64,000 bases of DNA, taken from contig NZ_JBEKZF010000003.1 in the NCBI RefSeq assembly GCF_049510175.1, positions 149,195 through 213,194 on the forward strand, given 5' to 3'. This document shows positions 1 through 64,000 of this stretch, one piece after another. The position numbers were made by a program, and so were the translations under genes. Within the stretch, counting starts at the first letter, position 1, and each line of letters begins with the position of its first letter. Source of the DNA: Methanoregula sp. (GTDB taxonomy: Archaea > Halobacteriota > Methanomicrobia > Methanomicrobiales > Methanospirillaceae). The notes below the pieces were generated by a model, which was not told where the DNA came from, searched no databases, and saw nothing but the letters and a program-made list of their open reading frames with translations.

Positions 1-45
1 TACTCGTGGGAAGAGGTAATCCCTTATTTCTCCAGACCCCCTCTG

Positions 46-765
46 TTGTATGTGAGCACTCCCATGATCCTTCGCATCTTCACCCTTATCCTCAAACCGG
101 CAAATCCGCTGCAGTTCTCCCTGACGGAGTTCCGGTCGTCTCTTGCCCGCCAGCTTGCGGAGTATCCTGCACCAGCACTTCGCAGAAGTCCTCCCGAACG
201 GTTTATCTATCGTTATCCTGCGATCCAGTGCAAGCAGGTCAAAGGCGAGCTGATGCTGATCGGCATCTTCCAGGGAGCAGGCATCCTTTTGCAGATGGCG
301 GAAGGAGATCCGGAGATCACGATGGGAAACAACCGCTGCACCATCGCTTCGCGGGACAGGGAAATCCGCGATGAGGAATTCGGGATAACCGGCGGGATGC
401 ATGAATATGAATTTCTCACACCATGGCTTGCCCTGAACCAGCAGCATGCAAAAAAATTCTATGACCTGCACGGAAAACCTGCACGGGACGGATTCATGCA
501 GAAGATCCTGACCGCCCACCTGAATACGCTTGCAAAATCCCTCGATTATACTCCCGCTGAACCTCTCTCCTGCACGGCACATGTCCGGTTCAGACGGGAA
601 CAGATCGATTGCGAAAATGTGATGGTATTCCTGGGAAAATTCAGGACCAATCTCCGTATTCCGGATTATCTGGGGATCGGGCAGTCTGTCTCACAAGGAT
701 TTGGGACACTTCGGGAGATCCCCGGGAAAAAGAGATCCTGCGACGCATATCCGGTGCAGTCCTGA
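46..765 (+). CDS. cas6: Cas6-family (RAMP) endoribonuclease, apparently stand-alone; start may be ATG 64
   Basis: C-terminal Gly-rich loop YLGIGQSVSQGFGT, RYPAIQCK motif and ~230 aa length typical of Cas6b-like proteins. Confidence 0.7.
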   Translation: MYVSTPMILRIFTLILKPANPLQFSLTEFRSSLARQLAEYPAPALRRSPPERFIYRYPAIQCKQVKGELMLIGIFQGAGILLQMAEGDPEITMGNNRCTIASRDREIRDEEFGITGGMHEYEFLTPWLALNQQHAKKFYDLHGKPARDGFMQKILTAHLNTLAKSLDYTPAEPLSCTAHVRFRREQIDCENVMVFLGKFRTNLRIPDYLGIGQSVSQGFGTLREIPGKKRSCDAYPVQS

Positions 766-841
766 TGGTATTCGGTGTCGTCCTTATCCTGCCCCTCACA
801 TAATACCCATAAAGACCGTCAATGCCCGCATCATTTCACAA

Positions 842-2509
842 TCAGTCCAGGAACAATGGCACGTCCCGGAAGCTTTCACCATCAAAGACGCCCCTATCGG
901 TGACACGCAGCGACGGGATTACTGTCAGTGCGAGGAACGAGAGGTACATGAAAGGGTTTTCGATCCCCCCCATCTTTCTTGCGACATCATGCAGGACTTT
1001 CAACCGTCGGGCAACTTCCGGGTAGGGCAGGGTCGACATAAGGCCGGCACAATCGAGTGGCAGTATGACGGTTTCCATGCCGAGAACCGCTACCATGGCC
1101 CCCTGTGCACGGATTACCTGGTGAATGGCCTGGAGGATCGCGTCATCGCTCGTCCCGACAGCAATAATATTGTGGGCATCGTGTGAGATGCTGCACGCGA
1201 TGGAACCTTCCCGGAATGCAAAGCCATGGGCGAGCCCGATGCCGCAGGGAGCATCACGGTACCGGTTGCAGACTACTACCTTCAGGATATCCCGGTCCAG
1301 ATCAGGTATGTCCTCTGCAGAGCAGTCATAGCGGAGTGATGTGGTCACGATCTGGTCCGGGACAAGGCCGATTACCCGGGCGCTCCCGTTGCCGGAGATA
1401 CTGATGGCTTCCCGTGACGGGACAGAGCAGTGAACAGAGGGAGGGAACGGGACCTGCGGTACATGTGATGATGCTTTTATCTCAGTCCCGTTGCGGAAGA
1501 CCTGCCGGACAACGAACGTCTCCGGGTCGTCGACAATACAGAAGTCCGCCCTCCGCCCGGGAGCGAGTGCGCCCCTGTCACTAAGGCCGAACCGTTCAGC
1601 CGGGGAGAGTGTGGCCATGCGTATGGCAAGTTCCGGTGAAAGCCCATGAGCAACAGCCCTCCGGATACAGCGGTCGATGTGCCCCGCGTCCATCAGCAAA
1701 TCGGCATGGCAGTCGTCGGTGGCAAAGCAGCATCGGGACACCGTTGCGGGCGTGACAAGCGGGATGAGTTCCTCAATATTCTGTTCCGTGGAACCCTCGC
1801 GGATGAAAATATACATCCCTTTTTTCAGCTTCTCTTCCGCCTCAGCAAACGTGGTACATTCGTGATCGCTCTGGAGACCGGCGAGGATGTAGGCATTGAG
1901 GTCCTTGCCGGTAAGACCCGGGGCGTGCCCGTCGCGTATGCATGAGAGATGGAGTTTTGCTGCAATGCCGGGGTCCGCCGCAAGCACACCCGGCACATTC
2001 ATCATCTCGCCGAGCCCGAGGATCCCATCATCCCCGTTAAAACGGCGCAGGTCATCAGCCTCGAGCACGGCCCCTCCGACATCTGCCGGTGTCGCGGGCA
2101 CACAGGACGGGAGCAGGTACAGGATATCAATTGCGGCCCTCTCATGTGCAGTGAGCATGTATGCCATCCCGGTAGAGCCGGCAACGTTGGCGATCTCGTG
2201 GGGGTCGGCGATTACCGTTGTCGTCCCGTGAAGGGCAACGAGGCGGGCATATTCGGTGGGCGTGAGTAGCGAACTTTCGATGTGGACATGGGCATCAATC
2301 AGGCCCGGCACAATATACTGGCCGGTACAATCCTGCACCATTTTCCCGGAATAATCCCCGATACCGAGAACATGCCCGTTCTTAATCGCTAGCGACCCTT
2401 CATCCCATAAACAGGTGAACGGGTTGAAGACGGAAGCATTCTCAAAGACCACATCCGCCGGTTCCAGCCCCCTGGCTGCATCTATCATTGTTTTTGAGAA
2501 ATGGGCCAT
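842..2509 (-). CDS. ade: Adenine deaminase
   Basis: PGLIDAHVHIESS, DPHEIANV, GLGEMMN, DGHAP, DHEC, TDD and HDAHN motifs; 555 aa. Confidence 0.93.
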   Translation of the reverse strand: MAHFSKTMIDAARGLEPADVVFENASVFNPFTCLWDEGSLAIKNGHVLGIGDYSGKMVQDCTGQYIVPGLIDAHVHIESSLLTPTEYARLVALHGTTTVIADPHEIANVAGSTGMAYMLTAHERAAIDILYLLPSCVPATPADVGGAVLEADDLRRFNGDDGILGLGEMMNVPGVLAADPGIAAKLHLSCIRDGHAPGLTGKDLNAYILAGLQSDHECTTFAEAEEKLKKGMYIFIREGSTEQNIEELIPLVTPATVSRCCFATDDCHADLLMDAGHIDRCIRRAVAHGLSPELAIRMATLSPAERFGLSDRGALAPGRRADFCIVDDPETFVVRQVFRNGTEIKASSHVPQVPFPPSVHCSVPSREAISISGNGSARVIGLVPDQIVTTSLRYDCSAEDIPDLDRDILKVVVCNRYRDAPCGIGLAHGFAFREGSIACSISHDAHNIIAVGTSDDAILQAIHQVIRAQGAMVAVLGMETVILPLDCAGLMSTLPYPEVARRLKVLHDVARKMGGIENPFMYLSFLALTVIPSLRVTDRGVFDGESFRDVPLFLD

Positions 2510-2516
2510 AAAAAAA

Positions 2517-2900
2517 TCACACTACAATATCGCGGATCACTGCGGTCTTACGGTCATTATTGCTGAGCACATAGATATACAGTTTGTAACTGCCGGGTTC
2601 AAGCCTGACAGGGACAGCGACGATATTTTGCCCATTTACGAGCGTTGCTGGAGTATTCACTATGGTATACCTTTCCTGCGTCAGGTTTGCTATCCGGTAT
2701 ACCGTTACCTGAACACCGACATCAGCTGGATCACCAGTATGGCTGATATTCACCATGACGGAATTGCTGCTGTACCATGTATTCCCCACACCGGTAGAAA
2801 TGCATCCGGTACAGAAGGAGATCATGACCAGCACCAGTACACCGGCAAAGACCGGATACACAGCTTGGGACATTAACCAGATGTAAAACCGTGCAACCAT
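2517..2900 (-). CDS. Hypothetical secreted or lipoprotein-like protein
   Basis: Hydrophobic N-terminus ending in CTGC, followed by a beta-rich Ig-like domain; stop 8 bp before ade. Confidence 0.6.
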   Translation of the reverse strand: MVARFYIWLMSQAVYPVFAGVLVLVMISFCTGCISTGVGNTWYSSNSVMVNISHTGDPADVGVQVTVYRIANLTQERYTIVNTPATLVNGQNIVAVPVRLEPGSYKLYIYVLSNNDRKTAVIRDIVV

Positions 2901-3153
2901 AAAATCCTGTTGGGAAACTCTCCTGTTTGTGTTTTAGTTGACGAGTCTCTATGGACGAAAACGTTCCAGCCATCTATTGCCATTTCTGCCTGCACTTTCA
3001 TAAATCCATGCAGGTTGGCAACAATCCCGGGGTTCCTGCATAAAAAAGAAGAATAATCCAGGCATATTATTCCAAAAACCCAATAATGCAATCCCGAAAA
3101 CAAAACATACCCGATCATACCATCGCTCATTAAATTCGCCTTCATGTGATAGC

Positions 3154-3347
3154 ATAACGGTCATTGCTTTTTCCCATCATGAGGGAAGTCCGGGTAAAAT
3201 GACATCCTGCCTTAATATTGGCGGTTTTTTAGCACAGACTGGGAAAAAGGTTCTTGTTGTGATTGCGATCCGCAGTCCAATGCAACTGTCGGATTCGTTT
3301 AAATCTCCCGGAAAACCGGCAGGAACATGTGTGATGTGTTCATGAGC
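3154..3347 (+). pseudogene. ParA/MinD-family ATPase N-terminal remnant
   Basis: Reads VIAFSHHEGSPGKMTSCLNIGGFLAQTGKKVLV, then after a 1-nt deletion near 3260 DCDPQSNATVGF and a stop, then GRNMCDVFMS; no start codon. Confidence 0.75.
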
Positions 3348-3415
3348 AGTGCCTCGTAATTCCGGTTGTTCGGGGCCCGGTAACAGTGTGCCCTGTCCCG
3401 GAACCGTATTCAGGG

Positions 3416-3604
3416 CTAGAGTTTTTCAATGGTGACGCGTACTCGGTCACCGGCTTTCAGGTTATGACCTTTCGGGATGTCGATATTAAACCAGAGTGCT
3501 TCCGGATGATCCTGTGTGGGATCCTGTGACATCAGGCAGTCCTTGTGGTCGTTGATGTTTGCAACAAATTCTACCTCTGATTCAAATTCCAGAACTTTCG
3601 TCAT
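3416..3604 (-). CDS. Small hypothetical protein (62 aa, MTKVLEFESEVEF...)
   Basis: ATG at 3604 just downstream of the preceding gene; beta-rich C-terminus LKAGDRVRVTIEKL. Confidence 0.55.
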   Translation of the reverse strand: MTKVLEFESEVEFVANINDHKDCLMSQDPTQDHPEALWFNIDIPKGHNLKAGDRVRVTIEKL

Positions 3605-3633
3605 GATAAAAAGAAGAATGGCTGTGGGGATAT

Positions 3634-3900
3634 TCAGATGGCACGCGGGGTGACCATCCACGTTGTGCTGTTCGAATAACTCCACCGGATAATATCCAGT
3701 TCCTTACAGATCTCGGCAAGAATTGCCATGTTTGTTCCCACCTCTTTTGGCGAGAGACCAAGGTCTTTTGCAATATATTTGGATTTGAAATAGTGCTTGC
3801 CCTTGGTTATGCCAGAATTGAGATACAAAACGATCTTGTGCTGGGTCTCATTGTACGTCTCACGTAATTTTTTAGTTGTTGACATGTTGTGCCTCAGCAT
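3634..3900 (-). CDS. Small winged-HTH protein (DUF7123-like, conserved euryarchaeal); start may be 3885
   Basis: YFKSKYIAKDLGLSPKEVG and WSYSNSTTW motifs; TATA-like TATATAAA upstream. Confidence 0.7.
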   Translation of the reverse strand: MLRHNMSTTKKLRETYNETQHKIVLYLNSGITKGKHYFKSKYIAKDLGLSPKEVGTNMAILAEICKELDIIRWSYSNSTTWMVTPRAI

Positions 3901-4103
3901 TAAAAACTCATATAGATCAACTGCTATATATAAATATCTAATAATCCTGCGAAAAATCCAGTCTTATTTTTTTTTCCCGGCCGATATTTCGACCAGAAAA
4001 ATTATATCTCGCCCACCGGATGCGTAGTTTTCCATGAACATAATTACCATGTGTTCCGGGCGTTTCCGGGTCGAAATCAGCGGAATTCGGAAATTTTTTT
4101 GGT

Positions 4104-5957
4104 TTAATTCTGCTGCTGAACCTGAGCATCGGCAATCTTTTTGATGAGGGCTTCGAGCACCACATCGCGCATGCCTTCCACGAATTTTATGCTGCCAACA
4201 ACAAGGTGGCCGCCGCCACTGATCCCGCCACCCGGGATCTCGACCCGGAGTTCCCGGACCATACGGGGGATATTCATGAGTACACCCCGTGACCTCAGGA
4301 CGGCAAAATCCGGGCCAAACCCGATAGTGACTACCGGTTTTCCTGCATTCTGGCGGCAGAGACGGTCGTGAACTTCGCCACTTGTCTTGCCGGGAGGCGG
4401 GAACGTAAACTTATGGGCATGGATCTCCACATCGATAAGGAAGAGAAGTGCATCGTTGGCAAGGACACGGGGAACGACATGGGGCATGCAGGCGCTCATC
4501 TGGTCCTCGATCATGGTATTGGCGCCGTCCACCAGCAGCGCCACCAATTTTTTATGGCGTTCGGGTTTTCCGGTCAAGTTCAGGATATCCTTAATGATCT
4601 CGCGGCCGTCATTAAACCGGAGCCAGAATTGTTCGTAGTCGAGAGCGAGGGCAATATCCTTGCAGGCCTCTTCCGCAAATTGATCCCGGACAAGGGACAG
4701 GAAGAGGGCACGTTCCGGTGCCTCGCTCCGGTCCCCGACACCGGCAACGGCCGGCAGGTGGCGGATCAGAGATTCGACCTTGGGATTGATCAGACGGGCA
4801 ACCTCCGTGCCGAGCATGCCGGCAGTGATCCCGAAATCGCCTCCGACATGATAGGGGTTGACATGGGCGAGCAGGTACTTGTCGATGGTTGCATCAGGGT
4901 GGTGGTGGTCGATGACAATAAAGGGAATGTCGTAAACACTCGCGATCTTGTACGAGGGTTCATCCTCCTCGGTGGAACCATTGTCGGTGAGGATGACAAG
5001 AGGCATCTTCTGCCCGAACCGGATATGGTCCTTAAGTGAAAAATCGAGGTCGCGGGTGATATCCTCGATCTCATAGAACGGGGCTTTCGAGGGCGCACGC
5101 TTAAAGAGGTAGTAATCTGCATCGAAGTCCCCTCCCGATTCCCGGATCAGGGACACAACTGCCTGTTCGATGGCGACAGCGGAACAGATGCCGTCGGCAT
5201 CTGCATGGTGGCGGAGGATGATGGGCTGAGACGTGAAGACCGCTTTCCTGATGATCTTCGCGACCTTCTTCATCTCGGGACGGAGTTTCTCCATGACCTC
5301 GCTTTTAACAAGGAGGGGGATGTCCTCCGGCTCGGAACGGGCATCAAGGGCTTTCTCGATCCTTGCCTTGACTGCGACCGAATCATCTCCTGTCATCACG
5401 GTTATCGCATCGACCTCGATCTGGAGCTGGTTGTTGCGCATCATCACTTCGCCAATGACCTTGACGATATTTTCCAACTCGACTTCCGGGTACGCCCGAA
5501 CGCCCGCCTCGACAAAGGCGGCAGCGTTCTGGGTACCGGTCTCGTCAACAACCGTAAAGATAGTCGGACCGCTGGTCTGCTTGATCTGGGCGACTTCCCC
5601 TTCGATGGCTACCGTTTTTCCCACTTTGGTGCTCAGATCAGCGATTCGTACGGTTGTTGACTTCCGTTCAATGTTCTGCACCTGGTAGACCTGTATCTGG
5701 ATCTCTTCGAGATCGATGTTACCGTTCGGCCGGATCTGCCGGACCCGCACGAGAATCGAATCACGTTCCTTGTGATCGGCCTTGATGTTGCTTTTGTGGA
5801 CAAGGCCCTTGATCCGGTCGTTCAGCTGGACAAACATCCCGAAATTGGCAAAACCCTGTACCTTTCCCTGATATACATTCCCTTCCTCGATGTCAGCAAG
5901 GTCACACCCTGTACCAAGCCGGTAGACGAGGACATCATCTTCACTGGTATTCTGCAT
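4104..5957 (-). CDS. Archaeal RecJ-like DHH phosphoesterase with S1 and OB-fold domains
   Basis: S1 motif GKVQGFANFGMFV, HHADADG, DNGST, IDHHH and GGGHLVVG. Confidence 0.88.
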   Translation of the reverse strand: MQNTSEDDVLVYRLGTGCDLADIEEGNVYQGKVQGFANFGMFVQLNDRIKGLVHKSNIKADHKERDSILVRVRQIRPNGNIDLEEIQIQVYQVQNIERKSTTVRIADLSTKVGKTVAIEGEVAQIKQTSGPTIFTVVDETGTQNAAAFVEAGVRAYPEVELENIVKVIGEVMMRNNQLQIEVDAITVMTGDDSVAVKARIEKALDARSEPEDIPLLVKSEVMEKLRPEMKKVAKIIRKAVFTSQPIILRHHADADGICSAVAIEQAVVSLIRESGGDFDADYYLFKRAPSKAPFYEIEDITRDLDFSLKDHIRFGQKMPLVILTDNGSTEEDEPSYKIASVYDIPFIVIDHHHPDATIDKYLLAHVNPYHVGGDFGITAGMLGTEVARLINPKVESLIRHLPAVAGVGDRSEAPERALFLSLVRDQFAEEACKDIALALDYEQFWLRFNDGREIIKDILNLTGKPERHKKLVALLVDGANTMIEDQMSACMPHVVPRVLANDALLFLIDVEIHAHKFTFPPPGKTSGEVHDRLCRQNAGKPVVTIGFGPDFAVLRSRGVLMNIPRMVRELRVEIPGGGISGGGHLVVGSIKFVEGMRDVVLEALIKKIADAQVQQQN

Positions 5958-6126
5958 ATTTCTCTCTCACCACACACAGCGTACGGGATATTGTTGCGAT
6001 ATAGTATCTGGTATCGTCAACGCTCCGCGGATATACGATGCTCTGTATGATCATCAATGGGTGCCTGAATGTTTAATTTACTTGTTATCTGCAAAAGGGG
6101 GGAGCATCCGTATCTGTTCAGTGACT

Positions 6127-7065
6127 TTAGTCACGGAATGCCAATTCCACCATATCCAGGTCATTCGGAACGAGAATCCGGCCGGAATATTTCTTTTGTG
6201 CATCGCTGACGTGTGCCTGGACATCCGTGTAGCGCGAACTGGTATGAACGAGAACGAGGGTCCCCGCATTGAGCGCAGTTGCGGCTTCTCCCGCTTGTGA
6301 CGCTGTTGCATGGTAGAATTCTGCTGCACGGGCAGCTTCTGACTCATCGTAGGTTGCATCGTGGATCAGGAGGTCTGCATCGTGAGCAATATCCATGATT
6401 GAGGGGTGGACGGTGCGGGTATCACCAGTATAGACGATCTTGCGTCCTGGCCGGGGGTGTCCCATGACCTGTTCCGGCCCGATCGTGACACTTGCATCCC
6501 CGATACCAACCGTCACGGTCTCTCCCCGCTGGAGCCTGCCAAACAGCGGGCCGGCGGGGACGCCGAGAGCAACTGCCTGTTCGCGGTTGAACCGTCCCGG
6601 GCGTGGGTCCTCTTCAAGAATAAATCCAAGAGACGGAAGACCGTGGTTTGCGCTAAATGCCGTTACCGTATAACCGTCAAACCGTACCCACGATCCGTGG
6701 GAGAGTTCCACGGATTCCATGGGGAATTTCAGGTTGAACCGGGCAACGTGCCGGAGCGTGTCGACAAACTCGTGCACCCATTCTGGGCCGTATATCGTGA
6801 GGAGTTCTGTACGGCCATTGAATGACATGGTCTGGACTAGGCCGAATATGCCCAGGAAATGGTCGGCATGCCAGTGGGAGACAAAGATCGCATTGATGGT
6901 GAACCCGCACCGTGCCCGCATCATCTGCTGCTGTGCACCTTCACCGCAGTCGAACAGCAGGGTATCGGATCCCCTGCGGATCATGATGCAGGGCGGGTTG
7001 CGTGTCGGTGTGGGGAGGGCACCTGCGGTACCAAGGAAATAGACATGCAGAGTCTCGCCGCTCAC
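6127..7065 (-). CDS. rnz: Ribonuclease Z
   Basis: FLGTAGALPT, DCGEG, SHWHADH, exosite GP motif, YTGDT, HDAT, LVH. Confidence 0.95.
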   Translation of the reverse strand: MSGETLHVYFLGTAGALPTPTRNPPCIMIRRGSDTLLFDCGEGAQQQMMRARCGFTINAIFVSHWHADHFLGIFGLVQTMSFNGRTELLTIYGPEWVHEFVDTLRHVARFNLKFPMESVELSHGSWVRFDGYTVTAFSANHGLPSLGFILEEDPRPGRFNREQAVALGVPAGPLFGRLQRGETVTVGIGDASVTIGPEQVMGHPRPGRKIVYTGDTRTVHPSIMDIAHDADLLIHDATYDESEAARAAEFYHATASQAGEAATALNAGTLVLVHTSSRYTDVQAHVSDAQKKYSGRILVPNDLDMVELAFRD

Positions 7066-7167
7066 GGAAAATCACTCCGTGATTTTCCTACAACTCCTCG
7101 CTTATCCTCGTCGTTCATGCACAATCCCCCCGGGATGCTGCTCTATCGGTTCGTTCTCGCTCACGGT

Positions 7168-7944
7168 TCATATGAAATTCCTTCGGAATACGGCAAGGCT
7201 CTTCTTTGCCTCTTCTACCGAGCGTCCTTCAATCACGATCCGTCCTCCTGTGTACCGGGAAGCAACTTCCCTTCCCACCGTCTCCCACGCGATTGTGCCC
7301 TCACCGAGCGGGAGGTGTTCATCCGAGACGCCGTGGTTATCATGGATATGGATGTGATTGGCCTTGTGGACATACCGAAGGAATTCACCGACTTTGCCGA
7401 TGGTATTCGCGTGCCCGAAATCGAACGTCATTCCGATACCGTCAATGCCTTCAGTCATACCAATCAATTCTTCCGGGAGACGGCAGAGGAACTCCTTGAA
7501 ACTGATCATATTCTCGAGACAGGCAAGCACCCCGTGTTCGGATGCACACCTGCCGATCTGCCGGAGCGCCTCTTTCTGAAGTTCCCAGACTTTCTGGGGC
7601 ATCATCTTGCCAACAGGTGATATGTAGCCCGGGTGGATGGTGATCCGATCGGTCAGCGGTGCGGCATGTTCAATACAACTGCAGAGCTGGCGGATCGATT
7701 CCCTCCAGATGGGATCGTTGAGGGTGGCGATATTCAGGTCGCCGTACGGCGCATGTACGGAAGCACCGAGCCGGGTAGTCGCGAGCATATCCTCAACCTT
7801 GTGGAAGCAGTCCGGGTTCTCCAAGCGGTAATTTCCGTCACTTACGATCTCCCATCCGGCATACCCGGCCTCCTCTATACCATAGACCCATGCGATGTCG
7901 TCCCATACCTTTGCCGAAGAGGAGAAATAGGGAGAGAGGCTCAT
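7168..7944 (-). CDS. Sugar-phosphate isomerase/epimerase (AP-endonuclease-2 TIM barrel) family
   Basis: SVHAP, TIHPG, LENM, DFGHAN, HIHDN and DEHLPLGEGTI metal motifs. Confidence 0.85.
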   Translation of the reverse strand: MSLSPYFSSSAKVWDDIAWVYGIEEAGYAGWEIVSDGNYRLENPDCFHKVEDMLATTRLGASVHAPYGDLNIATLNDPIWRESIRQLCSCIEHAAPLTDRITIHPGYISPVGKMMPQKVWELQKEALRQIGRCASEHGVLACLENMISFKEFLCRLPEELIGMTEGIDGIGMTFDFGHANTIGKVGEFLRYVHKANHIHIHDNHGVSDEHLPLGEGTIAWETVGREVASRYTGGRIVIEGRSVEEAKKSLAVFRRNFI

Positions 7945-8489
7945 GGGTCTCCCCGCAACTGTGCCAGAAGGAGCTGGACGGCATCGGAGAAATCTGCCAG
8001 TGTCCCTTCGTTCTTCAGATGGATATCCGCCTCGCGCAGGGCATTGCCGAGGCCCCAGCCCCGTTCCCGCTCGTCCCGGTTGTGCAGGGCATCGGCAGTC
8101 ATGAAATCATCCGATCGCGCCCGTACGGCTATCCGTGCGAGGCGTTTTTCAAATGAGGACTCGATGCTGATCAGGGTAAAACCCGGAAAATTCCGCCGGA
8201 AGAGGGATACTTCCGTATCTCCCCGAATTCCATCCACGAGGACGAGGGGGGCGGACTGGTGCTGGATCTCGGGAACGCAGAGCCGGGCAATCGCGTCCAT
8301 GCCCTGTTCAGCCCGGAGCCGGTTTGCAGTTGCACCAAAATTCGTGTCGTTCGGCTCAAGCCCCGCTTCCCGCACGGCTTTCCGTACCATGTCGCCCATG
8401 ACAATGACCGGAATACCCATCTCCTGCGCGATGCGGGAGAATTCACCTTTTCCGCTTGCGGGCATGCCGACGACGCCAATCACTTTCAT
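7941..8489 (-). CDS. UPF0200 P-loop kinase (dephospho-CoA kinase-like)
   Basis: MKVIGVVGMPASGKG Walker A, VDGIRG, RDERE. Confidence 0.8.
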   Translation of the reverse strand: MKVIGVVGMPASGKGEFSRIAQEMGIPVIVMGDMVRKAVREAGLEPNDTNFGATANRLRAEQGMDAIARLCVPEIQHQSAPLVLVDGIRGDTEVSLFRRNFPGFTLISIESSFEKRLARIAVRARSDDFMTADALHNRDERERGWGLGNALREADIHLKNEGTLADFSDAVQLLLAQLRGDP

Positions 8490-9393
8490 AGGATATCTCT
8501 CCAATCTCCCGTGTCCGTATCCGGACTGTCCTTCCCAGGTCATCTGCGATCGTTTTCAACTCTGCCAGTGTCAGGGGTGGATGGTTCTCCTGAAGGGTTC
8601 GTCGTTTACAGATATATTCCCCATTGGTCATATCAGGTGCTGTTTCGCGCATCCGGACGATCTTGTGCTCACCCTGCTGGAGCACGAGAGGGGCATTGCC
8701 GATCTCTGCAGAAATTTTCCCGATATAATCCGCGTTCTCGTAAAAAACGGTGATGACAATCTCGAATTCTGCTAGGATATTTTCCCGGGATGCCTTTTTA
8801 CAGATGCTTATAGATCTCTGCAGGTTCTTCTCATAATTATCGGCAGGCACTGCGCTGTAGCCTCCCGGCAGGCCGGAAAACCCTTCCCACTGTGTTTTGT
8901 AATCAATGGCGATCCTGTCCACCAGGTTTTGCTGAATGAGAGTTTCCAGCGTACCTGGAAAAAGGCCGTTGGTCTGGATCCCAACCACCAGTCCCATTTT
9001 TTTTGCATAGCCGGCAAGCTCTATAAGGGCCTCTTTCTGGAGCGTGGGTTCCCCGCCGGAAATAACAACTCCGCTGATGAAGGGTGATGAAGTTTTTATC
9101 ATTTCCGTAATCTCTTCGAGATCCCGGTAATCCTCTCCGGACTGGATACCCTCGTTCTGGCAGTAGGAACACCGCAGGGGGCACCCCCGCAAAAACAGCG
9201 TACAAACCGCCCTCCCACGCCAATCGATCGTCGAGATGGGGATAAAGCCCCCAAAGTTCAGTCTGATAGGATCACCGTGCCGGATTATTTTATTCCCGTG
9301 GTTATTTGAGTGTATTTGAGTTAAGAACCAGCAACCAACGGGATCCTTTCTGCAGTGGACGATGTCCGTATTCCATAATTCTTGAGATAACAT
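8443..9393 (-). CDS. Radical SAM anaerobic ribonucleotide reductase activating protein (NrdG-like); start uncertain
   Basis: NFGGFIPISTIDW, FLRGCPLRCSYCQN (CxxxCxxC), SGGEPTLQ, QTNG. Confidence 0.8.
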   Translation of the reverse strand: MLSQELWNTDIVHCRKDPVGCWFLTQIHSNNHGNKIIRHGDPIRLNFGGFIPISTIDWRGRAVCTLFLRGCPLRCSYCQNEGIQSGEDYRDLEEITEMIKTSSPFISGVVISGGEPTLQKEALIELAGYAKKMGLVVGIQTNGLFPGTLETLIQQNLVDRIAIDYKTQWEGFSGLPGGYSAVPADNYEKNLQRSISICKKASRENILAEFEIVITVFYENADYIGKISAEIGNAPLVLQQGEHKIVRMRETAPDMTNGEYICKRRTLQENHPPLTLAELKTIADDLGRTVRIRTREIGEISYESDWRRRHARKRKR

Positions 9394-9428
9394 CAAAAAA
9401 AGTGCGTGGCAAAAAAGAGGGTGCAGGA

Positions 9429-10706
9429 TCAGAATTTGAAATGGCGGTTGACGATCTTGATTGCACAGTAATCGCCGCACATCGTGCACCCGTCGGTATC
9501 AGCGGGCATGCGCTCTTTCCGTATATCCCGTGCCCGCTTCGGGTTCATGGCTACGGCAAACTGGCGCTCCCAGTCAAGATCGCGGCGGGCATGGCCCATC
9601 TCGAGGTCCAGGTCCCGGGTCTTCTTGAGTTTGATCATATCCCCGACATGGGCGGCGATCCGCGAGCTGATCACGCCTTCGTACACCTCTTCAGGGGTCG
9701 GGAGGGCGAGGTGCTCGGCCGGGGTTACATAGCAGATAAAGTCCGCTCCAAGCGATGAGGAGATGGCGGCACCGATAGCGGCAACGCGGTCATCGTAGCC
9801 CGGGGCAATGTCGGTGACGATGGGGCCGAGCATGTAGAATGGTTTGTTGTTGGTGACTCTCTTCATAAGCTGGACATTAGTCGCGATCTCATCAATCGGT
9901 ACATGGCCCGGACCTTCAACGATCACTTGGACGTCCTGCGCATGCGCCTTGTCCGCGAGTTCCGCATTGATGAGCAGTTCCTGGATACCCGCCCGGTCTG
10001 TAGCATCGTGGATAGCGCCAGCCCGCATGCCGTTTCCCATCGAGAGCGTGACCTCGTGCTCCTTCATGATCTCAAGCAGGTAGTCAAACTCCGAGTAGAG
10101 AGGGTTCTCCTTCTCGTTATGGAGCATCCACGCGGTCATGAATGCCCCGCCCCGGGAGACGAGTCCGCAGTGACGGCCCTGGTTTTTCAGGCGCTTTACT
10201 GTCTCAAAGTTGATGCCGGTATGGATGGCCATGAAGTTAGTGCCGAGTTTTGCCTGTTCGGCCGTGATCCTGAACAGGTCATCCTCTTTCATGTTCACGA
10301 CTGCCCCGTCCTTTATCGCCGCTTCAATGAATGCCTGGTACAGGGGGACACACCCGACACTGAGTTTGGTATTGGCGATGATCTGCCGGCGGATCTCCAT
10401 AAAGTCTCCGCCGGTCGAGAGCTCCATGAGCGTGTCTGCCCCGGCGAGCTCGGCTTGTTTTGCCTTTTCGATCTCCATGCCAATATCCACAATGTCCGTG
10501 GATGTTCCGATCGAGGCATTCACCTTGGTGCGGAGCCCTTCCCCGATCCCACAGATCTTCACCTTGCGATAGGGGGAGACCGGGATAACGATATGCCCTT
10601 CGGCAACCCCGCGGCGGACGAAGTCTTCGGTGACTCCTTCCTGTGCGGCGACTTCTCTCATCTCTTCAGTTACGATGCCGCGCTTGGCATCTGCGACAAT
10701 ACTCAT
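9429..10706 (-). CDS. thiC: Phosphomethylpyrimidine synthase ThiC
   Basis: KVNASIGTS, VSRGG, EGPGHVP, YVTPAEHL and C-terminal CTMCGDYC. Confidence 0.92.
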   Translation of the reverse strand: MSIVADAKRGIVTEEMREVAAQEGVTEDFVRRGVAEGHIVIPVSPYRKVKICGIGEGLRTKVNASIGTSTDIVDIGMEIEKAKQAELAGADTLMELSTGGDFMEIRRQIIANTKLSVGCVPLYQAFIEAAIKDGAVVNMKEDDLFRITAEQAKLGTNFMAIHTGINFETVKRLKNQGRHCGLVSRGGAFMTAWMLHNEKENPLYSEFDYLLEIMKEHEVTLSMGNGMRAGAIHDATDRAGIQELLINAELADKAHAQDVQVIVEGPGHVPIDEIATNVQLMKRVTNNKPFYMLGPIVTDIAPGYDDRVAAIGAAISSSLGADFICYVTPAEHLALPTPEEVYEGVISSRIAAHVGDMIKLKKTRDLDLEMGHARRDLDWERQFAVAMNPKRARDIRKERMPADTDGCTMCGDYCAIKIVNRHFKF

Positions 10707-10769
10707 ACCATACAGGTAGCAGTAAAGACCAGATAAAGGCTCGGTTTTTCAATTCTGGACTAAATCTGG

Positions 10770-10786
10770 CTTGTTAAGTTAACAAG
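10770..10786. promoter_or_regulatory. Perfect 8-1-8 palindrome CTTGTTAA-G-TTAACAAG, candidate operator
   Basis: Inverted repeat read directly, in the divergent thiC/cdc48 intergenic region. Confidence 0.45.
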
Positions 10787-10802
10787 TAAAGTTGAATTGG
10801 AA

Positions 10803-10824
10803 TAACACAGAATTTTTTGTGTTA
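10803..10824. promoter_or_regulatory. 7-8-7 palindrome TAACACA-N8-TGTGTTA, candidate operator
   Basis: Inverted repeat read directly. Confidence 0.35.
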
Positions 10825-10903
10825 AAAATCGCCGCTTTCTATCATGAATGTGGATACTCCCTCGTATTGCCCGGCAAAAGGGGGGTTTGATAATGGCAGA
10901 GTA

Positions 10904-10911
10904 TTTATATA
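10904..10911 (+). promoter_or_regulatory. TATA box for cdc48
   Basis: TTTATATA about 50 bp upstream of ATG 10962, which is preceded by the SD GAGGTG. Confidence 0.55.
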
Positions 10912-10961
10912 GTGTGTAGCACTAACTAATGGTAAACCTTCAATGTACGAGGTGTTTTACG

Positions 10962-13352
10962 ATGAAAGAAAAGGATTATTTTGAAGTTACGGTAAAGGAA
11001 GCAGCCCACGACGATGCCGGCCGGGGTATTGCACGGCTCAGTATCGAGGTGATGAAAAAACTCGGCCTGGTCTCCGGAGATGTAATCGAGATCCAGGGCA
11101 AGAAGAAGGCCGCTGCAATCATCTGGCCGGGGTTTGCCCAGGATACCGGGTTTGCCACGCTCCTCATTGATGGGAACATCCGGGGGAATGCGGGCACCGG
11201 TATTGATGAGAAGGTCAGGATCCGAAAATCTGAGGCCGAATATGCCAAGAAGATCGTGGTCCAGCCTACCCAGCCGATACGCCTTGTCGGGGGTGAACAG
11301 TATCTTTCCCGGGTATTGCGTGGGCGGCCTGTGATCGAAGGACAGTCTGTCCGTGTCGATGTGATCGGCAACTCCATTACCCTCATAATTACGAAGGTGG
11401 CCCCCAAGGGCATGGTGATCGTCACCGATGACACCGACATCGAACTGAAGGAAGAGGCCTACAAAGCCGAAGAGGGCAAACCCGAATTGTCCGATATCCA
11501 TTACGAGGATATCGGGGGTCTTGGCCGAGAACTGCAGCTCGTGCGAGAGATGATCGAGCTCCCGCTCCGCCACCCGGAGATCTTCGAGCGCCTCGGGATC
11601 CAGCCGCCCAAGGGGGTACTGCTCTACGGCCCCCCGGGCACCGGCAAAACCCTGATTGCAAAAGCGGTGGCAAACGAGGTGGATGCCCACTTCATCTCGC
11701 TCTCCGGCCCCGAGATCATGAGCAAGTATTACGGTGAAAGCGAGAAGGGACTCCGCGTGAAGTTCGAAGAGGCGGAGCAGAATGCACCCGCGATCATCTT
11801 CATCGACGAGATCGATTCAATCGCGCCGAAGCGTGCGGAAGTGCAGGGGGAAGTCGAGCGGCGCATCGTCGCCCAGCTCCTGGCCCTCATGGACGGCCTC
11901 AAGGGACGCGGGCAGGTCATCGTCATCGCGGCGACCAACCTGCCGGACTCCCTAGACCCCGCACTCCGGCGCGGCGGGCGGTTCGACCGGGAGATCGAGA
12001 TCGGTATTCCGGACAAGAAAGGCCGGTTGGAGATCTTCCAGGTGCACACCCGGGGGGTACCTCTGGCGGACGATGTGAAGATCGAGGAGTTCGCTAACAT
12101 CACCCACGGCTTTGTCGGGGCAGACATTGCGCTGCTGGTCAAGGAGGCGGCGATGCATGCGCTCCGCAAGGTGATCCCGCAGATCAAGATCGACGAGGAG
12201 ATCCCTTCCGAGGTGCTCGACAAACTCAGGGTGACCAACGACGACTTTTCTGAGGCGCGCAGGAATGTCGAACCTTCTGCCATGCGCGAGGTGCTCGTCG
12301 AGATGCCGGATATCACCTGGAAGCAGGTCGGTGGGCTTGAGGATGTGAAACAGGAACTCAGGGAAGCCGTGGAGTGGCCGCTCAAATATCCGGATGTGTT
12401 CGAACGGCTCCAGACCAAGGCCCCCAAGGGGATCCTGATGTTCGGCCCTCCCGGTACCGGTAAGACGCTGCTCGCAAAGGCCGTGGCCAACGAGAGCGAG
12501 TGTAACTTCATCGCGGTGAAAGGACCCGAACTGCTCTCAAAGTGGGTCGGAGAATCAGAAAAGGGTATCCGGGAGATCTTCCGTAAGGCCCGGCAGGCAT
12601 CCCCTTCGATCATATTCTTCGACGAGATCGATGCGCTGGTGCCCAAGCGGGGCAGCTTCCAGGGGTCATCCCATGTAACGGAAAGCGTGGTCTCCCAGAT
12701 CCTTACCGAGCTTGACGGGATTGAAGAACTTAAAAATGTTACCATCCTTGCGGCTACCAACCGGCCGGACATGCTGGACGATGCCCTGCTCCGTCCGGGC
12801 CGCCTCGAACGCCACATCTACGTACCTGCGCCCGACGAGGAGAGCAGGAAGAAGATCTTCGAGGTCTACCTCGGTGGTGAGACCGGTAACATCCTTGCAG
12901 AGGATGTCGATGTCGATGTACTGGTGAAACAGACCGATGGTTATGTTGGCGCAGATATCGAGGCGCTTGTCCGCGAGGCAAAGATGGAGGCGATGCGTAA
13001 CTTCATCATCCAGATGGGCGGCAGGAACGAACAGGAGCGCAAGGACGCGATCAATAACGTGATGCTGACAAAGGCCCACTTCAATGCAGCTCTGCTCAAA
13101 GCGAAGGGATCTCTTGACCAGGATGCGATCGATCAGTCCGAACGGCATGCATGGGAGATGCTGTACAACCAAGAGCAGCGTACCATCCTTGACAAGGCTT
13201 CGCTGCTGATCTCCCGGGCCGGCATGGCTCACAAGAAGATCGATGATAAGCTGGCCGGCAAGCTCCGTTCAGCGGTCCATGCACGAAATAAGGACTTTGC
13301 AGAGATCACAACGCTGACAGAGTCTCTGGAAAAGAAACTGGGGAAAGCATAA
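10962..13352 (+). CDS. cdc48: CDC48/VCP-family AAA+ ATPase
   Basis: N-domain plus two AAA modules (GPPGTGKT twice, [25 protein letters not shown]). Confidence 0.96.
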
Positions 13353-13374
13353 TACCGAAAACGAGGTGATGACA

Positions 13375-13789
13375 ATGACTGAAGACTCTATGGATATGTT
13401 TGAACAGATGGACGATATGTTCGCCCGGTACCCCGCAGGTTTACGGTTACCGGATCGTCTTCCGCAACGGCGGAACATCCGCCGGGATGGCAGAAATCCC
13501 GGCTATCCCGCCCCGAGCCACCCGGGAACCCGTTACCGAAGTCCATCAGATCGGGAATGAGATCAAAGTGATTATCGAACTTCCCGGAGCAAAGGATGAC
13601 ATGATACAGCTTGAGATAACGGGAAGCACGCTCGTCATCGATGCAAGGGATGCGGATCATCACTACCACACGACTGCATCTCTGCCCTTGGTGGATGCGG
13701 GATCGATGCAGAGATCGTTCAAAAATGGTATACTGGAAGTGACCTTCGGGAACCTTCCGGCTGGTACAACGGTTCCTGGCACGAACTGA
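13375..13789 (+). pseudogene. Hsp20/alpha-crystallin small heat-shock protein, frameshifted near 13427
   Basis: SD GAGGTG and MTEDSMDMFEQMDDMFAR are in one frame; GTPQVYGYRIVF through ELPGA and FKNGILEV (ACD) are in the +1 frame. Confidence 0.7.
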
Positions 13790-14163
13790 ATTTTCTTTTT
13801 TTATCCTTGTCGATCATACCCCCAGTTACGATGAACGCCGCCGTTCCTGAATGGACACACACGAAAAATTCTGATGATTTTCTCTCTCGACAGGATTTTT
13901 TAGAGCGGATTTGTGTTTCTCCAAAAAATGGGATCACGGTCCGGGAAAAAATTTTCAGTCATTCCTATGACACCTGCCAGATCTGCTGAAACGGGAGATC
14001 GGAACATGTGTGTTGATGGCTCCTCCCTTTGACCCAAACTGAGGCAGGTAAGCCGGTACAACAAGATAATAATCCTGATAAACATCGGCATCAAACAACT
14101 ACTCACATCCGGGTGGATATCCCATGGTTGCATGCTCTTTGTGGTAGAGGAAAGTGGTAAGAC

Positions 14164-15069
14164 ATGAAACTCAAAGATTTCCTTGTCAGCGAGGGAACAG
14201 AAAAGAACCTGGCGGAGTTAATTCTCTTCCTGAGCGACCAGGCCCATGGTGTCAGGAAGGGTTTTCTCTGCACCTGCATGAAAGATTCGGTGGATGAGAA
14301 AACCCGGAACGTATATGGCGAAGAGCAGATGCCCCTTGACAAGTATGCTGACGGGGTGTTCATTTCAGGACTCAAATCTTCTCGTCTCGTAAGGTATATC
14401 GCAACTGAAGAACAGGAGCAGGTCATCGAGGTTGAGAACCCGAAGAACGACTTCGGGGTCGTCATCGACCCGCTTGACGGGTCCTCGCTCATTGACGTAA
14501 ATCTCTGCACCGGATCCATCATCGGGATCTATCCGGGGCATGTGCTTGGCAAGGGTGCAACGATGGTTGCCGCCCTGTACATGCTCTACGGCCCGCTCAC
14601 CATCATGGCCTTCACGACGGGAAAGGGAGTCCACGAATTTGTCATGGACGAGTCCGGCGAATTCGTCCTGAGGCACCGGGACATCAGGATCCCGGAAGGA
14701 AGGATCTATGCCCCCGGCGCCCTCCGAAAGGATTATCTCCCCGCCCATGCCCGGTGGATCGGGGATCTCGAGCAGGCAGGATACAAACTCCGGTTCAGCG
14801 GCTGTTTTGTCGCCGATGTGCACCAGATTCTCCACAAGGGGGGCGTCTTCTCCTACCCCGGATTCAAGGGAAAAGAGAGGGGAAAACTGCGCCTTCTCTA
14901 CGAGGCAAATCCGATGGGAAAGATCATCCACGAGGCCGGCGGGGCGATCAGCAATGGGAACACTGATATTCTCGACATTACCCCCCGTGCCATCGATGAG
15001 ATCACACCTATCTATGTAGGCGGCAAAAAAGAGATCGCACTGATTGAAAAATTTATGCATGAAGGGTGA
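14164..15069 (+). CDS. fbp: Fructose-1,6-bisphosphatase class I
   Basis: [39 protein letters not shown]. Confidence 0.92.
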
Positions 15070-15089
15070 ATAAACAGGATTGATGCAGT

Positions 15090-16229
15090 ATGAAGAAGAA
15101 TGATTTTGGTCCTATCCCCGGCTCGACAATCCTCAACGCAGTCTCCGGCCACAAGGCGATTGTCATGGCGGCGAACGTCCGGATAGCATCGGTAGCACAA
15201 GGCATTTTCAGGGCAGCCAAAGATACAGACTCAGCAGTCTTCATGGAACTTGCCCGGTCGGAGTGCGACCTCAAGGGTGGATATACAGGACTCACCCCGC
15301 AGGATTTCTCAAAAAGGATGAACGAGGCCGCACAAGCCATCGGGTTTGACGCGTGGGCCCTCCACGCGGATCACATCACCATCAAGAAAGGTGATGCCGG
15401 GGAGGTTGACAGCACCAAACAGCTGATCGATGCACAGATTGCTGCCGGCTATACCTCATTTGCGATCGACGCCTCCCACCTCTTCAACTTCGAAGGAAAG
15501 AATGTCCAGGACGAGCTTGACCCGAATATCCGGATTACCTCTGACCTCGCCCATTATATCAAAAAAGGAATGAATGGAAGGGAGTATGGTCTCGAAGTTG
15601 AAGTGGGAGAGATCGGCAGAAAGGACGGAAGTGGGCTTGTCCTGACAAAACCCGAGGAGGCCGTTACGTTCATCCGGGCGCTCAATGAGAATGATGTGTT
15701 TCCCCACGTGCTCGCCATAGCAAACGGCAGCACGCACGGCCATGTGTACGATGCAAACGGGAATGTTGTCGAACAGCTCTCCATCGATATCCCCCAGACG
15801 AAGGCGATCGCAAAAGCCCTACGGGACAACAAGCTTAAGGTCGGGATCGCGCAGCACGGGATCACCGGCACTCCCCGGGACCTGATCAACCTCCATTTCC
15901 CGAAGGGGGATATCATCAAGGGTAATGTCGGCACCTTCTGGCAGGATGTAGTGTTCAGCACCCTGAAAGTGTACGAACCCTCGCTCTACAAGAGCATCCA
16001 GGACTGGACGCTGGAGAAATACCGGCCCGCAAACCCCGGGAAATCCGACCGCCAGATATTCGACGGGAACTGCAAGATGGCAATAAAGGAATTCTTCAAA
16101 GACCTCTATTCCCTTGAAGAAGGGACCGAGCACGCGATACAGTCGATGGCATATGCCGAAAGCCTCGTCTTCTTCCGGGCATTCGGTGCATACGGATCGG
16201 CATCGCTCGTGCGGAAATCCCTCAAATAA
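15090..16229 (+). CDS. fba: Class II fructose-bisphosphate aldolase
   Basis: LHADH, AIDAS, EVEVGEIG, IANGSTHG, AQHGITG and KGN motifs. Confidence 0.85.
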   Translation: MKKNDFGPIPGSTILNAVSGHKAIVMAANVRIASVAQGIFRAAKDTDSAVFMELARSECDLKGGYTGLTPQDFSKRMNEAAQAIGFDAWALHADHITIKKGDAGEVDSTKQLIDAQIAAGYTSFAIDASHLFNFEGKNVQDELDPNIRITSDLAHYIKKGMNGREYGLEVEVGEIGRKDGSGLVLTKPEEAVTFIRALNENDVFPHVLAIANGSTHGHVYDANGNVVEQLSIDIPQTKAIAKALRDNKLKVGIAQHGITGTPRDLINLHFPKGDIIKGNVGTFWQDVVFSTLKVYEPSLYKSIQDWTLEKYRPANPGKSDRQIFDGNCKMAIKEFFKDLYSLEEGTEHAIQSMAYAESLVFFRAFGAYGSASLVRKSLK

Positions 16230-16281
16230 TAACCCCCGCAATCTTTTAGTATCCGAAAGAGATCTCATACTGTGAAGTCTC

Positions 16282-17382
16282 ATGCCGAAAACCACGATTT
16301 CCGTGATTAAGGCGGATGTGGGAAGTTACCCTGGACACTCCCGCATCCACCCGAAACTTCTGGAGAAGGCACAGAAGCTTCTCAAGGAACAGGAAGGTAA
16401 ACTCCTGATCGACTCCTTCGTCACGCACTGCGGTGACGATCTCGAACTGATCATGACCCATACCCATGGCGTGGATAATACCAAGGTCCACAAACTTGCC
16501 TGGGATGTCTTCATGGAGTGCACGAAGATTGCAAAGGGCCTCAAGCTTTACGGTGCCGGTCAGGATATGCTCGCCGACGCCTTCTCTGGCAATGTCAAGG
16601 GGATGGGCCCTGGCGTTGCCGAGATGGAGTTCGAGGAGCGAGGGTCGGATCCTATTCTCGTCTTCATGGCGGACAAGACCGAGCCAGGAGCCTGGAACTT
16701 CTTCCTGTACAAGATCTTTGCCGACCCGTTCAATACCGCGGGCCTCGTCATCGACCCCTCGATGCATAAGGGGTTCGTCTTCGAAGTCCATGACCTCGTC
16801 GAGAAGCGCAAAATTCTGTTCAACTGCCCCGAGGAGATTTACAGCCTGCTGGTCTACATCGGTGCACCGTCGCGGTACGTGATCAAGCATGTCTTCAAGC
16901 GGGACGGGGAGATCGCTGCCTCGACCAGCACCCAGCGGCTGAGCCTCTTGGCAGGTAAATATGTCGGCAAGGACGACCCGGTGATGATCGTCAGGTCCCA
17001 GAGCGGTTTCCCAGCGGTCGGAGAAGTGATCGAACCGTTCTGTATACCGGTACTGGTTGCCGGCTGGATGCGCGGCTCCCATCACGGCCCGTTCATGCCG
17101 GTCGGCCTTTCCGAAGCGAACTGCACCCGGTTTGACGGACCCCCAAGGGTCATCTGCTTCGGGTTCCAGCTCTGCAACGGCGAACTGATCGGCCCTGCGG
17201 ATATGTTCGATGACCCGGCTTTCGATCGCGTCCGTAACCGGTGCAACGAGCTTGCCGACATAATCCGGGCCCAGGGCCCGTTCGAGCCCCACCGGCTCTC
17301 GCTTGGAGAGATGGAGTACACCACGCTTCCGGGTGTTGAGAAAGAACTGAAAAAGCGCTGGGAACCCCTGCCCCAGGAATAA
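16282..17382 (+). CDS. Bifunctional FBP aldolase/phosphatase (class V FBPase)
   Basis: KADVG..GH, GDD, LYGAGQDML, MGPGVAE, DKTEPGAWN, YVGKDDP (Schiff-base Lys), RGSHHGP. Confidence 0.95.
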   Translation: MPKTTISVIKADVGSYPGHSRIHPKLLEKAQKLLKEQEGKLLIDSFVTHCGDDLELIMTHTHGVDNTKVHKLAWDVFMECTKIAKGLKLYGAGQDMLADAFSGNVKGMGPGVAEMEFEERGSDPILVFMADKTEPGAWNFFLYKIFADPFNTAGLVIDPSMHKGFVFEVHDLVEKRKILFNCPEEIYSLLVYIGAPSRYVIKHVFKRDGEIAASTSTQRLSLLAGKYVGKDDPVMIVRSQSGFPAVGEVIEPFCIPVLVAGWMRGSHHGPFMPVGLSEANCTRFDGPPRVICFGFQLCNGELIGPADMFDDPAFDRVRNRCNELADIIRAQGPFEPHRLSLGEMEYTTLPGVEKELKKRWEPLPQE

Positions 17383-17507
17383 TTTTTCTCTTTTGTGATT
17401 GTACGGATGCGGGACTGATGGAGGCAGTCCCCCGGAAACAGTGGGAACGTGGCAATTCTGTGGTGTATGGGCAAACTTTAATTATCTTACATCCCAAATT
17501 AGGGCAG

Positions 17508-17744
17508 ATGGTTAACGGAATTGTTTTGCCAATAAAAAAAGTGTTTGCGCTGGTGGATTCGAAAATTTCAGTCGAGATCAAAGACGAAGGCCGGAAACTG
17601 CAGGGGCGCCTCGTTGCGGTGGATGAATATCTGAACATCCACATGGAAGAGACCCTTGAATTCGTCGACAACCAGCGGGGAAGAAGCCTCGGGACCGTCG
17701 TGATCCGGGGGAATAACATCCTCACCATCGCACCGGTAATCTGA
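17508..17744 (+). CDS. LSm/Sm-like RNA-binding protein
   Basis: Sm1 (GRLVAVDEYLNIHM) and Sm2 (VVIRGNNI) motifs. Confidence 0.92.
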   Translation: MVNGIVLPIKKVFALVDSKISVEIKDEGRKLQGRLVAVDEYLNIHMEETLEFVDNQRGRSLGTVVIRGNNILTIAPVI

Positions 17745-17755
17745 TCTGATAAAAG

Positions 17756-18109
17756 GTGGATACTGTGGGAGATCCTGCTGATGAAGGACTGAAACTGATT
17801 CAGTCGAAACCGGAGGGCGTGCTCCAGAGCGAGCTCTGGAAGGAGCTCGGCGTTGACAGCCGGAAGTGCTCCAGAATTGTCAAAAAACTGGAGGAGAGCG
17901 GGCTCATCGTTCGGGAGGAGTTCAAAAAAGACGGGATCAAGACCTATCTTCTGCGGGCAAAACAGATGCCGGTCAACCCGTCCGACCTGATGGCTGGCGA
18001 TGAGTTGATACCCTGTATCGGGTGCGATCTCGAATGTATTGTCGAGGAATGTCACCCGCTGATGGACTGGATGTACCAACTCGCGATCGTCTCCCATACG
18101 GAAGACTAA
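17756..18109 (+). CDS. Winged-HTH plus Cys4 protein, TFE-beta/RPC34-like
   Basis: GVLQSELWKELG wHTH and C-terminal PCIGCDLECIVEECHPLMDW. Confidence 0.65.
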   Translation: MDTVGDPADEGLKLIQSKPEGVLQSELWKELGVDSRKCSRIVKKLEESGLIVREEFKKDGIKTYLLRAKQMPVNPSDLMAGDELIPCIGCDLECIVEECHPLMDWMYQLAIVSHTED

Positions 18110-18337
18110 GCACTCTTTTTACTCCTTTCGCCCTGGCATTCTTTTTCGGAGATTTTTTTGAGGGTTTATTCGATTGGGTTTGACAGAAAATTCTGGAATA
18201 ATCCTCCAGACTCAGAACTGAAATATTTTGATTTTTCCCCTGTTTTTTGAAAAATATCCCGTTTTCAACAACTATTTATCGCTCAACCATCCACCTGATA
18301 ATAGTTAATTCCACGTGGTTTTACCGGATGATGCACG

Positions 18338-20017
18338 ATGATCTCTGTTTTGTTTATTGATGACAATACCGATCTTCTTGCCCAGATCCGCACGTTTCTT
18401 GAGAAGACCGGGGAGATCAGGGTTGAGCAGGCCCATTCCATAAAACAGGCAATAGAAAAACTCCGCGGCAGGACCTTTGACGTTATTGTCTCCTACGAGC
18501 AGATGCCCGATGTGAACGGGATCGAATTCGTGCCGGATATGAACGGGATAGATTTCCTGAAATACCTCAAGACCCAGGGAAATGCGACGCCGGTTATCCT
18601 CCTCTGCCGGAGAAGTTCGAACAGGCTCGCCCTTGAGGAAGTGAACAACGGGACGGAGATCACTCTTCCTAAATCCGGGGATATCCGCCCGCAGTTTATG
18701 GAAATGGTCAACCTGATCAAGCAGACGACGCTCAGGAAAAAAGCTGAGCGCGAGCTTAAGGTCCAGAACGAGCAGCTGGCAACGATCCTTTCCGCAACTC
18801 CTCTCGGAATATTCCAGATGCGCAACGGCATACTCGAATGGGTGAACCGACCCTTTGTTTCCATGCTTGGGTATACGGAAACGGCACTGGTTGGCAGGGA
18901 GTTACGCACGCTGCTGAAGACTCGTGAGGAGTTCGAACAGATCTGCCGTGAATTCCTGATCCGGAAGGATACCCAGGGCCTCGGGCATGCAGACTGCCGG
19001 CTCATCAAAAAAGACGGCTCATCCGTTCCCTGCCACCTCCAGGTGCAGCCGCTTGATCCCGGTGATATCACAAAGGGCGGGACTTTTGTCGTCACCGACA
19101 ACTCGGAAAAGCAGAAGATCACTGATGCACTACGGGAGAGCGAGGCAAAATACCGCGACATGATGCAGAACACCCAGAGCATTATCATCCGGATGGATAC
19201 GCAGGGGAATATCACATTCTTCAACAATTATGCCCTGACTTTTTTTGATTACACGTCGGAAGAGGTGATCGGAAAAAATGTCGTGGGAACGATCGTTCCC
19301 GAGAAAGCCCGCGTCCAGCACGGGCTCTCGATGATGGCAAACGACATCGGGTTCAATGCCGAAGGCTATGCGGTCAATGTCAGCGAGAATGTCCGGCGTA
19401 ACGGCGATCGCGTCTGGATCGCATGGATCAACAAGGCGATCCGGGATGAACAGGGCAGGATCATCGAAATCCTTTGTATCGGCAACGATATCACGGACCG
19501 CAAACGCGGGGGGGAAGTACGGATCAGCACCGATACCTGGAAAGATATGGTTGTCGCGGACACGGATGTGAAAGAGGAAGTGTTCGACGCGGTCTTCCAC
19601 ATCTGTACCGAGATCTCGATTGAAGGCCGGGAAGGAAAACCGGTCGGCACCACGTTCCTGATCGGGGATACGAGGAACGTGCTGGAAAAATCCCGCCAGA
19701 TTATCCTGAACCCGTTTGAGGGCCACCGGCCGGAGCTGCGCATTGTCACAAACCCTGATCTCAAGGAGAATATCAAGGCCCTCGCACAGCTCGATGGTGC
19801 ATTCGTCATCTCAGGTGACGGGTTTGTTGAATCTGTGGGCCGTTATATCACGGTGGACACGAGCAACGTCTCCCTTCCCCCCGGGATGGGAACCCGCCAC
19901 AACTCGGTTGCCGCCATCACGCAGGTTACCCATGCTGTCGGTATTGTCGTGTCGCAGAGCGGCGGGGGGATTACGGTCTTCAGGGAGGGCCGGATCCTGA
20001 AAAAGATCACTCTCTGA
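18338..20017 (+). CDS. Receiver-like/PAS/PAS/DisA_N diadenylate cyclase
   Basis: REC-like N-terminus, two PAS/PAC domains, and a DAC domain with EGREGKPVGT, LDGAFVI and GTRH. Confidence 0.85.
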   Translation: MISVLFIDDNTDLLAQIRTFLEKTGEIRVEQAHSIKQAIEKLRGRTFDVIVSYEQMPDVNGIEFVPDMNGIDFLKYLKTQGNATPVILLCRRSSNRLALEEVNNGTEITLPKSGDIRPQFMEMVNLIKQTTLRKKAERELKVQNEQLATILSATPLGIFQMRNGILEWVNRPFVSMLGYTETALVGRELRTLLKTREEFEQICREFLIRKDTQGLGHADCRLIKKDGSSVPCHLQVQPLDPGDITKGGTFVVTDNSEKQKITDALRESEAKYRDMMQNTQSIIIRMDTQGNITFFNNYALTFFDYTSEEVIGKNVVGTIVPEKARVQHGLSMMANDIGFNAEGYAVNVSENVRRNGDRVWIAWINKAIRDEQGRIIEILCIGNDITDRKRGGEVRISTDTWKDMVVADTDVKEEVFDAVFHICTEISIEGREGKPVGTTFLIGDTRNVLEKSRQIILNPFEGHRPELRIVTNPDLKENIKALAQLDGAFVISGDGFVESVGRYITVDTSNVSLPPGMGTRHNSVAAITQVTHAVGIVVSQSGGGITVFREGRILKKITL

Positions 20018-20031
20018 ACCGGGCATTTTTT

Positions 20032-22098
20032 TTACTCATGCCGGCATTCCGGCAAGCCGGAACTGCACTTGTGCCGGCAGATATTGCCTACTGCCCTGAA
20101 GGCATCCTCGAGGTCCGGGAAGTTGGGGATCTGTGAATCGTGCAGGATGCGCAGCGGCGTTTTCATGCTGTCGCCGCCTATCATACAGCCGACGATCATT
20201 TTGTGCGTATTTTTGGAAAAACGGACGATCTCGTTTGCCACCCGGATCGGATCGGAGATGGCTGTGGGTACCGCGATCACAAACGCGATGTCCCAGATGT
20301 CCTGATGACGGATCATGATATCGAACGTGCGGGCGAACTGGTCTGCACTGGAGTCGCCAACCATATCAATGGGGTTCTCGCGGCTCCAGTTTACCGGCAG
20401 CACGGCATTTAGTTCGCCGGTAAGTTCGGACGAGAATTCGATCATTTCGATTCCGAACCTCTCGGCATAATCGGACGACAGGACAGCAAACCCCCCGGCA
20501 TTGGTGATGACGACGGCACGGGTTCCCCTCGGGTATCCCTCGGAAGAGAGCAGCTCGGCTGCCTGGAAGGCTTCCCGGATGGAACTGACCGGGATAACCC
20601 CGGCCTGGTGGAAGGCTGCCATGTATACTTCAAAACTCCCGGCCAGGGAGCCCGTATGGGACGAAGCGGCTTTCTGTCCGATCCGCGAGGATCCGGATTT
20701 TATGGCAACAACCGGTTTTGTCGGGGATACCTTCCGGACAGTCTCCATGAAACGCGGGCCGGACCGGATCTGTTCGATATAGAGGATGATCGCCCGAGTG
20801 GCAGGATCGCTCCCGGCAAACCGGATGAAGTCCTCAAAGGTGAGATCGGACTGGTTACCGACACTGATAACCGCAGAAAAACCGATCTCCTCCGGCAGGC
20901 TCCAGTCGATGATGGTCGTAATGATCGCGCCGCTCTGGGAAATGAAGGCGATCCTTCCGGGTTTCGGGGAGACCGGATCAAACGTCGTGTTGATCCCTTG
21001 ATACGGGAGCATGAGCCCAAGGCAGTTGGGGCCCATGATCCGCATGCTATGGCGCTGTGCAGTCGATAGGATCTCGTCTTCAAGCTGCCGCCCAACATTT
21101 CCGCTTTCACGGAATCCTGATGAAATGATGATGGAAAGAGGCACCCCTTTCAGTCCTGCCTCGTTGATAACTTTGGGAACGCCGGGTGCCGGGATCGCAA
21201 TCACCGCGAGATCGACCTTTTCCGGTATGGATGCAAGGTCCGGGTATGCAGTGTGCCCGAGGATCGTGGGGCTCTTCGGGTTGACCGGGTAGAGAGTACC
21301 GGGGAACACGAGCAGGTTCCGGCAGATCGCGTACCCGACCTTGTTCGGGTCCTGCGATGCCCCTACGACAGCTATGGAATGAATATCGAGAAGGCTGACG
21401 GGCATTTCCCGGGCTGCGATAGTGTCAACGGTCGGAGGTGTATCATCCCGGTAAAACCGTGCATCTACCGCGCACCCTCCCGTTTCGTACAGGATCAGGG
21501 GGTTGATATCGAATTCGCTGATACGGGGATCGGACAGGAACATCCCGGCAACAGAACCGATGATCTTCACAAGGGACGCTTCGTCCAGCGCCGGTTCGTC
21601 ACGATAACCGGCGATCAGCGGGTAGCTCCTCAGCTCCCTGACCATGGTTCGGATCTCACTCTCATCGATGGGAAGAACGCGGATGGAGATATCCCTCAGC
21701 AGCTCGACCATCTTCCCGCCGAACCCGATGGTGATGACCTTGCCGAATGCCGGATCGGTTTTCCCCCCGACGATCAGTTCAAGCCCTTGTGCCATCTGCT
21801 GCTCTACCATGATACCGGTGATCTTCGCGCCGGAACTGTGGGCCTGAACATTCCGGGCAATATGATCGAATGCCAACCGTGCTTCCGCGGTAGAACGTAT
21901 GCCCGTGACGACACCTCCGGCATCACTCTTGTGGACGATATCCGGTGAGATCACCTTCATGACAACCGGATATCCTATGGAATCGGCAGCACGGGCAGCA
22001 TCGTCCTGCGTAGTGGCAACATGATAGTGCGGTACTGGAATATCGGCGCCTGCCAGTAGTAAATATCCTTCTGCTTCGGAAAGTAACGTCCTTGTCAT
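20032..22098 (-). CDS. ADP-forming acetate/acyl-CoA ligase, beta-alpha fusion (ATP-grasp domain first)
   Basis: VMKVISPDIVHKSDAGGV and EFDINP, then GASQDPNKVG, GPNCLG, SQSGA and SHTGSLAG (phospho-His). Confidence 0.9.
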   Translation of the reverse strand: MTRTLLSEAEGYLLLAGADIPVPHYHVATTQDDAARAADSIGYPVVMKVISPDIVHKSDAGGVVTGIRSTAEARLAFDHIARNVQAHSSGAKITGIMVEQQMAQGLELIVGGKTDPAFGKVITIGFGGKMVELLRDISIRVLPIDESEIRTMVRELRSYPLIAGYRDEPALDEASLVKIIGSVAGMFLSDPRISEFDINPLILYETGGCAVDARFYRDDTPPTVDTIAAREMPVSLLDIHSIAVVGASQDPNKVGYAICRNLLVFPGTLYPVNPKSPTILGHTAYPDLASIPEKVDLAVIAIPAPGVPKVINEAGLKGVPLSIIISSGFRESGNVGRQLEDEILSTAQRHSMRIMGPNCLGLMLPYQGINTTFDPVSPKPGRIAFISQSGAIITTIIDWSLPEEIGFSAVISVGNQSDLTFEDFIRFAGSDPATRAIILYIEQIRSGPRFMETVRKVSPTKPVVAIKSGSSRIGQKAASSHTGSLAGSFEVYMAAFHQAGVIPVSSIREAFQAAELLSSEGYPRGTRAVVITNAGGFAVLSSDYAERFGIEMIEFSSELTGELNAVLPVNWSRENPIDMVGDSSADQFARTFDIMIRHQDIWDIAFVIAVPTAISDPIRVANEIVRFSKNTHKMIVGCMIGGDSMKTPLRILHDSQIPNFPDLEDAFRAVGNICRHKCSSGLPECRHE

Positions 22099-22236
22099 CG
22101 CAACCGGTCCTGAGAGAGTGTGGTCTGGTACCGTTCTTAATGATGTCTGCCGTTCCATAAGAAAGGGCAGACTGGAGAAGAACGCAATAGCGTTCTTCGA
22201 TTTACCTCCAGAGTCATAATAAGCAGAAGTTCCAGA

Positions 22237-23346
22237 TTAAAGCCCGTAGGAGCGGTTCGTTTTAAGGCACCGTGCCATATCAGATACGACCGGGGTAATC
22301 TCCTCGCCGTGGGAGATGCGGTCAACCATTCGTTCTGCAAGACTTCCGTTGTGAATCCTCTCTTTTACGATGGGCAGGTAGCACCGTTCATCCGCAGTTG
22401 CACGCTGCCATGCGGCATCGTAAAGATGCCCGAGTTCCTGTTTTAGTCCGGCGGTTCCGTTCCGGATGGCATCTTCCGTCAGTGCCAGCAGTGCCTCATG
22501 GTCCGTTTCAACCGGGAGGGAGCGGCAACGCAGGAGAGACCGGACAAAGGCACACACCGCCATATCGGACCGGATTGATTCCTGCTCGTCGAGCGCCTTG
22601 ATCTCAAGGCACCTGCGCGAGAAGCGGATGATGACCCCGCTGGAATTGACCCATTCCTCGCAGAGAATCCCGGCGTCACGGGAGAGGAGCTCTGAAAAAA
22701 TTTCCTCCTGCTGAATGTGGTAATCTGCAACCGACCGGATCTTCTCCGGCACGATCCTGTTGCAGATACGTGGGATCTCTTTCTGGTTCTCCCGGTAATA
22801 TACGAGGCGGTTGTCACAGGTTCCGGTCAGCTTACCTTCGACCATGGGGGAGGATGCGGTCACGGCAACAAGCCAGGGAATGAGGGTGCGAATCTTGTTG
22901 TACAAGATCACGAGTTCCCTGCTGCTCTGGTAAGCGAGGTTGATCTGGAGGGCTTGGATATTCAGCCAGCCGTGCTGGTGGATGTTGAAGAGCCGGTCGT
23001 ACACTTCGTAATACTCCCCCTCATCGTGATCCCAGACCGGAATTTCATTTATATGGGCAGTGGGGTGCATGCCAAGGCCAAGAAGATAGTAGCGGTCAGA
23101 AAAAACATGGTTGAATTTTGCCAGCCCTTTCATCAGCTGTGCCTCCAGTGACGCGAGATCCTCTGCAGGGGAGCGTGGGACCATCTCGAGCACGGTCTTC
23201 TGGAGTTCCTTACCCAGTTTCACGTCCCCGAACAGGATCTCGCTTTCGTATCTCCCGCAGATCTCCCTGAGGATCTTGTCGGAAACCGGTAGGGCATGGA
23301 ATTGCCGGTCGTTGATGGAGAATTCGTGTTCAGTCCCGATGGTCAT
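22237..23346 (-). CDS. Glutamate-cysteine ligase family 2 (GCS2/YbdK-like carboxylate-amine ligase)
   Basis: IGTEHEFSI, LGLGMHPT, ASSPM and LEIKALD. Confidence 0.8.
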   Translation of the reverse strand: MTIGTEHEFSINDRQFHALPVSDKILREICGRYESEILFGDVKLGKELQKTVLEMVPRSPAEDLASLEAQLMKGLAKFNHVFSDRYYLLGLGMHPTAHINEIPVWDHDEGEYYEVYDRLFNIHQHGWLNIQALQINLAYQSSRELVILYNKIRTLIPWLVAVTASSPMVEGKLTGTCDNRLVYYRENQKEIPRICNRIVPEKIRSVADYHIQQEEIFSELLSRDAGILCEEWVNSSGVIIRFSRRCLEIKALDEQESIRSDMAVCAFVRSLLRCRSLPVETDHEALLALTEDAIRNGTAGLKQELGHLYDAAWQRATADERCYLPIVKERIHNGSLAERMVDRISHGEEITPVVSDMARCLKTNRSYGL

Positions 23347-23839
23347 GGGACACACTGTATATCCTTGGGATTTCCGCTACCTTTTCAGTCTCCGGCTCTT
23401 CGATCCTGCAGATCACATTAATTTCCTCGTCGGTCAGGTTTGAAACGAGATGGGTGATGTTTTTTACTGCGAGGGTATACTGCTGCTCATAGGCATCAGG
23501 AACTTCTTTGAAAAGGCGGACAATCGGACATATCTTCTCAAATTTCAGGAAGATTTCGATCACATCACCCTTTACGTCAAACGTGAACGGACCTGCCCGG
23601 CAGGTCTCGGGTTTGATGGTATGGATCGCGCATTTGCCCCCCGTCCGGAACGTGCAGGTGCCATCCCTGCGGGTCCTGAGATAGCGGTACCCCTTCCGCT
23701 CAAAGGCATCTCCCGGTACACCTTCAGCAAGGAGCCTGCGGTAACAGTGTTCAGATATCGGGGGATGCGCATCGTTACAGCACTGTCCACTGCAGCGCAA
23801 ACAGATAGTCTCGGCACGAATCAGCCAGTCTTGATCCAT
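23330..23839 (-). CDS. YkgJ/UPF0153 cysteine-cluster protein
   Basis: CLRCSGQCC, CTF, CAIHTIKPETCRAGPF, CP. Confidence 0.85.
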   Translation of the reverse strand: MDQDWLIRAETICLRCSGQCCNDAHPPISEHCYRRLLAEGVPGDAFERKGYRYLRTRRDGTCTFRTGGKCAIHTIKPETCRAGPFTFDVKGDVIEIFLKFEKICPIVRLFKEVPDAYEQQYTLAVKNITHLVSNLTDEEINVICRIEEPETEKVAEIPRIYSVSHDHRD

Positions 23840-23843
23840 GGTC

Positions 23844-24716
23844 TCACTTCGCGAACAGGTGGTCAACGATATGTTCGTAGACCCGGGGGTAATGTGTGTC
23901 CTCACCGCTTTCAAGAGAGGGGTTATCATTCACTTCAATAACGTACGCATCGCCGTTATTATTCTTTATGTCCACTCCGTACAGGCCATTTCCGATCGCG
24001 TTTGCCGCTTCGATACCGAGCCTGACCACGTGAGGGGGGACATCCTTTTCCGGCACACTCTCGACCCCGCAATAGACAATATGTCCATTGACCGAGGCCT
24101 GGATCTTAAACGTGACTGAAGGGATGGTATACTTGCAGACATACAGGAGATTCCCGTCAAGGACGCCAACTCTCCAGTCATATTTGCTCTCGATATACTG
24201 CTGGACAACGATCCAGTCGGAGAGCCGGATAAACCGATGGGCAACCCGGAAAAAGTCTGCAATATCGTTCACCTTTTCCACACGGAGCGAGAACGATGTT
24301 GAGGGTTCCTTGACAATGAGCGGGGAGCCCAGTTCATCGAACAGGCGGGTGACGCTTTCAACGGTCAGATCCTGTTTGGACAGGAAGACGGTTTTCGGGA
24401 GCGAGATGTGGTTTTTGATCAGGTGCGAGTACATATTGATTTTATCCGAGCAGATCTGGATGGACTGAGGGTCGTCGATCACCGGGATACCGTGGAAACT
24501 CGCCATCCGTGCGGCCACGTACGTAACGTTCATCGGGTCGGTCCGGGCGCGGATGAAGAGCGCATCCACTTTCGTGATCTTCCTGATATCCACCGGGAAA
24601 ATAAAGTCCACTTCGTGTCCCTTGTTCTCGGCCACGTCCCGGCACCGGATCAGGGCGTTGAGTTGCTCCGAGTTTGAGAGCGTCTTACGGTCAACGAAAA
24701 TACCGAGCCGGCTCAT
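23844..24716 (-). CDS. RimK-family ATP-grasp ligase
   Basis: DALFIR, CSDKIN, PKT, IVKEP, QQYI, DWRVGV, GVDIK, IEVNDNP. Confidence 0.9.
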   Translation of the reverse strand: MSRLGIFVDRKTLSNSEQLNALIRCRDVAENKGHEVDFIFPVDIRKITKVDALFIRARTDPMNVTYVAARMASFHGIPVIDDPQSIQICSDKINMYSHLIKNHISLPKTVFLSKQDLTVESVTRLFDELGSPLIVKEPSTSFSLRVEKVNDIADFFRVAHRFIRLSDWIVVQQYIESKYDWRVGVLDGNLLYVCKYTIPSVTFKIQASVNGHIVYCGVESVPEKDVPPHVVRLGIEAANAIGNGLYGVDIKNNNGDAYVIEVNDNPSLESGEDTHYPRVYEHIVDHLFAK

Positions 24717-25513
24717 ATGAACTCCTGGTGTGAGAGGTATGCCGAGAGGAGCGTGCGCTCTTCTCCGGCGAGCTGGGAATATTTTGTTGGAGAGAGAGAG
24801 GAGAGGAGGCAGCGGTTGCTGTATTTCACGAAATTAATAGTGACAAGCGGAATAGCAAAGAGATCGTAAACACGCCGTGCAATATCCGCGGAACTGTGGC
24901 AGCTTCCCGCAGTTTTCCCGAAGATTGCCCTGCAGGACTCGATCTCTGCACCGTCGTCCAGTTTCTGGTAGCAGAATGGATACTTTCCCTTGTTGGTGAT
25001 GTGCTTGATGATCTCTTTTGCCATGTCGTTGTCGCTGACAACTGAATAGTCCGATGTTGTGGCAAAATAGTTCAGTCCGTAGAGGATTGACGGCAGTGGC
25101 GCATAACCCTGGGATATCCCCCATTCGCAAACCGGGATGCCGGCAAGGTGCGCCCGCTCCAGGCAGACTGGTACTATATACGCGTCGAGCACGGCAGCGC
25201 TTGACGGCTGTACCGGGATACCATCCATTTCATGCCGGAGGATAGAATAATACGATTCGGTCTTGTAGGAATAGTTCTCGCTGATAATATGATAGGTGTT
25301 GTTGCGGCAGACGGTAAAAAGCGTGTCGCGGGGGATACAGGTTTCCCGCCGTATCGCGCTACGGTGATTCTGTTTTTTCTGGGATTGAAGATTCTGTAAG
25401 GTCTTTGCGGAGGTATCTTGTATTATATGAGGGACAAGTGGGACACAGGACTGGACGTCTCCGAGAACCTTCCGGCTCATATCAATAGGGGTTTCACCCC
25501 ATCGATCGTTCAT
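24713..25513 (-). CDS. RLAN (RimK-like ATP-grasp N-terminal) domain protein
   Basis: NYSYKTESYYSIL and PVQPS motif; ATGA overlap with the RimK gene. Confidence 0.7.
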   Translation of the reverse strand: MNDRWGETPIDMSRKVLGDVQSCVPLVPHIIQDTSAKTLQNLQSQKKQNHRSAIRRETCIPRDTLFTVCRNNTYHIISENYSYKTESYYSILRHEMDGIPVQPSSAAVLDAYIVPVCLERAHLAGIPVCEWGISQGYAPLPSILYGLNYFATTSDYSVVSDNDMAKEIIKHITNKGKYPFCYQKLDDGAEIESCRAIFGKTAGSCHSSADIARRVYDLFAIPLVTINFVKYSNRCLLSSLSPTKYSQLAGEERTLLSAYLSHQEFI

Positions 25514-25716
25514 GGGGTACTCAGCCCGCAGTATTGCCTGTACTGGAAGAACAGGTAAGAAATCCCAATATTTGTAATGGAAGGAACATGGCCGGCTTCC
25601 GTCGGATACAAGGGCAGTCTCCCCCTATGCCAGAGAATGCCATCAGGTGCTGTAAAAAGGGAAGAGAATACCCGATGGTTCTCTTCGTCATCGTCACTTT
25701 CTGGGAACTCATTCAT
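25510..25716 (-). CDS. Small hypothetical protein (68 aa) at the head of the ligase operon
   Basis: Stop overlaps the RLAN start as ATGA; acidic N-terminus. Confidence 0.45.
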   Translation of the reverse strand: MNEFPESDDDEENHRVFSSLFTAPDGILWHRGRLPLYPTEAGHVPSITNIGISYLFFQYRQYCGLSTP

Positions 25717-25917
25717 AGAGAACACTAATCCAACATCATGCTCATTGGATTATCGTTATCAGCTATACGATCAGAGCTTTAAAAGAATTTTGCACTGGGG
25801 CAGAAAATAGATGACAAAACCTGTAAAAAAAATAACTGCCGATCATAAAAGAGGGGTACCTTCACAAACATTTTCTCCCTCTCAGCGCTTCAGGATACTT
25901 ACTGGCGATGACGAAAA

Positions 25918-25950
25918 ATCAACCTAACTCGACATTAGGATAAGGTTGAT
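25918..25950. promoter_or_regulatory. Inverted repeat ATCAACCT-N17-AGGTTGAT
   Basis: Perfect 8-bp arms ending 29 bp before the HTH-CBS start. Confidence 0.4.
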
Positions 25951-25978
25951 AACTTACTATCACTATCAGTAATGAATA

Positions 25979-26533
25979 ATGCACATCCCAACACCGGAGG
26001 AACTCCGCACGCGCCGCGAAGCGCTCGGCCTGAAGCAGACCGAGCTGGCCCGACGCGCCGGGATCAGCCAGTCCATGGTGGCGCGGATCGAAGCGGGTAA
26101 CGTGGATCCGCGGGTCAGCACGCTCAACAAGATCATTGTCGTCCTCAACAGCGCGGAACCACGAAAGATCCGGGCAGTCCAGATCATGCATACGCCCGTC
26201 CTGTCAGTGCAGCCCCAGGATGCGATCAGCCGTGCCGTCGAGATCTTCGAAAAGAATAATATTTCACAATTGCCGGTGATCGAACGGGGCGTCCCGGTCG
26301 GATGCATATCCGAATCCGTCATTGTGAAGGCGATTGAGCAGCAGCGGTTGCACAAGACTCACCTGTTCTTTGTCCGGGATTTCATGGAACCGGGTTTTCC
26401 CACGGTGCCACCAGATATGGATGTTGAGACCGTAGTCAATATCCTGCAGCAGAACCATGCAGTCCTCGTAGTCGAGGGACGGGTCGTGCGGGGCGTCATC
26501 ACCAAGCATGACCTGATCTCTCTCATTGTGTAG
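25979..26533 (+). CDS. XRE-HTH plus CBS-pair transcriptional regulator
   Basis: QTELARRAGISQSMVARIEAG and two CBS motifs (SQLPV, FPTV). Confidence 0.9.
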   Translation: MHIPTPEELRTRREALGLKQTELARRAGISQSMVARIEAGNVDPRVSTLNKIIVVLNSAEPRKIRAVQIMHTPVLSVQPQDAISRAVEIFEKNNISQLPVIERGVPVGCISESVIVKAIEQQRLHKTHLFFVRDFMEPGFPTVPPDMDVETVVNILQQNHAVLVVEGRVVRGVITKHDLISLIV

Positions 26534-26668
26534 GGGCTTTTACTGCTCCCTGATTTTTTCAATGTAGCGACCGGGACAGCGGGTTTCAGTGGGATGATGC
26601 ATACGTTTATACAGCATATGACCGAGGCTTAATTTTCGTGGCTATCTGGCCGCTGTCGTGAGTTTCAC

Positions 26669-26770
26669 ATGGCGGAAGAGCCAGCGGAAATCAGTTATAT
26701 GACGGTGATAGGGATAGGAGTTGTGTTATGCATCGTAATCGTGGAAGTCTGGTATCTGTTCCTGAAGTAA
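26669..26770 (+). CDS. 33-aa single-TM small protein (not in the ORF track)
   Basis: MAEEPAEISYMTVIGIGVVLCIVIVEVWYLFLK: acidic N-terminus, about 20 hydrophobic residues, terminal Lys. Confidence 0.55.
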   Translation: MAEEPAEISYMTVIGIGVVLCIVIVEVWYLFLK

Positions 26771-26859
26771 CCGCTATCGTTACTTGTCTCCACATTAAAT
26801 AAAACCGGCGTAAAACCAAAATCCCTGAAAAACTCCAATATAACGGTTACCGGAATTTT

Positions 26860-28374
26860 TCACCCTTTTGTTCCGGCTTCGTACCGCTCAAGATCGCCAG
26901 CGGGAACAAGCTTCCTGTTCTCAAGAACCGACACCGCTCCGTGACCTCCGCAGATAAGGCAGCGCCGGCCGGATGATGCGAGCGAACGATCTGTTTCTTC
27001 CGCGAGTGCTATCAGGGCGACACGCTCCTGTCTCGCACGTTCGCTGTCGACATTGACTGAAGTAACGAGGAATGCCGCAAGCGAACTGTAATCCGCCCGC
27101 TCCTTTGTCAGGCTTCCAAAATTGATCACGCTGTCGGCAGCAAACAGCAGGCCGTGCGTCTTGGAATAGAGGAACACCTGCCCGCAGGTATGTCCCCCGA
27201 GCCCGTCCAGCACATCCAGTTCCAGCCCCCCGATCGTGACCGTTCCGATGACCGGGAAGATCCCTCTCATGACACTTGTCGGCCTTGAAAAACAGTGGAT
27301 ATCCGAAGGAATGGCAAACTGTGAGAACAGGTTGATCATCTTGGTATAGAACTCTTCAAGCACCGATCCCTGGCTCCGCGAACCGTAGGCGCGGTTGTTG
27401 GTCCGGATAATCTCAAGGGTATTCTTATGCATGAAGACGGGCACGGAGAAGTGGCCCGCTGCTCCGCAGTGATCTGCATCTGCATGCGTGACGATGATAC
27501 GTGACAGGTTTTTCATGCCGCCCATTCCATACCGGGCCACCATTGCCATGACATCGGTATGGTAGATACCATAGCCGGTGTCGATCATCACCAGTTCTTT
27601 CGGTGTTCTGATGAGGAACACGCTCCCACCACAGGGCGGCTGGAAGCAGTACAGCGTGATATCGGACGTTATGGCAAACCGCTGCACAGATGCATAAAAA
27701 TTATTTCCGAATGTCGTGTTCAGGGTACGACCCGTCGCAAGTACACTGTCAAAAACCTGATGAGGATTGCATCCCCGGTCCATAAGTTCCTGCGCGATGT
27801 GGTTGGTATCGGCAAGGAACGATAACAGGAATGCATCTTCGGATTCCCCGATGAGTTCGCGGACCTCCTGAGCATACCGGACATAAAAGACTGTATCGTC
27901 GAGATGTTTTCCGGTCTTGTCATATTCAACAATCTCGAGACGGTACCGCGATTTGAGTTGGTCAAGCAGACGGTCAATTTCCCTGCTCTGCTCAAGGTTG
28001 AGGCTGACGGTCAGACGATCGGGATGCCTTCCATTATCATCAAAATCGATCAATGCGATGTTCGCTCCGGCTGAGGTAATATATCCAAGGAATTCATGGA
28101 GCGCCCCGGGCTGGTGGGGGAGGTAAACGCAGAACTTCAGGAAGTCAAGCGATTTCAGCGAGGTCTGCAGGTATCCGATCCCGGCAAGGTCTTCGGTGAT
28201 CTTCCGGTAGTCATCTTCCGATGCGGTCACCTCATAAAAAACCGTCCCGGGATCGATGCGGCGATCAAATTGGATACGGTTGATATTCCCCTTGTATTTT
28301 TTAATAATCTCGGCAGCCCGGTGAAGTGAACCGGGTTCATCCGGCATATGAGCAACAAAAGAATATTTCCCCAT
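26860..28374 (-). CDS. ACT-ACT-metallo-beta-lactamase fold hydrolase
   Basis: Two ACT-like repeats (PDEPGSL, PHQPGAL), then IDTG, THADADHCG, GGHT, AADS and GGHG. Confidence 0.8.
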   Translation of the reverse strand: MGKYSFVAHMPDEPGSLHRAAEIIKKYKGNINRIQFDRRIDPGTVFYEVTASEDDYRKITEDLAGIGYLQTSLKSLDFLKFCVYLPHQPGALHEFLGYITSAGANIALIDFDDNGRHPDRLTVSLNLEQSREIDRLLDQLKSRYRLEIVEYDKTGKHLDDTVFYVRYAQEVRELIGESEDAFLLSFLADTNHIAQELMDRGCNPHQVFDSVLATGRTLNTTFGNNFYASVQRFAITSDITLYCFQPPCGGSVFLIRTPKELVMIDTGYGIYHTDVMAMVARYGMGGMKNLSRIIVTHADADHCGAAGHFSVPVFMHKNTLEIIRTNNRAYGSRSQGSVLEEFYTKMINLFSQFAIPSDIHCFSRPTSVMRGIFPVIGTVTIGGLELDVLDGLGGHTCGQVFLYSKTHGLLFAADSVINFGSLTKERADYSSLAAFLVTSVNVDSERARQERVALIALAEETDRSLASSGRRCLICGGHGAVSVLENRKLVPAGDLERYEAGTKG

Positions 28375-28475
28375 AATCCACCGATTGTGGGTACACCATT
28401 ATTCCCGGACGTCGATATAGATTATGGTCTTGGATGTCCGACGACGTGCGAGGACAGATACGATACACTAAAAAA

Positions 28476-29600
28476 TTAAGTATTTTTCCGTCGTGTTGAA
28501 AGAGCGAGGAACAATACTCCTGCGATGATAACTCCCGCAAGAGCGGTTACAGGTGATACCGGAAGGGAGAGCGGGTTTTTGATGAGGGTCGGTGAAATAG
28601 ATTTCGTTTCACCGGTCTGTACCGTTGCCTGAACGGAGTAGGTAAGATAGCCGGGAGATTTGATCTCCACAAGGTGGTTGCCCGTTGTAAGATTTCCGAG
28701 GGTAATGGGAGTTATTCCCTTGGGCACGGAATCAACGTAAACGGGTGCACCAGATGGTGTTGATGAGACGGATAACGTACCGGTTGGTGTGGAGGAGGTC
28801 TGTGGATTTTGTGTCAGCCCGGTAACCGGTGATGATGACAATACCGGAGTCGTTCCGGATTGACCCCCGGCACCTGGCGTGGCGTTTCCCTCAGGAGGGG
28901 AAGGCTGAGGGGGGATGACGGTGATTGTTGTACGGAACGGGTTTTTTACTGACGGACTGGTTACAGTCACGTAATATTCACCCGGCTGCATATCCACATG
29001 GAAAGCATACGTGAAATATCCCGATACAGTTGCTGAAGTATCATAGGTATGGAAGATGGTCCCGTTCACATCGCTGATCTGAATGCGGATGTCCTTAGTC
29101 CCCTGTTCAGCAGTACCTAATAGCTGGATGTAATTGCCGGTTTCAAGCGGGTTCGGGGTTGGGACCACGTAAAAATCCGGTTTTTTCATCATCACTGAAG
29201 TTGTGGCAGTCTGTGTCGGATCGCCAAAGTCAAGAGCAGTGATGTAATACCGTGCAGTCTGCATCTTGTCGATTCCCTGGATATTTGAGGTGTACCAGAT
29301 AAATCGCCATGAGCTGTCATCCTTCACCTCAATGGGATTACCGGTCCCCTCCTTACCGTTGAGATCATAGACCGGGACCCCGCCAGCGGGCAGTCCCGGG
29401 CCGTTGAGTTTCAGGACCGTAACATTCCCCGCCCTGTTGTACCCGTCGAAGATAATGGTATCACCAATGTAATATCCCCCGGCACCGCGATACGCGATGG
29501 ATAACGTATTATTCTCTGCAAGAACCGGCTGCAGACAGATGGCAACAGCTGCGAGCAGGACAAGGGATGAAATAATTCTGCTGATTTGTATTTTACCCAT
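28476..29600 (-). CDS. Secreted surface protein with PEGA domain and C-terminal anchor
   Basis: Signal peptide, Thr/Pro/Ser linker, SSTPSGAPVYVD PEGA motif, TM segment followed by RRK. Confidence 0.8.
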   Translation of the reverse strand: MGKIQISRIISSLVLLAAVAICLQPVLAENNTLSIAYRGAGGYYIGDTIIFDGYNRAGNVTVLKLNGPGLPAGGVPVYDLNGKEGTGNPIEVKDDSSWRFIWYTSNIQGIDKMQTARYYITALDFGDPTQTATTSVMMKKPDFYVVPTPNPLETGNYIQLLGTAEQGTKDIRIQISDVNGTIFHTYDTSATVSGYFTYAFHVDMQPGEYYVTVTSPSVKNPFRTTITVIPPQPSPPEGNATPGAGGQSGTTPVLSSSPVTGLTQNPQTSSTPTGTLSVSSTPSGAPVYVDSVPKGITPITLGNLTTGNHLVEIKSPGYLTYSVQATVQTGETKSISPTLIKNPLSLPVSPVTALAGVIIAGVLFLALSTRRKNT

Positions 29601-29758
29601 GCTATGCCTCTCTTTATAAAGAATATAACTTAAACGTATATATTTTCTTTATTGTAAGATTTTTGCTTAAAACGCAGGTTATAAGAGGATTTCTTCTTAC
29701 CCTATAACGAAACTATATCTATTTTACCGGGTAACCCTTGATGCGAGGGAAATGGACA

Positions 29759-31789
29759 ATGACCGACGTTGAGTTGGCCAAAAAACATGGCGAAGACCTG
29801 CTGAAAACGAGAATTTCTGCCATCCGGCAGTCGTTTTCCTATGAAGATACAGCCTATCACCTTCCGATATCCTACGCACTGACCGGTATTGCGGTCCATG
29901 ACCAGAAAGCGGCTTTGGAAGTGTTCGGGAAGATGGGGAACAACCCAATTGTTGCATCCGAGTGCCTCCTTGCAGAGCAGACCGCAGTCTCCGGCAAAGA
30001 GCCGGTACCCTATACCGGTTTTATCAGCGACACGGTCATCCGCAAACTCGGGTATTCTCTTGTCGACGGAAGTATCCTTGGCCTTGCACTCGTCGTAGGC
30101 ACCCCCCCGAGCGAGGGGAGTGCTGCAGGCATCTGCCGTGAACTGCAGGAAAAATATATGCTCACGTTTCTTGCCGGAAAGGTTGTCCCTTCCTTATCCG
30201 GGGCGGGTGTCCGGCTGGGCCTTGAATACCGTCTTATCCCCCTCGGCTCTGCACCGTTCCACGGCATCCATTTCGTTGACATCATCGCCCGCGTCGCCAT
30301 GATGTTTGGAGGTGTCACTCCCGGTGACGCCCATCGCCTGCTCACGTATGCAGCCGAACGTGCCAAGGCCATCGTGATCGTCTTTCCCGGTTTGTCCGAT
30401 GAAGAGATCGCCCTTGTGGATGGCATGAGAGTGCTCGGCTTCCCCATCCTTTCACTTGGGGGATACGAGGGGGGGACGTGGATCCATGCCACTCCCGAAG
30501 ACGTGGTCCGGCAGGGGCTGGATCAAAAGGGCATCCGGGTCAATGTCACCGCCATCCCGATTCCCATGGGGTGTTCTCCTGCATTCGAGGGAAAGAGCAT
30601 AAGGAAGGAAGAGATGTACGTGGAGTTCGGCGGCGGCAGATCGCCGGCCTTCGAGCTGCTCAAGATGCGCCAGCCCTCAGAAATTGAGGACGGGAAGGTT
30701 ACGGTCATCGGCCCCGAGATCGAATCGATGAAAGAGGGATCGGCCAACCCGCTGGGCATCATCATCGAAGTTGCCGGGAAGACGATGAAGAAGGATTACG
30801 AGCCGGTACTCGAGCGGCGGATCCACAACTTCGTCAATTACGGCGAAGGTTCCTGGCATGTTGCGCAACGGGACCTCATCTGGGTGAGGATCTCGAAGGA
30901 AGCAGTTGCAAAAGGAGTCAGGATCGAGCACATCGGAAAGCTCCTGGCAAGCAAGTTCCGCATGGACTTTCCCCGGCTGCTCGACGCGGTCGCAGTCACC
31001 CTGATTACGGACAGCACAAAAGTCCTCGAGGCAAAAGCCGAAGCGGAGCGGGTCTACGATGAGCGGGATGCCCGCATCAAGGGGATGCGTGACAGCGACG
31101 TGAGTACCTATTACTCGTGCACGCTTTGCCAGACCTTTGCCCCCAACCATGTCTGCATCATCACCCCGGAGCGCCTCGCCCTCTGCGGAGCGATCAGCTG
31201 GCTTGACGGGAAGATTGCCTGCGAGATATCCCCCTCCGGCGCCAACCAGCCGGTGGAGAAAGGGGCGGTGATCAATGCCCAGAACGGTGAATTTGAGGGG
31301 GTCAACCGGTTCGTGAAAAAAGCCAGCCACGGCGAGATCGAACGTTGCTCCCTCTATAGTGTCATGGAATTCCCGATGACCTGCTGCGGCTGTTTCGAGG
31401 CGATCGCCCTGATGCTGCCGGAAGTGAACGGGATCATGGTAGTCAACCGTGAGTATAAGGGCATGACCCCCTCCGGTATGACATTCTCCACGCTCGCCGG
31501 CACCATTGGCGGCGGGGCGCAGACACCCGGGTTTGCCGGGATCTCCAAGAATTACATCCTTTCAGACCGGTTCCTCCAGGGCGATGGCGGGATCGAGCGG
31601 CTGGTCTGGATGCCGGCAGCGCTCAGGGAGGAATTAAAAGAGCGGCTGGAGAAGAAGCTGGAGGAACGGAAGCTGGCCGGCTTCTTTGCAAAGATTGCGG
31701 ATGAGACAACCGCAGCAACGATCGAAGACCTCATGGTATTCCTTGAACGTGTCGGTCATCCAGCCCTGGGCATGAAACCGCTGGTGTGA
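29759..31789 (+). CDS. acsB: Acetyl-CoA synthase, bacterial AcsB-type with N-terminal domain
   Basis: EDTAYHLP, GFISD..R and MMFGGVTPG N-domain; PAFEG.SIRK; A-cluster SCTLCQTFAPNHVC...LCG and PMTCCGCFE; ends HPALGMKPL. Confidence 0.9.
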   Translation: MTDVELAKKHGEDLLKTRISAIRQSFSYEDTAYHLPISYALTGIAVHDQKAALEVFGKMGNNPIVASECLLAEQTAVSGKEPVPYTGFISDTVIRKLGYSLVDGSILGLALVVGTPPSEGSAAGICRELQEKYMLTFLAGKVVPSLSGAGVRLGLEYRLIPLGSAPFHGIHFVDIIARVAMMFGGVTPGDAHRLLTYAAERAKAIVIVFPGLSDEEIALVDGMRVLGFPILSLGGYEGGTWIHATPEDVVRQGLDQKGIRVNVTAIPIPMGCSPAFEGKSIRKEEMYVEFGGGRSPAFELLKMRQPSEIEDGKVTVIGPEIESMKEGSANPLGIIIEVAGKTMKKDYEPVLERRIHNFVNYGEGSWHVAQRDLIWVRISKEAVAKGVRIEHIGKLLASKFRMDFPRLLDAVAVTLITDSTKVLEAKAEAERVYDERDARIKGMRDSDVSTYYSCTLCQTFAPNHVCIITPERLALCGAISWLDGKIACEISPSGANQPVEKGAVINAQNGEFEGVNRFVKKASHGEIERCSLYSVMEFPMTCCGCFEAIALMLPEVNGIMVVNREYKGMTPSGMTFSTLAGTIGGGAQTPGFAGISKNYILSDRFLQGDGGIERLVWMPAALREELKERLEKKLEERKLAGFFAKIADETTAATIEDLMVFLERVGHPALGMKPLV

Positions 31790-31796
31790 GAAAACC

Positions 31797-32753
31797 ATGG
31801 CATTCGACCTCAATTTCGGCTGGACCACAACCATCGGGGAAGTAGTGCTCGGCGCAACGAAAGCAGACGGGGGCACACGGAGGCTCTCGTACCGCATCGG
31901 TGGCGGGACAACACTTCCGTTCCTCGAGAGCCGTATGGACTCCCCCTCCCCCCTCATCGCCCTTGAGATCTGCAATGATCCTGCATTCTGGTCGCCGATC
32001 GTTAAGAACTACTGCGGGGATTTGGTCAACAATGTCAGCGAGTGGGCAAAAGCTGCCGATGCTTCCTATGGTGCCGATCTCATCCGGCTCTACCTCACCA
32101 GCACGCGCCAGCGAAATTTTACGGACATTCCTTCGGTCGGAAAATGTGTTCAAGACGTGCTTTTGGCATCCAGCCTCCCGCTGATCATCGATGGGAGCAA
32201 TGAGCCGAAGATCGACAGCGAGGTATTCCAGACATGCGGGGAAGTGGCACAGGGAGAGCGGCTCCTCCTCGGCACTGCAGAGGCGGGGAGGTACCGCAGC
32301 ATCGCGGCTGCCGCACTTGCCTACAACCACTCCATCATCGCACAGTCACCTATCGACATCAACCTTGCAAAACAGCTCAATATCCTCTTGAAAGAGATTG
32401 GTGTCCCGCGGGACCACATCGTGATCGACCCGTACACCGGGGCCCTCGGCTACGGCTTCGAATATTCCTATTCGGCCATGGAGCGGATCCGGTTCTCCGC
32501 CCTCAAAGGCGATGCCGATCTCGCCATGCCGATGTGCTGCTCCGCGATCGATACGCTTACAATCAAGGAAGTGCGGGAAGCGGAACCTAAAGTGCAGGAC
32601 GAGATGGCGATCCAGTGGGAGTTCTACACCAATATCGCAGCAGCAGCGGCCGGCGCAGAGATCATCTGCATCCGCCACCCTGGCACCATCCCCCTTCTCA
32701 GGAAGGCATTCGCCGACATGAAAAAACAAAAAGCACCCGCGGAGTTGCGATAA
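31797..32753 (+). CDS. acsD: Corrinoid Fe-S protein small subunit (AcsD/CdhD)
   Basis: GEVVLGAT..GGTR..IGG...LPF, IDINLAKQLN, DPYTGALGYGFEYSYSAMERIR. Confidence 0.9.
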   Translation: MAFDLNFGWTTTIGEVVLGATKADGGTRRLSYRIGGGTTLPFLESRMDSPSPLIALEICNDPAFWSPIVKNYCGDLVNNVSEWAKAADASYGADLIRLYLTSTRQRNFTDIPSVGKCVQDVLLASSLPLIIDGSNEPKIDSEVFQTCGEVAQGERLLLGTAEAGRYRSIAAAALAYNHSIIAQSPIDINLAKQLNILLKEIGVPRDHIVIDPYTGALGYGFEYSYSAMERIRFSALKGDADLAMPMCCSAIDTLTIKEVREAEPKVQDEMAIQWEFYTNIAAAAAGAEIICIRHPGTIPLLRKAFADMKKQKAPAELR

Positions 32754-32754
32754 G

Positions 32755-34092
32755 ATGGCACTCAAGGCACTGGACATCTACAAGCTCCTCCCCAAGAAGA
32801 ACTGCAAGGAGTGCGGCGACCCGACCTGCCTCACGTTCGCCATGAAACTTGCCGGGGGGAAAGCGGATGTCGAGCTCTGCCCGTACCTGAGCGACGAGGC
32901 AAAAGCCATTCTCGGGGCGAGCACGCGGCCCCCCATACGGCTCGTAAGGGTCGGGGTTGGCGAGCGGTTCTTCAAGGTCGGGGAAGAGACGGTCCTGTAC
33001 CGGCACGAGAAAACGTTTTACCACCCGCCGGGCATCGTCTTCCGCGTCAGGGATACGCAGACAGCTTCGGAGATTGCGTCAGTCACCCTCCGGGTGCGGG
33101 ACGAGACCTTCACCCGGGTAGGAGCCGATCTCCGGTTCAGTGGCATTGCCATCGAGAATACCAGCGGGTCGGCGGAAACCTTTGCCAGTGCGGTTGCGGC
33201 AGTCGAGCAGGAACAGGCGCACCTGCCCCCGGTGCTCATTGCAAAGGATCCTGCAGCGCTCAAGGCAGCCCTTGTCCACTGCGGCTCCTACCGGCCGCTC
33301 CTCCATGCAGCGACCGGGGAAAACCATAAGGAAATGTGTGCGCTTGCCCGGCAGTACGGCTGCCCGCTGGTTGTCAGGGCTGCAACGCTCGACGGGCTTG
33401 TCCAGCTGGTGAAGGACTGCACAGCCGAGGGGATACAGGATCTTGTGCTTGACCCGGCACCGGACACACTAGGTGCGTTCATCACCCGTTCCACCCAGAT
33501 ACGGCAGCTCGCGATCACGCGTTCAGTCCCTGAGATCGGGTATCCTGTTTATCTTGATGCCACCGCCACCGGGCAGCAGGACGCAGCGATCGCGCTGGGC
33601 ATCGTGAAATATGCATCGGTCATTGTCACTGATCCGTTGTCAGTCGGGTCGACAAAGGCCGCCCTCACGCTCCGCCAGAACCTCTATACGGATCCCCAGA
33701 AGCCCATCCAGATGAACCCCGGCCTGTACCGAGTCGGGACGCCGGACAAGGACGCACCGGTACTGATGACGGTGAACTTCTCGCTCACTTTCTTCACGCT
33801 CCAGGGCTATCTCGAATCCAGCCGTGTCCCCTGCTTCATGCTGATCGTTGATACCGAAGGGCTGTCGGTCCTGACCGCCGTTGCCGCAGGTAAGCTGAGC
33901 GAGACCTTAGTTCGGGACGCGATAAAAAAATTCGGTGTTGAGGATGAAGTCTTGCACCGGAAACTGATCATCCCCGGGTATGCCTCACCGCTCTCCGGGC
34001 GGATCGAGGAGGCGACCGGCTGGAAAGTCCTCGTCGGTCCCCGTGACGCGGCCGAGATCGGGGAATTCCTGCACGAGGAGTGGAAGAGATAA
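32755..34092 (+). CDS. acsC: Corrinoid Fe-S protein large subunit (AcsC/CdhE)
   Basis: LPKKNCKECGDPTCLTFA...CPY, GEETVLYRHEKTF, YTDPQKP, TVNFSLT, GLSVLTA, GPRDA. Confidence 0.93.
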   Translation: MALKALDIYKLLPKKNCKECGDPTCLTFAMKLAGGKADVELCPYLSDEAKAILGASTRPPIRLVRVGVGERFFKVGEETVLYRHEKTFYHPPGIVFRVRDTQTASEIASVTLRVRDETFTRVGADLRFSGIAIENTSGSAETFASAVAAVEQEQAHLPPVLIAKDPAALKAALVHCGSYRPLLHAATGENHKEMCALARQYGCPLVVRAATLDGLVQLVKDCTAEGIQDLVLDPAPDTLGAFITRSTQIRQLAITRSVPEIGYPVYLDATATGQQDAAIALGIVKYASVIVTDPLSVGSTKAALTLRQNLYTDPQKPIQMNPGLYRVGTPDKDAPVLMTVNFSLTFFTLQGYLESSRVPCFMLIVDTEGLSVLTAVAAGKLSETLVRDAIKKFGVEDEVLHRKLIIPGYASPLSGRIEEATGWKVLVGPRDAAEIGEFLHEEWKR

Positions 34093-35994
34093 ATGCGGAC
34101 CGTTACCTTCCTTCCCAGTTACCGCAAGATCGATGTGGAGCGGGGGACAACCCTCCTCGATGCCGCCCAGCGGGCCGGTCTGAACGTGAACGTGGTCTGC
34201 GGCGGCCAGGGGAAATGCGGCAAATGCGTGGTCTACATCCAGTCGGGAAGGGTAGACTTTGACAAACAGAAGTACGGCCGGTTCTTCACGGATGCCGAAC
34301 TGCAGAAGGGGGCGTGCCTTGCCTGTGAGTCCACGGTGCAGGGCGACCTCCATATCCTAGTCCCCGAGAGCACTCTCATCCAGGAACAGAAGATCCTCGT
34401 GGAGGGACTGGATCAGGCGATCGATTTTCGCCCTTCTGTCCGGAAATACTATGTCGAACTCCAGCCGCCCAGCCTCGCTGATCCCTCTCCCGATCTCTCC
34501 CGTCTGCTGTGGGGAATCCAGAAAAGCGGCGGGCCGGTGGCAGAGAAGATGTACGCCCCGCTTGAAGTGCTCCGCGAGATCCCGGCGATCCTGCGCCACA
34601 GCGAATGGAAGGTAACCGGGACCATCGGCCTCGTGCCCGGAGGATATCGTCTTCTCGATCTCCAGGAGAACGACACATCAAAGCGCGTGTTCGGTGCCGC
34701 GGTCGATCTCGGGTCGACAACGATTGTGGTCTACCTCTGGGACCTCGTCACCGGCAAGGTCGTCAGCGTTGCCTCAAATTACAACAAGCAGATCAGCTGC
34801 GGGGAGGACATCCTTGCCCGGGTAAACTTTGCCCGCAAGAACGGCCTTACCAAGCTCCAGTCCCTTGCTGCAGAAAGTATCAACCAGGCGATCACCTCCG
34901 CATCCAACACGGCGGGGATTGACCGTGAGGACATCTACGAAGTCGTGGTGGCAGGTAATACGGTGATGACGCACATGCTCCTTGGCATCGACCCCGCATA
35001 CATGATCGCCGAACCCTACGTTCCGGTCGTCCGGCGGGCGCTGTCCGTTGCAGCCGGACGCATCGGCATCACCTGCAACCCGAACGGTGGCCTGTTCATT
35101 TTCCCGGCCGTCAGCGACTTCATAGGAGGTGACATTATTGCCGACATCCTTGCCTGCGGCATGAGCGAGAAGGAGGAGATCTCGCTCCTTGTCGATATCG
35201 GCACGAACTTCGAAGTCGTGCTCGGCAACAAAGAATGGATGTTCTCCTGCGCCGGTGCTGCCGGTCCTGCACTGGAGGGCGGGGAGGTCCTCTTCGGCAT
35301 GCGGGCAAACCCCGGTGCCATCGAGGAGATCACGATCGACCCGGTTACCCTGAACCCGAAGTACTCAACCATCAACGGGATCCGGCCCCGGGGAATCTGC
35401 GGATCAGGCCTGATCGACCTGCTCGCCGAACTTCTCTGCTCCTGCGTAATCGACCGGACCGGGCGGATCAATACGGAGATCAACAATCCCCGGATCCGTA
35501 AAAACGCACACTTCCCGGAGTATGTCATTGCGTGGGCAAAAGAGACTGATATCGGCAAGGACATTGTCATCACGGAAAACGACATCAAGAACCTGATCAT
35601 GAGCAAGGCCTCGGTCCATGCGGCCTGCATCACCCTCATGAAGGAGGCGGGAGTGACCCGCCACGAGATCACGACGATCTATTTCGCGGGGGCGTTCGGC
35701 AATTACCTTGACAAGAAAAATGCAACCATCATTGGCCTCATCCCGGAGATTGAGATCGAGCAGATCAAGAACATCGGGAACGGCGCTGTGGCCGGCGCAA
35801 ATATCGCACTCATCAACCGCAGGGCGCGCAAGAAACTCGATGACATCGCATACAAGATTGCTTATATTGAACTGAATGCCGAGAGTTCCTTCATGGACGA
35901 ATATACCGGCAGCACATTTCTGCCGCACACGGACCTCTCGCTCTTCCCGATGGTCCAGAAGCTGCTGGAATCGTGTCGGATCCGAAGGGAGTGA
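34093..35994 (+). CDS. acsV: Reductive activator of corrinoid protein (RACo/AcsV; 2Fe-2S plus ASKHA)
   Basis: CGGQGKCGKC...LAC, AVDLGSTT, DIGTN, GICGSG, AGAFG. Confidence 0.88.
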   Translation: MRTVTFLPSYRKIDVERGTTLLDAAQRAGLNVNVVCGGQGKCGKCVVYIQSGRVDFDKQKYGRFFTDAELQKGACLACESTVQGDLHILVPESTLIQEQKILVEGLDQAIDFRPSVRKYYVELQPPSLADPSPDLSRLLWGIQKSGGPVAEKMYAPLEVLREIPAILRHSEWKVTGTIGLVPGGYRLLDLQENDTSKRVFGAAVDLGSTTIVVYLWDLVTGKVVSVASNYNKQISCGEDILARVNFARKNGLTKLQSLAAESINQAITSASNTAGIDREDIYEVVVAGNTVMTHMLLGIDPAYMIAEPYVPVVRRALSVAAGRIGITCNPNGGLFIFPAVSDFIGGDIIADILACGMSEKEEISLLVDIGTNFEVVLGNKEWMFSCAGAAGPALEGGEVLFGMRANPGAIEEITIDPVTLNPKYSTINGIRPRGICGSGLIDLLAELLCSCVIDRTGRINTEINNPRIRKNAHFPEYVIAWAKETDIGKDIVITENDIKNLIMSKASVHAACITLMKEAGVTRHEITTIYFAGAFGNYLDKKNATIIGLIPEIEIEQIKNIGNGAVAGANIALINRRARKKLDDIAYKIAYIELNAESSFMDEYTGSTFLPHTDLSLFPMVQKLLESCRIRRE

Positions 35995-35999
35995 ACCTC

Positions 36000-37046
36000 A
36001 TGGCAACGATGATCCCGTCACCCCACTCGCTCGCAACCGGCGTCGGCGCACTGCCCCACACGGACCCGAAACAGGCCTGCGACGACGTCCTCTCCATCTT
36101 CCCGGACTTTCCCTACATCCCGACCCTCCCGGACCGTAGCCAGCTCGAAGGCATCGTCTTCAACGATTCCGAACAGCTCCCGGGCCGCCTGATCCGGGAG
36201 GACCGGCTCCTCTTTGACAGCACGCGTGACCAGACTGCCGCGATGGAAAAAGTCTACATGGATTTCGTGGAGGGGAATTTTGCCGACTATGGCCTCCACC
36301 GGGAATATGCATCGGCATTCGTCGAGATGATGTCCCGGAAGATCGCCAAAAGAAGCGTCCTGAAGTGCCAGGTGACCGGCCCGGTGACGTTCGGGATGCA
36401 GGTGGTGGATGCAAACAAGCGGCCCATCTATTACGATGCCCAGCTCGCGGATGTCCTCTCGAAGATGATTGCCCTCAAGGCCTGCTGGTGCGAACAGGCA
36501 ATGCGGGAGCGTACCGGGGTTACGGAAACGCTGGTCGTACTCAACGAGCCCTACCTTGCCTCGCTCGGATCATCGGTGGTCCCGGTAAACCGCGAAACGG
36601 TCCGGGCAGGATGGGAAGATATCTCGTCGCTTGTCGAAGGCGGTCTGGGCATCCACTGCTGTTCCAACACGGACTGGGAATTTGTGATCGGCCTCTCCCC
36701 ATCGGTCATCTCCCTGGATGCCTATGCGACGGCAAAGGAGTTCCTCCTTTATGCGGATTCCATCGTCCCTTACATGGAGAAAGGTGGGGTTGTCGCGTGG
36801 GGGATCGTGCCCGCCGAATACAGGATCTTTGCCACGGAATCCGTGGACTCGCTCTACAGTAAGTATCTCGCGATACGCTCCCAGCTCTGCTCCCGTATGC
36901 CGGAAAAACTCTTCGATGCACAGTCGCTCGTTACACCCAGCTGCGGTATCCGGTTCGCCGACCGGGACGGGTCGCTAGTAATCATGGAAGCGGCCGCGGA
37001 GATCTCCCGGCGCATCCGATCCGGTGAGGCAGACGCCCACACATAG
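36000..37046 (+). CDS. Core (folate-independent) methionine synthase, MesB-like
   Basis: TG.G.LPHTDP, KCQVTGP.TFG, NEPYL, GIHCCSNTDW, AWGIVP and VTPSCG (Zn ligands His, Cys, Cys); lacks the N-terminal MetE barrel. Confidence 0.75.
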   Translation: MATMIPSPHSLATGVGALPHTDPKQACDDVLSIFPDFPYIPTLPDRSQLEGIVFNDSEQLPGRLIREDRLLFDSTRDQTAAMEKVYMDFVEGNFADYGLHREYASAFVEMMSRKIAKRSVLKCQVTGPVTFGMQVVDANKRPIYYDAQLADVLSKMIALKACWCEQAMRERTGVTETLVVLNEPYLASLGSSVVPVNRETVRAGWEDISSLVEGGLGIHCCSNTDWEFVIGLSPSVISLDAYATAKEFLLYADSIVPYMEKGGVVAWGIVPAEYRIFATESVDSLYSKYLAIRSQLCSRMPEKLFDAQSLVTPSCGIRFADRDGSLVIMEAAAEISRRIRSGEADAHT

Positions 37047-37060
37047 GGGATAAAGAGGCT

Positions 37061-37816
37061 ATGTCAGCGCACCCGTTCACGATTGCAGTCTCCGGCAAGG
37101 GCGGGACCGGTAAGACTACCATCAGTTCCCTTCTCATACGGTCGTTTATCAGGCTCGGGGAGGCACCGGTCCTTGCCGTTGATGCCGACCCGAACGCAAA
37201 CCTCCACGAGGCACTGGGCGTCACCGTGCACGAAACTCTCGGCAGTATGCGGGAAGAGGCCTTCTCCCGCACTATCCCCCCCGGCATGAACCGGCATGAC
37301 TACGTACGGTTCCGGTTCCGTCAGGCGTTAATCGAAGCGGAGGGGTTCGACCTGGTGGCAATGGGCCGGCCGGAGGGGAGCGGGTGTTACTGTTTCGCCA
37401 ACGATCTCCTCTCGGAATGCATGCTTCAGCTGGAACGCGACTACCATTTCATCGTCATCGATACCGAAGCCGGTATGGAGCATATCAGCAGGGGCACGAT
37501 CGGGAAACCCGACATGCTCCTCATTGTCAGCGATCCCGGCGCCCGGGGGCTGCGGACGGTTGCCCGGATCCGTCAGATTGCCACCCAGCTCGGTCTTGAA
37601 AAAGAGAAGATCCACGTGGTATTCAACCAGTACAAAACCGGTACCGCTCCGGTCGATATCGGCGATGAATCGCCGATTGCTATTATCCCTGAAGATCCTG
37701 CCGTAGAGAAAGCGGATCTCGCAGCAACACCGGTATCCCTGATCCCGGAGGGATCTCCTGCCCGGACTGCTGTCCGGGAGCTTGCGGTGAAGATCCGGGC
37801 GATGGCGAGAAAATAA
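37061..37816 (+). CDS. cooC: CooC/AcsF nickel-insertion ATPase
   Basis: GKGGTGKTT, DADPNANL, GRPEGSGCYC, DTEAGMEH. Confidence 0.92.
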   Translation: MSAHPFTIAVSGKGGTGKTTISSLLIRSFIRLGEAPVLAVDADPNANLHEALGVTVHETLGSMREEAFSRTIPPGMNRHDYVRFRFRQALIEAEGFDLVAMGRPEGSGCYCFANDLLSECMLQLERDYHFIVIDTEAGMEHISRGTIGKPDMLLIVSDPGARGLRTVARIRQIATQLGLEKEKIHVVFNQYKTGTAPVDIGDESPIAIIPEDPAVEKADLAATPVSLIPEGSPARTAVRELAVKIRAMARK

Positions 37817-37867
37817 TTGATGAGATCGTTAAACACGATACTGCATAAAACTACTATTCCTGATAAA

Positions 37868-38046
37868 TTACGATAGGTGCCGCTGCCCCCGACGGGATGC
37901 AATCGAAGAATCTTTCGGATTCTTCTCAAGCCAATCGTCGCTGATACGACGATTGTCTCCACGCGGCGGATCGATTACGAATAATCAACAACGCAGATAA
38001 TCAGGCCAGCCGTGCCTCATAGGGGCCCTGAGGCAGGGAGCCATCG
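37868..38046 (+). repeat. Dispersed intergenic multi-hairpin element, copy A
   Basis: Shares TTACGAT, GCCGCYGCCCCCGAYGGG, CGCGGCGGATC and a 38-bp block (32/38 identical) with the copy at 51363-51485. Confidence 0.75.
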
Positions 38047-38110
38047 TAATTATCTTAAAAAAACGTGTTGCAAAAATTTTTCTAAAAACTAATTAGAAAA
38101 AGGAAGAGAA

Positions 38111-38653
38111 TCAGATGAACATCGCCACTGCGATTGTCGTCGTCCAGAGACCATTCTTGTCCCCCTCCGCAGACTGGCAGGTGTTCTTGGTCTTGATGAT
38201 CTTGCCGCTCGCCTTGTAGGTCTGTTCACGTTCTGACCAGGCTGCATTGACATCGAATTCGATACCGAGCGTCGTTGCGAGCATGGTCGCCGCGAGATCC
38301 TCGGCATATTCACCAGTCTTCTTCTCGGTCTCCCCGTACGCGTGGTGTTCCGACAGGTACCCGTACTCTTCCGAATCGCTCGGGAGGGCAAGCCCGATTG
38401 CCGATGAGACGAGTCGGTTCGGCTCGTTGGTGTCATTCCGTGCCATGACACAGAAGGTTATCGCGCCGGGTTCGAGTTTCCGGAGCCCCGCAGAACGGGT
38501 GATCTGTTTGCATTTCGGGGGGAAGATGCTCGAGACATAAACGAGGTTGCATTTCTCGATACCAGCCTTCCGCAATGCAAGCTCAAAAGAGGCAAGACGA
38601 TCTTTATGGACACCAACGCCCTTGGTGAAAAAGATCTCTGTCGGAACGTACAT
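38111..38653 (-). CDS. pdaD: Pyruvoyl-dependent arginine decarboxylase
   Basis: [21 protein letters not shown] (Ser-Ser cleavage site), GYLSEHH. Confidence 0.92.
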
Positions 38654-38792
38654 AACTCTTATTATACCCGACTCGTTTTTAATTTTTTGTCATTATGGGA
38701 CAAAAAACAAGGATTCTCGTCTTTTTCTCAACAGGTTTTTCGATCGCGCCCATTAACATTGTCGGTTTTTACCCGGAAAAGGATAAAAATAT

Positions 38793-39500
38793 TCAGATCT
38801 TGTTGAACTTATCGAGAATTTCCGGAAGCTCGTCCATTCCGTCAATGATAAAATCCGCACCGGAATCCTGATGGCCGGCAGCGAACCGGTCGCCATACCG
38901 GGCATACACGGTCCGGATGCCCAGCCGGGCGCAGGGTTCGATGTCACGCCGGATGCTATCGCCAATGAGGAGTGCATCACCCGCAGGAGCCCGCATCATC
39001 TCAAGAGCTGCAAGGAATGGTTCCGGAGCCGGTTTCTTTACATTCACCATATCGTATGCGACCATGCCGGAGAAGAAGGGCAAAAGACCGATCTTTTCAA
39101 GGCGCAGGGTGGCATCCCGGGAATGTGCGTCAGTGACAATACACATCGGATATCCCCGGTCATGCAGGTATTTCAGGGTCTCTGCAACGCCGGGATAGGG
39201 CGAGATGTGCCGGAGTTTTTCCGTTTCATAGATCCTGCAGGCTTTTTCATACATGCCATCGATCGGGATGCTGCGCTCTTCCATGTACTGCCGGATATTT
39301 TCGTGCGACTCGAATCCGTGCACGGGCTTGAGGAAATACGAGAACAATTCCTCACCATCTTTATACCCGAGAAACCGCACGATCTCCTGGCAGGACGCGA
39401 TCTGTGCACCGACGAGATCGAAGAGGGTGTTGTCCATATCAAATAATAATGCAGAGACAGGTTTTTGACAAATTCTCCCCACCCCCGAATCTTGAGTCAC
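38793..39500 (-). CDS. HAD-family hydrolase
   Basis: LFDMDNTL, VTD, KKPAP, IGDSIRRD. Confidence 0.88.
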   Translation of the reverse strand: MTQDSGVGRICQKPVSALLFDMDNTLFDLVGAQIASCQEIVRFLGYKDGEELFSYFLKPVHGFESHENIRQYMEERSIPIDGMYEKACRIYETEKLRHISPYPGVAETLKYLHDRGYPMCIVTDAHSRDATLRLEKIGLLPFFSGMVAYDMVNVKKPAPEPFLAALEMMRAPAGDALLIGDSIRRDIEPCARLGIRTVYARYGDRFAAGHQDSGADFIIDGMDELPEILDKFNKI

Positions 39501-39643
39501 AGAGTACTATCATTCCCGGTTCGCTAAAATGTGATCGTTTGAGGTAATGAGCAATCGCATACCCTCGACCAACATGACCCTCCTTTCGCCATGGGGATAT
39601 ATTCACCCATCGGGCATGAGGTCCGCCAACAGGAATAGGGTAA

Positions 39644-39967
39644 TCATCGGGATTTGCGATCAGATGGCGTTACACTATCGTCAGCCTCTCGCCTCTCCAT
39701 GAAGAGCATTTTGTTGGGTGCTTTATGCTCATAATGATCTGCCAGTCGTTTCACCTCTTCATAGGCCTTCTGTTTGTCCTTGTACCCGGTGAAGAGGATG
39801 CGGATATTATCACTATCATCTTTGAGGTACGCGGCCTCGGGATATTCGATGAGCACGATCTGACCTCCGGGACCGAAGTGTCGCTCTTCGATCTCCCCTA
39901 TCATATACCGCTCGCGCTGTTCCATTGTCGGAGCGGAGTGTTTGTCTGCATAATGGAAAACGCTCAT
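39644..39967 (-). CDS. Hypothetical protein (MSVFHYADKH...)
   Basis: GGAG SD before ATG 39967; typical codon usage. Confidence 0.6.
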   Translation of the reverse strand: MSVFHYADKHSAPTMEQRERYMIGEIEERHFGPGGQIVLIEYPEAAYLKDDSDNIRILFTGYKDKQKAYEEVKRLADHYEHKAPNKMLFMERREADDSVTPSDRKSR

Positions 39968-40365
39968 TTCAATCTCCCTGTGATGAATGATTGTTGATTC
40001 ATGCGATGATAAATAGCGGATCCTCCTATCATGGTTGCTGTACGTTACTTCCCCTCTACAATCCTCCTTGGGAAAGGTGAATGCACCAGCCGCCATCATA
40101 CTCCGGGCAGTCCGGTCCCTTGGATGGGACAAGCGATGTATCAAAGTTCTCCGGGTCTTTCATCATTCCGGGGATTGTGTTCTTTTCCATGAACCATAAG
40201 GTCGTCTCGGTGGTCATGGGAGATGATCTCAGGTATGGCACCGGGAAAAAATAAGGTAACCCGCTTGTTTCTTCCGTTTTCCCGTGCATTTTTCCCAAAA
40301 CCAACCGGATTAAAATATAACCCTGAAGACCGCCAATAAAAAAGTAATTGTGTGGATCACTCCTT

Positions 40366-41676
40366 ATGGATGACGTGTACCTTATCGAGATCCGGCTCGG
40401 CAGGACCAAATGGAGGGTTAAACAGACCATCTTCGCCATTGCCCTGACGTTCGGCATTGAACCGTATATGGAACGGCACCCGCACGTCACGCTCTACGGG
40501 CCGATGGAGCTGAAGGATGGTATCAGCCACCAGCAGGTCCTCGATGCGATCGCAGCCATAGCGGTACAGTATGATCCCGTCCCGTTCACTCTTGACCGTT
40601 TTGAGAAACGTGAAGGCATGCATGGCGGTGTCATCGCCTTTTCCGTCCGGCCTTCCGGCAGCCTGAAAAAGCTGGCTGCAGAGATCGCCGAGGCATTACT
40701 GCCCATCACCCGGAGCCACAATGCATGGGATGCCCGGCCGGAACAGAAATGGTTTCACATAACGGTCGCCAATCGCCTCGATCTCACGAAGGCGTCTGCG
40801 ATATTCTCGGCTCTGCCGGGACCTGACAGCACGGACAATCCGCCAGCGCAGCGACGGGGAGTCCTCGCCCGTATCCTCTACCCTATCCGCACATGCCTTT
40901 TTCCCGAAAAGGACCATCTCATCCGTCCCATCCTTCTTGACGAGGACGGGCTGAGGATCACGGTCATGCACGGGGAACAGATCCTTGCCGAGTATGATCT
41001 CCTTGAAAAACGCTGGGTTTATGAAGATCACCGGCATGACGGCAGATCGTGGCAGGAGACTCTTGCACGGTTCCGGAAACATGCTGGATTTGAGCGTAAG
41101 GAACCATGCCCGCACGGTGCCGGCGACATCCTCCTTATTGCCGATCTCCATCTCGGCCATGCAAATATCATCCGCTACTGTTCACGCCCGTTCAGCGTTT
41201 CCGATCCCGGCGAGATGGACCGGGTTCTGATCGCCAACTGGAATACCGTCGTCTCTCCCGCTACACGGATCTACCATCTCGGGGACCTTTGCTATGGCAA
41301 AAATGTTCCTCCTGCGAAAGAATACCGGAAACAACTTAAAGGAACTATCACCTTCATTGCCGGGAATCACGATGCACCTGACCCGGCGACCCTTTCTTCA
41401 GCCCTTATTGAATATATGGGAATGCAATTCCTTCTCATTCATGATCCTGCGATGGCCCCTGCCACGTTTGACGGCTGGGTGGTACACGGCCACCACCATA
41501 ACAACGATCTCCGCCATTACCCGTTCATCGATTTTGAACACCGCCGGATCAACGTCAGTACGGAAGTGGCGGGGTATGCACCGGTCAGTCTCGCGGATAC
41601 CTGGTCCCTTATCCAGTACCGCATGACTACCGGAAACACCCAACCGATCCTCCTCAATTATCCCTATACGGAATGA
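40366..41676 (+). CDS. 2H-phosphoesterase (2'-5' RNA ligase-like) fused to calcineurin-like metallophosphoesterase
   Basis: PHVTL and FHITV (two HxT motifs), then ADLHLGH, LGD, GNHD and HGHHH. Confidence 0.85.
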   Translation: MDDVYLIEIRLGRTKWRVKQTIFAIALTFGIEPYMERHPHVTLYGPMELKDGISHQQVLDAIAAIAVQYDPVPFTLDRFEKREGMHGGVIAFSVRPSGSLKKLAAEIAEALLPITRSHNAWDARPEQKWFHITVANRLDLTKASAIFSALPGPDSTDNPPAQRRGVLARILYPIRTCLFPEKDHLIRPILLDEDGLRITVMHGEQILAEYDLLEKRWVYEDHRHDGRSWQETLARFRKHAGFERKEPCPHGAGDILLIADLHLGHANIIRYCSRPFSVSDPGEMDRVLIANWNTVVSPATRIYHLGDLCYGKNVPPAKEYRKQLKGTITFIAGNHDAPDPATLSSALIEYMGMQFLLIHDPAMAPATFDGWVVHGHHHNNDLRHYPFIDFEHRRINVSTEVAGYAPVSLADTWSLIQYRMTTGNTQPILLNYPYTE

Positions 41677-41753
41677 GCGCAGACCATCCAGGGTCCTCCT
41701 TCACAACGTATTTACGATATGCCGGATACATCCACCGTAAAGGTGAACATCCG

Positions 41754-43121
41754 ATGCTGTTTGAACGGATAGTGGCAGAGGGCCTTGCCCATAACTCGTA
41801 CCTTATTGGATCGGGTGACGAGGGGGCAGTCATCGACCCCCGCCGTGACTGCAGGGTCTACCTCGACATTGCGCGCCGGAACCATCTCGTCATCAGAGAC
41901 ATCTTCGAAACGCACCGGAATGAGGATTATGTGATCGGCTCTCGTGAACTCTCGAACCAGTGCGGCGCAGAGATCTGGCATGGGGCACATATGCCGTTCC
42001 TGTACGGGAAACCTGTCAAGGACAAAGACCAGTTTACCCTTGGCTCGCTGGGAATCGAAGTGCTTGAAACTCCCGGCCACACGGAGGAGAGTATCACGCT
42101 TGTAGTGAGGGATCGGGAGGTTGCAGACGAGCCTTATATGATCTTCTGCGGCGATACGCTCTTTGCCGGCGATATTGCACGCACGGACTTTTTCGGCCAG
42201 GAGCGAAAGGCCGAAATGGCCGGTAAAATATTCGATTCCATCACGGGAAAGATCCTCCCGCTCGGCGACGGGGTTATCGTCTGCCCGGCCCATGGCGCAG
42301 GATCAATCTGCGGCGGCACTATCGCAGACCACCCGTTCACGACTATCGGGTATGAACGGCAGACAAATCCCCTGATCAGGATGGGCCGCGATGCATTTAT
42401 TGCACAGCGGGTCACCGAATCTCCGTATCTCCCCCCCTATTTCCGGCAGATGGAGAGGTACAACAAAGACGGGGCGCCTCTCCTTGTCCGTAATCCGTTC
42501 CCGAAGGACCTCAGGATTGCCGAAGTAAACGAGTACCGGAGAGCCGGATGCCAGATCGTTGATATCCGCTCCCCGACCAGTTTCGGCGCCAGCCACATCC
42601 CGGAAAGCCTCTCCATCTGGCGCGAGGGACTTGCCTCGTTCATGGGCTGGGTCCTCGACTATGAGAAACCGGTCATTCTTGTTGACGATTTCAACCTTGA
42701 CCTCGACCAGATTGCCCGGCATTTTATCCGGCTCGGGTATGACAACCTTGCCGGTGTCCTTGCCGGGGGCTTTCCCGCATGGACAAAAGCGGCGCAGGAG
42801 ATTGCAGCCATCCAGACCTGCTCTGTCTGGCAGTTGAAGGAACGTCTTGAAAAAGAATCCCCGTTCCTGCTGGATGTCCGGGATATCAAAAACTGGCGCG
42901 CTGTCGGCCACATCCGTGGTGCGCACCATGTCTATGTCGGGGAACTCCCACAACACCTTTCGGAAATCCCGAAGAACGAGCCTGTTGTGGTCTATTGCGA
43001 TGCCGGGTTCAAAGGAAGCCTGGCCGCAAGCATCCTTGCCCGCAACAACTACCGCACTATCACGAATGTCATTGGCGGGATGACCGCGTGGAAACAGGCA
43101 GGGTTCAAAACCGAGCGATAA
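41754..43121 (+). CDS. MBL-fold hydrolase with two rhodanese domains; alternative start 41673
   Basis: ETHRNEDY, TPGHT, GDTLF, PAHG, DIRSP, DVR..GHIRGA and YCDAG. Confidence 0.88.
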   Translation: MLFERIVAEGLAHNSYLIGSGDEGAVIDPRRDCRVYLDIARRNHLVIRDIFETHRNEDYVIGSRELSNQCGAEIWHGAHMPFLYGKPVKDKDQFTLGSLGIEVLETPGHTEESITLVVRDREVADEPYMIFCGDTLFAGDIARTDFFGQERKAEMAGKIFDSITGKILPLGDGVIVCPAHGAGSICGGTIADHPFTTIGYERQTNPLIRMGRDAFIAQRVTESPYLPPYFRQMERYNKDGAPLLVRNPFPKDLRIAEVNEYRRAGCQIVDIRSPTSFGASHIPESLSIWREGLASFMGWVLDYEKPVILVDDFNLDLDQIARHFIRLGYDNLAGVLAGGFPAWTKAAQEIAAIQTCSVWQLKERLEKESPFLLDVRDIKNWRAVGHIRGAHHVYVGELPQHLSEIPKNEPVVVYCDAGFKGSLAASILARNNYRTITNVIGGMTAWKQAGFKTER

Positions 43122-43185
43122 TTTTTGTATAAGCGCCAATTGAAAAGATTTATCTACTCCTGTTGGGAATCACGTTTGAGAGTCT

Positions 43186-43662
43186 ATGGATATCATAAAG
43201 ATCCCGCGGGTGGACAAAGTTGAATATGACAAACTGATCGAGAAAGGGTATATCTGCCGGATCGCGTTCCAGGGGGAAAAATATCCCTATATTGCCCCGT
43301 TCCTGTATGTCTTCGACGGTTCGTTCCTCTATTTCCTCTCGACAAAATATGGCAAGAAGATCGAATATTTCCGGAAAAGCCCCTATGCGTCTGTTGAGAT
43401 CGAGAAGTTCACCAAGGACCTCTCATCCTACACGTTCGTCACGCTCCAGGGATACCTGGAAGAGGTGCATGACTCGATTGAGAAGAAGATCATTCGGGAC
43501 AAATTTGTCGACCTGATTGTTGAGCGCAACCTTTCCTGCAACATCCTTGCCGCCCTCGGCCATTCCCCCTTCGATCCACCGGTAGCCATTGCTGAGGAGG
43601 ATCGTTCCATTGTCTGGAAACTTGTCGGGGTCAAAGACATCGTGTCGCTGAAGAACCTCTGA
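43186..43662 (+). CDS. Pyridoxamine 5'-phosphate oxidase-like (FMN/F420-binding split barrel) protein
   Basis: ICRIAF, PYIAP, GKKIEYFRKSP motifs. Confidence 0.8.
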   Translation: MDIIKIPRVDKVEYDKLIEKGYICRIAFQGEKYPYIAPFLYVFDGSFLYFLSTKYGKKIEYFRKSPYASVEIEKFTKDLSSYTFVTLQGYLEEVHDSIEKKIIRDKFVDLIVERNLSCNILAALGHSPFDPPVAIAEEDRSIVWKLVGVKDIVSLKNL

Positions 43663-43670
43663 TCACTTTT

Positions 43671-45794
43671 TTAACGGCTGAAAACTTCTTCAAGTGCATC
43701 TGCATCGGTGATGGGGATGGAACACGTATGCGCGGAGCAGACATAAACGGTTGCTTTCCCTTCCTTCCTGACCAGATCTTTTGTGAATGGCGCAAGAGTG
43801 GGAAGAGCCGTTGCCGGTGCTGAAGTGGAGCGGAAAAGGACCGTGCAGTTGGGGAGATACCGTGAACGCACGGCAGCGATCATGCGTTCCGTATCTGGTG
43901 CACCGGTATCCCCGGCAATAACGATCTCCTGTGAATACCATGATGCCCAATCGATAGCACAAAGGAACCACCCATAGGCTGCGGGATTATCCGTTACCCG
44001 GCTCCCGAAATGGCGTGCGAGGGAATGGGCATGTTCCTCATGTGCCGGGTCTCCGGTCAGCCGGAAGAGTCGGATGAGGTTTTCGCAGGACACCGAATTT
44101 GCCGACGGGATGGCCCCGTCATAAATCTCTTTCTTCCGGGCAAAAAGCACCTCGGCTTTATCGGATACGGAAAAATATCCCCCCTGTTGCGGATCGAGGA
44201 AATGCGCCTGGAAGAGCATGTTGAGGGCGAGTGCATCCGACAGGTAATGCGTATCAAACGTGGTCTCGTACAATTCTATGAGTCCAAGGATGACAAAGGC
44301 ATAATCATCGGCAAAGGCCGGGATTGCTGCTTCACCGTCACGGTACCGGTGCAGGAGACTACCTCCCCCCGTGCGCATATCCCTGAGCAGGAAGGTCATT
44401 GCCCTCTCAGCTGCAGAAAGGTACTGCGCATTCCCCAGTACACGTGCCGCCTTCGCCAGCGCCGCGATAAAAAGCCCGTTCCCGTCAGCCAGCACCTTGT
44501 CATCGCGGGAAGGGCGCGGCCGTTTCTCCCGTGCAGCAAACAGCCGGGAGCGTAGAGAATCCAGTCGGGCACTGAGCTCTGGCTCGACCATACCCAGAGA
44601 AGTGGCGAGATTGCTCTGCGGCACTGACCGGTAAAGGATGTTTGTGCGGTCACCGTGGCCAAAGCCCGACCAATTCCCGGAAGGCGCTACACTGAAGAGT
44701 CGAGCGGCGAGTGTACTATCTTCCGGTCCGAGCACCGCTTCCAGTTCCGCATACGTCCAGAGATAAAACGCACCTTCCCCGCCGGGACTATCCGCATCCT
44801 CCGCCGAAATGAACGCACCTTCAGGTGATGGGAGATCGCGGAGGACATAGGCAATGATCTCCTCTGCAGTATGACGGTACCGGTCATACCCCGTTGCGTG
44901 GAACGCTTCGGTATACGCCATCAGGAGGAGTGCCTGGTCGTACAGCATCTTCTCGAAATGCGGCACGCGCCATTGTGCGTCGGTGGAGTACCGGTGAAAT
45001 CCCCCGCCGAGCTGATCGCAGATCCCGCCGTCCCGCAACGCATCCAGTGTTTTTACGGCCATCTCAAGGGCCCGTTTCTTCCCGGTCCGTTTCCAGTACC
45101 GGAGAAGGAAGAGCAGGACATGAGGCGTCGGGAATTTAGGGGCATCTCCGAACCCCCCGTACTCGGGATCGAATCGCAGGACCAGTTCCTCGTACCCGTC
45201 ATCGAGAAGCGTGGCATCCGGCACCTGACCGGGAGAGTCCGGTCGTCGGCCCTGAAGCACACTGATGATCTTTTCTGAAGACCGGAGGAGCTCGGGCCGC
45301 TGGTGGTGCCATGCCTGTACAATCCGGGGCAGGATCTCGAGGAGGCCAGAGATGGAGAAGCGGCGTTCTTTCGGGAGGTATGTAGCGGCAAAGAACGGTT
45401 TTTTATCCGGAGTCATGATTATGGTGAGTGGCCAGCCACCCTGTCCGGTGACCATCTGGCAGACGCTCATGTAGATGCTGTCGATGTCGGGGCGTTCCTC
45501 GCGGTCCACCTTGATGGAGATGAAATCCCGGTTCAGCAGGTCTGCCACGTCGGGGTCCTCAAACGACTCGTGCGCCATCACGTGACACCAGTGGCAGGTC
45601 GCATATCCAATGGAGAGAAACACCGGCTTATCTTCACGCGCTGCACGGTCAAAGGCCTCTTCTCCCCACGGGTACCAGTCGACCGGGTTTGCAGCGTGCT
45701 GGAGCAGGTAGGGGCTCTTCTCGTGGATCAGCCGGTTGGAAAAACGGGTCACCGTGTGACCGTTTCCTGTTTCGGCCGGAAGATCCCGTTCCAT
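43671..45794 (-). CDS. YyaL/DUF255 thioredoxin-domain protein
   Basis: [41 protein letters not shown]. Confidence 0.92.
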
Positions 45795-45968
45795 ACCCGC
45801 ACATGAGGCGTGGGACCATATCAGTCTTTCACACGTACCAGCAGCAGGCCCCGGCAATAACGAACCGGGACGGGTGGGATGTAGCGTGATGGACGTGGCA
45901 TCCTGGATCTCCTGTCGCTGTGCTTATGTGCCCCGTGCCTAAATGATCCTGGGTAAGTCCTGATCGGT

Positions 45969-46697
45969 ATGGAGACGCTTTCCTTTCTCATCGTCATTGC
46001 GACCGGCATCGTCATGATGCTCATCTCCACGATGCTGGATCATCTCTGGGCGCAGGTATTGCCCCTGCGGATCTTCTATTACGCGATACGGGCGCCCGGC
46101 GTGATCGTCCACGAATGCTCGCATATCCTCGGCTGCCTCCTCACCGGTGCGGCAATAACGAACATGGTATTCTTCTCCAAAGATGGCGGTTCGGTCACGT
46201 ACACGCGTCCGAAGATCCCGGTGCTCGGCGATGTCATTATCAGTTCGGCACCACTGTTCTGCATACCGCTCGTCCTCACCGGGTTGATGTGGTGCTTCTC
46301 CCGGTTCCTTGGCTGCACCTTCCCGGCCTTCCCGGTATCCATCGATTCGACAGGAGCCCTGCACAGCCTTGCCACCAGTATCCTCGAGCTGTTCACGCAG
46401 AACCTCTTTGCAGACTTCCATCCCTGGTTCCTGCTCTATCTCTACCTCACGCTCAGCCTCGTCCTCTCGGTTGCCCCCAGCGCACAGGATGTCAGGAATG
46501 CGGCGATCGGCATTGTCCTGATCGTGCTCTGCGGGCTGCTTATCTTCATAAGCGCGATACCCTGGGCCGTGAGCATTCTCTGGGAAATAACCAATGTCCT
46601 TGGGATGGGTTTTGCACTGGGCCTCACATTCGGCCTGATTGCGCTGGTGGTATCGATTCCCTCCCTGGCATGGTATGTATATACCCACCGGCCGTAG
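45969..46697 (+). CDS. M50-like membrane metalloprotease
   Basis: APGVIVHECSH (HExxH), GGSVT, APSAQD and multiple TM segments. Confidence 0.7.
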   Translation: METLSFLIVIATGIVMMLISTMLDHLWAQVLPLRIFYYAIRAPGVIVHECSHILGCLLTGAAITNMVFFSKDGGSVTYTRPKIPVLGDVIISSAPLFCIPLVLTGLMWCFSRFLGCTFPAFPVSIDSTGALHSLATSILELFTQNLFADFHPWFLLYLYLTLSLVLSVAPSAQDVRNAAIGIVLIVLCGLLIFISAIPWAVSILWEITNVLGMGFALGLTFGLIALVVSIPSLAWYVYTHRP

Positions 46698-46727
46698 GTA
46701 TCCTCAGGATCGATCAGATCGGTATTA

Positions 46728-49439
46728 ATGGATCCGGAGGGATACCTATCTGCACTCATGGTGCGTGAAGCCGGACCTGATGGCAGGACAGAAGACGACA
46801 ACAGCCCCCGCTCAACGCCGGTCATGCGGCAGTACCGGGAGATGAAGGAGCAGCACCCGGATACGATCCTCTTCTTCCGCATCGGCGATTTTTACGAGAC
46901 CTTCGATGCGGATGCAGAACTGGTATCCCGGGAACTGGAGATCGTCCTGACCTCCCGGTCCCGGAGCGGGGACAACCGGATCCCTCTCGCGGGCGTCCCC
47001 TATCACGCGGCTGACGGGTACATCGCAAAACTGATCGGCAAAGGCTACAAAGTGGCAGTCTGCGATCAGATCGGGGATGCAAAGAACAGCAAGGGGATCG
47101 TGAAACGCGAGATCGTGCGGGTCATCACCCCCGGAACGGTCATCGATTCCACGCTCGTCCCCTCGGTTGCGGCCACGTACCTGATGGCTGTCTCCCCGGA
47201 TGCAAAGCAGCAGGAATGGGGTATTGCACTCCTCGACATCTCCACGGGAGAATTCTTTGCCGCTGTCATTGCACACGATCCCGCGCTTGAAGAATTGCGA
47301 TCGGAGATTGCGCGGTACCGTCCTGCCGAATGCATGGTCCCTGCATCTGTTCCGGAGCCGGTCCGGCAGCGCATCCGTGACTCCGGTGTTGTTGTAACAA
47401 CCTGCCGGGATGAAGTATTCAATGAAGGCCGTGCACGGCAACTCCTCTGCGGGCATTTCCATGTGGCATCGCTTGCCGGGTTCGGGTTTGACGACGGTTC
47501 CTGCGCGGTCAGTGCTGCCGGCGCTGCGCTTGCCTATGCCCAGGAGACGCAGCATGCGGCACTCCCCCACATCAGTTCCCTCTCGATGCGCAGTTCCACC
47601 CAGTCCATGCAGCTGGATGCCGTCACCCTGCGCAACCTTGAAGTCCGGGAGAGCATCCGCGCCGGGACCAAAGGGGCGACCCTCTTCTCCTCGCTCGACC
47701 TGACGCGGACCCCGATGGGCAGCCGGCTCTTAAACCGCCACCTCACGCGACCCCTGAACGACATCGCGGCGATCAATCGCCGGCTGGATGCGGTGGAATT
47801 CCTTGCAGGGAAGACCGCTGCACGACTCTCCCTGAGAGACCAGCTCAGGTCGTGTGGTGACATCGAACGGATCGCTGCCCGGATCGCGTACGGGAACGCC
47901 GGTCCCCGCGATCTGGTCGCGCTGGCGGAAACCCTTTCTGCCCTCCCGGGGCTGAAGCAGTGCCTTACAGAAACCCACTGTGCCCTGCCAGACCTGGTGT
48001 CGGACGCCCTGACCGGGATAAGGGATCTGCCCGAAGTCATCGATCTCATCCGGAGGGCAATCACCGATGATCCTCCTGCCATAGCACGGAACGGCGGGGT
48101 CATCCGCGCCGGTTATAACCCGGAACTCGATGCAATCAGCGGCGTCCTGCACTCGGGAAAGGACTGGATTGCCGAGCTCCAGGCACAGGAACGGGAAGCA
48201 ACCGGCATCAAATCGCTCAGGATCGGGTACAACCGCATCTTCGGGTATTACATCGAGGTCACAAAGCCCAATGTCCCGCTCGTCCCGGCCCGGTACGAGC
48301 GCAAGCAGACAACAGCAACCGGGGAACGGTACACGATCCCCGAGCTGCGGGAGAAAGAGGCCCTCATCACGAATGCCGATGAACGCGTGCTCGCGCTCGA
48401 ACGGGAAATGTACACCAAACTCCTCGAAACCCTGCGCGAGAGTACTCATGCATTCCAGTCCATAGCAAACGGGATTGCCGCGCTCGATGTTGCCTCTACC
48501 CTCGCGGAGGTGGCACAGGTCCGGCATTACGTCCGCCCGCAGATGGATGACAGCGATGCGATCGTCATCCGTGACGGGCGGCACCCGGTGGTCGAACAGG
48601 GAGTTGCGGGAGGGTTTGTCCCGAACGATACGGAACTCTCTGGCAGCGGCACCCAGATCATGATCATCACGGGCGCGAACATGGCCGGGAAGTCCACCTA
48701 CATGCGGGCCGCCGCGCTCATCTGCATTATGGCGCAGGCAGGCAGCTTTGTCCCGGCCCGGCACGCGCGTGTCGGCATTCTCGACCGGATCTTCACGCGG
48801 GTCGGCGCATTCGATGACCTGGCAAGCGGGCAGAGTACCTTCTTTGTCGAGATGCTGGAGCTCGCAAATATCCTTAACAACGTCACCCCGAAGAGCTTGG
48901 TCATCCTCGATGAGATCGGCCGGGGGACAAGCACTGCGGACGGGTCGTCGATCGCCCGCTCCGTGCTCGAATACCTGCACGGGAAATCCGGGGCCGGCCC
49001 AAAAACACTCTTTGCCACCCATTTCCACGAACTCATCACCATGGAAGAGCACCTCAAACGGGTAAAAAACTACCACTTTGCGGTGAAAGAAACAAAAGAC
49101 GAAGTGATCTTTCTCCGTAAGATCATACCCGGCGCAACGGACAAGAGTTATGGTATCCACGTCGCACGGCTAGCCGGCATCCCGAAGAGAGTGACCGAGC
49201 GTGCCGAGGCCCTCCTCGACGAGAACATGAACGGGCGGGTCGCGGGCAGCACCCGCCCCCAGCGCTATACCCAGATCCTCCTCATGGACGAACGGGTCGA
49301 TGCTCCTGCCGGCACGGTCCACCCGGTGCTGGAAGAACTGGGGAGCATGAACCCGGACGAGATGACACCCCTCCAGGCGCTCTCGAAGATTACCGAACTG
49401 AAGCGGAAGCTTGAGGACAACGGGGGGGGGAACAGATGA
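46728..49439 (+). CDS. mutS: DNA mismatch repair protein MutS
   Basis: TPVMRQY, GDFYE, TPMG.R, TGANMAGKST, ASGQSTF, DEIGRGT, ATHFHE, SYGIHVA. Confidence 0.97.
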   Translation: MDPEGYLSALMVREAGPDGRTEDDNSPRSTPVMRQYREMKEQHPDTILFFRIGDFYETFDADAELVSRELEIVLTSRSRSGDNRIPLAGVPYHAADGYIAKLIGKGYKVAVCDQIGDAKNSKGIVKREIVRVITPGTVIDSTLVPSVAATYLMAVSPDAKQQEWGIALLDISTGEFFAAVIAHDPALEELRSEIARYRPAECMVPASVPEPVRQRIRDSGVVVTTCRDEVFNEGRARQLLCGHFHVASLAGFGFDDGSCAVSAAGAALAYAQETQHAALPHISSLSMRSSTQSMQLDAVTLRNLEVRESIRAGTKGATLFSSLDLTRTPMGSRLLNRHLTRPLNDIAAINRRLDAVEFLAGKTAARLSLRDQLRSCGDIERIAARIAYGNAGPRDLVALAETLSALPGLKQCLTETHCALPDLVSDALTGIRDLPEVIDLIRRAITDDPPAIARNGGVIRAGYNPELDAISGVLHSGKDWIAELQAQEREATGIKSLRIGYNRIFGYYIEVTKPNVPLVPARYERKQTTATGERYTIPELREKEALITNADERVLALEREMYTKLLETLRESTHAFQSIANGIAALDVASTLAEVAQVRHYVRPQMDDSDAIVIRDGRHPVVEQGVAGGFVPNDTELSGSGTQIMIITGANMAGKSTYMRAAALICIMAQAGSFVPARHARVGILDRIFTRVGAFDDLASGQSTFFVEMLELANILNNVTPKSLVILDEIGRGTSTADGSSIARSVLEYLHGKSGAGPKTLFATHFHELITMEEHLKRVKNYHFAVKETKDEVIFLRKIIPGATDKSYGIHVARLAGIPKRVTERAEALLDENMNGRVAGSTRPQRYTQILLMDERVDAPAGTVHPVLEELGSMNPDEMTPLQALSKITELKRKLEDNGGGNR

Positions 49440-51232
49440 AACGCGGAAGCACCCCCCCGGACATTCATCTCCTCGATCAGGCAACGGTCAACCAGATCGC
49501 GGCCGGCGAAGTGGTGGAGCGGCCGGCCTCGGTCGTCAAGGAGCTCGTTGAGAACGCGATCGATGCCGGTGCACGGACGATCAGGATCGAGATCCTTTCG
49601 TCCGGAACTGATATACCATCCATCCGGATCACCGATGACGGTACCGGCATGTCCGCCGGGAATGCACTCCTCGCCTTCACTCCCCATGCGACCAGCAAGA
49701 TCGCCGGTATCACCGATCTGGACACGATCAGCACCCTTGGTTTCCGCGGCGAGGCACTGGCTAGCATCGCGGCTGTCTCCCGTGTCACGCTCATCACCCG
49801 GCCCCGGGACGATGACCTTGCGCCCGGAACAAAGATCGTCATCATGGGTGGCGAAGTCGTGGAGAATGTACCTGTCGGTGCTCCCGGCGGGACGAGCGTG
49901 CTTGTCGAGGATATCTTCTATAACACCCCGGCGCGGAAGAAATTCCAGAGAAGCAGGCAGACCGAACTCGCCCATGTCCACGATATGCTTGAAGGTGTCT
50001 TCCTCGCTCACCCCCATATTGCGTTCCGGCTCACGTACAACGGAACGGAACAACTGGTTACTGAGAGGGGCACCTCCCAGCTCGATACCATTGCCCGGAT
50101 CTATGGCGCCGGGCTGATACGGGACCTGGTGCCGGTATCAGTACAGAGCCCTCTCGTGAGGATCGCGGGCCACATCTCCCGTCCCTCGCTCTCCCGCAAG
50201 GACCATGCCCGGATCTTTATCGCGATCAACCAGAGGTATGTCTCCTCTCCCGCGATCACCAACGCAATCAAGGAAGGATACGGTACCCTGCTCCCGAAGG
50301 ACCGGTTTCCGGTGGCGTTCCTCTCGCTCGATATCGATCCGGGGCTTGTGGATGTCAATGTCCACCCGACCAAGAAACTGGTCCGGCTCTCCCGGGAACC
50401 GGAGATCGCCCGGGCCGTCAGCGACGCCGTGCACCGGGCTCTTGCCGGTCACGATCTCATACCCGACATACGGCCACCGGGGCCAGCGCATGCCATCACT
50501 GTCGATACCTCCTTTGGACCGGGACACTCCCGACCCTACCTGCATGATGCAGTCCCGCCCGGGGTTGTCAGCGAACCCACGCATATGGGCACAGTCGGCA
50601 CCGACCGCCAGCTCCGTCGGACTGCGCTGGCACCGGAACCTCTTCCGGCAAGTTCCATCCCTCCCCTCCGGGTCATCGGGGAGTTCGGTGGGATCTATAT
50701 CCTTGCGACAACGGAGACCGGGGAACTCATGGTCATCGACCAGCATGCCGCACATGAGCGGATCCTCTACGAACTTGCGGGACGGAAAGATGAGCGTGAG
50801 AAGCGCGTCCAGGAACTGATCGCCCCCGTAATCCTCCACCGGACACCCCGCGAGAGCGCGATCCTGTCGGAACTCCTGTCGGCGCTTGCAGATGAAGGTT
50901 TTCACATCGAGGAGTTCGGCAGGGATACGTTCGTTGTCCGTGCCATCCCGGTGGTCCTCGGGAAACTCGAAGACACTTCGCTCCTCGAGGATATCATCAG
51001 CGACCTGACAAGCACTGAACGGGGCCAGCGGGTCGACAACCGGGAGCGGATCACCCGCATCGTTGCGTGCCGTGGAGCGATCAAGGCCGGGACGGTCTGC
51101 ACACAGGAGCAGTGCCAGCGTGTGGCCGACCAGCTCCGGTTCACGAAAAACCCCTTCACCTGCCCCCATGGCCGCCCGACCATGATCCGGTTCTCGAAAG
51201 CGGACCTCGACAGTATGTTTAAAAGATCCTGA
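49436..51232 (+). CDS. mutL: DNA mismatch repair protein MutL
   Basis: IAAGEVVERP, ELVENAID, GFRGEAL, DVNVHPTK; endonuclease motifs DQHAAHERILYE, ACR and CPHGRP. Confidence 0.97.
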   Translation: MKRGSTPPDIHLLDQATVNQIAAGEVVERPASVVKELVENAIDAGARTIRIEILSSGTDIPSIRITDDGTGMSAGNALLAFTPHATSKIAGITDLDTISTLGFRGEALASIAAVSRVTLITRPRDDDLAPGTKIVIMGGEVVENVPVGAPGGTSVLVEDIFYNTPARKKFQRSRQTELAHVHDMLEGVFLAHPHIAFRLTYNGTEQLVTERGTSQLDTIARIYGAGLIRDLVPVSVQSPLVRIAGHISRPSLSRKDHARIFIAINQRYVSSPAITNAIKEGYGTLLPKDRFPVAFLSLDIDPGLVDVNVHPTKKLVRLSREPEIARAVSDAVHRALAGHDLIPDIRPPGPAHAITVDTSFGPGHSRPYLHDAVPPGVVSEPTHMGTVGTDRQLRRTALAPEPLPASSIPPLRVIGEFGGIYILATTETGELMVIDQHAAHERILYELAGRKDEREKRVQELIAPVILHRTPRESAILSELLSALADEGFHIEEFGRDTFVVRAIPVVLGKLEDTSLLEDIISDLTSTERGQRVDNRERITRIVACRGAIKAGTVCTQEQCQRVADQLRFTKNPFTCPHGRPTMIRFSKADLDSMFKRS

Positions 51233-51333
51233 CGGATCTTTATAAACTCCTTCGGATGTTTAAATGGTCCTGATGGTTCGCTATAAACTCCTCCGGATGT
51301 TTAAACGGTCCTGAAGGACCGTTATAAACTTCC
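51215..51333 (+). repeat. Three 41-bp tandem repeats, each with an internal hairpin
   Basis: Units start at 51215, 51256 and 51297; consensus ATGTTTAAAnGnTCCTGAnGGnnCnnTATAAACTCC. Confidence 0.85.
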
Positions 51334-51362
51334 ACACGTCGCTACGTTCTGGGATGATGATG

Positions 51363-51485
51363 CGATGCTTCCCCGCCTCAGGGCCTCTTCGAGGCACGGC
51401 GGGGCAAGGAAGTGTCTTTAAATTTGTCATTAGTCACTGATCCGCCGCGGGGCGCCCCATCGGGGGCGGCGGCGTTCATCGTTAT
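51363..51485 (-). repeat. Dispersed intergenic two-hairpin element, copy B
   Basis: GC-rich stems CCCCGCC/GGCGGGG and CCGCCG/CGGCGG; homologous to 37868-38046. Confidence 0.75.
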
Positions 51486-51613
51486 GTCAATGGTACCAGA
51501 CCCCTCATCACATTCTGAATCATAAGTCACTGATATTTGTTATTGACGCAGAACCGCTGTTGCCTTTAGCTTCAGAGTTATACTATTTGGCATATTACCT
51601 GTGAGTACGAAAA

Positions 51614-52510
51614 ATGCCCGGCTATAAGAAAAAGCAAGATACCGTACAGGAAACGCTCATCCTGTCTGCTGAACAGTATGTCCCGGCAGAGATGGTCCGG
51701 CCAAGTATTTCTGAGTTCCAGCGGACGGTACTCTCATATTATGAACGATCCGGCCGGCATGACATGCCCTGGCGCCATACCACCGACCCGTACCACATCC
51801 TCGTCTCGGAGATCATGCTCCAGCAGACACAGGTAGAACGGGTTACCCTGAAATACCCGGAGTTCATCGCCGCCTTCCCGGATTTCACCGCCCTTGCCGG
51901 CGCACCACTTGCGAATATCCTCCGGGTCTGGCAGGGGATGGGATACAATCGCCGGGCGATCGCGCTGCAGAAATGTGCCATCCGGGTCACCGGTGAATAC
52001 GGGGGCATCCTTCCCCGGGACGTGGACACCCTCGCAACATTCCCGGGCATCGGCTATGCCACCGCCTCATCGATCGCCGCTTTTGCCTTCAACCTTCCGG
52101 TGGCCTTTATCGAGACGAATATCCGCAGGGTCTTCATCCATTATTTCTTCAGGAATAAGGATCCCGTCAGGGACGACGAGATCCTCCCGCTCGTTGATCA
52201 GGCGCTGTACCGGAAGAACCCGCGGGTCTGGTACTGGGCGCTCATGGATCTGGGCGCCTCGTTGAAAAAGAGCGTCCCCAACCCGAACCGGAGGAGCGTG
52301 CACTATACAAAGCAGTCCGCATTCGAAGGCTCGGATCGCAGGCTCCGCGGGCAGGTACTGAAACTGCTCGTTTCCCGGGGAGAGATGGCCTCTGCGGCAA
52401 TCATCAGGGAACTGGGGAAAGACAGGGACCGTGTCCTGAAGATCCTTGCCGGGCTTGAGGAAGAGGGATTTATCCGGAAGGCCGGAAAGAAGATTATGCT
52501 GGTTTCCTGA
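51614..52510 (+). CDS. MutY-like A/G adenine glycosylase (HhH-GPD) without Fe-S motif
   Basis: DMPWR, SEIMLQQTQV, WQGMGYNRRA, FPGIG..TA, ETNIRRV, ALMDLG; no Cys4 motif. Confidence 0.85.
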   Translation: MPGYKKKQDTVQETLILSAEQYVPAEMVRPSISEFQRTVLSYYERSGRHDMPWRHTTDPYHILVSEIMLQQTQVERVTLKYPEFIAAFPDFTALAGAPLANILRVWQGMGYNRRAIALQKCAIRVTGEYGGILPRDVDTLATFPGIGYATASSIAAFAFNLPVAFIETNIRRVFIHYFFRNKDPVRDDEILPLVDQALYRKNPRVWYWALMDLGASLKKSVPNPNRRSVHYTKQSAFEGSDRRLRGQVLKLLVSRGEMASAAIIRELGKDRDRVLKILAGLEEEGFIRKAGKKIMLVS

Positions 52511-52621
52511 TGTGGACCATGGGGGGCAATCAGCGATATGGGTCTGGCCGTCCTGGTGTGACCATCCAACATTTGATAAGTGGGGTTTGCCATACAACGA
52601 TCAGGACAAGGAGTCACGTCT

Positions 52622-53143
52622 ATGACGGACATCAGGGATATTCCTGGAGAGACCCGGTGGCGGTTTGCTGCGGACTTCGCAGCATATCTGCCCTTTCTGT
52701 ATGATGCTGCATTCCGCCCTGTCATAGGCGAACGGTATGACGAAATCGAACAGGAGGTCTGGATGGAACTCTCGCGCACAGCGTTTGCCATCGCACGGGA
52801 TCTTTCCCTGCCGACGGAAACTGCACAGGATCTTGCAGAAACGATGCGGATCGTCATGGTGATCCTGTTCGGTCCCGGGTTCAGGAAAGAAGCCCTCAAA
52901 GTTTCTCCGGACAAGTCGGTGATTCTCGTAAAACAGTGCCCGCTCATAGAGCAGGCAGCCACTTCCGGCAGCGCAGGAAACCCGGTCTTCCGGCGATGCA
53001 TGGCATTTACCCTGACGGCAGTTCCGCTCCTTAATAACAAATATTCCGCCCGTTTTGTCAGGACGATGTGCACGGGCGACCGCCAGTGCGAGATCAAGAT
53101 CGAGAAAGCAGGCGAGCTGGTTACTGATACTAAAAAGAAGTGA
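52622..53143 (+). CDS. Hypothetical protein with 4 Cys (possibly V4R/ATC-hydrolase-like fold)
   Basis: GGAG SD; QCPL, RRC and MCTGDRQCE. Confidence 0.6.
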   Translation: MTDIRDIPGETRWRFAADFAAYLPFLYDAAFRPVIGERYDEIEQEVWMELSRTAFAIARDLSLPTETAQDLAETMRIVMVILFGPGFRKEALKVSPDKSVILVKQCPLIEQAATSGSAGNPVFRRCMAFTLTAVPLLNNKYSARFVRTMCTGDRQCEIKIEKAGELVTDTKKK

Positions 53144-53175
53144 TGAATCTCTTCCGGCAGGGTTTGGTTCCGGTG

Positions 53176-53352
53176 CTACTTCAGGTAATACCCGACCGCC
53201 ATGAAGATGAGTCCGAGATAGAACATGATAGCGAACGGCCAGGTAAACCCGAGGTTGATGGTATCGAGCCTCTTTAAGTCCTGGACTGCGATCATGGCAA
53301 AACCGAGGACAAATAACCCTATGCTGAACTGTGTTTTTGTTGCCTTATCCAT
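53176..53352 (-). CDS. Small 2-TM membrane protein (58 aa)
   Basis: MDKATKTQFSIGLFVLGFAMIAV and WPFAIMFYLGLIFMAVGYYLK. Confidence 0.6.
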   Translation of the reverse strand: MDKATKTQFSIGLFVLGFAMIAVQDLKRLDTINLGFTWPFAIMFYLGLIFMAVGYYLK

Positions 53353-53449
53353 GAAAATACTACCTTCCCAGCAGTAATTTAGACCGCACGGAAAAAAGCT
53401 TTGTTGTCGTTTACCCGGTTGCCGGTAAAATTCCTGCACCTCCCTGCGC

Positions 53450-54031
53450 TTAAAAATTCCCGATAACGAGGGAATAGAGGTCTGCGGTGGTCCCGGGGGG
53501 TGATCCAACGGGGCCGACGTCGATTTTTTCCTTCGGGTACCCGAGGTTCTCGCAGACCGCAATCCGGAGGGGAATGGACAGCCGCTGGATCCGGGAATAC
53601 AGCTCTTCCACATCGAATTTCGGGTCCGCAAGGAGGAAGACGATCTTCCCCCGTTTTAGCTCGTCGACGGTATCTGTCATGCCCTTCTCATGGCCCAGCC
53701 CATGGGCAACAACCACCGATACCCTTGACAGGGGGATATGGAGGCGGGCGGTTGCGATCTGGAGCGAGGATATGCCCGGGATGACCTCGCCCGGGAGGTA
53801 TCCGAGGCCGGCGAGCATGGGATCACCGGTCGAGAGGATCACGGAGTCCTGCGGGAGCCGGCTGAGGCTCTTGAAATCGTCAATGGATCTAACCCGGCAG
53901 GACGCGGGGAGATAGGGCCGCGCCAGCTCGATCGCCCGTTCCGATCCGTACACGTTCCGGGCTGTTTTGAGTTCCCGGATTGCCTGTTCCGTGAGCAGCC
54001 CCGGGCCGCAGCCGACACCGATGATCTTCAT
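53450..54031 (-). CDS. cbiE: Cobalt-precorrin-7 C5-methyltransferase
   Basis: IIGVGCGP, STGDPM.AG, PGISS, ENLGYP.E. Confidence 0.88.
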   Translation of the reverse strand: MKIIGVGCGPGLLTEQAIRELKTARNVYGSERAIELARPYLPASCRVRSIDDFKSLSRLPQDSVILSTGDPMLAGLGYLPGEVIPGISSLQIATARLHIPLSRVSVVVAHGLGHEKGMTDTVDELKRGKIVFLLADPKFDVEELYSRIQRLSIPLRIAVCENLGYPKEKIDVGPVGSPPGTTADLYSLVIGNF

Positions 54032-55035
54032 GCACTCTCTCCCATGACCTGTCCTTCCCGGTTCACCAGTACGATGCTGATTGCGGGATACTGCTGCCTG
54101 AACGCAGCAAGGTTCTTCTCCACGATAGCGGGAAAGGCCGGGGTGACCGACAGTTCCTCCACGGTGGCAGATCCGGTCCCTTCCAGGATCTGCGGGTTGA
54201 TATACCGGAGGATGAGCGCGGGGAGGCCAAAAAGGATCGCCCCGCCCCGGACCGCTGCAACAGCCCGTTCGATCTTCCCGCCGATGAGGATCACCTCACG
54301 GTCGGGATACATCAGCCGGGCAAACCGGAGGCCGGTACGTCCGGTCGTGAGGACCGGCCGTTCCGCAGCCGAGATCCGTTCGAGAGTGGATTCCGTAAGG
54401 TGATCGTCCCAGGGTTCGACAAGGCCGGTGGTGCCAAGAATCGAGACACCCCCCATGACACCCATGCGGGGGTTTAAGGTCTTCTGTGCAATCTCCCTCC
54501 CCTGCGGGATGTGGAGCTGCACTTCGATCCCCGCAAGACCGGTTTTTCCGAGTGCTTCCTGGACAGACGAATGGATACAGGCCATTGCCGGGGGGCTGAC
54601 CGCCGGCGTGCCGGCCTTGAACCGCGGGGTATCACGGGAAAACCTGCCGATGCCGTCTCCGAAGGACAGGTGAATACCGCCTTCGCGGGGGATCGCCTGT
54701 GCTGCAAAGAGGAGGCCGGCCGTGACATCGCCGGGATAATCACCGGCAAACTTTTTTGCAGAAGCCCGCCCGGCATCACCATCAACGGGAACTTCAATGG
54801 TCAGGCCGCAGGGGATCGTGATCGTGACAGACGTGACGACTCCTCCTGCAAGCGAGAGGACGGCTGCCTTGCAGGCCGCGGCGGCAGTTGTGCCGGTGGT
54901 AAAACCCCGCACGAGGACTGTTCCCGTTGAAGTCAGGACGGCGAGGCCTTTTTCCGCGAGCAGCAGTTTTCCGGGATCCTGGCACCGCTCCACCCACGTA
55001 TCCGGGTATTCAAAGCCGGTGACCGGATCGCGCAT
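54028..55035 (-). CDS. cbiD: Cobalt-precorrin-5B C1-methyltransferase
   Basis: RGFTTGTTAAAA, GDYPGDVT, TLNPRMG..GGVSILGTTG.VEP. Confidence 0.92.
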   Translation of the reverse strand: MRDPVTGFEYPDTWVERCQDPGKLLLAEKGLAVLTSTGTVLVRGFTTGTTAAAACKAAVLSLAGGVVTSVTITIPCGLTIEVPVDGDAGRASAKKFAGDYPGDVTAGLLFAAQAIPREGGIHLSFGDGIGRFSRDTPRFKAGTPAVSPPAMACIHSSVQEALGKTGLAGIEVQLHIPQGREIAQKTLNPRMGVMGGVSILGTTGLVEPWDDHLTESTLERISAAERPVLTTGRTGLRFARLMYPDREVILIGGKIERAVAAVRGGAILFGLPALILRYINPQILEGTGSATVEELSVTPAFPAIVEKNLAAFRQQYPAISIVLVNREGQVMGESA

Positions 55036-55696
55036 GGTTCGGGTCCTCGATATACATGGTGATGCACTCGTTGACTGCCGCAACGGCGACCGGTGTGCCG
55101 CCCCGCGTCCCTTCCGAGGAGATGGACGGGATATCGAGCGTCCGCAGCTCGACTTTGGACTCTGCGGCATTGACAAAACCGACCGGTGCACCGATGATCG
55201 CGGCCGGTCGTATCCCGTCCCGGACCATCGAGCAGAGAGAGAGAAGTGCCGATGGCGAATTGCCGATCACAACGATGGACCCGGGCAGTTTCTCTTTGAG
55301 GGCAAGGAAACCTGCGGAGCTCCGCGTTATCTCCTTCTCGTGGACGATATCGGCACCGAAGTCAAGCGCGCACAATACCTCGCTCGCATGCCCATTTTTC
55401 TGGATACCGATCTGGACCATACGGATGTCCGTGATGATCGGTGCACCCTGTCGCAGGGCTTCGAGGACCGCGGGGATCGGGTCATGCCGGAACCGCATCA
55501 GCTCCGCCATTGCAAAATCACCGACTGCAATGGAGCACCGCTGCTTCACGCGGTCCTCGGGGGTCTCGTTACCGAGCGCTTTTCGTGCGAGCGCCCGGGA
55601 CTTTTTCGAGATCGCGTAGCCTTCCTTCGTGTCGGCACCGGGATCAATATAGGTATTTCCGGTGGTATCCCCGTGGCGTGATGATTCCTTTGACAT
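55010..55696 (-). CDS. cbiC: Cobalt-precorrin-8 methylmutase
   Basis: TRSSAG, VIGNSPSAL, PVGFVNAAESK, RGGTPVAVA. Confidence 0.92.
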   Translation of the reverse strand: MSKESSRHGDTTGNTYIDPGADTKEGYAISKKSRALARKALGNETPEDRVKQRCSIAVGDFAMAELMRFRHDPIPAVLEALRQGAPIITDIRMVQIGIQKNGHASEVLCALDFGADIVHEKEITRSSAGFLALKEKLPGSIVVIGNSPSALLSLCSMVRDGIRPAAIIGAPVGFVNAAESKVELRTLDIPSISSEGTRGGTPVAVAAVNECITMYIEDPNHARSGHRL

Positions 55697-56429
55697 CGTT
55701 TCCCATCCTCCAGATCCTGCTCTCCGTTCCTCCGATGATCACGGTCGTGTGCATGTCAACGGCAGGTTCATGCTCTTCGATCTCCCCCAGTGTCGTGATG
55801 ACGGTCTCTTCATCCTCGCGCAGCGCATTTTTCACAATGGCAATGGGGGTCGTTTGGCCGAGATGTTTCCGCGCATGCTCCACGGCAAGGGCAAAGTTGT
55901 GCGGCCGGCCCCGGCTCTTCGGGTTATACAGGACAACCGGTATCCCGAGCGCGAAGACCGCATCGAGGCGTGTCTCGATCACATCGAGCGGCGTAAGAAG
56001 ATCGGAGAGGCTGATCACGGCAAAATCCCCGGAGAGGGGGGATCCGACCCGGGAGGCCGCCGCAGTGGCCGCCGTCACGCCCGGTATCACTTCAACCGGG
56101 ATCACCACACCACGGTGTTCCAGCACCTCAAGGACGATGCTTGCCATTCCGTACACGCCGGCATCACCTCCGGAAACGATCGCGACCGCGTGGTTTTTGG
56201 CCAGATCGATTGCCTGCTCTGCCCGGTCCACCTCTTTTCCCATGGAACTGCTGATCACGGTCTTACCCTTGAGGAGCGGTTCCAGCGGTTCGAGGTAGGT
56301 GGAGTGGCCAAGCACATAATCAGCATGGGCAACTGCCTTGAGGGCGCGGGGGGTCATGTACTCCCGCCGCCCCGGCCCGAGGCCGACGATGGCAAGACTT
56401 CCTTTTCCGGGCTCAGCGTGCGATGGCAA
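55644..56429 (-). CDS. cbiH: Cobalt-precorrin-3B C17-methyltransferase; probable TTG start
   Basis: IVGLGPG, VSGGDAGVYGMA, ISLSDLLTP, LYNPKS, TPRGY. Confidence 0.92.
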   Translation of the reverse strand: MPSHAEPGKGSLAIVGLGPGRREYMTPRALKAVAHADYVLGHSTYLEPLEPLLKGKTVISSSMGKEVDRAEQAIDLAKNHAVAIVSGGDAGVYGMASIVLEVLEHRGVVIPVEVIPGVTAATAAASRVGSPLSGDFAVISLSDLLTPLDVIETRLDAVFALGIPVVLYNPKSRGRPHNFALAVEHARKHLGQTTPIAIVKNALREDEETVITTLGEIEEHEPAVDMHTTVIIGGTESRIWRMGNDVKGIITPRGYHRKYLY

Positions 56430-57285
56430 TCGTGACTCTCCCGTATACTTTCTTCTTTGCGACCAGTTCTTTTCTCTTCGACACGGCAAGGGCGCAGGGC
56501 TCCGCGACACCGCGAAGGCCGATCCGGGATGCCCGCGATGGCGAGAGGCCAGACTGTGCGTTTATGGTATCATCTGCAAGGAATATTAAATTCCCGGAAC
56601 GTGCAGAGACGGCATCCGTCAGGCCTGACTCATGCATCTTTTTTACCGTTGTCGCGTACACCAGCACGTCCTGTTCTGCAATGTTGGCTTCTTCCAGCGC
56701 ACGATCGATCGCCGTTGTTACTTCATCGGTATTGATACCTTTCCGGCACCCGATGCCGATCGAGTATTCACCCTTTTTTACGAGAATGGAGACATCCGGC
56801 CCCGCGATCACAAGGGAGGGTCCATGTACCGCGTGGACCGGCAGATCGGACTCAAGCAGCGCAGCATTCACGCTGCGGGTCGAGTCACGGTTCAGGATGT
56901 CGGTGCCACTCCGTTCCGCGATCTGTTCGACGGAGTCGCGGCCCATGGATTCGGTTGCCGTGGTGATGACGGGAATCAGACCCAGGCCTTCCAGTTCCTT
57001 TGCCAGCTGGTTCGCACCATGGTGGCCGCCGATCAGCGGGATCGCGTATCGCATGTCCGGGCTGATAACAACAATTGCCGGATCGTTCCATTTGTCCGTC
57101 AGGAGCGGGGCGATCTTCCGGACCACGATGCCCATCGACATGAGGGCAACGATGCGGTGCTTCTCACTGACAGCCCGGGAAAACAGATCCGCCGAATATT
57201 CCTCCGCTTCGGCTCCAAGAAATGCGGCAACGCGTTCTGCCTCCCTCATGAAAAACGGGAGGGCAATTACGATGGTATCGGTCAT
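56413..57285 (-). CDS. cbiG: Cobalt-precorrin-5A hydrolase
   Basis: DPAIVV, PLIGGHHGAN, VITTAT, IGIGCRKG, GVAEPCA. Confidence 0.92.
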   Translation of the reverse strand: MTDTIVIALPFFMREAERVAAFLGAEAEEYSADLFSRAVSEKHRIVALMSMGIVVRKIAPLLTDKWNDPAIVVISPDMRYAIPLIGGHHGANQLAKELEGLGLIPVITTATESMGRDSVEQIAERSGTDILNRDSTRSVNAALLESDLPVHAVHGPSLVIAGPDVSILVKKGEYSIGIGCRKGINTDEVTTAIDRALEEANIAEQDVLVYATTVKKMHESGLTDAVSARSGNLIFLADDTINAQSGLSPSRASRIGLRGVAEPCALAVSKRKELVAKKKVYGRVTIAIAR

Positions 57286-58016
57286 GAATAGAGATGCGAT
57301 CGCATGTAGTCAGAGGCGGTTCCCAGCACGGCATACCCGACGATGAGCAGGGCCGACCGCGTGATGCCGGCGGATTGAGCCTTCCCCGCGATATCGGCAA
57401 CCGTGCCCCGGACAATCTTCTGGTCGGGCCACGAGGCGTGGTAGATCACCACGGCAGGCGTGTCGCGGGGACAGGAGAGTTTTGCCGTGATATCGGCAAA
57501 ATGCTCACTGCCGAGGAAGAATGCCATCGTTGCCGGTACCTGCGAGAGCTCGGTAATGTAATCCTTCTCCAGGGTCTTCCCGGCCGGGCGGGTGATGATC
57601 AGGGTGTCGGAAACCCCCTTGGGCGTGAACTCGGTGCCAAGGGCGGCTGCCGCAGCAAAGGCTGATGAGACACCGGGGACGATGGCAACGGACAGGCCGG
57701 CCTTCTCCAGTTCCGCGATCTGCTCAACGATCGACCCGTAGATTGCCGGGTCTCCGGAGTGGAGCCTGACCACGCGCTTTCCCCTGCGGGCCCGGTCGAT
57801 CATGAGTGCGACCATCTCGTCGAGTTTCCTGTCCCAGCTGTCCACTTTCTCCGCTGCCGGGCTGCTCTCTACCAAGGCGGGGTTGACGAGCGAACCGGCA
57901 TAGACCAGCACGTCCGCTGTGTCGAGCAGGGCCCTGCCCTTTACGGTGATCAGCTCCGGGTCGCCGGGGCCGGCACCGACAAACCAGATCACATTCGCCT
58001 CGTCATTTCCGGGCAT
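57282..58016 (-). CDS. cbiF: Cobalt-precorrin-4 C11-methyltransferase
   Basis: FVGAGPGDPELITVKG, YAGSLV, RLHSGDPAIYG, ASWPDQ. Confidence 0.93.
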   Translation of the reverse strand: MPGNDEANVIWFVGAGPGDPELITVKGRALLDTADVLVYAGSLVNPALVESSPAAEKVDSWDRKLDEMVALMIDRARRGKRVVRLHSGDPAIYGSIVEQIAELEKAGLSVAIVPGVSSAFAAAAALGTEFTPKGVSDTLIITRPAGKTLEKDYITELSQVPATMAFFLGSEHFADITAKLSCPRDTPAVVIYHASWPDQKIVRGTVADIAGKAQSAGITRSALLIVGYAVLGTASDYMRSHLYS

Positions 58017-58608
58017 ACATCACGCTCATGTAATCGCTCTTCTCCGGGAGCTCTTTGTTCCGGTAGATCTTCATGTCATCGAAAAACATCCGCTCGACCA
58101 GCACGAACTCCCGGTAACCCTCGGCGATCAGGGAGGCTGCCCTCTCCTTCGGTTTTCGTACCTTCAGCAGGATCTTCGTATCCGACATTGTGCCGTCCGA
58201 AACGCAGAAGCCTTCGTTGACCGGAATGCCGGCAGCGGCAGCGAAGGCGGTGATGGCGCTGATCCCAGGTTCCGTCCGGCACTCAATCGCCGGGTGTTCC
58301 TCTGCGAGTACGGCACAGAGGCGCGAGAAGGTCGAGAAGAAGTTCGGGTCGCCCAGGATCCCGAAGATGGCGAGGCCCTTCTCTGCCACGGGTGCGATCT
58401 TCTCTGCATTCTCTTCAAGGCATCGCCGGATCCTTGCCTCGTCATCCGTCATGGGAAATTCGAGTACGACAGCATCGCGGTACGGGGCGACCAGGTCCTT
58501 TGCGATCCTTCCGGGGACAAAGACGGCATCGGCTTCCCTGAGGAGGCGGACCGCACGGAGCGTGAGGAGTTCGGGGTTTCCCGGCCCGAGGCCAAGGCCT
58601 ACGAGCAT
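58003..58608 (-). CDS. cbiL: Cobalt-factor II C20-methyltransferase
   Basis: GLGPGNPELLT, EFPM, LGDPNFFSTF, PGIS. Confidence 0.9.
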   Translation of the reverse strand: MLVGLGLGPGNPELLTLRAVRLLREADAVFVPGRIAKDLVAPYRDAVVLEFPMTDDEARIRRCLEENAEKIAPVAEKGLAIFGILGDPNFFSTFSRLCAVLAEEHPAIECRTEPGISAITAFAAAAGIPVNEGFCVSDGTMSDTKILLKVRKPKERAASLIAEGYREFVLVERMFFDDMKIYRNKELPEKSDYMSVMYARK

Positions 58609-59147
58609 GCGGTGCCCCTTCCCACGATAATCCAGACCGGGTCAATCGGCCGGAACATGATACTGCCGGCGATATCGTGCGACCGTGAGACCTGCACCTG
58701 CACGACCTCGGTAAAGATCCCGAGTTCCTTCAGGGCATTCATCGCCTGTTCGAGCGTGCCCACCAATACTGCGTTGATCACGATCGTCCGCTTTACCTTC
58801 TTTGCAAGCACCGGGAGGATCTCCGCAAGGTTCTGGGTACCGCCAAGGAATGCACAGTCGAACACCCGGTCTCCTTTGAGAAAACCCACCGCGTCCGTGC
58901 AGAAAAATTCGATGTTCTGCACTCCCGCATGTCGTGCGTTTTCCGTGGCAAGCGAGACCGCGTCCGGACGTTTATCCAGAGAGTACACTTTTTTTACGGT
59001 CTTCGCCATCGCGACCGAGACCTTACCGGTACCGCAGCCGATCTCAAGGATGGTATCGGTGCGGAGCAGTCCCAGTTTGAAGAGGGAGACCGCCATGATC
59101 TCGTCCTGGGTCGGACCACCGGCAAGTTTTGTCCCGTTCATCTGCAC
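58599..59147 (-). CDS. cbiT: Cobalt-precorrin-6B C15-methyltransferase (decarboxylating)
   Basis: GGPTQDEI, EIGCGTG, FLGG. Confidence 0.9.
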   Translation of the reverse strand: MQMNGTKLAGGPTQDEIMAVSLFKLGLLRTDTILEIGCGTGKVSVAMAKTVKKVYSLDKRPDAVSLATENARHAGVQNIEFFCTDAVGFLKGDRVFDCAFLGGTQNLAEILPVLAKKVKRTIVINAVLVGTLEQAMNALKELGIFTEVVQVQVSRSHDIAGSIMFRPIDPVWIIVGRGTACS

Positions 59148-59282
59148 AAGTTTGGTTGCATTAAGGTATTAATGATTGTTTTAACGGGGGAGAGTCGATG
59201 ACCCTTGCGATGGTTCATCGTAACCCGGACAAATTTGGATCCTATGGAAGGGTTTATTCACTCATACCCTGCCTGAAAATGT

Positions 59283-59305
59283 CTGAAACTGCGATGCAGT
59301 TTCAG
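59283..59305. promoter_or_regulatory. Perfect 10-bp hairpin CTGAAACTGC-GAT-GCAGTTTCAG upstream of the cbi operon
   Basis: Inverted repeat read directly. Confidence 0.4.
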
Positions 59306-59396
59306 CAGCCACTTGGGAGCGGCTTTTTCAATCACCCTCTCAGCCCCTGCCCAGAAATTTTCAAACGCGATCTTCATCCTTCGTAACCATGCAAAA

Positions 59397-59416
59397 ATTC
59401 TGTAACATTACAGAAT
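59397..59416. promoter_or_regulatory. 9-2-9 palindrome ATTCTGTAA-CA-TTACAGAAT
   Basis: Inverted repeat read directly; operator or terminator candidate. Confidence 0.4.
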
Positions 59417-59443
59417 ATCTGCACCATAGCAGACATCCTCACG

Positions 59444-60223
59444 TCAGCGAGAGGCGGACGAAAGCAGGGAAAACACGAGCTCCCCATCGGGCGTGATCCC
59501 GTACAGCCGGCCTTTGACCCCTGCTGAATTTTTTTGTTCCGCAACAAGACCCCACCCGATCAGTGTTGCGAGCATCTGTGAAAAGTTGCCCGGTGTCAGC
59601 CCGCGGTGCGCCGGCCTGCCCGCCAGGGTACGGACAGGCAGGTACAGATCTTTCATGGACCCGAAGAGCTGCCGGCGGGGGATACCGGATGGTGCGCCAT
59701 CCTTCACCGCTGGCTTGCTGTGCAGGAGGGTCAGTATCGCCCCGTAATTCGGGTTTGCTACGAGGTCATTCACCCGGAACTGCGGGAGGGTGAGCGGCTG
59801 CACCGCGGCTTTCCTGCCTGCAGAGGAGATATCCGCACCAAGCCATGCGGCCATCCGGAACAGGCCGGTGGTAACAGGAACCGAGGCACCGGCAAGGAGG
59901 ACTGAGTACTGTGCGCCGGGATGGTCCCGGCAGATGCCGAGCACCGTTGCAGTAACGGTATCGGGTGTGGGCGGATCGATGTAAAGGGTGAGGTGCGGGA
60001 TGCCAAGCGATGCTGCGAGTTCCTTCACCCTCGAGAGACTGGTTCTGAAGCCCTGTTTTTGCTCCCGTTCCGCCAGTGAATCGCCCGGGGTGTCGGACGT
60101 TACGCCAAGTTCCACGAGAGCAAACGAGCGGGTGATTCCTCCATCGGAACGGAGTGCCGCGGTAAAAAGCGCCGGTGCATCGTTTCCGGGAGTGAAGATC
60201 AGGAAATGCTCCTGCGGTACCAT
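59444..60223 (-). CDS. CARF-like Rossmann plus winged-HTH putative regulator (Csa3/DUF6293-like)
   Basis: Alternating beta/alpha N-domain with YSVLLAGA, LP linker and wHTH C-terminus (FSQML..LIGWGLV...YGITPDG). Confidence 0.5.
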   Translation of the reverse strand: MVPQEHFLIFTPGNDAPALFTAALRSDGGITRSFALVELGVTSDTPGDSLAEREQKQGFRTSLSRVKELAASLGIPHLTLYIDPPTPDTVTATVLGICRDHPGAQYSVLLAGASVPVTTGLFRMAAWLGADISSAGRKAAVQPLTLPQFRVNDLVANPNYGAILTLLHSKPAVKDGAPSGIPRRQLFGSMKDLYLPVRTLAGRPAHRGLTPGNFSQMLATLIGWGLVAEQKNSAGVKGRLYGITPDGELVFSLLSSASR

Positions 60224-60325
60224 GAATATTATACAGTATAGAATTATAATATCTTGTCAGTCGGCACGCATCCCCCGTCCCGCAACACATTTCTCCTCTT
60301 CCGCAAAACTTCTGTCAGGAATGCT

Positions 60326-61024
60326 ATGAAGCACGAGATTATTGGCAATAACCTGCAGATGGTAAAGATTGATCTCCAGCCGGGGGAAGGGATCTTTGCG
60401 GAGGCCGGCTCGATGGTGAACATGACCGGAACATTTACGATGGAGAGCCAGCTGAAAGGGGGCATCATCTCCGGCCTGAAACGCGCCGTGACCGGCGAGA
60501 GCGTGTTCCTGACCCGGTTCACTGCGGGCGACCATACCGGGTTCGTCTCCTTTGCCGGTACCATGCCCGGCAAGATCTTTCCGGTGATGGTTGGCCCGGA
60601 CAAGGAGTTCATTGCGCGGAAAGAGTCGTTCCTCTGCTGCGATGAGGGCGTGGAGCTGGATATCGCTGTTACGGACAGGATCCGGGCAGGGCTGTTCGGC
60701 GGGGAGGGGTTCATCCTCCAGTGCATAGCAGGGCAGGGAACCGCCTTTCTCCACTGCTGCGGGGACATCATCGAGATGACCCTGGAGCCCGGGGAGGTCG
60801 TGAAAGTGCAGACCGGGCTGGTCGTCGGGTTCGACCACACGGTGAGCTACGATATCACGCTTGCCGGGGGAATCACGACGGCACTCCTGGGAGGGGAAGG
60901 GCTGTTTGTCACCACCCTCACCGGCCCGGGAAAAGTCGTACTCCAGTCCATGGATATCGCAAAACTCGCCGCTTCCCTCATCCCCTACCTGCCCAAGCCG
61001 GAAGTGAAGGTCAAGTCGGTCTGA
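60326..61024 (+). CDS. TIGR00266/AIM24 family protein
   Basis: AEAGSM, GESVFL, GLFGGEGFILQ, GGEGLF, GPGKV.LQS. Confidence 0.92.
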   Translation: MKHEIIGNNLQMVKIDLQPGEGIFAEAGSMVNMTGTFTMESQLKGGIISGLKRAVTGESVFLTRFTAGDHTGFVSFAGTMPGKIFPVMVGPDKEFIARKESFLCCDEGVELDIAVTDRIRAGLFGGEGFILQCIAGQGTAFLHCCGDIIEMTLEPGEVVKVQTGLVVGFDHTVSYDITLAGGITTALLGGEGLFVTTLTGPGKVVLQSMDIAKLAASLIPYLPKPEVKVKSV

Positions 61025-61032
61025 ATACCAGA

Positions 61033-61734
61033 TTATTTATTCCAGCCCAGTTTTTCCGTCAGGTATCTGGTCTCGTCCTGCGCTTTTGCCCCCGGGCTGC
61101 GTGGCTGGACAACGAGAGTGATCGCATTTTTCAGGAAGATATTCCTCCCTTTTTCTTTGCAGAGGACATAATTGCCGTTGAACCGGTTAAGGGCCCTGAC
61201 AAACGCATCAAGGATCTTTTTCCTGCTTTTGAGATCGCTTTTTTTGAGTTTCATCAGGTGCTCGAAGATGGAGACATCGATGAGCGTACTCGCCATCCAG
61301 CCAATCTCGCAGGTATAGCCGAAGATCCATGCGATATGGGAATTTTTTGTTGTCGAGATGAAATCGTCGATGTTATTGCCCACGCTGCAGGAGCCGATCA
61401 GCACGCCTTCGATATTGGAGTAGTTTGCCGCACTCTTCACTACCTTGAACATGGCCGGCAGTTTCATGCCGGTCTTCGCTTTTAAGCCCCCAATCCGTTT
61501 TCCGGTGCCGTGAGCGGCGACATAGAGGAAGAGACGGTCTTCCCGCGTGTTGGTCAGGTCGTCCTCGAGGGCCCTGCGGAAGCCGATCTTTTCGTAAAAG
61601 TTCGCGTAATAGATATTGAAATCGCCCCGAAAATTTTCAAGGCCTTCGAGGAACAGGAGGACCGAGGGGCGTTTCGGTTTTTGTTCCGGGGTCCACCAGA
61701 GGCCTTCGATAACGAGGAGTGCTGTGCTTGACAT
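61033..61734 (-). CDS. Caspase/CHAT-fold protein (DUF6642-like)
   Basis: LYVAAHG and LIGSC putative His-Cys dyad; FGY...GW..S motif. Confidence 0.6.
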   Translation of the reverse strand: MSSTALLVIEGLWWTPEQKPKRPSVLLFLEGLENFRGDFNIYYANFYEKIGFRRALEDDLTNTREDRLFLYVAAHGTGKRIGGLKAKTGMKLPAMFKVVKSAANYSNIEGVLIGSCSVGNNIDDFISTTKNSHIAWIFGYTCEIGWMASTLIDVSIFEHLMKLKKSDLKSRKKILDAFVRALNRFNGNYVLCKEKGRNIFLKNAITLVVQPRSPGAKAQDETRYLTEKLGWNK

Positions 61735-61906
61735 GGTACCACACGAGAAACTTCAGGACACTGCTTACAGGAGGAGAATGTGCCGGTACTGAATAACCTT
61801 TTTGGCCGGCCAACGCACAAACCATAAATCCCGGCAGGGATGAACCTCTTTATCCACTCCTCTGTTGAGGGACGGAGAACATTGCCCTTAAACCCTGCAG
61901 GTTTCC

Positions 61907-62260
61907 ATGACTGACCAGAGTGCCGGAGATACGCCGGAAAAAGAGTATTGCCTATCCGATGGGGCGGTTGACGACGGGGACGCGTTCAGCTCAGAAGTGC
62001 CGGTCGGCATGACGCTTGAGAGCATCATCAGCCTGACCGGCGAACTTGAGCACCTGAACGAACTGGTCATGCTCCATCTTGAGAGATCCGGCGGATTTAC
62101 CTGCACCGCATCCTATTTTACCCTCGTGACCCCCGTTCTCGATATGCTCGAAGCAGAGATCCGTTTCCGGTACCACGACGGCATGTCCCGGGACCGGATG
62201 AAACTCGTAGTCCAGGACTGGATTGATAAGGAAATTGCGGACCTGCAGCATGGCCGCTGA
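61907..62260 (+). CDS. Hypothetical protein
   Basis: Clean 117-aa ORF filling the intergenic gap; acidic, helical. Confidence 0.65.
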   Translation: MTDQSAGDTPEKEYCLSDGAVDDGDAFSSEVPVGMTLESIISLTGELEHLNELVMLHLERSGGFTCTASYFTLVTPVLDMLEAEIRFRYHDGMSRDRMKLVVQDWIDKEIADLQHGR

Positions 62261-62285
62261 TGGTGAGGAGGGGAAAACCGGGTGA

Positions 62286-63491
62286 TCAGATGATCCCGGT
62301 TACCCATGCCCCCATATTGTGGATACCGGTGGATATGACAACCACCGGGTCAATCCCGAGGACCGGGAAGACGAAGATGAAATACAGGACGGTCCCAATC
62401 AGGCTCCCGAGATTCCCGAGCGCTGCGACGAGCACGACCTTGAAGAGGGGGATCCTGGCCATCTCCGAGAGGGATTCTGTCTGGTAGATCTTCCGGAAGT
62501 CCGAGATGGGGGGCTTGCGCACCCGCGCTTCCACGTACGCACCGATCCACCCGGCATGGAGCATCGGGTTGAGGGAGGTCATCCATGCCACCCCGAAACA
62601 GGTCGCTGCCGAGTACGGGTGGCCGCCGGCCAGCAGGACGAAAAACGCGGAAATCGCTCCGTGGATGACCACCCAGAAGAGGAAGGCATAGAGGAGGACA
62701 GTCCACCCGACCCCTGAGAACGCGATGGCGGCGAGCAGGAAGAAGAAGAGGAACGTCACGATAAAGCCGAATACCTTTGCCCAGGGGAAGGGTTTTGGCT
62801 CCCGGGTGAGCGCATCGAAGGGAGGGAGGGTGGCGGGATTCTCAAGGAATGCCGAGATACCCTTCCGGTGACCGGCACCGATGACCGCGAGGATCTTTCC
62901 TTCAGGACGCTGGGCCTTGAGGAGGACGAGCTGGTGTGCGATGAAGGCGTCCCGTTCATCGATGAGCGCCCGCGATCCATTGGGGGAGAACCTGCGGAAC
63001 TCCTCCATGACCACGTCGATCACGTCCTGGTCCTTGAGCGCCTCGATATCGATCTCCTCCCCGCTGTCGATCTCTACGATGGAGACGATCAGGGCCCAGA
63101 ACATCCTGATCTTTTCAAAAAAACCCAGGGAGTTCCAGAACCGCAGGAGCGTAACCCGGATATCCCGGTCTACGAGGCCTATCGGTATGCCCCGCTTGTC
63201 GGCTTCTTCGATCGCGGCCTTCATCTCTGCGCCGGGTTCAACGCCCACGTCGAACCCGATCTTGCGCTGGAGGTAGGCCAGGAGCCACTGGACGAGAAGG
63301 GTGTTGAAATTCTTGATCTCAAGCACGTCGTCGACGGTTGGGTCGCGTGCCAGTTTTTTTAATGCGGCAAAACGTGAAGGGTCAAGTTCTATTGCTATAA
63401 CGTCCGGTTGATATTCATCGATTGCGGTCCTGACCTCGTCCACGCTTGATTGGGAGACGTGTGCGGTACCGATTATTTTGATCTCTGCCAT
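62286..63491 (-). CDS. TraB/PrgY-family protein
   Basis: IGTAHVS, IELD..R, PGAEM, DRDI, LIDERD, GAGH and C-terminal TM segments. Confidence 0.92.
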   Translation of the reverse strand: MAEIKIIGTAHVSQSSVDEVRTAIDEYQPDVIAIELDPSRFAALKKLARDPTVDDVLEIKNFNTLLVQWLLAYLQRKIGFDVGVEPGAEMKAAIEEADKRGIPIGLVDRDIRVTLLRFWNSLGFFEKIRMFWALIVSIVEIDSGEEIDIEALKDQDVIDVVMEEFRRFSPNGSRALIDERDAFIAHQLVLLKAQRPEGKILAVIGAGHRKGISAFLENPATLPPFDALTREPKPFPWAKVFGFIVTFLFFFLLAAIAFSGVGWTVLLYAFLFWVVIHGAISAFFVLLAGGHPYSAATCFGVAWMTSLNPMLHAGWIGAYVEARVRKPPISDFRKIYQTESLSEMARIPLFKVVLVAALGNLGSLIGTVLYFIFVFPVLGIDPVVVISTGIHNMGAWVTGII

Positions 63492-63968
63492 TCATCACCG
63501 TTGTTCCCCAAGTATTGGCGCTGCAGGGTCATTAAGGGGTGGGGGGTACTGTGCATTTTTCCGGTTGGGGTTGTGGTCGCGATAAGGATGCGCAACCGCG
63601 ATTGACCGTTCAAGATATCGAAATCGTGCAGTTAAGGGTAACCACGACGTGCAGGCAATCCGTGCTTTTCTCCCGCCATGTTCTGTATGGATACATAATT
63701 AATGAGGATCACTTGTGTATACCTATGAATTACTTTAAATAACTTTAAATAAAAATTCTTTTTTATATGGGGAACAAAATTATCTGTGAATTGTCAGGAA
63801 TTTCGATTTTCGGGTTAAATCTCTTTACGATACATTGATATTATAAATACTAAATTTACCTTTGATTAATAACCTTTATGATATAGCGATATGAGTATTC
63901 ACTCAGTGCTGGTGCGGTAATTGTGGATCGTCATAGAGGATCCGTCTGGGCTGGCATTGTGAGGGTGG

Positions 63969-64000
63969 ATGCAAATGCCGATGAAAAAAATAGTACCGGA
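63969..64000 (+). CDS. Start of a CDS truncated by the window edge (MQMPMKKIVP...)
   Basis: GAGG SD, three in-frame ATGs, after an AT-rich promoter region. Confidence 0.35.
   Translation, partial: MQMPMKKIVP

Follow-up and report, generated by a model that had tools for sequence, protein, structure and literature searches.

Gene and domain organization

The window analysed, a 64,000-nucleotide stretch of a Methanoregula contig, carries at positions 18338..20017 of its forward (+) strand a real and intact gene for a predicted diadenylate cyclase (DAC) fused to sensory domains. The reading frame, delimited from the ORF list and Pfam, starts with ATG and encodes 559 amino acids followed by a stop codon; its N-terminus, MISVLF, is kept in all orthologues. 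The parts of the gene given below lie on the same strand. Residues 1-116 (18338..18685) form an aspartate-less receiver with a REC fold, identified by Pfam (PF00072, Response_reg, residues 4-115, 58.9 bits against a cut-off of 30.2) and by alignments with KdpE and CpxR. A long linker helix, modelled by AF2 with low to moderate confidence, spans residues 117-152 (18686..18793) and leads from the receiver into PAS1 (residues about 153-258; 18794..19111; Pfam PAS_8/PAS_9, AF2 pLDDT 85-90). This is followed by PAS2 (residues about 270-392; 19145..19513; Pfam PAS/PAS_9, 271-390). The stretches matched by the Pfam PAS models lie at about 145-196 and 271-390, and the models above cut-off, PAS_9 (82.4 bits) and PAS (75.2 bits), each match two stretches; TIGR00229 (PAS) matches with 118 bits. 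The DAC catalytic domain takes up residues about 400-559 (19535..20014), as placed by PF02457, NF041371 and alignment with CdaA structures, and the PF02457 (DAC / DisA_N) match itself covers residues 427-552 with 64.2 bits against a cut-off of 27. With the receiver, two PAS stretches and the DAC domain all above their Pfam cut-offs, the REC-PAS-PAS-DAC architecture of the original prediction is confirmed.

Occurrence and relation to known diadenylate cyclases

The assembly to which the window belongs (2.34 Mb, 97% complete) has one PF02457 match, namely ORF 18338-20017, and the profile search with PF02457 found no separate DacZ in this Methanoregula genome. Exactly one DAC match is present in 13 of 17 genomes of the genus, in each case within a reading frame of about 560-630 aa, and at least one in all 80 high-quality genomes of the family. 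A search with the full-length protein covered 151 genomes of the order. It recovered orthologues over residues 1-559 from each of the 13 genomes sampled in the genus (67-82% identity), from further genera within the family (39-69%) and from two more families of the order (39-44%). Full-length homologues are thus present in three families; the original prediction had proposed to survey the distribution of the architecture. Some genomes of the order have a second paralogue at 31-33% identity, and families of the order without a full-length homologue encode DacZ-sized proteins of 270-300 aa. Scanning named genomes brought up 142 relatives; the 80 of these that were listed come almost all from Methanoregula, Methanoregulaceae or Methanomicrobiales MAGs, and one carries the label Candidatus Rokubacteria. 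Protein databases hold more than 100 clusters at 73-97% identity, M. formicica among them.

One sister-genus genome (G002, C1:248500-250500) has a second REC-PAS-PAS-DAC copy that is split into overlapping ORFs (35..967 and 684..1535), apparently a pseudogene with a frameshift or else the result of an error in sequencing. The same genome has an intact 552-aa copy at another place.

The genome G005, also of Methanoregula, has a single DAC gene, whose product is 69% identical to the protein described here over residues 1-559 and likewise has the duplication and RHN described below, with CYED at the acceptor site. We take G005 to be M. boonei 6A8. In the account given by Braun 2019 (PMC6741144), five archaeal DAC classes, DacV to DacZ, are attributed to Corrigan & Gründling 2013, and the representative of DacX is Methanoregula boonei A7I8S2. 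On the assumed identity of G005, the gene in the window is therefore a presumptive orthologue of the DacX class from another Methanoregula species, with no difference in architecture. Following the same account, in which the sensor-fused classes DacV to DacX were already named in 2013 (PMC6741144), the novelty first claimed for a sensor-fused archaeal DAC was overstated. DACs have also been sorted by domain architecture, into 22 families as outlined in Galperin 2023. The architecture is already catalogued, and the gene adds a member to a known, experimentally uncharacterised class; our literature search found no experimental work on DacX.

The protein shares with DacZ/CdaZ its catalytic clade and the D-G-A, G-x-R-H and S-x-S motifs, and the second Arg of RHR is absent in both. 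The two differ at the N-terminus, where DacZ/CdaZ have a PK_C-like regulatory domain and the Methanoregula protein has an aspartate-less REC and two PAS domains. The DacZ equivalogue model NF041371 gives 106.9 bits against a cut-off of 430, with model positions 116-263 aligned to residues 405-555 only, and the full-length match with a PK_C-like N-terminal domain that marks membership of the equivalogue is absent. The contrast originally drawn with "constitutive" DacZ and CdaA types is too simple, given that both are known to carry or bind regulatory modules.

The nearest DAC domains (55-65% identity) are fused to AAA+ ATPase, TrkH, TPR or PKD domains, or to PAS-PAS alone. For the closest DAC domains outside the family the fusion partners are TrkH (P0128), AAA+ (P0125, P0151), TPR (P0135, P0142) and PKD (P0130, P0145, P0146, P0149). 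Recombination has evidently joined the DAC module freely to sensors in these archaea. The TrkH-DAC fusion (P0128) deserves mention in its own right: TrkH is a K+ transporter, and c-di-AMP controls potassium uptake in bacteria.

The catalytic domain

The DGA motif (D486 G487 A488; 19793..19801) is invariant in orthologues and aligns with the DGA of CdaA. R520 H521 N522 (19895..19903) is the counterpart of CdaA RHR in alignments with 6hvl and 4rv7, and S539-Q540-S541 (19952..19960) is that of CdaA S-E-E, as read from column counts across the clade. Compared with Listeria CdaA structures, DGA thus pairs with DGA, T-R-H-N with T-R-H-R and S-Q-S with S-E-E; Asn522 falls opposite Arg205, the second Arg of RHR, and Ser541 opposite Glu224. 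With CdaA and DisA the protein shares the DAC fold family, the DGA and, in the phosphate-binding motif, Thr-Arg-His. Apart from the RHN/SQS and RHR/SEE difference, the match, of about 70 residues, is weak (E about 1e-6), and the Methanoregula protein has neither transmembrane helices nor an HhH domain.

A search of the DAC region against 1.84 billion representative proteins gave 1,268 matches, and 146 of the best 150 were aligned. Across these 146 representatives of the DacZ-like clade, D and G of the DGA motif are each present in 145, and R and H of RHx are essentially invariant. The third position of RHx varies freely (A 36, S 28, V 14, R 12, T 9, others). In the S-x-S columns the first S is found in 146/146, the middle position is E in 64 and Q in 62, and the last S is kept in 134. 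D-G-A, G-T-R-H and S-x-S of the Methanoregula protein agree with the consensus of these representatives and with haloarchaeal DacZ equivalogues above the NCBIfam cut-off. Six haloarchaeal proteins that score above the DacZ equivalogue cut-off all have GARHM[AS] and SES. The retention of DGA and the presence of RHN, as first noted, both hold at D486-A488 and R520-N522; the reading of RHN as a deviation does not, because clade members differ at the third position and DacZ equivalogues have RHM. A complete RHR is thus no defining feature of this clade, and RHN says nothing against activity. The change from Glu224 to Ser541 is likewise typical of the clade.

Mean pairwise identity among 50 orthologues is 0.85 in the DAC domain, 0.82 in PAS2 and 0.84 in the repeat described below, and purifying selection is accordingly strong; in PAS1 the value is 0.61. 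A domain that is catalytically dead, or repurposed for instance as an ATP- or c-di-AMP-binding output, would account for the change of RHR to RHN and of the Glu-Glu pair of CdaA to Gln-Ser, that is, for Asn522 in place of Arg205 and S-Q-S in place of S-E-E. We consider this improbable. Such substitutions are the rule across the DacZ-like clade, the DacZ equivalogues with RHM and SES belong to a family with a proven cyclase, and the gene is the sole DAC of its genome and bears the marks of strong purifying selection. M. jannaschii CdaZ is experimentally active. Mn-dependent cyclase activity has been demonstrated for DacZ of H. volcanii (Braun 2019, PMC6741144). The cyclase domain of the Methanoregula protein looks competent by these comparisons.

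A receiver without the phospho-acceptor aspartate

The receiver segment FDVIVSYEQMPDVNGIEF pairs with DLIILDLGLPDGDGIEF of KdpE, which places Tyr53 (18494..18496) opposite the phospho-acceptor Asp. The placement is anchored on both sides, by the DVIVS strand and by MP (FDVIVSYEQMP against KdpE), and in the AF2 model strand beta-3 terminates at residue 53, with moderate confidence there. Among 50 aligned orthologues the acceptor position is Y in 48 and C in 2, and the next residue is E in 46; an xxYE or xxYD context was found in 63/63 loci in which the repeat junction could be located. The absence of the phospho-acceptor Asp that was first noted is thereby upheld in 50/50 orthologues. The T/S switch position is Cys90 (C 20, G 16, S 12 among the 50 orthologues) and the Lys switch position is Lys112 (K 34, Q 8, R 3, S 3), and the acidic pair D8/D9 is retained. 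Distant full-length relatives, at 31-54% identity, also showed no Asp at the acceptor position, and in several of them the receiver is no longer recognised by Pfam.

The best reading of these data is that the domain is a pseudo-receiver that is not phosphorylated. Were it instead a working receiver, phosphorylated on Asp58, Asp67 or Glu54 as in a true two-component response regulator, the retention of D8/D9 and the near invariance of Asp67 would be expected, and two of four HMMER alignments to solved receivers do set the acceptor Asp opposite Asp58. Asp58 is variable (D, E, T, A), however, so we treat that pairing as an artefact of the repeat, and the conservation of Asp67 follows from the ordinary MPxxDG motif. 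The flanking DVIVS and QMP pin Tyr53 to the acceptor position, where beta-3 ends; the T/S and Lys positions have decayed in orthologues; Asp is likewise missing from the acceptor site in distant orthologues that have no duplication; and no histidine kinase was found adjacent to the gene. A phosphorylated receiver is thus very unlikely.

KaiA, FrzS and HP1043 are known examples of aspartate-less receivers. The pseudo-receiver described here resembles them in that its REC fold is recognised by Pfam, its acceptor Asp is replaced and its T/S and Lys positions are decayed. It differs in being fused to PAS-PAS-DAC and in having a conserved nine-residue duplication in the beta3-alpha3 loop.

The 27-bp tandem duplication

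Tandem Repeats Finder (TRF) reports a repeat at 18504-18556 with a period of 27, 2.0 copies and 84% matches, and in-frame reading gives MPDVNGIEF followed by VPDMNGIDF at 18503..18556, in agreement with the 27-bp duplication of the original prediction. The duplication extends the beta3-alpha3 loop, and the second copy runs into helix alpha-3. In the AF2 model the loop comprises residues 54-69 (low confidence at 61-64) and the helix residues 70-79, the first copy being a low-confidence loop. Every Methanoregula orthologue examined has both copies, as do orthologues in the family's other genera whose protein identity is as low as about 46-54% (SYYQVPSSNLIEFLPDLNGVEL and SYYHLPEVNGIEFLPEMNGVEL are examples). 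In two other families of the order the orthologues (38-42% identity) have a single copy and likewise lack the Asp; the Asp was therefore lost first, and the duplication arose later within the family.

The copies were compared across 63 loci. Between genomes, each copy resembles its orthologous counterpart more closely (0.75 and 0.78) than paralogous copies resemble each other within a genome (0.69) or across genomes (0.68), which speaks against a recent origin and against gene conversion alike; no signal of gene conversion or concerted evolution between the copies was found at the 63 loci. Mean pairwise identity among 50 orthologues is higher in the repeat (0.84) than in the whole receiver (0.73). 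The comparisons show that the duplication is old, fixed in the family (apparently Methanoregulaceae), under purifying selection and not homogenised, rather than the fresh or private event that it might be taken for. That the repeat is a recent slippage product or an assembly artefact without functional meaning, as the high identity of the two DNA copies here (22/27 bases, 81%, the top of the range among the 63 loci) might suggest, is hardly credible and already refuted by comparative data, namely the two copies in orthologues of about 46-54% protein identity, the closer likeness of orthologous copies and the better conservation of the repeat than of the rest of the receiver. An enlarged, selected loop beside a dead active site is more likely to serve as a protein-contact or dimerisation surface.

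PAS domains and structure model

PAS1 is the fastest-evolving domain of the protein; conservation of PAS2 comes close to that of the catalytic domain. It is tempting to speculate on these rates that PAS1 might act as a variable sensor and PAS2 as a transmission or dimer module. PAS1 has a weak PDB match to 3mqo. The nearest solved relatives of PAS2 are the RpfR PAS domain (best, E = 2.5e-6) and the FixL and DosP PAS domains, all of them weak. Comparison of PAS1 and PAS2 with solved PAS domains in the PDB found no cofactor signature. His328 (19319-19321) in PAS2 aligns with the haem-ligand region of FixL (PEPYRHEHD against PEKARVQHG); haem binding through this residue is doubtful, the position being N or I in some orthologues. 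Transfer of the ligand of the RpfR PAS domain to PAS2 was rejected on the weakness of the match.

The AF2 model of the full protein was built from a 50-sequence alignment (73-97% identity). Its mean pLDDT is 61 and its pTM 0.34, with PAS2 and parts of the DAC domain below 50, and it is too poor for fold comparison and supports neither a ligand pocket nor a dimer.

Proposed function

We conclude that the gene probably encodes an active c-di-AMP synthase that is controlled through its PAS domains and pseudo-receiver and not by phosphorylation. The predicted reaction is the condensation of two ATP into c-di-AMP. As the only DAC-domain protein in the genome, the gene product probably supplies the whole c-di-AMP pool of the cell. 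The protein combines a DacZ-like catalytic domain with an N-terminus in which the PK_C-like domain of DacZ is replaced by an aspartate-less receiver and then two PAS domains.

Two catalytic domains must face each other for DAC catalysis, as is established for DisA and CdaA. In the mechanism that we infer, the long helix (residues 117-152) and the PAS domains would keep the Methanoregula protein in a parallel dimer. Sensing of a ligand or of redox state by PAS, or docking of a partner on the pseudo-receiver, may then alter how the two DAC domains face each other and so set the rate of the cyclase, and the duplicated beta3-alpha3 loop may form the surface for protein contact or dimerisation. Input through PAS or protein contact in place of phosphorylation, as originally proposed, fits the missing Asp and the decayed T/S and Lys positions. 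The arrangement recalls PAS- and REC-regulated GGDEF diguanylate cyclases, in which N-terminal sensor or receiver modules also govern a C-terminal cyclase that pairs two catalytic domains; the catalytic fold and the product are unrelated, and the comparison is an analogy only.

To our knowledge, archaeal c-di-AMP signalling has been studied almost only through Haloferax DacZ. A sole cellular cyclase fused to PAS sensors and a degenerate receiver would offer a direct route to the input signal. The protein would also illustrate cleanly the case of a receiver in which loss of phosphorylation was followed by elaboration of the active-site loop. Its value is as a candidate for biochemistry; the system is not new in kind and is common across the archaeal order. 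A further, tentative suggestion, which we hold to be possible but rather doubtful, is that in Methanoregula and other Methanoregulaceae without DacZ the whole c-di-AMP pool is set by a PAS sensor (of energy or redox state, for instance) while the duplicated loop docks a partner protein. If true, this would be the first essential-type second messenger in an archaeon under direct sensory, rather than metabolic or housekeeping, control.

Genome context

The homologue search for c-di-AMP receptors of the DarA/PstA type (CdAMP_rec) found none in the genome, and no gene could be assigned as a phosphodiesterase. There are four matches to TrkA_C/RCK_C, a domain type that binds c-di-AMP in bacteria.

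Two genes lie directly upstream of the cyclase, at 17418-18109; one encodes an LSm (Sm-like) protein, the other a wHTH protein of 117 aa whose tail is rich in Cys (CIGCDLECIVEEC). The order LSm-wHTH-DAC is kept at 66 of 67 Methanoregula loci and is gone in orthologues of at most 54% identity. A functional link between the cyclase and these two genes was rejected on this account, the arrangement being synteny at the level of the genus only. Further upstream, at 14164-17382, three gluconeogenic genes, for a class I-type FBPase, a class II aldolase-like protein and a bifunctional FBP aldolase/phosphatase, stand in a row; the last, of the archaeal type, matches PF01950 with 608 bits.

Downstream of the cyclase is a convergent gene for an ADP-forming acetyl-CoA synthetase. 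In the gap between the two, eight consecutive T (20026-20033) are followed by CATGCCGG in three copies (20037-20060; TRF score 34), and 20026-20060 is plausibly an archaeal terminator region shared by both genes.

Follow-up and report, generated by a model that had tools for sequence, protein, structure and literature searches.

A bacterial-type acetyl-CoA synthase operon with a MesB-family gene in a Methanoregula genome that also encodes cdhABCDE, and the operon's recurrence across the Methanomicrobiales

A six-gene operon gives Methanoregula sp. a second acetyl-CoA synthase (ACS) system in addition to the canonical archaeal cdhABCDE, which the genome encodes elsewhere; the ACS of the operon is of the bacterial type, and the operon includes a member of the MesB ("core methionine synthase") family. 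Judged from sequence comparisons, the operon appears to be an old, order-wide feature of the Methanomicrobiales that groups with bacterial sequences. The six co-directional open reading frames span positions 29759-37816 (plus strand) of the window, the 64,000-nucleotide stretch of DNA that was analysed, in the order acsB, acsD, acsC, acsV (RACo), the MesB-like gene and a cooC/acsF-like gene. With ATG starts assumed, the intergenic gaps are 7, 1, 0, 5 and 14 bp, matching the spacing of 0-14 bp given in the initial annotation of this DNA, and the gene identities proposed there are borne out by family-model and domain matches. The upstream neighbour (28476-29600, minus strand) is divergent, and the downstream neighbour (38111-38653, minus strand), a gene for pyruvoyl-dependent arginine decarboxylase, is convergent; together with the gaps of 0-14 bp, these neighbours indicate a single transcription unit. 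The divergent intergenic region (29601-29758), which is AT-rich with TATA-like runs, would hold the promoter and the ribosome-binding region, with GAGGG some 9 nt ahead of the acsB start codon (ATG at 29759); the convergent region at the end of the operon (37817-38110) has an A/T run near 38065-38085. No CODH gene was found in or beside the operon by gene calls and a domain search of the operon and its flanks, and no AcsE gene was found inside it by a domain search of its six ORFs, so that the claimed absence of both holds within the operon. A cobalamin operon and an acyl-CoA ligase, thought to supply cofactor and substrate, turned out to be, respectively, cbiD (54 kb) and, on the opposite strand, an ADP-forming acetyl-CoA synthetase (20-22 kb); because unrelated genes intervene, neither is wired to the acs operon.

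In AcsB (676 residues; 29759-31789, plus strand), an N-terminal domain precedes the A-cluster core. The protein scores 917.7 bits against NF040764 (cut-off, 800 bits) over model positions 8-705 of 705, and its best PDB matches are the C. hydrogenoformans ACS (650 bits), the Moorella core (510 bits) and the Methanosarcina CdhC (395 bits); it aligns with the C. autoethanogenum ACS from residue 26 onward. The A-cluster ligands are intact (C454, C457, C466, C476 and C543-G-C545), at a spacing that matches Moorella C506, C509, C518, C528 and C595-G-C597. Whereas archaeal CdhC has a C-terminal extension and no N-terminal domain, AcsB has the N-terminal domain and lacks the extension. Its core is 48% identical to 12 bacterial AcsBs versus 43% to the genome's own CdhC, and in a core tree rooted on a single CdhC outgroup the archaeal AcsBs branch within the bacterial set, closest to a Sysuimicrobiota sequence. 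Domain structure and tree thus agree with the bacterial type to which the ACS had been assigned. In bacteria, the N-terminal domain of ACS is the part that docks CODH. Compared with the enzymes of C. hydrogenoformans and M. thermoacetica (PDB 1ru3, 7zkj, 1oao), the N-terminus of AcsB is about 46 residues shorter.

The small CFeSP subunit, AcsD (318 residues; 31797-32753, plus strand), has the short bacterial form: it scores 350 bits against NF003376 (cut-off, 280 bits) and matches Moorella 4djd_D over its full length, and since its match to the archaeal CdhD model (positions 112-428 of 442) begins at 112, the archaeal N-terminal extension is absent. The large subunit, AcsC (445 residues; 32755-34092, plus strand), scores 556 bits against PRK04165, matches the C. 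hydrogenoformans CFeSP 2h9a_A end to end and carries an N-terminal [4Fe-4S] motif, CKECGDPTC...C. AcsV (633 residues; 34093-35994, plus strand) is a RACo, an ATP-dependent reductive activator of corrinoid protein, with the Pfam domains Fer2 (2Fe-2S), RACo_linker, Raco_middle and RACo_C_ter (ASKHA); its model score, 577 bits, lies under the 800-bit cut-off. The cooC-type gene (37061-37816, plus strand), last in the operon throughout all relatives, encodes a 251-residue CooC/AcsF-type P-loop ATPase (CbiA/AAA_31 matches) with a GKGGTGKT P-loop and a CxC motif (C109-Y-C111), and from its gene position it is presumed to be the nickel-insertion factor for the ACS A-cluster. The operon resembles the acs genes of C. 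hydrogenoformans and Moorella in that AcsB, AcsC and AcsD align over essentially their full length (650, 408 and 218 bits), the ligands of the A-cluster and the [4Fe-4S] cluster are shared, and the genes are accompanied by those for RACo and a CooC-type ATPase. However, it has no acsA/cooS and no acsE, a MesB-type enzyme standing instead, and it is found in a methanogen, an archaeon with H4MPT in place of folate.

The MesB-like gene (36000-37046, plus strand) encodes 348 residues, its start being probably the ATG at 36000 because homologues have 344-348 residues. Searches of Pfam, NCBIfam and PDB sequences returned no match for this protein; its Zn ligands, fold and relatives identify it as a MesB homologue, of the Zn thiol methyltransferase family to which the initial annotation had linked it. 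The ligands (H219, C221, D240, C315) are invariant across 61 aligned homologues, at a spacing of +2, +19 and +75 versus +2, +19 and +76 in D. mccartyi MesB. An AF2 model (pLDDT 95.6) and Foldseek describe a single MetE-like barrel with no folate-binding N-terminal half; the top 22 PDB matches are MetE C-terminal halves or MesD (3rpd), at a TM(query) of about 0.6, and MetE and MesD rank above UROD. The nearest non-archaeal relatives are Chloroflexota/Dehalococcoidia MesB proteins (34-40% identity, 210-249 bits), and it is through these proxies, rather than directly to DET0516, that homology was judged; Price et al. (2021; PMC7857596) set the MesB threshold at a score to DET0516 of at least 130-173 bits. 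In two of the proxies (L072, L074), Ser15, Asp177, His214 and Cys311 fall at the published D. mccartyi numbering. In our tree, the MesB clade is monophyletic, with a support of 1.0.

Elsewhere in the genome, a complete archaeal cdhA-B-C-D-E cluster with a RACo lies on contig C34, and a cooS of the monofunctional type, sitting with CooF-like and NuoE/F-like genes, lies on contig C38 (cdhA, 1160 bits, and cooS, 699 bits, in a genome-wide profile search). The term CODH-less, as first applied, therefore describes the operon and not the genome. The core enzyme and the corrinoid protein of the two systems are homologous (AcsB/CdhC, 43% identity; AcsD/CdhD, 35%; AcsC/CdhE, 34%), but the archaeal system has a CODH, CdhA and CdhB, and a long CdhD, whereas the operon has no CODH. 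MesA, the usual methionine synthase of methanogens, is also encoded (NF002119, 394 bits), so that methionine is independent of the operon, unlike in Dehalococcoides. Because the genome has cdhABCDE, cooS and MesA, the analogy with Dehalococcoides drawn initially fails for this Methanoregula sp. As to AcsE outside the operon, the genome has a single PF00809 match, in a 500-residue ORF of contig C2 to which no NCBIfam model gives a name; as PF00809 matches in M. jannaschii too, we infer that this ORF probably encodes a DHPS-like enzyme of pterin biosynthesis.

Of 151 Methanomicrobiales species genomes, 58 carry the operon; the MesB-like gene was found in 57, the AcsB N-domain in 56 and both together in 55, and among the matches listed on one contig the two share a strand and are separated by about 6.2-6.5 kb. 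The six-gene order is seen in loci of Methanoregula, Methanosphaerula, Methanolinea, Methanoculleus, Methanospirillaceae and Methanofollis, indeed in every named locus whose contig covers the whole stretch, and this recurring arrangement is not due to chance. Protein identity across the order ranges from 50 to 84% and declines with taxonomic distance. Split frames occur only in two loci from MAGs (L040, L059), the ORFs being full length in the other relatives read on unbroken contigs.

We lean, with modest confidence, toward a self-contained ACS module in which the methyl group of CH3-CFeSP would be transferred to homocysteine to form methionine, acetate being a possible source of that methyl. 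In this module, AcsB is the enzyme with the Ni-Ni-[4Fe4S] A-cluster, and the CFeSP formed by AcsC and AcsD would carry the methyl; AcsV/RACo would re-reduce the corrinoid, the CooC/AcsF-type ATPase would insert nickel, and the MesB-family enzyme takes the position that AcsE has in bacteria. The CFeSP would then have two encoded methyl ports, the A-cluster and the MesB zinc site, and because only those two are encoded, the net chemistry would be acetyl-CoA + thiol <-> CoA + CO + methyl-thioether, with CH3-Co(III)-CFeSP as the intermediate and no dedicated CODH. By this route, which is the published reading and the likeliest for the physiology, acetate could supply, via acetyl-CoA and CFeSP, the methyl that converts homocysteine to methionine; disposal of the CO would fall to the unlinked CooS or CdhA here, whereas CODH-free relatives would lose it. 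We agree with the original caution that gene content does not fix the direction. The analysis shows what the genes are, their ligands and architecture, their conservation and the operon's independence from CODH genes; the flow of methyl between ACS and MesB, its direction and homocysteine as the thiol are what we infer. MesA is encoded in all good Methanomicrobiales genomes (122/122), hence MesB is never the sole methionine synthase there, and there is no obvious need for a second, acetate-fed one.

For D. mccartyi the same route has been proposed, in which CH3-CFeSP passes the methyl of acetyl-CoA on to methionine and CO is released as a by-product. According to Deobald et al. (2020; PMC7005905) and Price et al. 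(2021; PMC7857596), MesB of D. mccartyi methylates homocysteine with methylcobalamin, CFeSP is the proposed donor, and MesB is the only methionine synthase, there being no other methyl source. Like the incomplete Wood-Ljungdahl system of D. mccartyi, the module described here has ACS and CFeSP without AcsE in the operon, and its MesB-family enzyme has the His/Cys/Asp/Cys Zn ligands, spaced alike. It differs in that MesA, CH3-H4MPT, cdhABCDE and cooS are all present, in an identity of only 34-40%, and in the equivalents of Ser15 and Asp177, which are Ala and Asn. Moreover, mesB lies inside the acs operon here but apart from acs genes in 38 bacterial loci (mostly Chloroflexota), in which acsB, acsC and acsD are absent from up to 9 kb on each side of mesB. 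The wiring of mesB to acsCD in methanogen operons is already known (Price, Deutschbauer and Arkin, 2021, PLoS Genet; PMC7857596); the available text discusses neither the genes for a bacterial-type AcsB, RACo and CooC that belong to the operon, nor the presence of a full archaeal cdh cluster in the same genome, nor the operon's occurrence in CODH-free genomes.

A CODH elsewhere in the genome, which the initial annotation had set against its own proposal, is present in the form of cdhA and cooS, whose products are candidate partners of the ACS, and this tells in part against that proposal. It is possible, though unlikely, that the ACS works with CooS or CdhAB, forming a normal CO2-fixing or CO-using CODH/ACS that makes acetyl-CoA, with MesB only a side branch drawing methyl from CFeSP. 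The N-terminal domain of AcsB aligns best with bacterial AcsBs adjoining cooS/acsA (L113, L114, L116, L117), and in two Methanoregulaceae loci (L038, L039) cooS-cooC follows the operon on the same strand, at a distance of about 2.7 kb; in most genomes with the genes on the same contig, however, cooS and cdhA lie tens to hundreds of kb from the operon. Some CODH is encoded in 49 of the 58 operon-positive genomes and cdhA is enriched among them (26/58 versus 9/93 operon-negative genomes), but this enrichment is confounded by phylogeny, and cooS shows no association with the operon (32/58 versus 51/93). In this genome, CooS is closer to monofunctional CODHs (Thermococcus AM4, 783 bits; D. vulgaris, 750 bits) than to Moorella AcsA (490 bits), and CdhAB is already paired with its own CdhC, CdhD and CdhE. 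The operon is also without an AcsE-like enzyme to load a bacterial-type CFeSP from CH3-H4MPT, and we know of no such methyl transfer that proceeds without one. Finally, nine operon-positive genomes have neither cdhA nor cooS, and the operons read in four CODH-free genomes (G076, G004, G035, G084) are all full length; PF03063 has no match in G076, G035, G084 and G122, all operon-positive and 93-98% complete. At the level of the module, the CODH-less idea finds support in six of the nine, relatives at least 93% complete and without any Ni-CODH.

The thiol substrate is a separate matter. For archaeal MesB, sequence makes a thiol other than homocysteine possible; the fuller proposal, that in most Methanomicrobiales the MesB-like protein has a different thiol or thioether as substrate (coenzyme M/methyl-CoM or a methylated sulfur compound, for example) and links that methyl pool directly to acetyl-CoA, as an AcsE substitute in synthesis or a methyl outlet in cleavage, we hold to be quite unlikely. 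In Price et al. (2021; PMC7857596), MetE Ser433 and Asp599 contact homocysteine and correspond to D. mccartyi MesB Ser15 and Asp177, contacts that are "mostly conserved" in MesB, the roles of these residues resting on a MetE-based alignment and not on a MesB structure, which weakens any argument for another substrate. Ser and Asp occupy these sites in about 97% of bacterial MesB, whereas residue mapping places Ala17 and Asn182 there in the MesB-like protein, for which reason we file it as a MesB-family homologue and not as a proven methionine synthase. Most archaeal copies have Ala/Gly for Ser and Asn for Asp, and all of the 120 closest homologues (120/120) carry A|G17, V|I180 and N182. The changes (Ser17 to Ala/Gly, Asp182 to Asn/Ser) arose within the archaeal clade, in which basal Methanospirillaceae copies retain Ser/Asp, and were kept across several families; in a Methanoregula subclade (L035, G076) the three positions have reverted together to S17/F180/D182, a pattern that suggests coupled selection at these sites. 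The replacement, of which we found no report, including in the available text of Price et al. (2021), counts against homocysteine as the thiol substrate. Methionine synthesis is, moreover, already covered by the universal MesA, the invariant Zn ligands imply that thiol activation is kept, and the MesB-like gene sits where bacterial acs operons have the gene for AcsE. Against another substrate, Asn could still hydrogen-bond the amino group, the basal and revertant copies with Ser/Asp share the same operon context, the closest structural neighbours are MetE, with no CoM methyltransferase among the 50 Foldseek matches listed, and no positive evidence favours any particular alternative. MtaA, MtbA and MtsA catalyse zinc-dependent methyl transfer between a corrinoid protein and a thiol, but have a UROD-type and not a MetE-type fold, so that the analogy is functional only.

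That the operon is decaying, a remnant of ancient gene transfer from bacteria without present function, is very improbable: its apparent redundancy with cdhABCDE and MesA and its patchy distribution (58/151 genomes) would fit, but no ORF of the six is truncated, either here or in the relatives read on unbroken contigs other than L040 and L059, all metal ligands are intact, 50-84% protein identity and a fixed gene order are maintained across the order, and an apparent in-frame TGA in two relatives, rejected as a lesion, is only the acsV stop codon.

To judge from their sequence and distribution, the six plus-strand genes at 29759-37816 encode a bacterial ACS module that hydrogenotrophic methanogens have conserved independently of CODH. 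The core of this finding, the presence of a mesB-acs arrangement in methanogens, is already published (Price et al., PMC7857596). The genes (acsB, acsD, acsC, acsV, a mesB-like gene and cooC) fill the interval with gaps of 7, 1, 0, 5 and 14 bp (ATG starts at 29759 and 36000), in agreement with the 0-14 bp spacing first read from the sequence; the start of the fifth gene at ATG 36000 is supported by the length of its homologues, 344-348 aa. The upstream gene, coding for an S-layer/PEGA-type protein by family searches (28476-29600), is divergent, and the downstream gene, for a pyruvoyl arginine decarboxylase (38111-38653), is convergent; the six genes between them therefore make up one unit, which has an AT-rich 5' region of its own. 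Rfam and tRNA scans revealed no structured RNAs in the window. Family assignment was clear for five of the six proteins (Pfam, NCBIfam). AcsB matches the bacterial 'alpha/beta' equivalog NF040764 with 917.7 bits (cut-off 800) over positions 8-705 of 705 and keeps all of the A-cluster ligands (C454, C457, C466, C476 and C543-G-C545); AcsD is a short form of 318 aa; AcsC matches PRK04165 end to end and keeps its N-terminal [4Fe-4S] motif; all four RACo domains are found in AcsV; and the last gene codes for a CooC-type ATPase with a P-loop and a CxC motif.

The MesB-like protein has no match in Pfam (E up to 10), NCBIfam or PDB sequence searches, and its identity was therefore taken from the alignment of its homologues, from named loci and from its fold. 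It has 1465 relatives among 50%-identity cluster representatives, and in an alignment of 61 of them H219, C221, D240 and C315 are invariant, with a spacing almost identical to that of the zinc ligands of the Dehalococcoides mccartyi MesB/core-MetE, H214, C216, D235 and C311 (Deobald et al., 2020, PMC7005905; Price et al., 2021, PMC7857596). The nearest non-archaeal relatives are from Chloroflexota, mainly Dehalococcoidia and Anaerolineae (34-40% identity, 210-249 bits), and two of these relatives, L072 and L074, carry the published numbering for Ser15, Asp177, His214 and Cys311. Moreover, the first 22 PDB structural neighbours of the AlphaFold model (pLDDT 95.6) are MetE enzymes or MesD, with UROD next. 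On the combined strength of alignment and model, the fifth protein is a MesB-family enzyme, as the initial annotation had proposed; methylcobalamin:homocysteine activity has been demonstrated for the D. mccartyi enzyme (Deobald et al., 2020, PMC7005905). A single TGA in the MesB of relatives raised the possibility of selenocysteine or of a pseudogene, which we reject, as the TGA is the in-frame stop of acsV.

The ACS and the CFeSP are of the bacterial type. Compared with solved structures, AcsB reaches 650 bits for the Carboxydothermus ACS, 595 for that of Moorella and 510 for the truncated Moorella core, as against 395 for Methanosarcina CdhC; it covers just positions 5-399 of the 464 of the archaeal CdhC model and so lacks the archaeal C-terminal extension, while the N-terminal domain is present. 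AcsC and AcsD align over their full length to bacterial CFeSP structures, and the operon proteins are only 34-43% identical to their paralogues in the same genome. In a core-domain tree rooted with the CdhC of this genome, 34 AcsBs from Methanomicrobiales are placed among 12 bacterial AcsBs, with a Sysuimicrobiota sequence as nearest neighbour; in the core domain they are 48% identical to the bacterial sequences, as against 43% to CdhC. The bacterial type of the ACS first assigned from the sequence is borne out. Contamination of a metagenome-assembled genome as the origin of the 'bacterial' operon is ruled out, because the operon occurs in single-contig genomes of the genus and of the order. 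A close bacterial donor was rejected as well: of 25 bacterial genomes with MesB, 23 also have an AcsB, but its identity is just 41-51%, and no recent donor was identified. Among 301 genomes sampled from the phylum, the AcsB N-domain at 54% identity or more is confined to Methanomicrobiales. Weak matches also occur, in frames of about 1380-1407 aa in genomes of one other family, f10 (e.g., G174:C1:1043353-1043955; residues 77-231 of the N-domain at 30-35% identity), and in a 739-aa frame of a 0.9-Mb genome, G210 (29% identity). A one-line remark in a 2018 review has the ACS of clostridia and Methanomicrobiales sharing 'some homology' (PMC6282760).

The operon itself lacks a CODH, as first noted, but the genome does not. 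Close homologues are named as Methanoregula, and the assembly (2.34 Mb, 97% complete) has on contig C34 a cdhA (1160 bits) with cdhB, cdhC, cdhD, cdhE and a second RACo, preceded by two CooC-like genes, and on contig C38 a cooS (699 bits; 7907-9796, minus strand, of L008, the locus C38:124000-135632). The latter lies beside genes for a CooF-like polyferredoxin, NuoE-like, NuoF-like and HoxU/NuoG-like subunits and CooC, an arrangement that suggests a CO dehydrogenase module linked to NAD(P) in this hydrogenotrophic methanogen. CooS is closer to the monofunctional CODHs of Thermococcus AM4 and D. vulgaris than to Moorella AcsA among PDB entries; as an AcsA-type partner it is disfavoured by this similarity and by gene context, although these are not decisive. 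A search for other methionine synthases found MesA, the enzyme that methanogens usually have, on contig C1 (NF002119, 394 bits). Since cdhA, cooS and MesA are all present, the analogy to Dehalococcoides drawn by the initial annotation fails at the level of the organism: on gene content, methionine here is independent of the operon, and CO dehydrogenases are available. The sole match to the pterin-binding family PF00809 (C2:52915-53610, locus L102) lies within a 500-aa ORF that has no NCBIfam name, and includes one in-frame TAG in an open frame; because the family is also matched in M. jannaschii, we infer a DHPS-like enzyme of pterin synthesis.

Hydrogenotrophic methanogens of the Methanomicrobiales are the dominant methane producers of peat, sediments and many digesters. 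Schemes of their carbon assimilation usually show a single archaeal CODH/ACS, or none. The order was sampled with 151 species genomes: 57 have the MesB-like gene, 56 the AcsB N-domain and 55 both; the three genomes with just one are incomplete assemblies. In the matches listed on the same contig the two genes lie about 6.2-6.5 kb apart on one strand, and named loci from Methanoregula, Methanosphaerula, Methanolinea, Methanoculleus, Methanospirillaceae and Methanofollis share the six-gene order. A second ACS/CFeSP module, of the bacterial type and equipped with an activase, a putative nickel chaperone and a thiol methyltransferase of its own, occurs in more than a third of the sampled genomes. 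The acsC-acsV gap holds an insert of 1.3-3.4 kb in four Methanoregula loci (L022, L023, L027 and L063), coding in L023 for a thioredoxin/GILT-like protein and in L027 for a 372-aa ORF without a family. MesA is found in all 122 good genomes of the order, so that the module is never the sole route to methionine. Both CODH types are absent from nine operon-positive genomes, four of which (G076, of the same genus, G035, G084 and G122; 93-98% complete) have no PF03063 match, while all that G004 and G110 have is a Prismane-family protein (about 530-550 aa), probably a hybrid-cluster protein, that neither CODH model matches. The four operons read from CODH-free genomes, of Methanoregula, Methanoculleus and Methanolinea-like lineages by nucleotide similarity, are all full length. 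The module is therefore able to survive in the absence of any CODH, and the usual scheme leaves out a conserved part of one-carbon metabolism. ACDS has been stated to be absent from M. marisnigri and M. labreanum (Anderson et al., 2009).

As encoded, the operon would provide an ACS, a CFeSP, an activase holding the corrinoid as Co(I), a nickel chaperone and one methyltransferase. The CFeSP would have only two encoded methyl ports, the A-cluster and the zinc site of MesB, and the net reaction would be acetyl-CoA + thiol <-> CoA + CO + methyl-thioether. We regard the published reading, in which the thiol is homocysteine and an acetate-derived methyl group ends up in methionine, as the most likely, with a probability somewhat better than even. 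The chief rival, that the ACS makes acetyl-CoA together with a CODH encoded elsewhere, is consistent with retention of the AcsB N-domain and with the presence of some CODH in 49 of 58 carriers, yet we consider it unlikely: cooS, found in 83 of the 151 genomes, occurs in 32 of 58 carriers and 51 of 93 non-carriers, and is thus independent of the operon; CODH-free carriers exist; and no route for loading a bacterial CFeSP from CH3-H4MPT is encoded. The cdhA gene (35 genomes) is enriched among carriers, 26 of 58 against 9 of 93, in a comparison confounded by phylogeny. Also on the side of a partner CODH, two Methanoregulaceae MAG loci (L038:12704-15531 and L039:12878-15711) have cooS-cooC on the strand of the operon, about 2.7 kb downstream and beyond an unknown 329-aa ORF; this pair may be what is left of an ancestral cluster that included a CODH, or may have joined the operon secondarily.

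A third reading, in which the MesB-like enzyme has changed its thiol substrate, is less probable still. It draws on the two D. mccartyi residues mapped as homocysteine contacts, Ser15 and Asp177, which correspond to Ser433 and Asp599 of MetE (Price et al., 2021, PMC7857596). Of bacterial MesB sequences, 97% have Ser and Asp at these positions; the protein encoded in the window has Ala17 and Asn182, and all of its 120 closest homologues have Ala or Gly at 17, Val or Ile at 180 and Asn at 182. We found no report of this replacement in archaeal MesB in the literature accessible to search. On the MesB tree the archaeal sequences form a single clade (support 1.0), in which Ser/Asp is retained by the basal Methanospirillaceae copies and the remaining copies have Ala/Gly with Asn/Ser. 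In one Methanoregula subclade (L035 and G076, L125:7504-8538) Ser17, Phe180 and Asp182 are jointly present again, a bacterial-like triple accompanied at position 20 by Asn in place of His; sites 17, 180 and 182 look coupled. Positions 40, 42, 52, 55 and 123, conserved in bacterial MesB, differ across the whole archaeal clade. A tie between CODH loss and residue type was rejected, the residues at 17/182 in CODH-free genomes being Ser/Asp in G076, Gly/Ser in G004, Ala/Asn in G035 and Gly/Asn in G084. The pattern could reflect relaxed constraint or a change of substrate, neither of which is proven. Loss of the contacts for the amino-acid end of homocysteine, with the zinc site kept and MesA always present, would fit a change. 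In its fullest form, which we hold to be improbable, most Methanomicrobiales would use a new thiol and the operon would be an AcsE-free shunt connecting acetyl-CoA with a methyl-thioether pool, for example methyl-coenzyme M or a methylated sulfur compound from the environment. Such a link from methanogenesis to acetyl-CoA would bypass H4MPT and Mtr and run without a dedicated CODH. We regard it as very unlikely that the operon is a relic.

If the published reading is true, methionine methyls may derive from acetate with CO as a by-product, which bears on isotope tracing and on CO cross-feeding; if the substrate has changed, the module would be a new link from methyl-sulfur compounds to acetyl-CoA. 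On either of these readings it would offer a natural ACS working without a partner CODH, useful for enzymology.

Elsewhere in the window, the acyl-CoA ligase noted initially is an ADP-forming acetyl-CoA synthetase gene (20032-22158, minus strand; ATP-grasp_5, CoA-binding and Succ_CoA_lig domains), on the opposite strand to the operon and 7.6 kb away from it; unrelated genes lie in that interval. Three consecutive gluconeogenic genes (14164-17382, plus strand) code for a classical FBPase, a class II aldolase-like protein and an archaeal FBP aldolase/phosphatase (PF01950), and their FBPase functions look redundant. At 18338-20017 (plus strand) a response-regulator receiver is fused to PAS domains and DAC (diadenylate cyclase), putatively giving a c-di-AMP synthase under the control of phosphorylation. 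A MutS-MutL mismatch-repair pair of the bacterial type (46728-51232, plus strand) is followed by a MutY-like glycosylase (51614-52510). Finally, a metallo-beta-lactamase fold fused to two rhodanese domains (41673-43121, plus strand) resembles persulfide dioxygenase-rhodanese fusions, unexpected in a strict anaerobe.

Follow-up and report, generated by a model that had tools for sequence, protein, structure and literature searches.

Two structured repeats in the window

The window, by which we mean the whole 64,000-nucleotide stretch of Methanoregula sp. DNA that was analysed, contains two copies of a hairpin-rich repeat. Copy A (37867-38050, forward strand) is flanked by two convergent genes, and copy B (51361-51484, reverse strand) lies in a second spacer. 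Re-reading the letters confirmed the positions and ordered layout given for the two copies in an earlier note on this DNA, including the shared 5' motifs, the sequence GCCGCYGCCCCCGAYGGG and the identity of CGCGGCGGATC at 11 of 11 positions.

Copy A lies between inverted ends of its own, each of 8 bp: ATTACGAT at 37867-37874 and ATCGTAAT at 38043-38050. Inside these, the 5' strand of a first hairpin module together with its inner hairpin (GCCGCTGCCCCCGACGGG; 37879-37896) pairs with positions 37962-37969 of the 3' strand, which reads CGCGGCGG followed by ATC (37962-37972). An A/T-rich spacer that varies across the family (37973-38003) leads to a degenerate second module (38004-38038; identity to the consensus 0.77), which has an A-A mismatch in its outer stem (CCAGCC/GGCAGG) and a U-G pair in its inner stem. 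The two extra perfect hairpins that had been reported within this copy are real, and they occupy the bulge on the 3' side of the hairpin of module 1. The first, GAAGAATC-TTTC-GGATTCTTC (37905-37925), belongs to a separate family of small-hairpin repeats; the second, CAATCGTCG-CTGATA-CGACGATTG (37932-37955), was defined by reading the sequence and by folding. All of these parts are on the forward strand. The nhmmer match to copy A is C23:187062-187239, which corresponds to window positions 37868-38045 (CM R1, 49.6 bits).

Copy B has a near-consensus core (CM R1, 134 bits; module identities 0.97 and 0.95) made up of TAACGATGAAC, module 1 (51474-51442), a spacer (51441-51406), module 2 (51405-51371) and the terminal CATCGCA (51367-51361). 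Upstream of the core, on the same strand, is a decayed remnant of the 'module 0' and left arm of a longer composite unit (51485-51520; module 0 identity 0.45), and the composite HMM match at this locus (C23:200714-200549) spans model positions 65-236. The 3' blocks of the two copies (38006-38046 and 51363-51403; 41 nt, 83%) constitute the longest inverted repeat of the window. RNA folding predicts two GC-rich hairpins in each copy, with z scores against shuffles of -4.0 for A and -3.3 for B. The two differences between the copies that had been described as preserving pairing are one-sided changes to G-U (T-G) wobbles and are not compensatory. Thus, the A/B pair on its own displays no compensation, and in copy A the second hairpin additionally has the A-A mismatch in its outer stem.

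A truncated copy is present at 13767-13850 (forward strand; E = 6.9e-5) and retains the last part of module 0 (CATACCCCCAG), then TTACGATGAAC and the initial 7 nt of module 1, after which the sequence passes into an unrelated small hairpin. The partial copy previously assigned to 13828-13843 is part of this real 5' fragment, and a 16-mer from the element 5' end is found at two places in the window, where 0.08 occurrences would be expected. The match of a 12-mer at 59213-59224, which had been listed as a further partial end, is at chance level. It falls in a 19-nt palindrome, TTGCGATGGTTCATCGTAA (59204-59224), in which the element 5' motif abuts its reverse complement and which sits just after the likely ATG start of an open reading frame. 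The palindrome resembles an 'empty' pair of element ends and is probably a chance occurrence.

The spacer that holds copy B also contains three tandem 41-nt units (51215-51337), all of which have TTTAAA/TATAAA boxes and a hairpin such as ACGGTCCTGAAGGACCGT. These adjoin copy B on its downstream side, at the end of the preceding gene of 599 aa, and together with copy B they make up most of the extra 230-350 nt that this spacer has relative to seven relatives.

A mosaic repeat family in intergenic DNA

We searched the window's own assembly (2.34 Mb in 41 contigs, 54% GC) using BLAST and iterated nhmmer and recovered about 40 copies of a unit of about 122 nt, so the similarity between copies A and B is not a matter of chance. 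The unit comprises two GC-rich hairpin modules of 33-39 nt separated by an A/T-rich spacer of 13-60 nt, with TTGCGATGAAC as the consensus 5' end and AGCCCTCGCAA as the consensus 3' end. Module 1 (CGCCGCCGCCCCCGACGGGGCGCCCCCGCGGCG) is a 12-bp hairpin with a C5 bulge, and module 2 (GCCCCGCCGTGCCTCGGAGAGGCCCTGAGGCGGGG) has stems of 7 bp and 5 bp and an invariant GU/CCUGA internal loop.

About 11 of the 40 copies, A among them, contain the identical pair of small hairpins at the identical place in the module 1 bulge. Further mosaic variants have more nested inserts, additional hairpins within module 2 or a different module at the 3' end. This alternative module, GGTAAGTGAGTAGCGCAAAACCCGACAGGCGTTTTGCGCGTAAGGCATCGC, replaces module 2 at four sites (C12:333000-333065, 451538-451596 and 453471-453533; C40:54859-54924). 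The combination of module 1 with the alternative 3' module indicates that modules recombine into several composite types.

The small hairpin cassettes form a second abundant family, with sequences such as TCGAAGAAnn...nnTTCTTCTC, GTGGTTCTGATGAACCAC and AATCGTCGCTGATRCGACGATT, many of them with CTGATG(A) loops. They are found singly, in strings and nested in the loops of cores; the window has them at 37905-37955, stand-alone copies lie elsewhere in the genome, and genome-wide examples include C1:459354-459742, C34:202040-202464 and C40:12063-12499. Some repeat is present in about 290 of the 1,359 spacers of the genome.

All but about three of the 40 copies of the two-module family are intergenic. 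They are over-represented in spacers between convergent genes (19 against 10.5 expected) and depleted from those between divergent genes (3 against 9.3 expected; chi-square p = 0.003). In tandem spacers the two orientations are found 11 and 7 times, which is not a significant difference. The apparent tendency of copies to lie downstream of a same-strand gene (30 of 40) is therefore best seen as a by-product of avoiding promoters.

Distribution and turnover of the family

A covariance model built from nine simple copies detected the family in all 41 sampled genomes of the genus, with between 1 and at least 87 copies in each. In an order-wide sample, matches were confined to the window's own family of organisms, plus two isolated ones. 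The exact 32-mer of module 2 is present in at least 117 public stretches, nearly all of which are titled Methanoregula, Methanoregulaceae or Methanomicrobiales. Our search of the literature found no description of these Methanoregula repeats.

The same 32-mer is also present on MAG contigs labelled Dehalococcoidia, Nitrospirota and Rokubacteria (L129, L157 and L173; JBAZEO010000181.1, CAWFSF010000006.1 and CAWDVE010000010.1). Two of these three contigs are 2.2-2.35 Mb long, close to a Methanoregula chromosome in size. Archaeal DNA that was mis-binned or mislabelled is a likelier explanation for these records than transfer to bacteria.

Comparison of orthologous sites showed that both window positions are empty in several sister species. 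At site A the flanking genes are only about 10-40 nt apart in four genomes (G001, G006, G009 and G013). The same site is occupied by module 0 and module 1 in the same orientation in G003, by the whole core in inverted orientation in G007, and by other hairpin repeats in G002 and G014. The site B spacer is 230-350 nt shorter in seven relatives and has no match to the core in any of them. Both window copies are thus lineage-specific insertions. The family is mobile DNA and not a fixed RNA gene.

Carrier units and an IS5-family partner

MITEs are non-autonomous miniature transposons, and the core is found inside units of this type. It is carried, in G007 and in 40 copies drawn from some 20 species, within a longer composite unit that reads, in order, left arm (AGGATTTCCCATGAAAATCG...), 'module 0' hairpin (ATGGGGGTTGAGACCCCCATACCCCC), core and right arm (GATTTTCATGGTTCGGGTGTGAAC...GTTCATG..GTTTCTACAGAGCC). 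The units in sister species are 250-550 nt long and are bounded by 14-bp TIRs (GGCTCTGTWGAAAY) and by target duplications of 8-9 bp, which we found in seven of the eight TIR-bounded units examined. TIRs of 13-14 bp are present in the full-length members of G005, G021 and G037. Three copies in G005 are units of about 540 nt in which the TIRs of this length are perfect (GGCTCTGTTGAAAC/GTTTCAACAGAGCC) and the flanking direct repeats match at seven of nine positions. A pattern scan of seven complete or near-complete genomes of the genus showed that TIR pairs 180-550 nt apart are common.

The same ends bound an insertion sequence. Record L121 contains a 1009-bp IS that has TIRs identical to the MITE ends, an 8-bp duplication and a frameshifted transposase, and in record L120 an intact transposase of 305 aa (308-1225) adjoins a TIR. 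This protein matches Pfam DDE_Tnp_1 (6.6e-24) and scores 217 bits against the NCBIfam 'IS5 family transposase' model, for which the cut-off is 140. Duplications of 8-9 bp suit the ISH1 and IS903 groups of the IS5 family. A point against this link is that the IS5-type transposase was seen in few genomes; MAGs, in which IS copies assemble poorly, make up most of them. A tblastn search identified no homologue of the 305-aa protein in the window's genome. The earlier statement that no transposase is nearby holds for the genome as a whole, and the partner transposase is present in sister species.

The only clean TIR-bounded unit that we found in the window's genome is a 271-nt MITE at C1:472585-472855, whose 14-bp TIR (GGCTCTGTAGAAAT) and 9-bp duplication (TAATTCCCG) are both perfect. 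It does not contain the two-hairpin core and has no matching transposase in the genome. A 441-nt MITE in G021 is equivalent to a 209-nt MITE plus a 232-nt block of arms and core. Comparison of these two units places the insertion of the block just inside the TIR, so the system is nested. The presence of the arms and core as an insert within a MITE raises the prospect that the core may have, or may once have had, mobility of its own.

At copies A and B themselves we detected no IS5-type TIRs and no recognisable target duplication, only weak inverted ends of 5-8 bp. Several other copies in this genome retain decayed arms that are recognised by the composite-unit profile. The assignment of the window copies to the family thus rests on the shared core and on the decayed arms of these other copies. 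The proposal of an undescribed, dispersed, MITE-like family is borne out by its multiple copies, its genus-wide occurrence, its presence or absence at orthologous sites, and the TIRs and duplications of its full-length members, which match those of an IS5-family IS.

An IS6/IS26 partner, suggested by the resemblance of the TIR to GGNNCTGTTGCAAA, was ruled out, the partner being of IS5 type. No CTGTTGMAAM ends were found at PF13610 (IS240-type) loci in eight genomes. The window's genome has a 394-aa open reading frame (C41:49551-50735) in which an N-terminal SWIM-type zinc finger motif (CTCPDF...CKHIHAV) is combined with a DDE domain of IS240 type (PF13610, E = 3e-14). It has relatives in 8 of the 41 genus genomes, and no TIRs were identified.

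The nesting of the core within the MITE could also be read in the opposite sense, with the core as an independent REP/BIME-like palindromic unit (TTGCGATG ... CATCGCAA) that has its own enzyme and for which residence in IS5-type MITEs is secondary hitch-hiking. The behaviour of the arms and core as an insert is what such a unit would show, and many copies have neither arms nor TIRs. The inverted ends TTGCGATG/CMTCGCAA are weak in the family as a whole and perfect over 8 bp in copy A, and the TTGCGATR start is common to other module combinations. The modules are conserved in the manner of recognition sites, and the copies, like REPs, are extragenic and depleted near promoters. However, a search for the Y1 transposase (PF01797), which gave the expected positive results in control genomes, had no matches in the window's genome and matches in only 5 of the 41 genus genomes, none of them with a high copy number. 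An origin from RAYT or IS200-IS605 elements was rejected on the same grounds, and the single good TnpB of the genome is far from every copy. Moreover, the inverted ends do not co-vary (in G007, TTATGATG at one end faces CATCGCAA at the other), and core-only copies are not accompanied by a consistent flanking duplication. We consider an independent REP-like origin unlikely. Of the earlier description of the elements as REP-like, only the resemblance survives, as the defining Y1/RAYT transposase is missing here and in 36 of the 41 genus genomes.

Conservation of the hairpin core

We scored each region of the composite unit against the genus consensus, both in this genome and in about 20 other species (values given in that order). 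Module 1 (0.95 and 0.95) and module 2 (0.92 and 0.93) stand apart from the left arm (0.51 and 0.61), module 0 (0.60 and 0.60), the spacer (0.66 and 0.66), the 3' linker (0.59 and 0.63) and the right arm including the TIR (0.61 and 0.72). The coding DNA of the species compared is only about 70-80% identical to that of the window. Compared with the ends that the transposase requires, the hairpin core is far better preserved.

An alignment of 61 copies, which leans towards structure because it was fitted to the covariance model, has 96.7% of stem cells paired and 8 pairs changed on both sides. None of the 500 shuffles and none of the slid controls equalled these values for pairing and double changes. 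An example comes from the inner stem of module 2, with U-A in 48 copies, C-G in 9, U-G in 2 and G-C in 1. True double changes are seen only across the family as a whole. In module 2 the unpaired bases vary no more than the paired ones. Together with the pairing, this indicates that the hairpins are constrained in sequence and pairing alike. The outer closing helix CCATGAAAATCG/CGATTTTCATGG was rejected as an RNA stem, since the differences between species break its pairing and do not compensate.

A DDE transposase requires only the TIRs, and so does not account for the core being the best-kept part of the unit. One tentative possibility is that the core is a module under purifying selection throughout the genus, either bound by a conserved protein of the host or the element, or acting as a structured nucleic acid at gene ends, and that it rides on its IS5-type carrier and outlives it. 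If true, this would account for about 95% core identity across about 25 species with genes that are about 75% identical, while the transposase-binding ends decay.

Tests of RNA-level readings

The structure of the core could alternatively reflect a family of functional ncRNAs, or of 3'-UTR RNA structures acting as stabilisers or terminators, that is selected locus by locus. Consistent with this, both window copies fold well by the z scores given above, the stems co-vary, inserts are tolerated only in loops and bulges, and gene 3' ends are enriched beside the element. In addition, the spacer has an A run of at least 5, read on the opposite strand as a T run that follows module 2, in 14 of 31 and 7 of 9 copies against a background of 10%. 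Nevertheless, no Rfam 15 family matched at its gathering score, and a permissive search returned only chance-level hits, all below threshold, with a best E value of 0.59. Orientation in tandem spacers is random, there is no conserved promoter, the loci differ between species, and a scan for bacterial-type terminators identified nothing at either window copy. Among the stem mismatches G-U is not clearly commoner than A-C (20 against 20 in this genome, and 33 against 21 in the comparison of species), and the unpaired bases are invariant to the same degree as the paired ones. Locus-by-locus selection of functional RNAs is, in our judgement, very improbable, and the ncRNA interpretation in the earlier note is unsupported by the missing Rfam match, the lack of an orientation preference in tandem spacers and the balance of G-U to A-C.

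Several more specific readings were also set aside. Searches for tRNA and tmRNA found none. Inspection ruled out a K-turn for the module 2 internal loop, which has GU on the non-bulged strand where GA is required, and a promoter in the spacer, where the A/T box is so near module 2 that a transcript could not begin at the 5' end of that module. The elements do not form integron-like cassette arrays, as the copies stand behind ordinary operons and not in gene-element arrays.

Origin and significance of the elements

Copies A and B are probably immobile relics of the GC-rich central core of units from a MITE family, mobilised by an IS5-type transposase, that is specific to Methanoregula and close Methanoregulaceae. 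On this account, an IS5-family transposase supplied in trans would have cut and pasted the units into A/T-rich spacers, and the purging of insertions beside promoters would have left the excess of copies behind genes. Loss of the transposase from this genome could then have rendered the copies immobile and allowed their arms to decay, while the hairpin modules may have been held by purifying selection for a role at the DNA or RNA level. The likeliest candidates for this role would be a protein-binding palindrome or a transcript-end hairpin.

Methanoregula is a globally important genus of peat and freshwater methanogens, and the family accounts for a large share of its repeated, hairpin-rich spacer DNA. 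Recognising the family guards against annotating these spacer repeats as new RNA genes. It also ties the repeats to an IS5-family element and provides markers for strain typing and MAG binning. If the conservation of the core reflects a function for the host or the element, the family would be an archaeal case of a functional module borne by MITEs.

Comparison with known repeat systems

REP/BIME elements and REPINs of proteobacteria are mobilised by RAYT Y1 transposases. Like the Methanoregula repeats, they are GC-rich imperfect palindromes with variable linkers that form mosaics, are extragenic and enriched behind genes, and are conserved in tens of copies across the species of a genus. The Methanoregula family differs in having neither an accompanying Y1 transposase, RAYT or otherwise, nor a conserved 5' tetranucleotide of the GTAG type, and in having a DDE-type MITE as carrier and an archaeal host.

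The Correia elements of Neisseria (CREE/NEMIS) are likewise MITE-type spacer repeats whose interiors are structured, and they have been proposed or shown to affect transcripts. They have 26-bp TIRs and a TA duplication, and we know of no partner IS for them, whereas here the TIR, duplication and partner IS are of IS5 type.

Archaeal MITEs, such as SM1-SM4 of Sulfolobus and the MITEs and PATEs of haloarchaea, do not transpose autonomously and depend on resident IS transposases acting in trans. The Methanoregula repeats resemble them as non-autonomous elements in archaeal genomes that are served by IS transposases, but they are linked to a different IS family and differ in sequence. To our knowledge, an ultra-conserved internal hairpin pair has been described for none of these archaeal MITEs.

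IS5-derived prokaryotic MITEs share with the present family short, non-coding, multi-copy units, presence or absence at orthologous sites and, in full-length units, duplications of 8-9 bp and 14-bp TIRs that match exactly the ends of a 1-kb IS encoding a DDE_Tnp_1/IS5-family transposase. Unlike such MITEs, the window copies have neither TIRs nor duplications. The TIRs are usually the best-kept part of a MITE, whereas the best-conserved part here is an internal double hairpin that is unrelated to the IS, in units that are mosaics with nested hairpin inserts.
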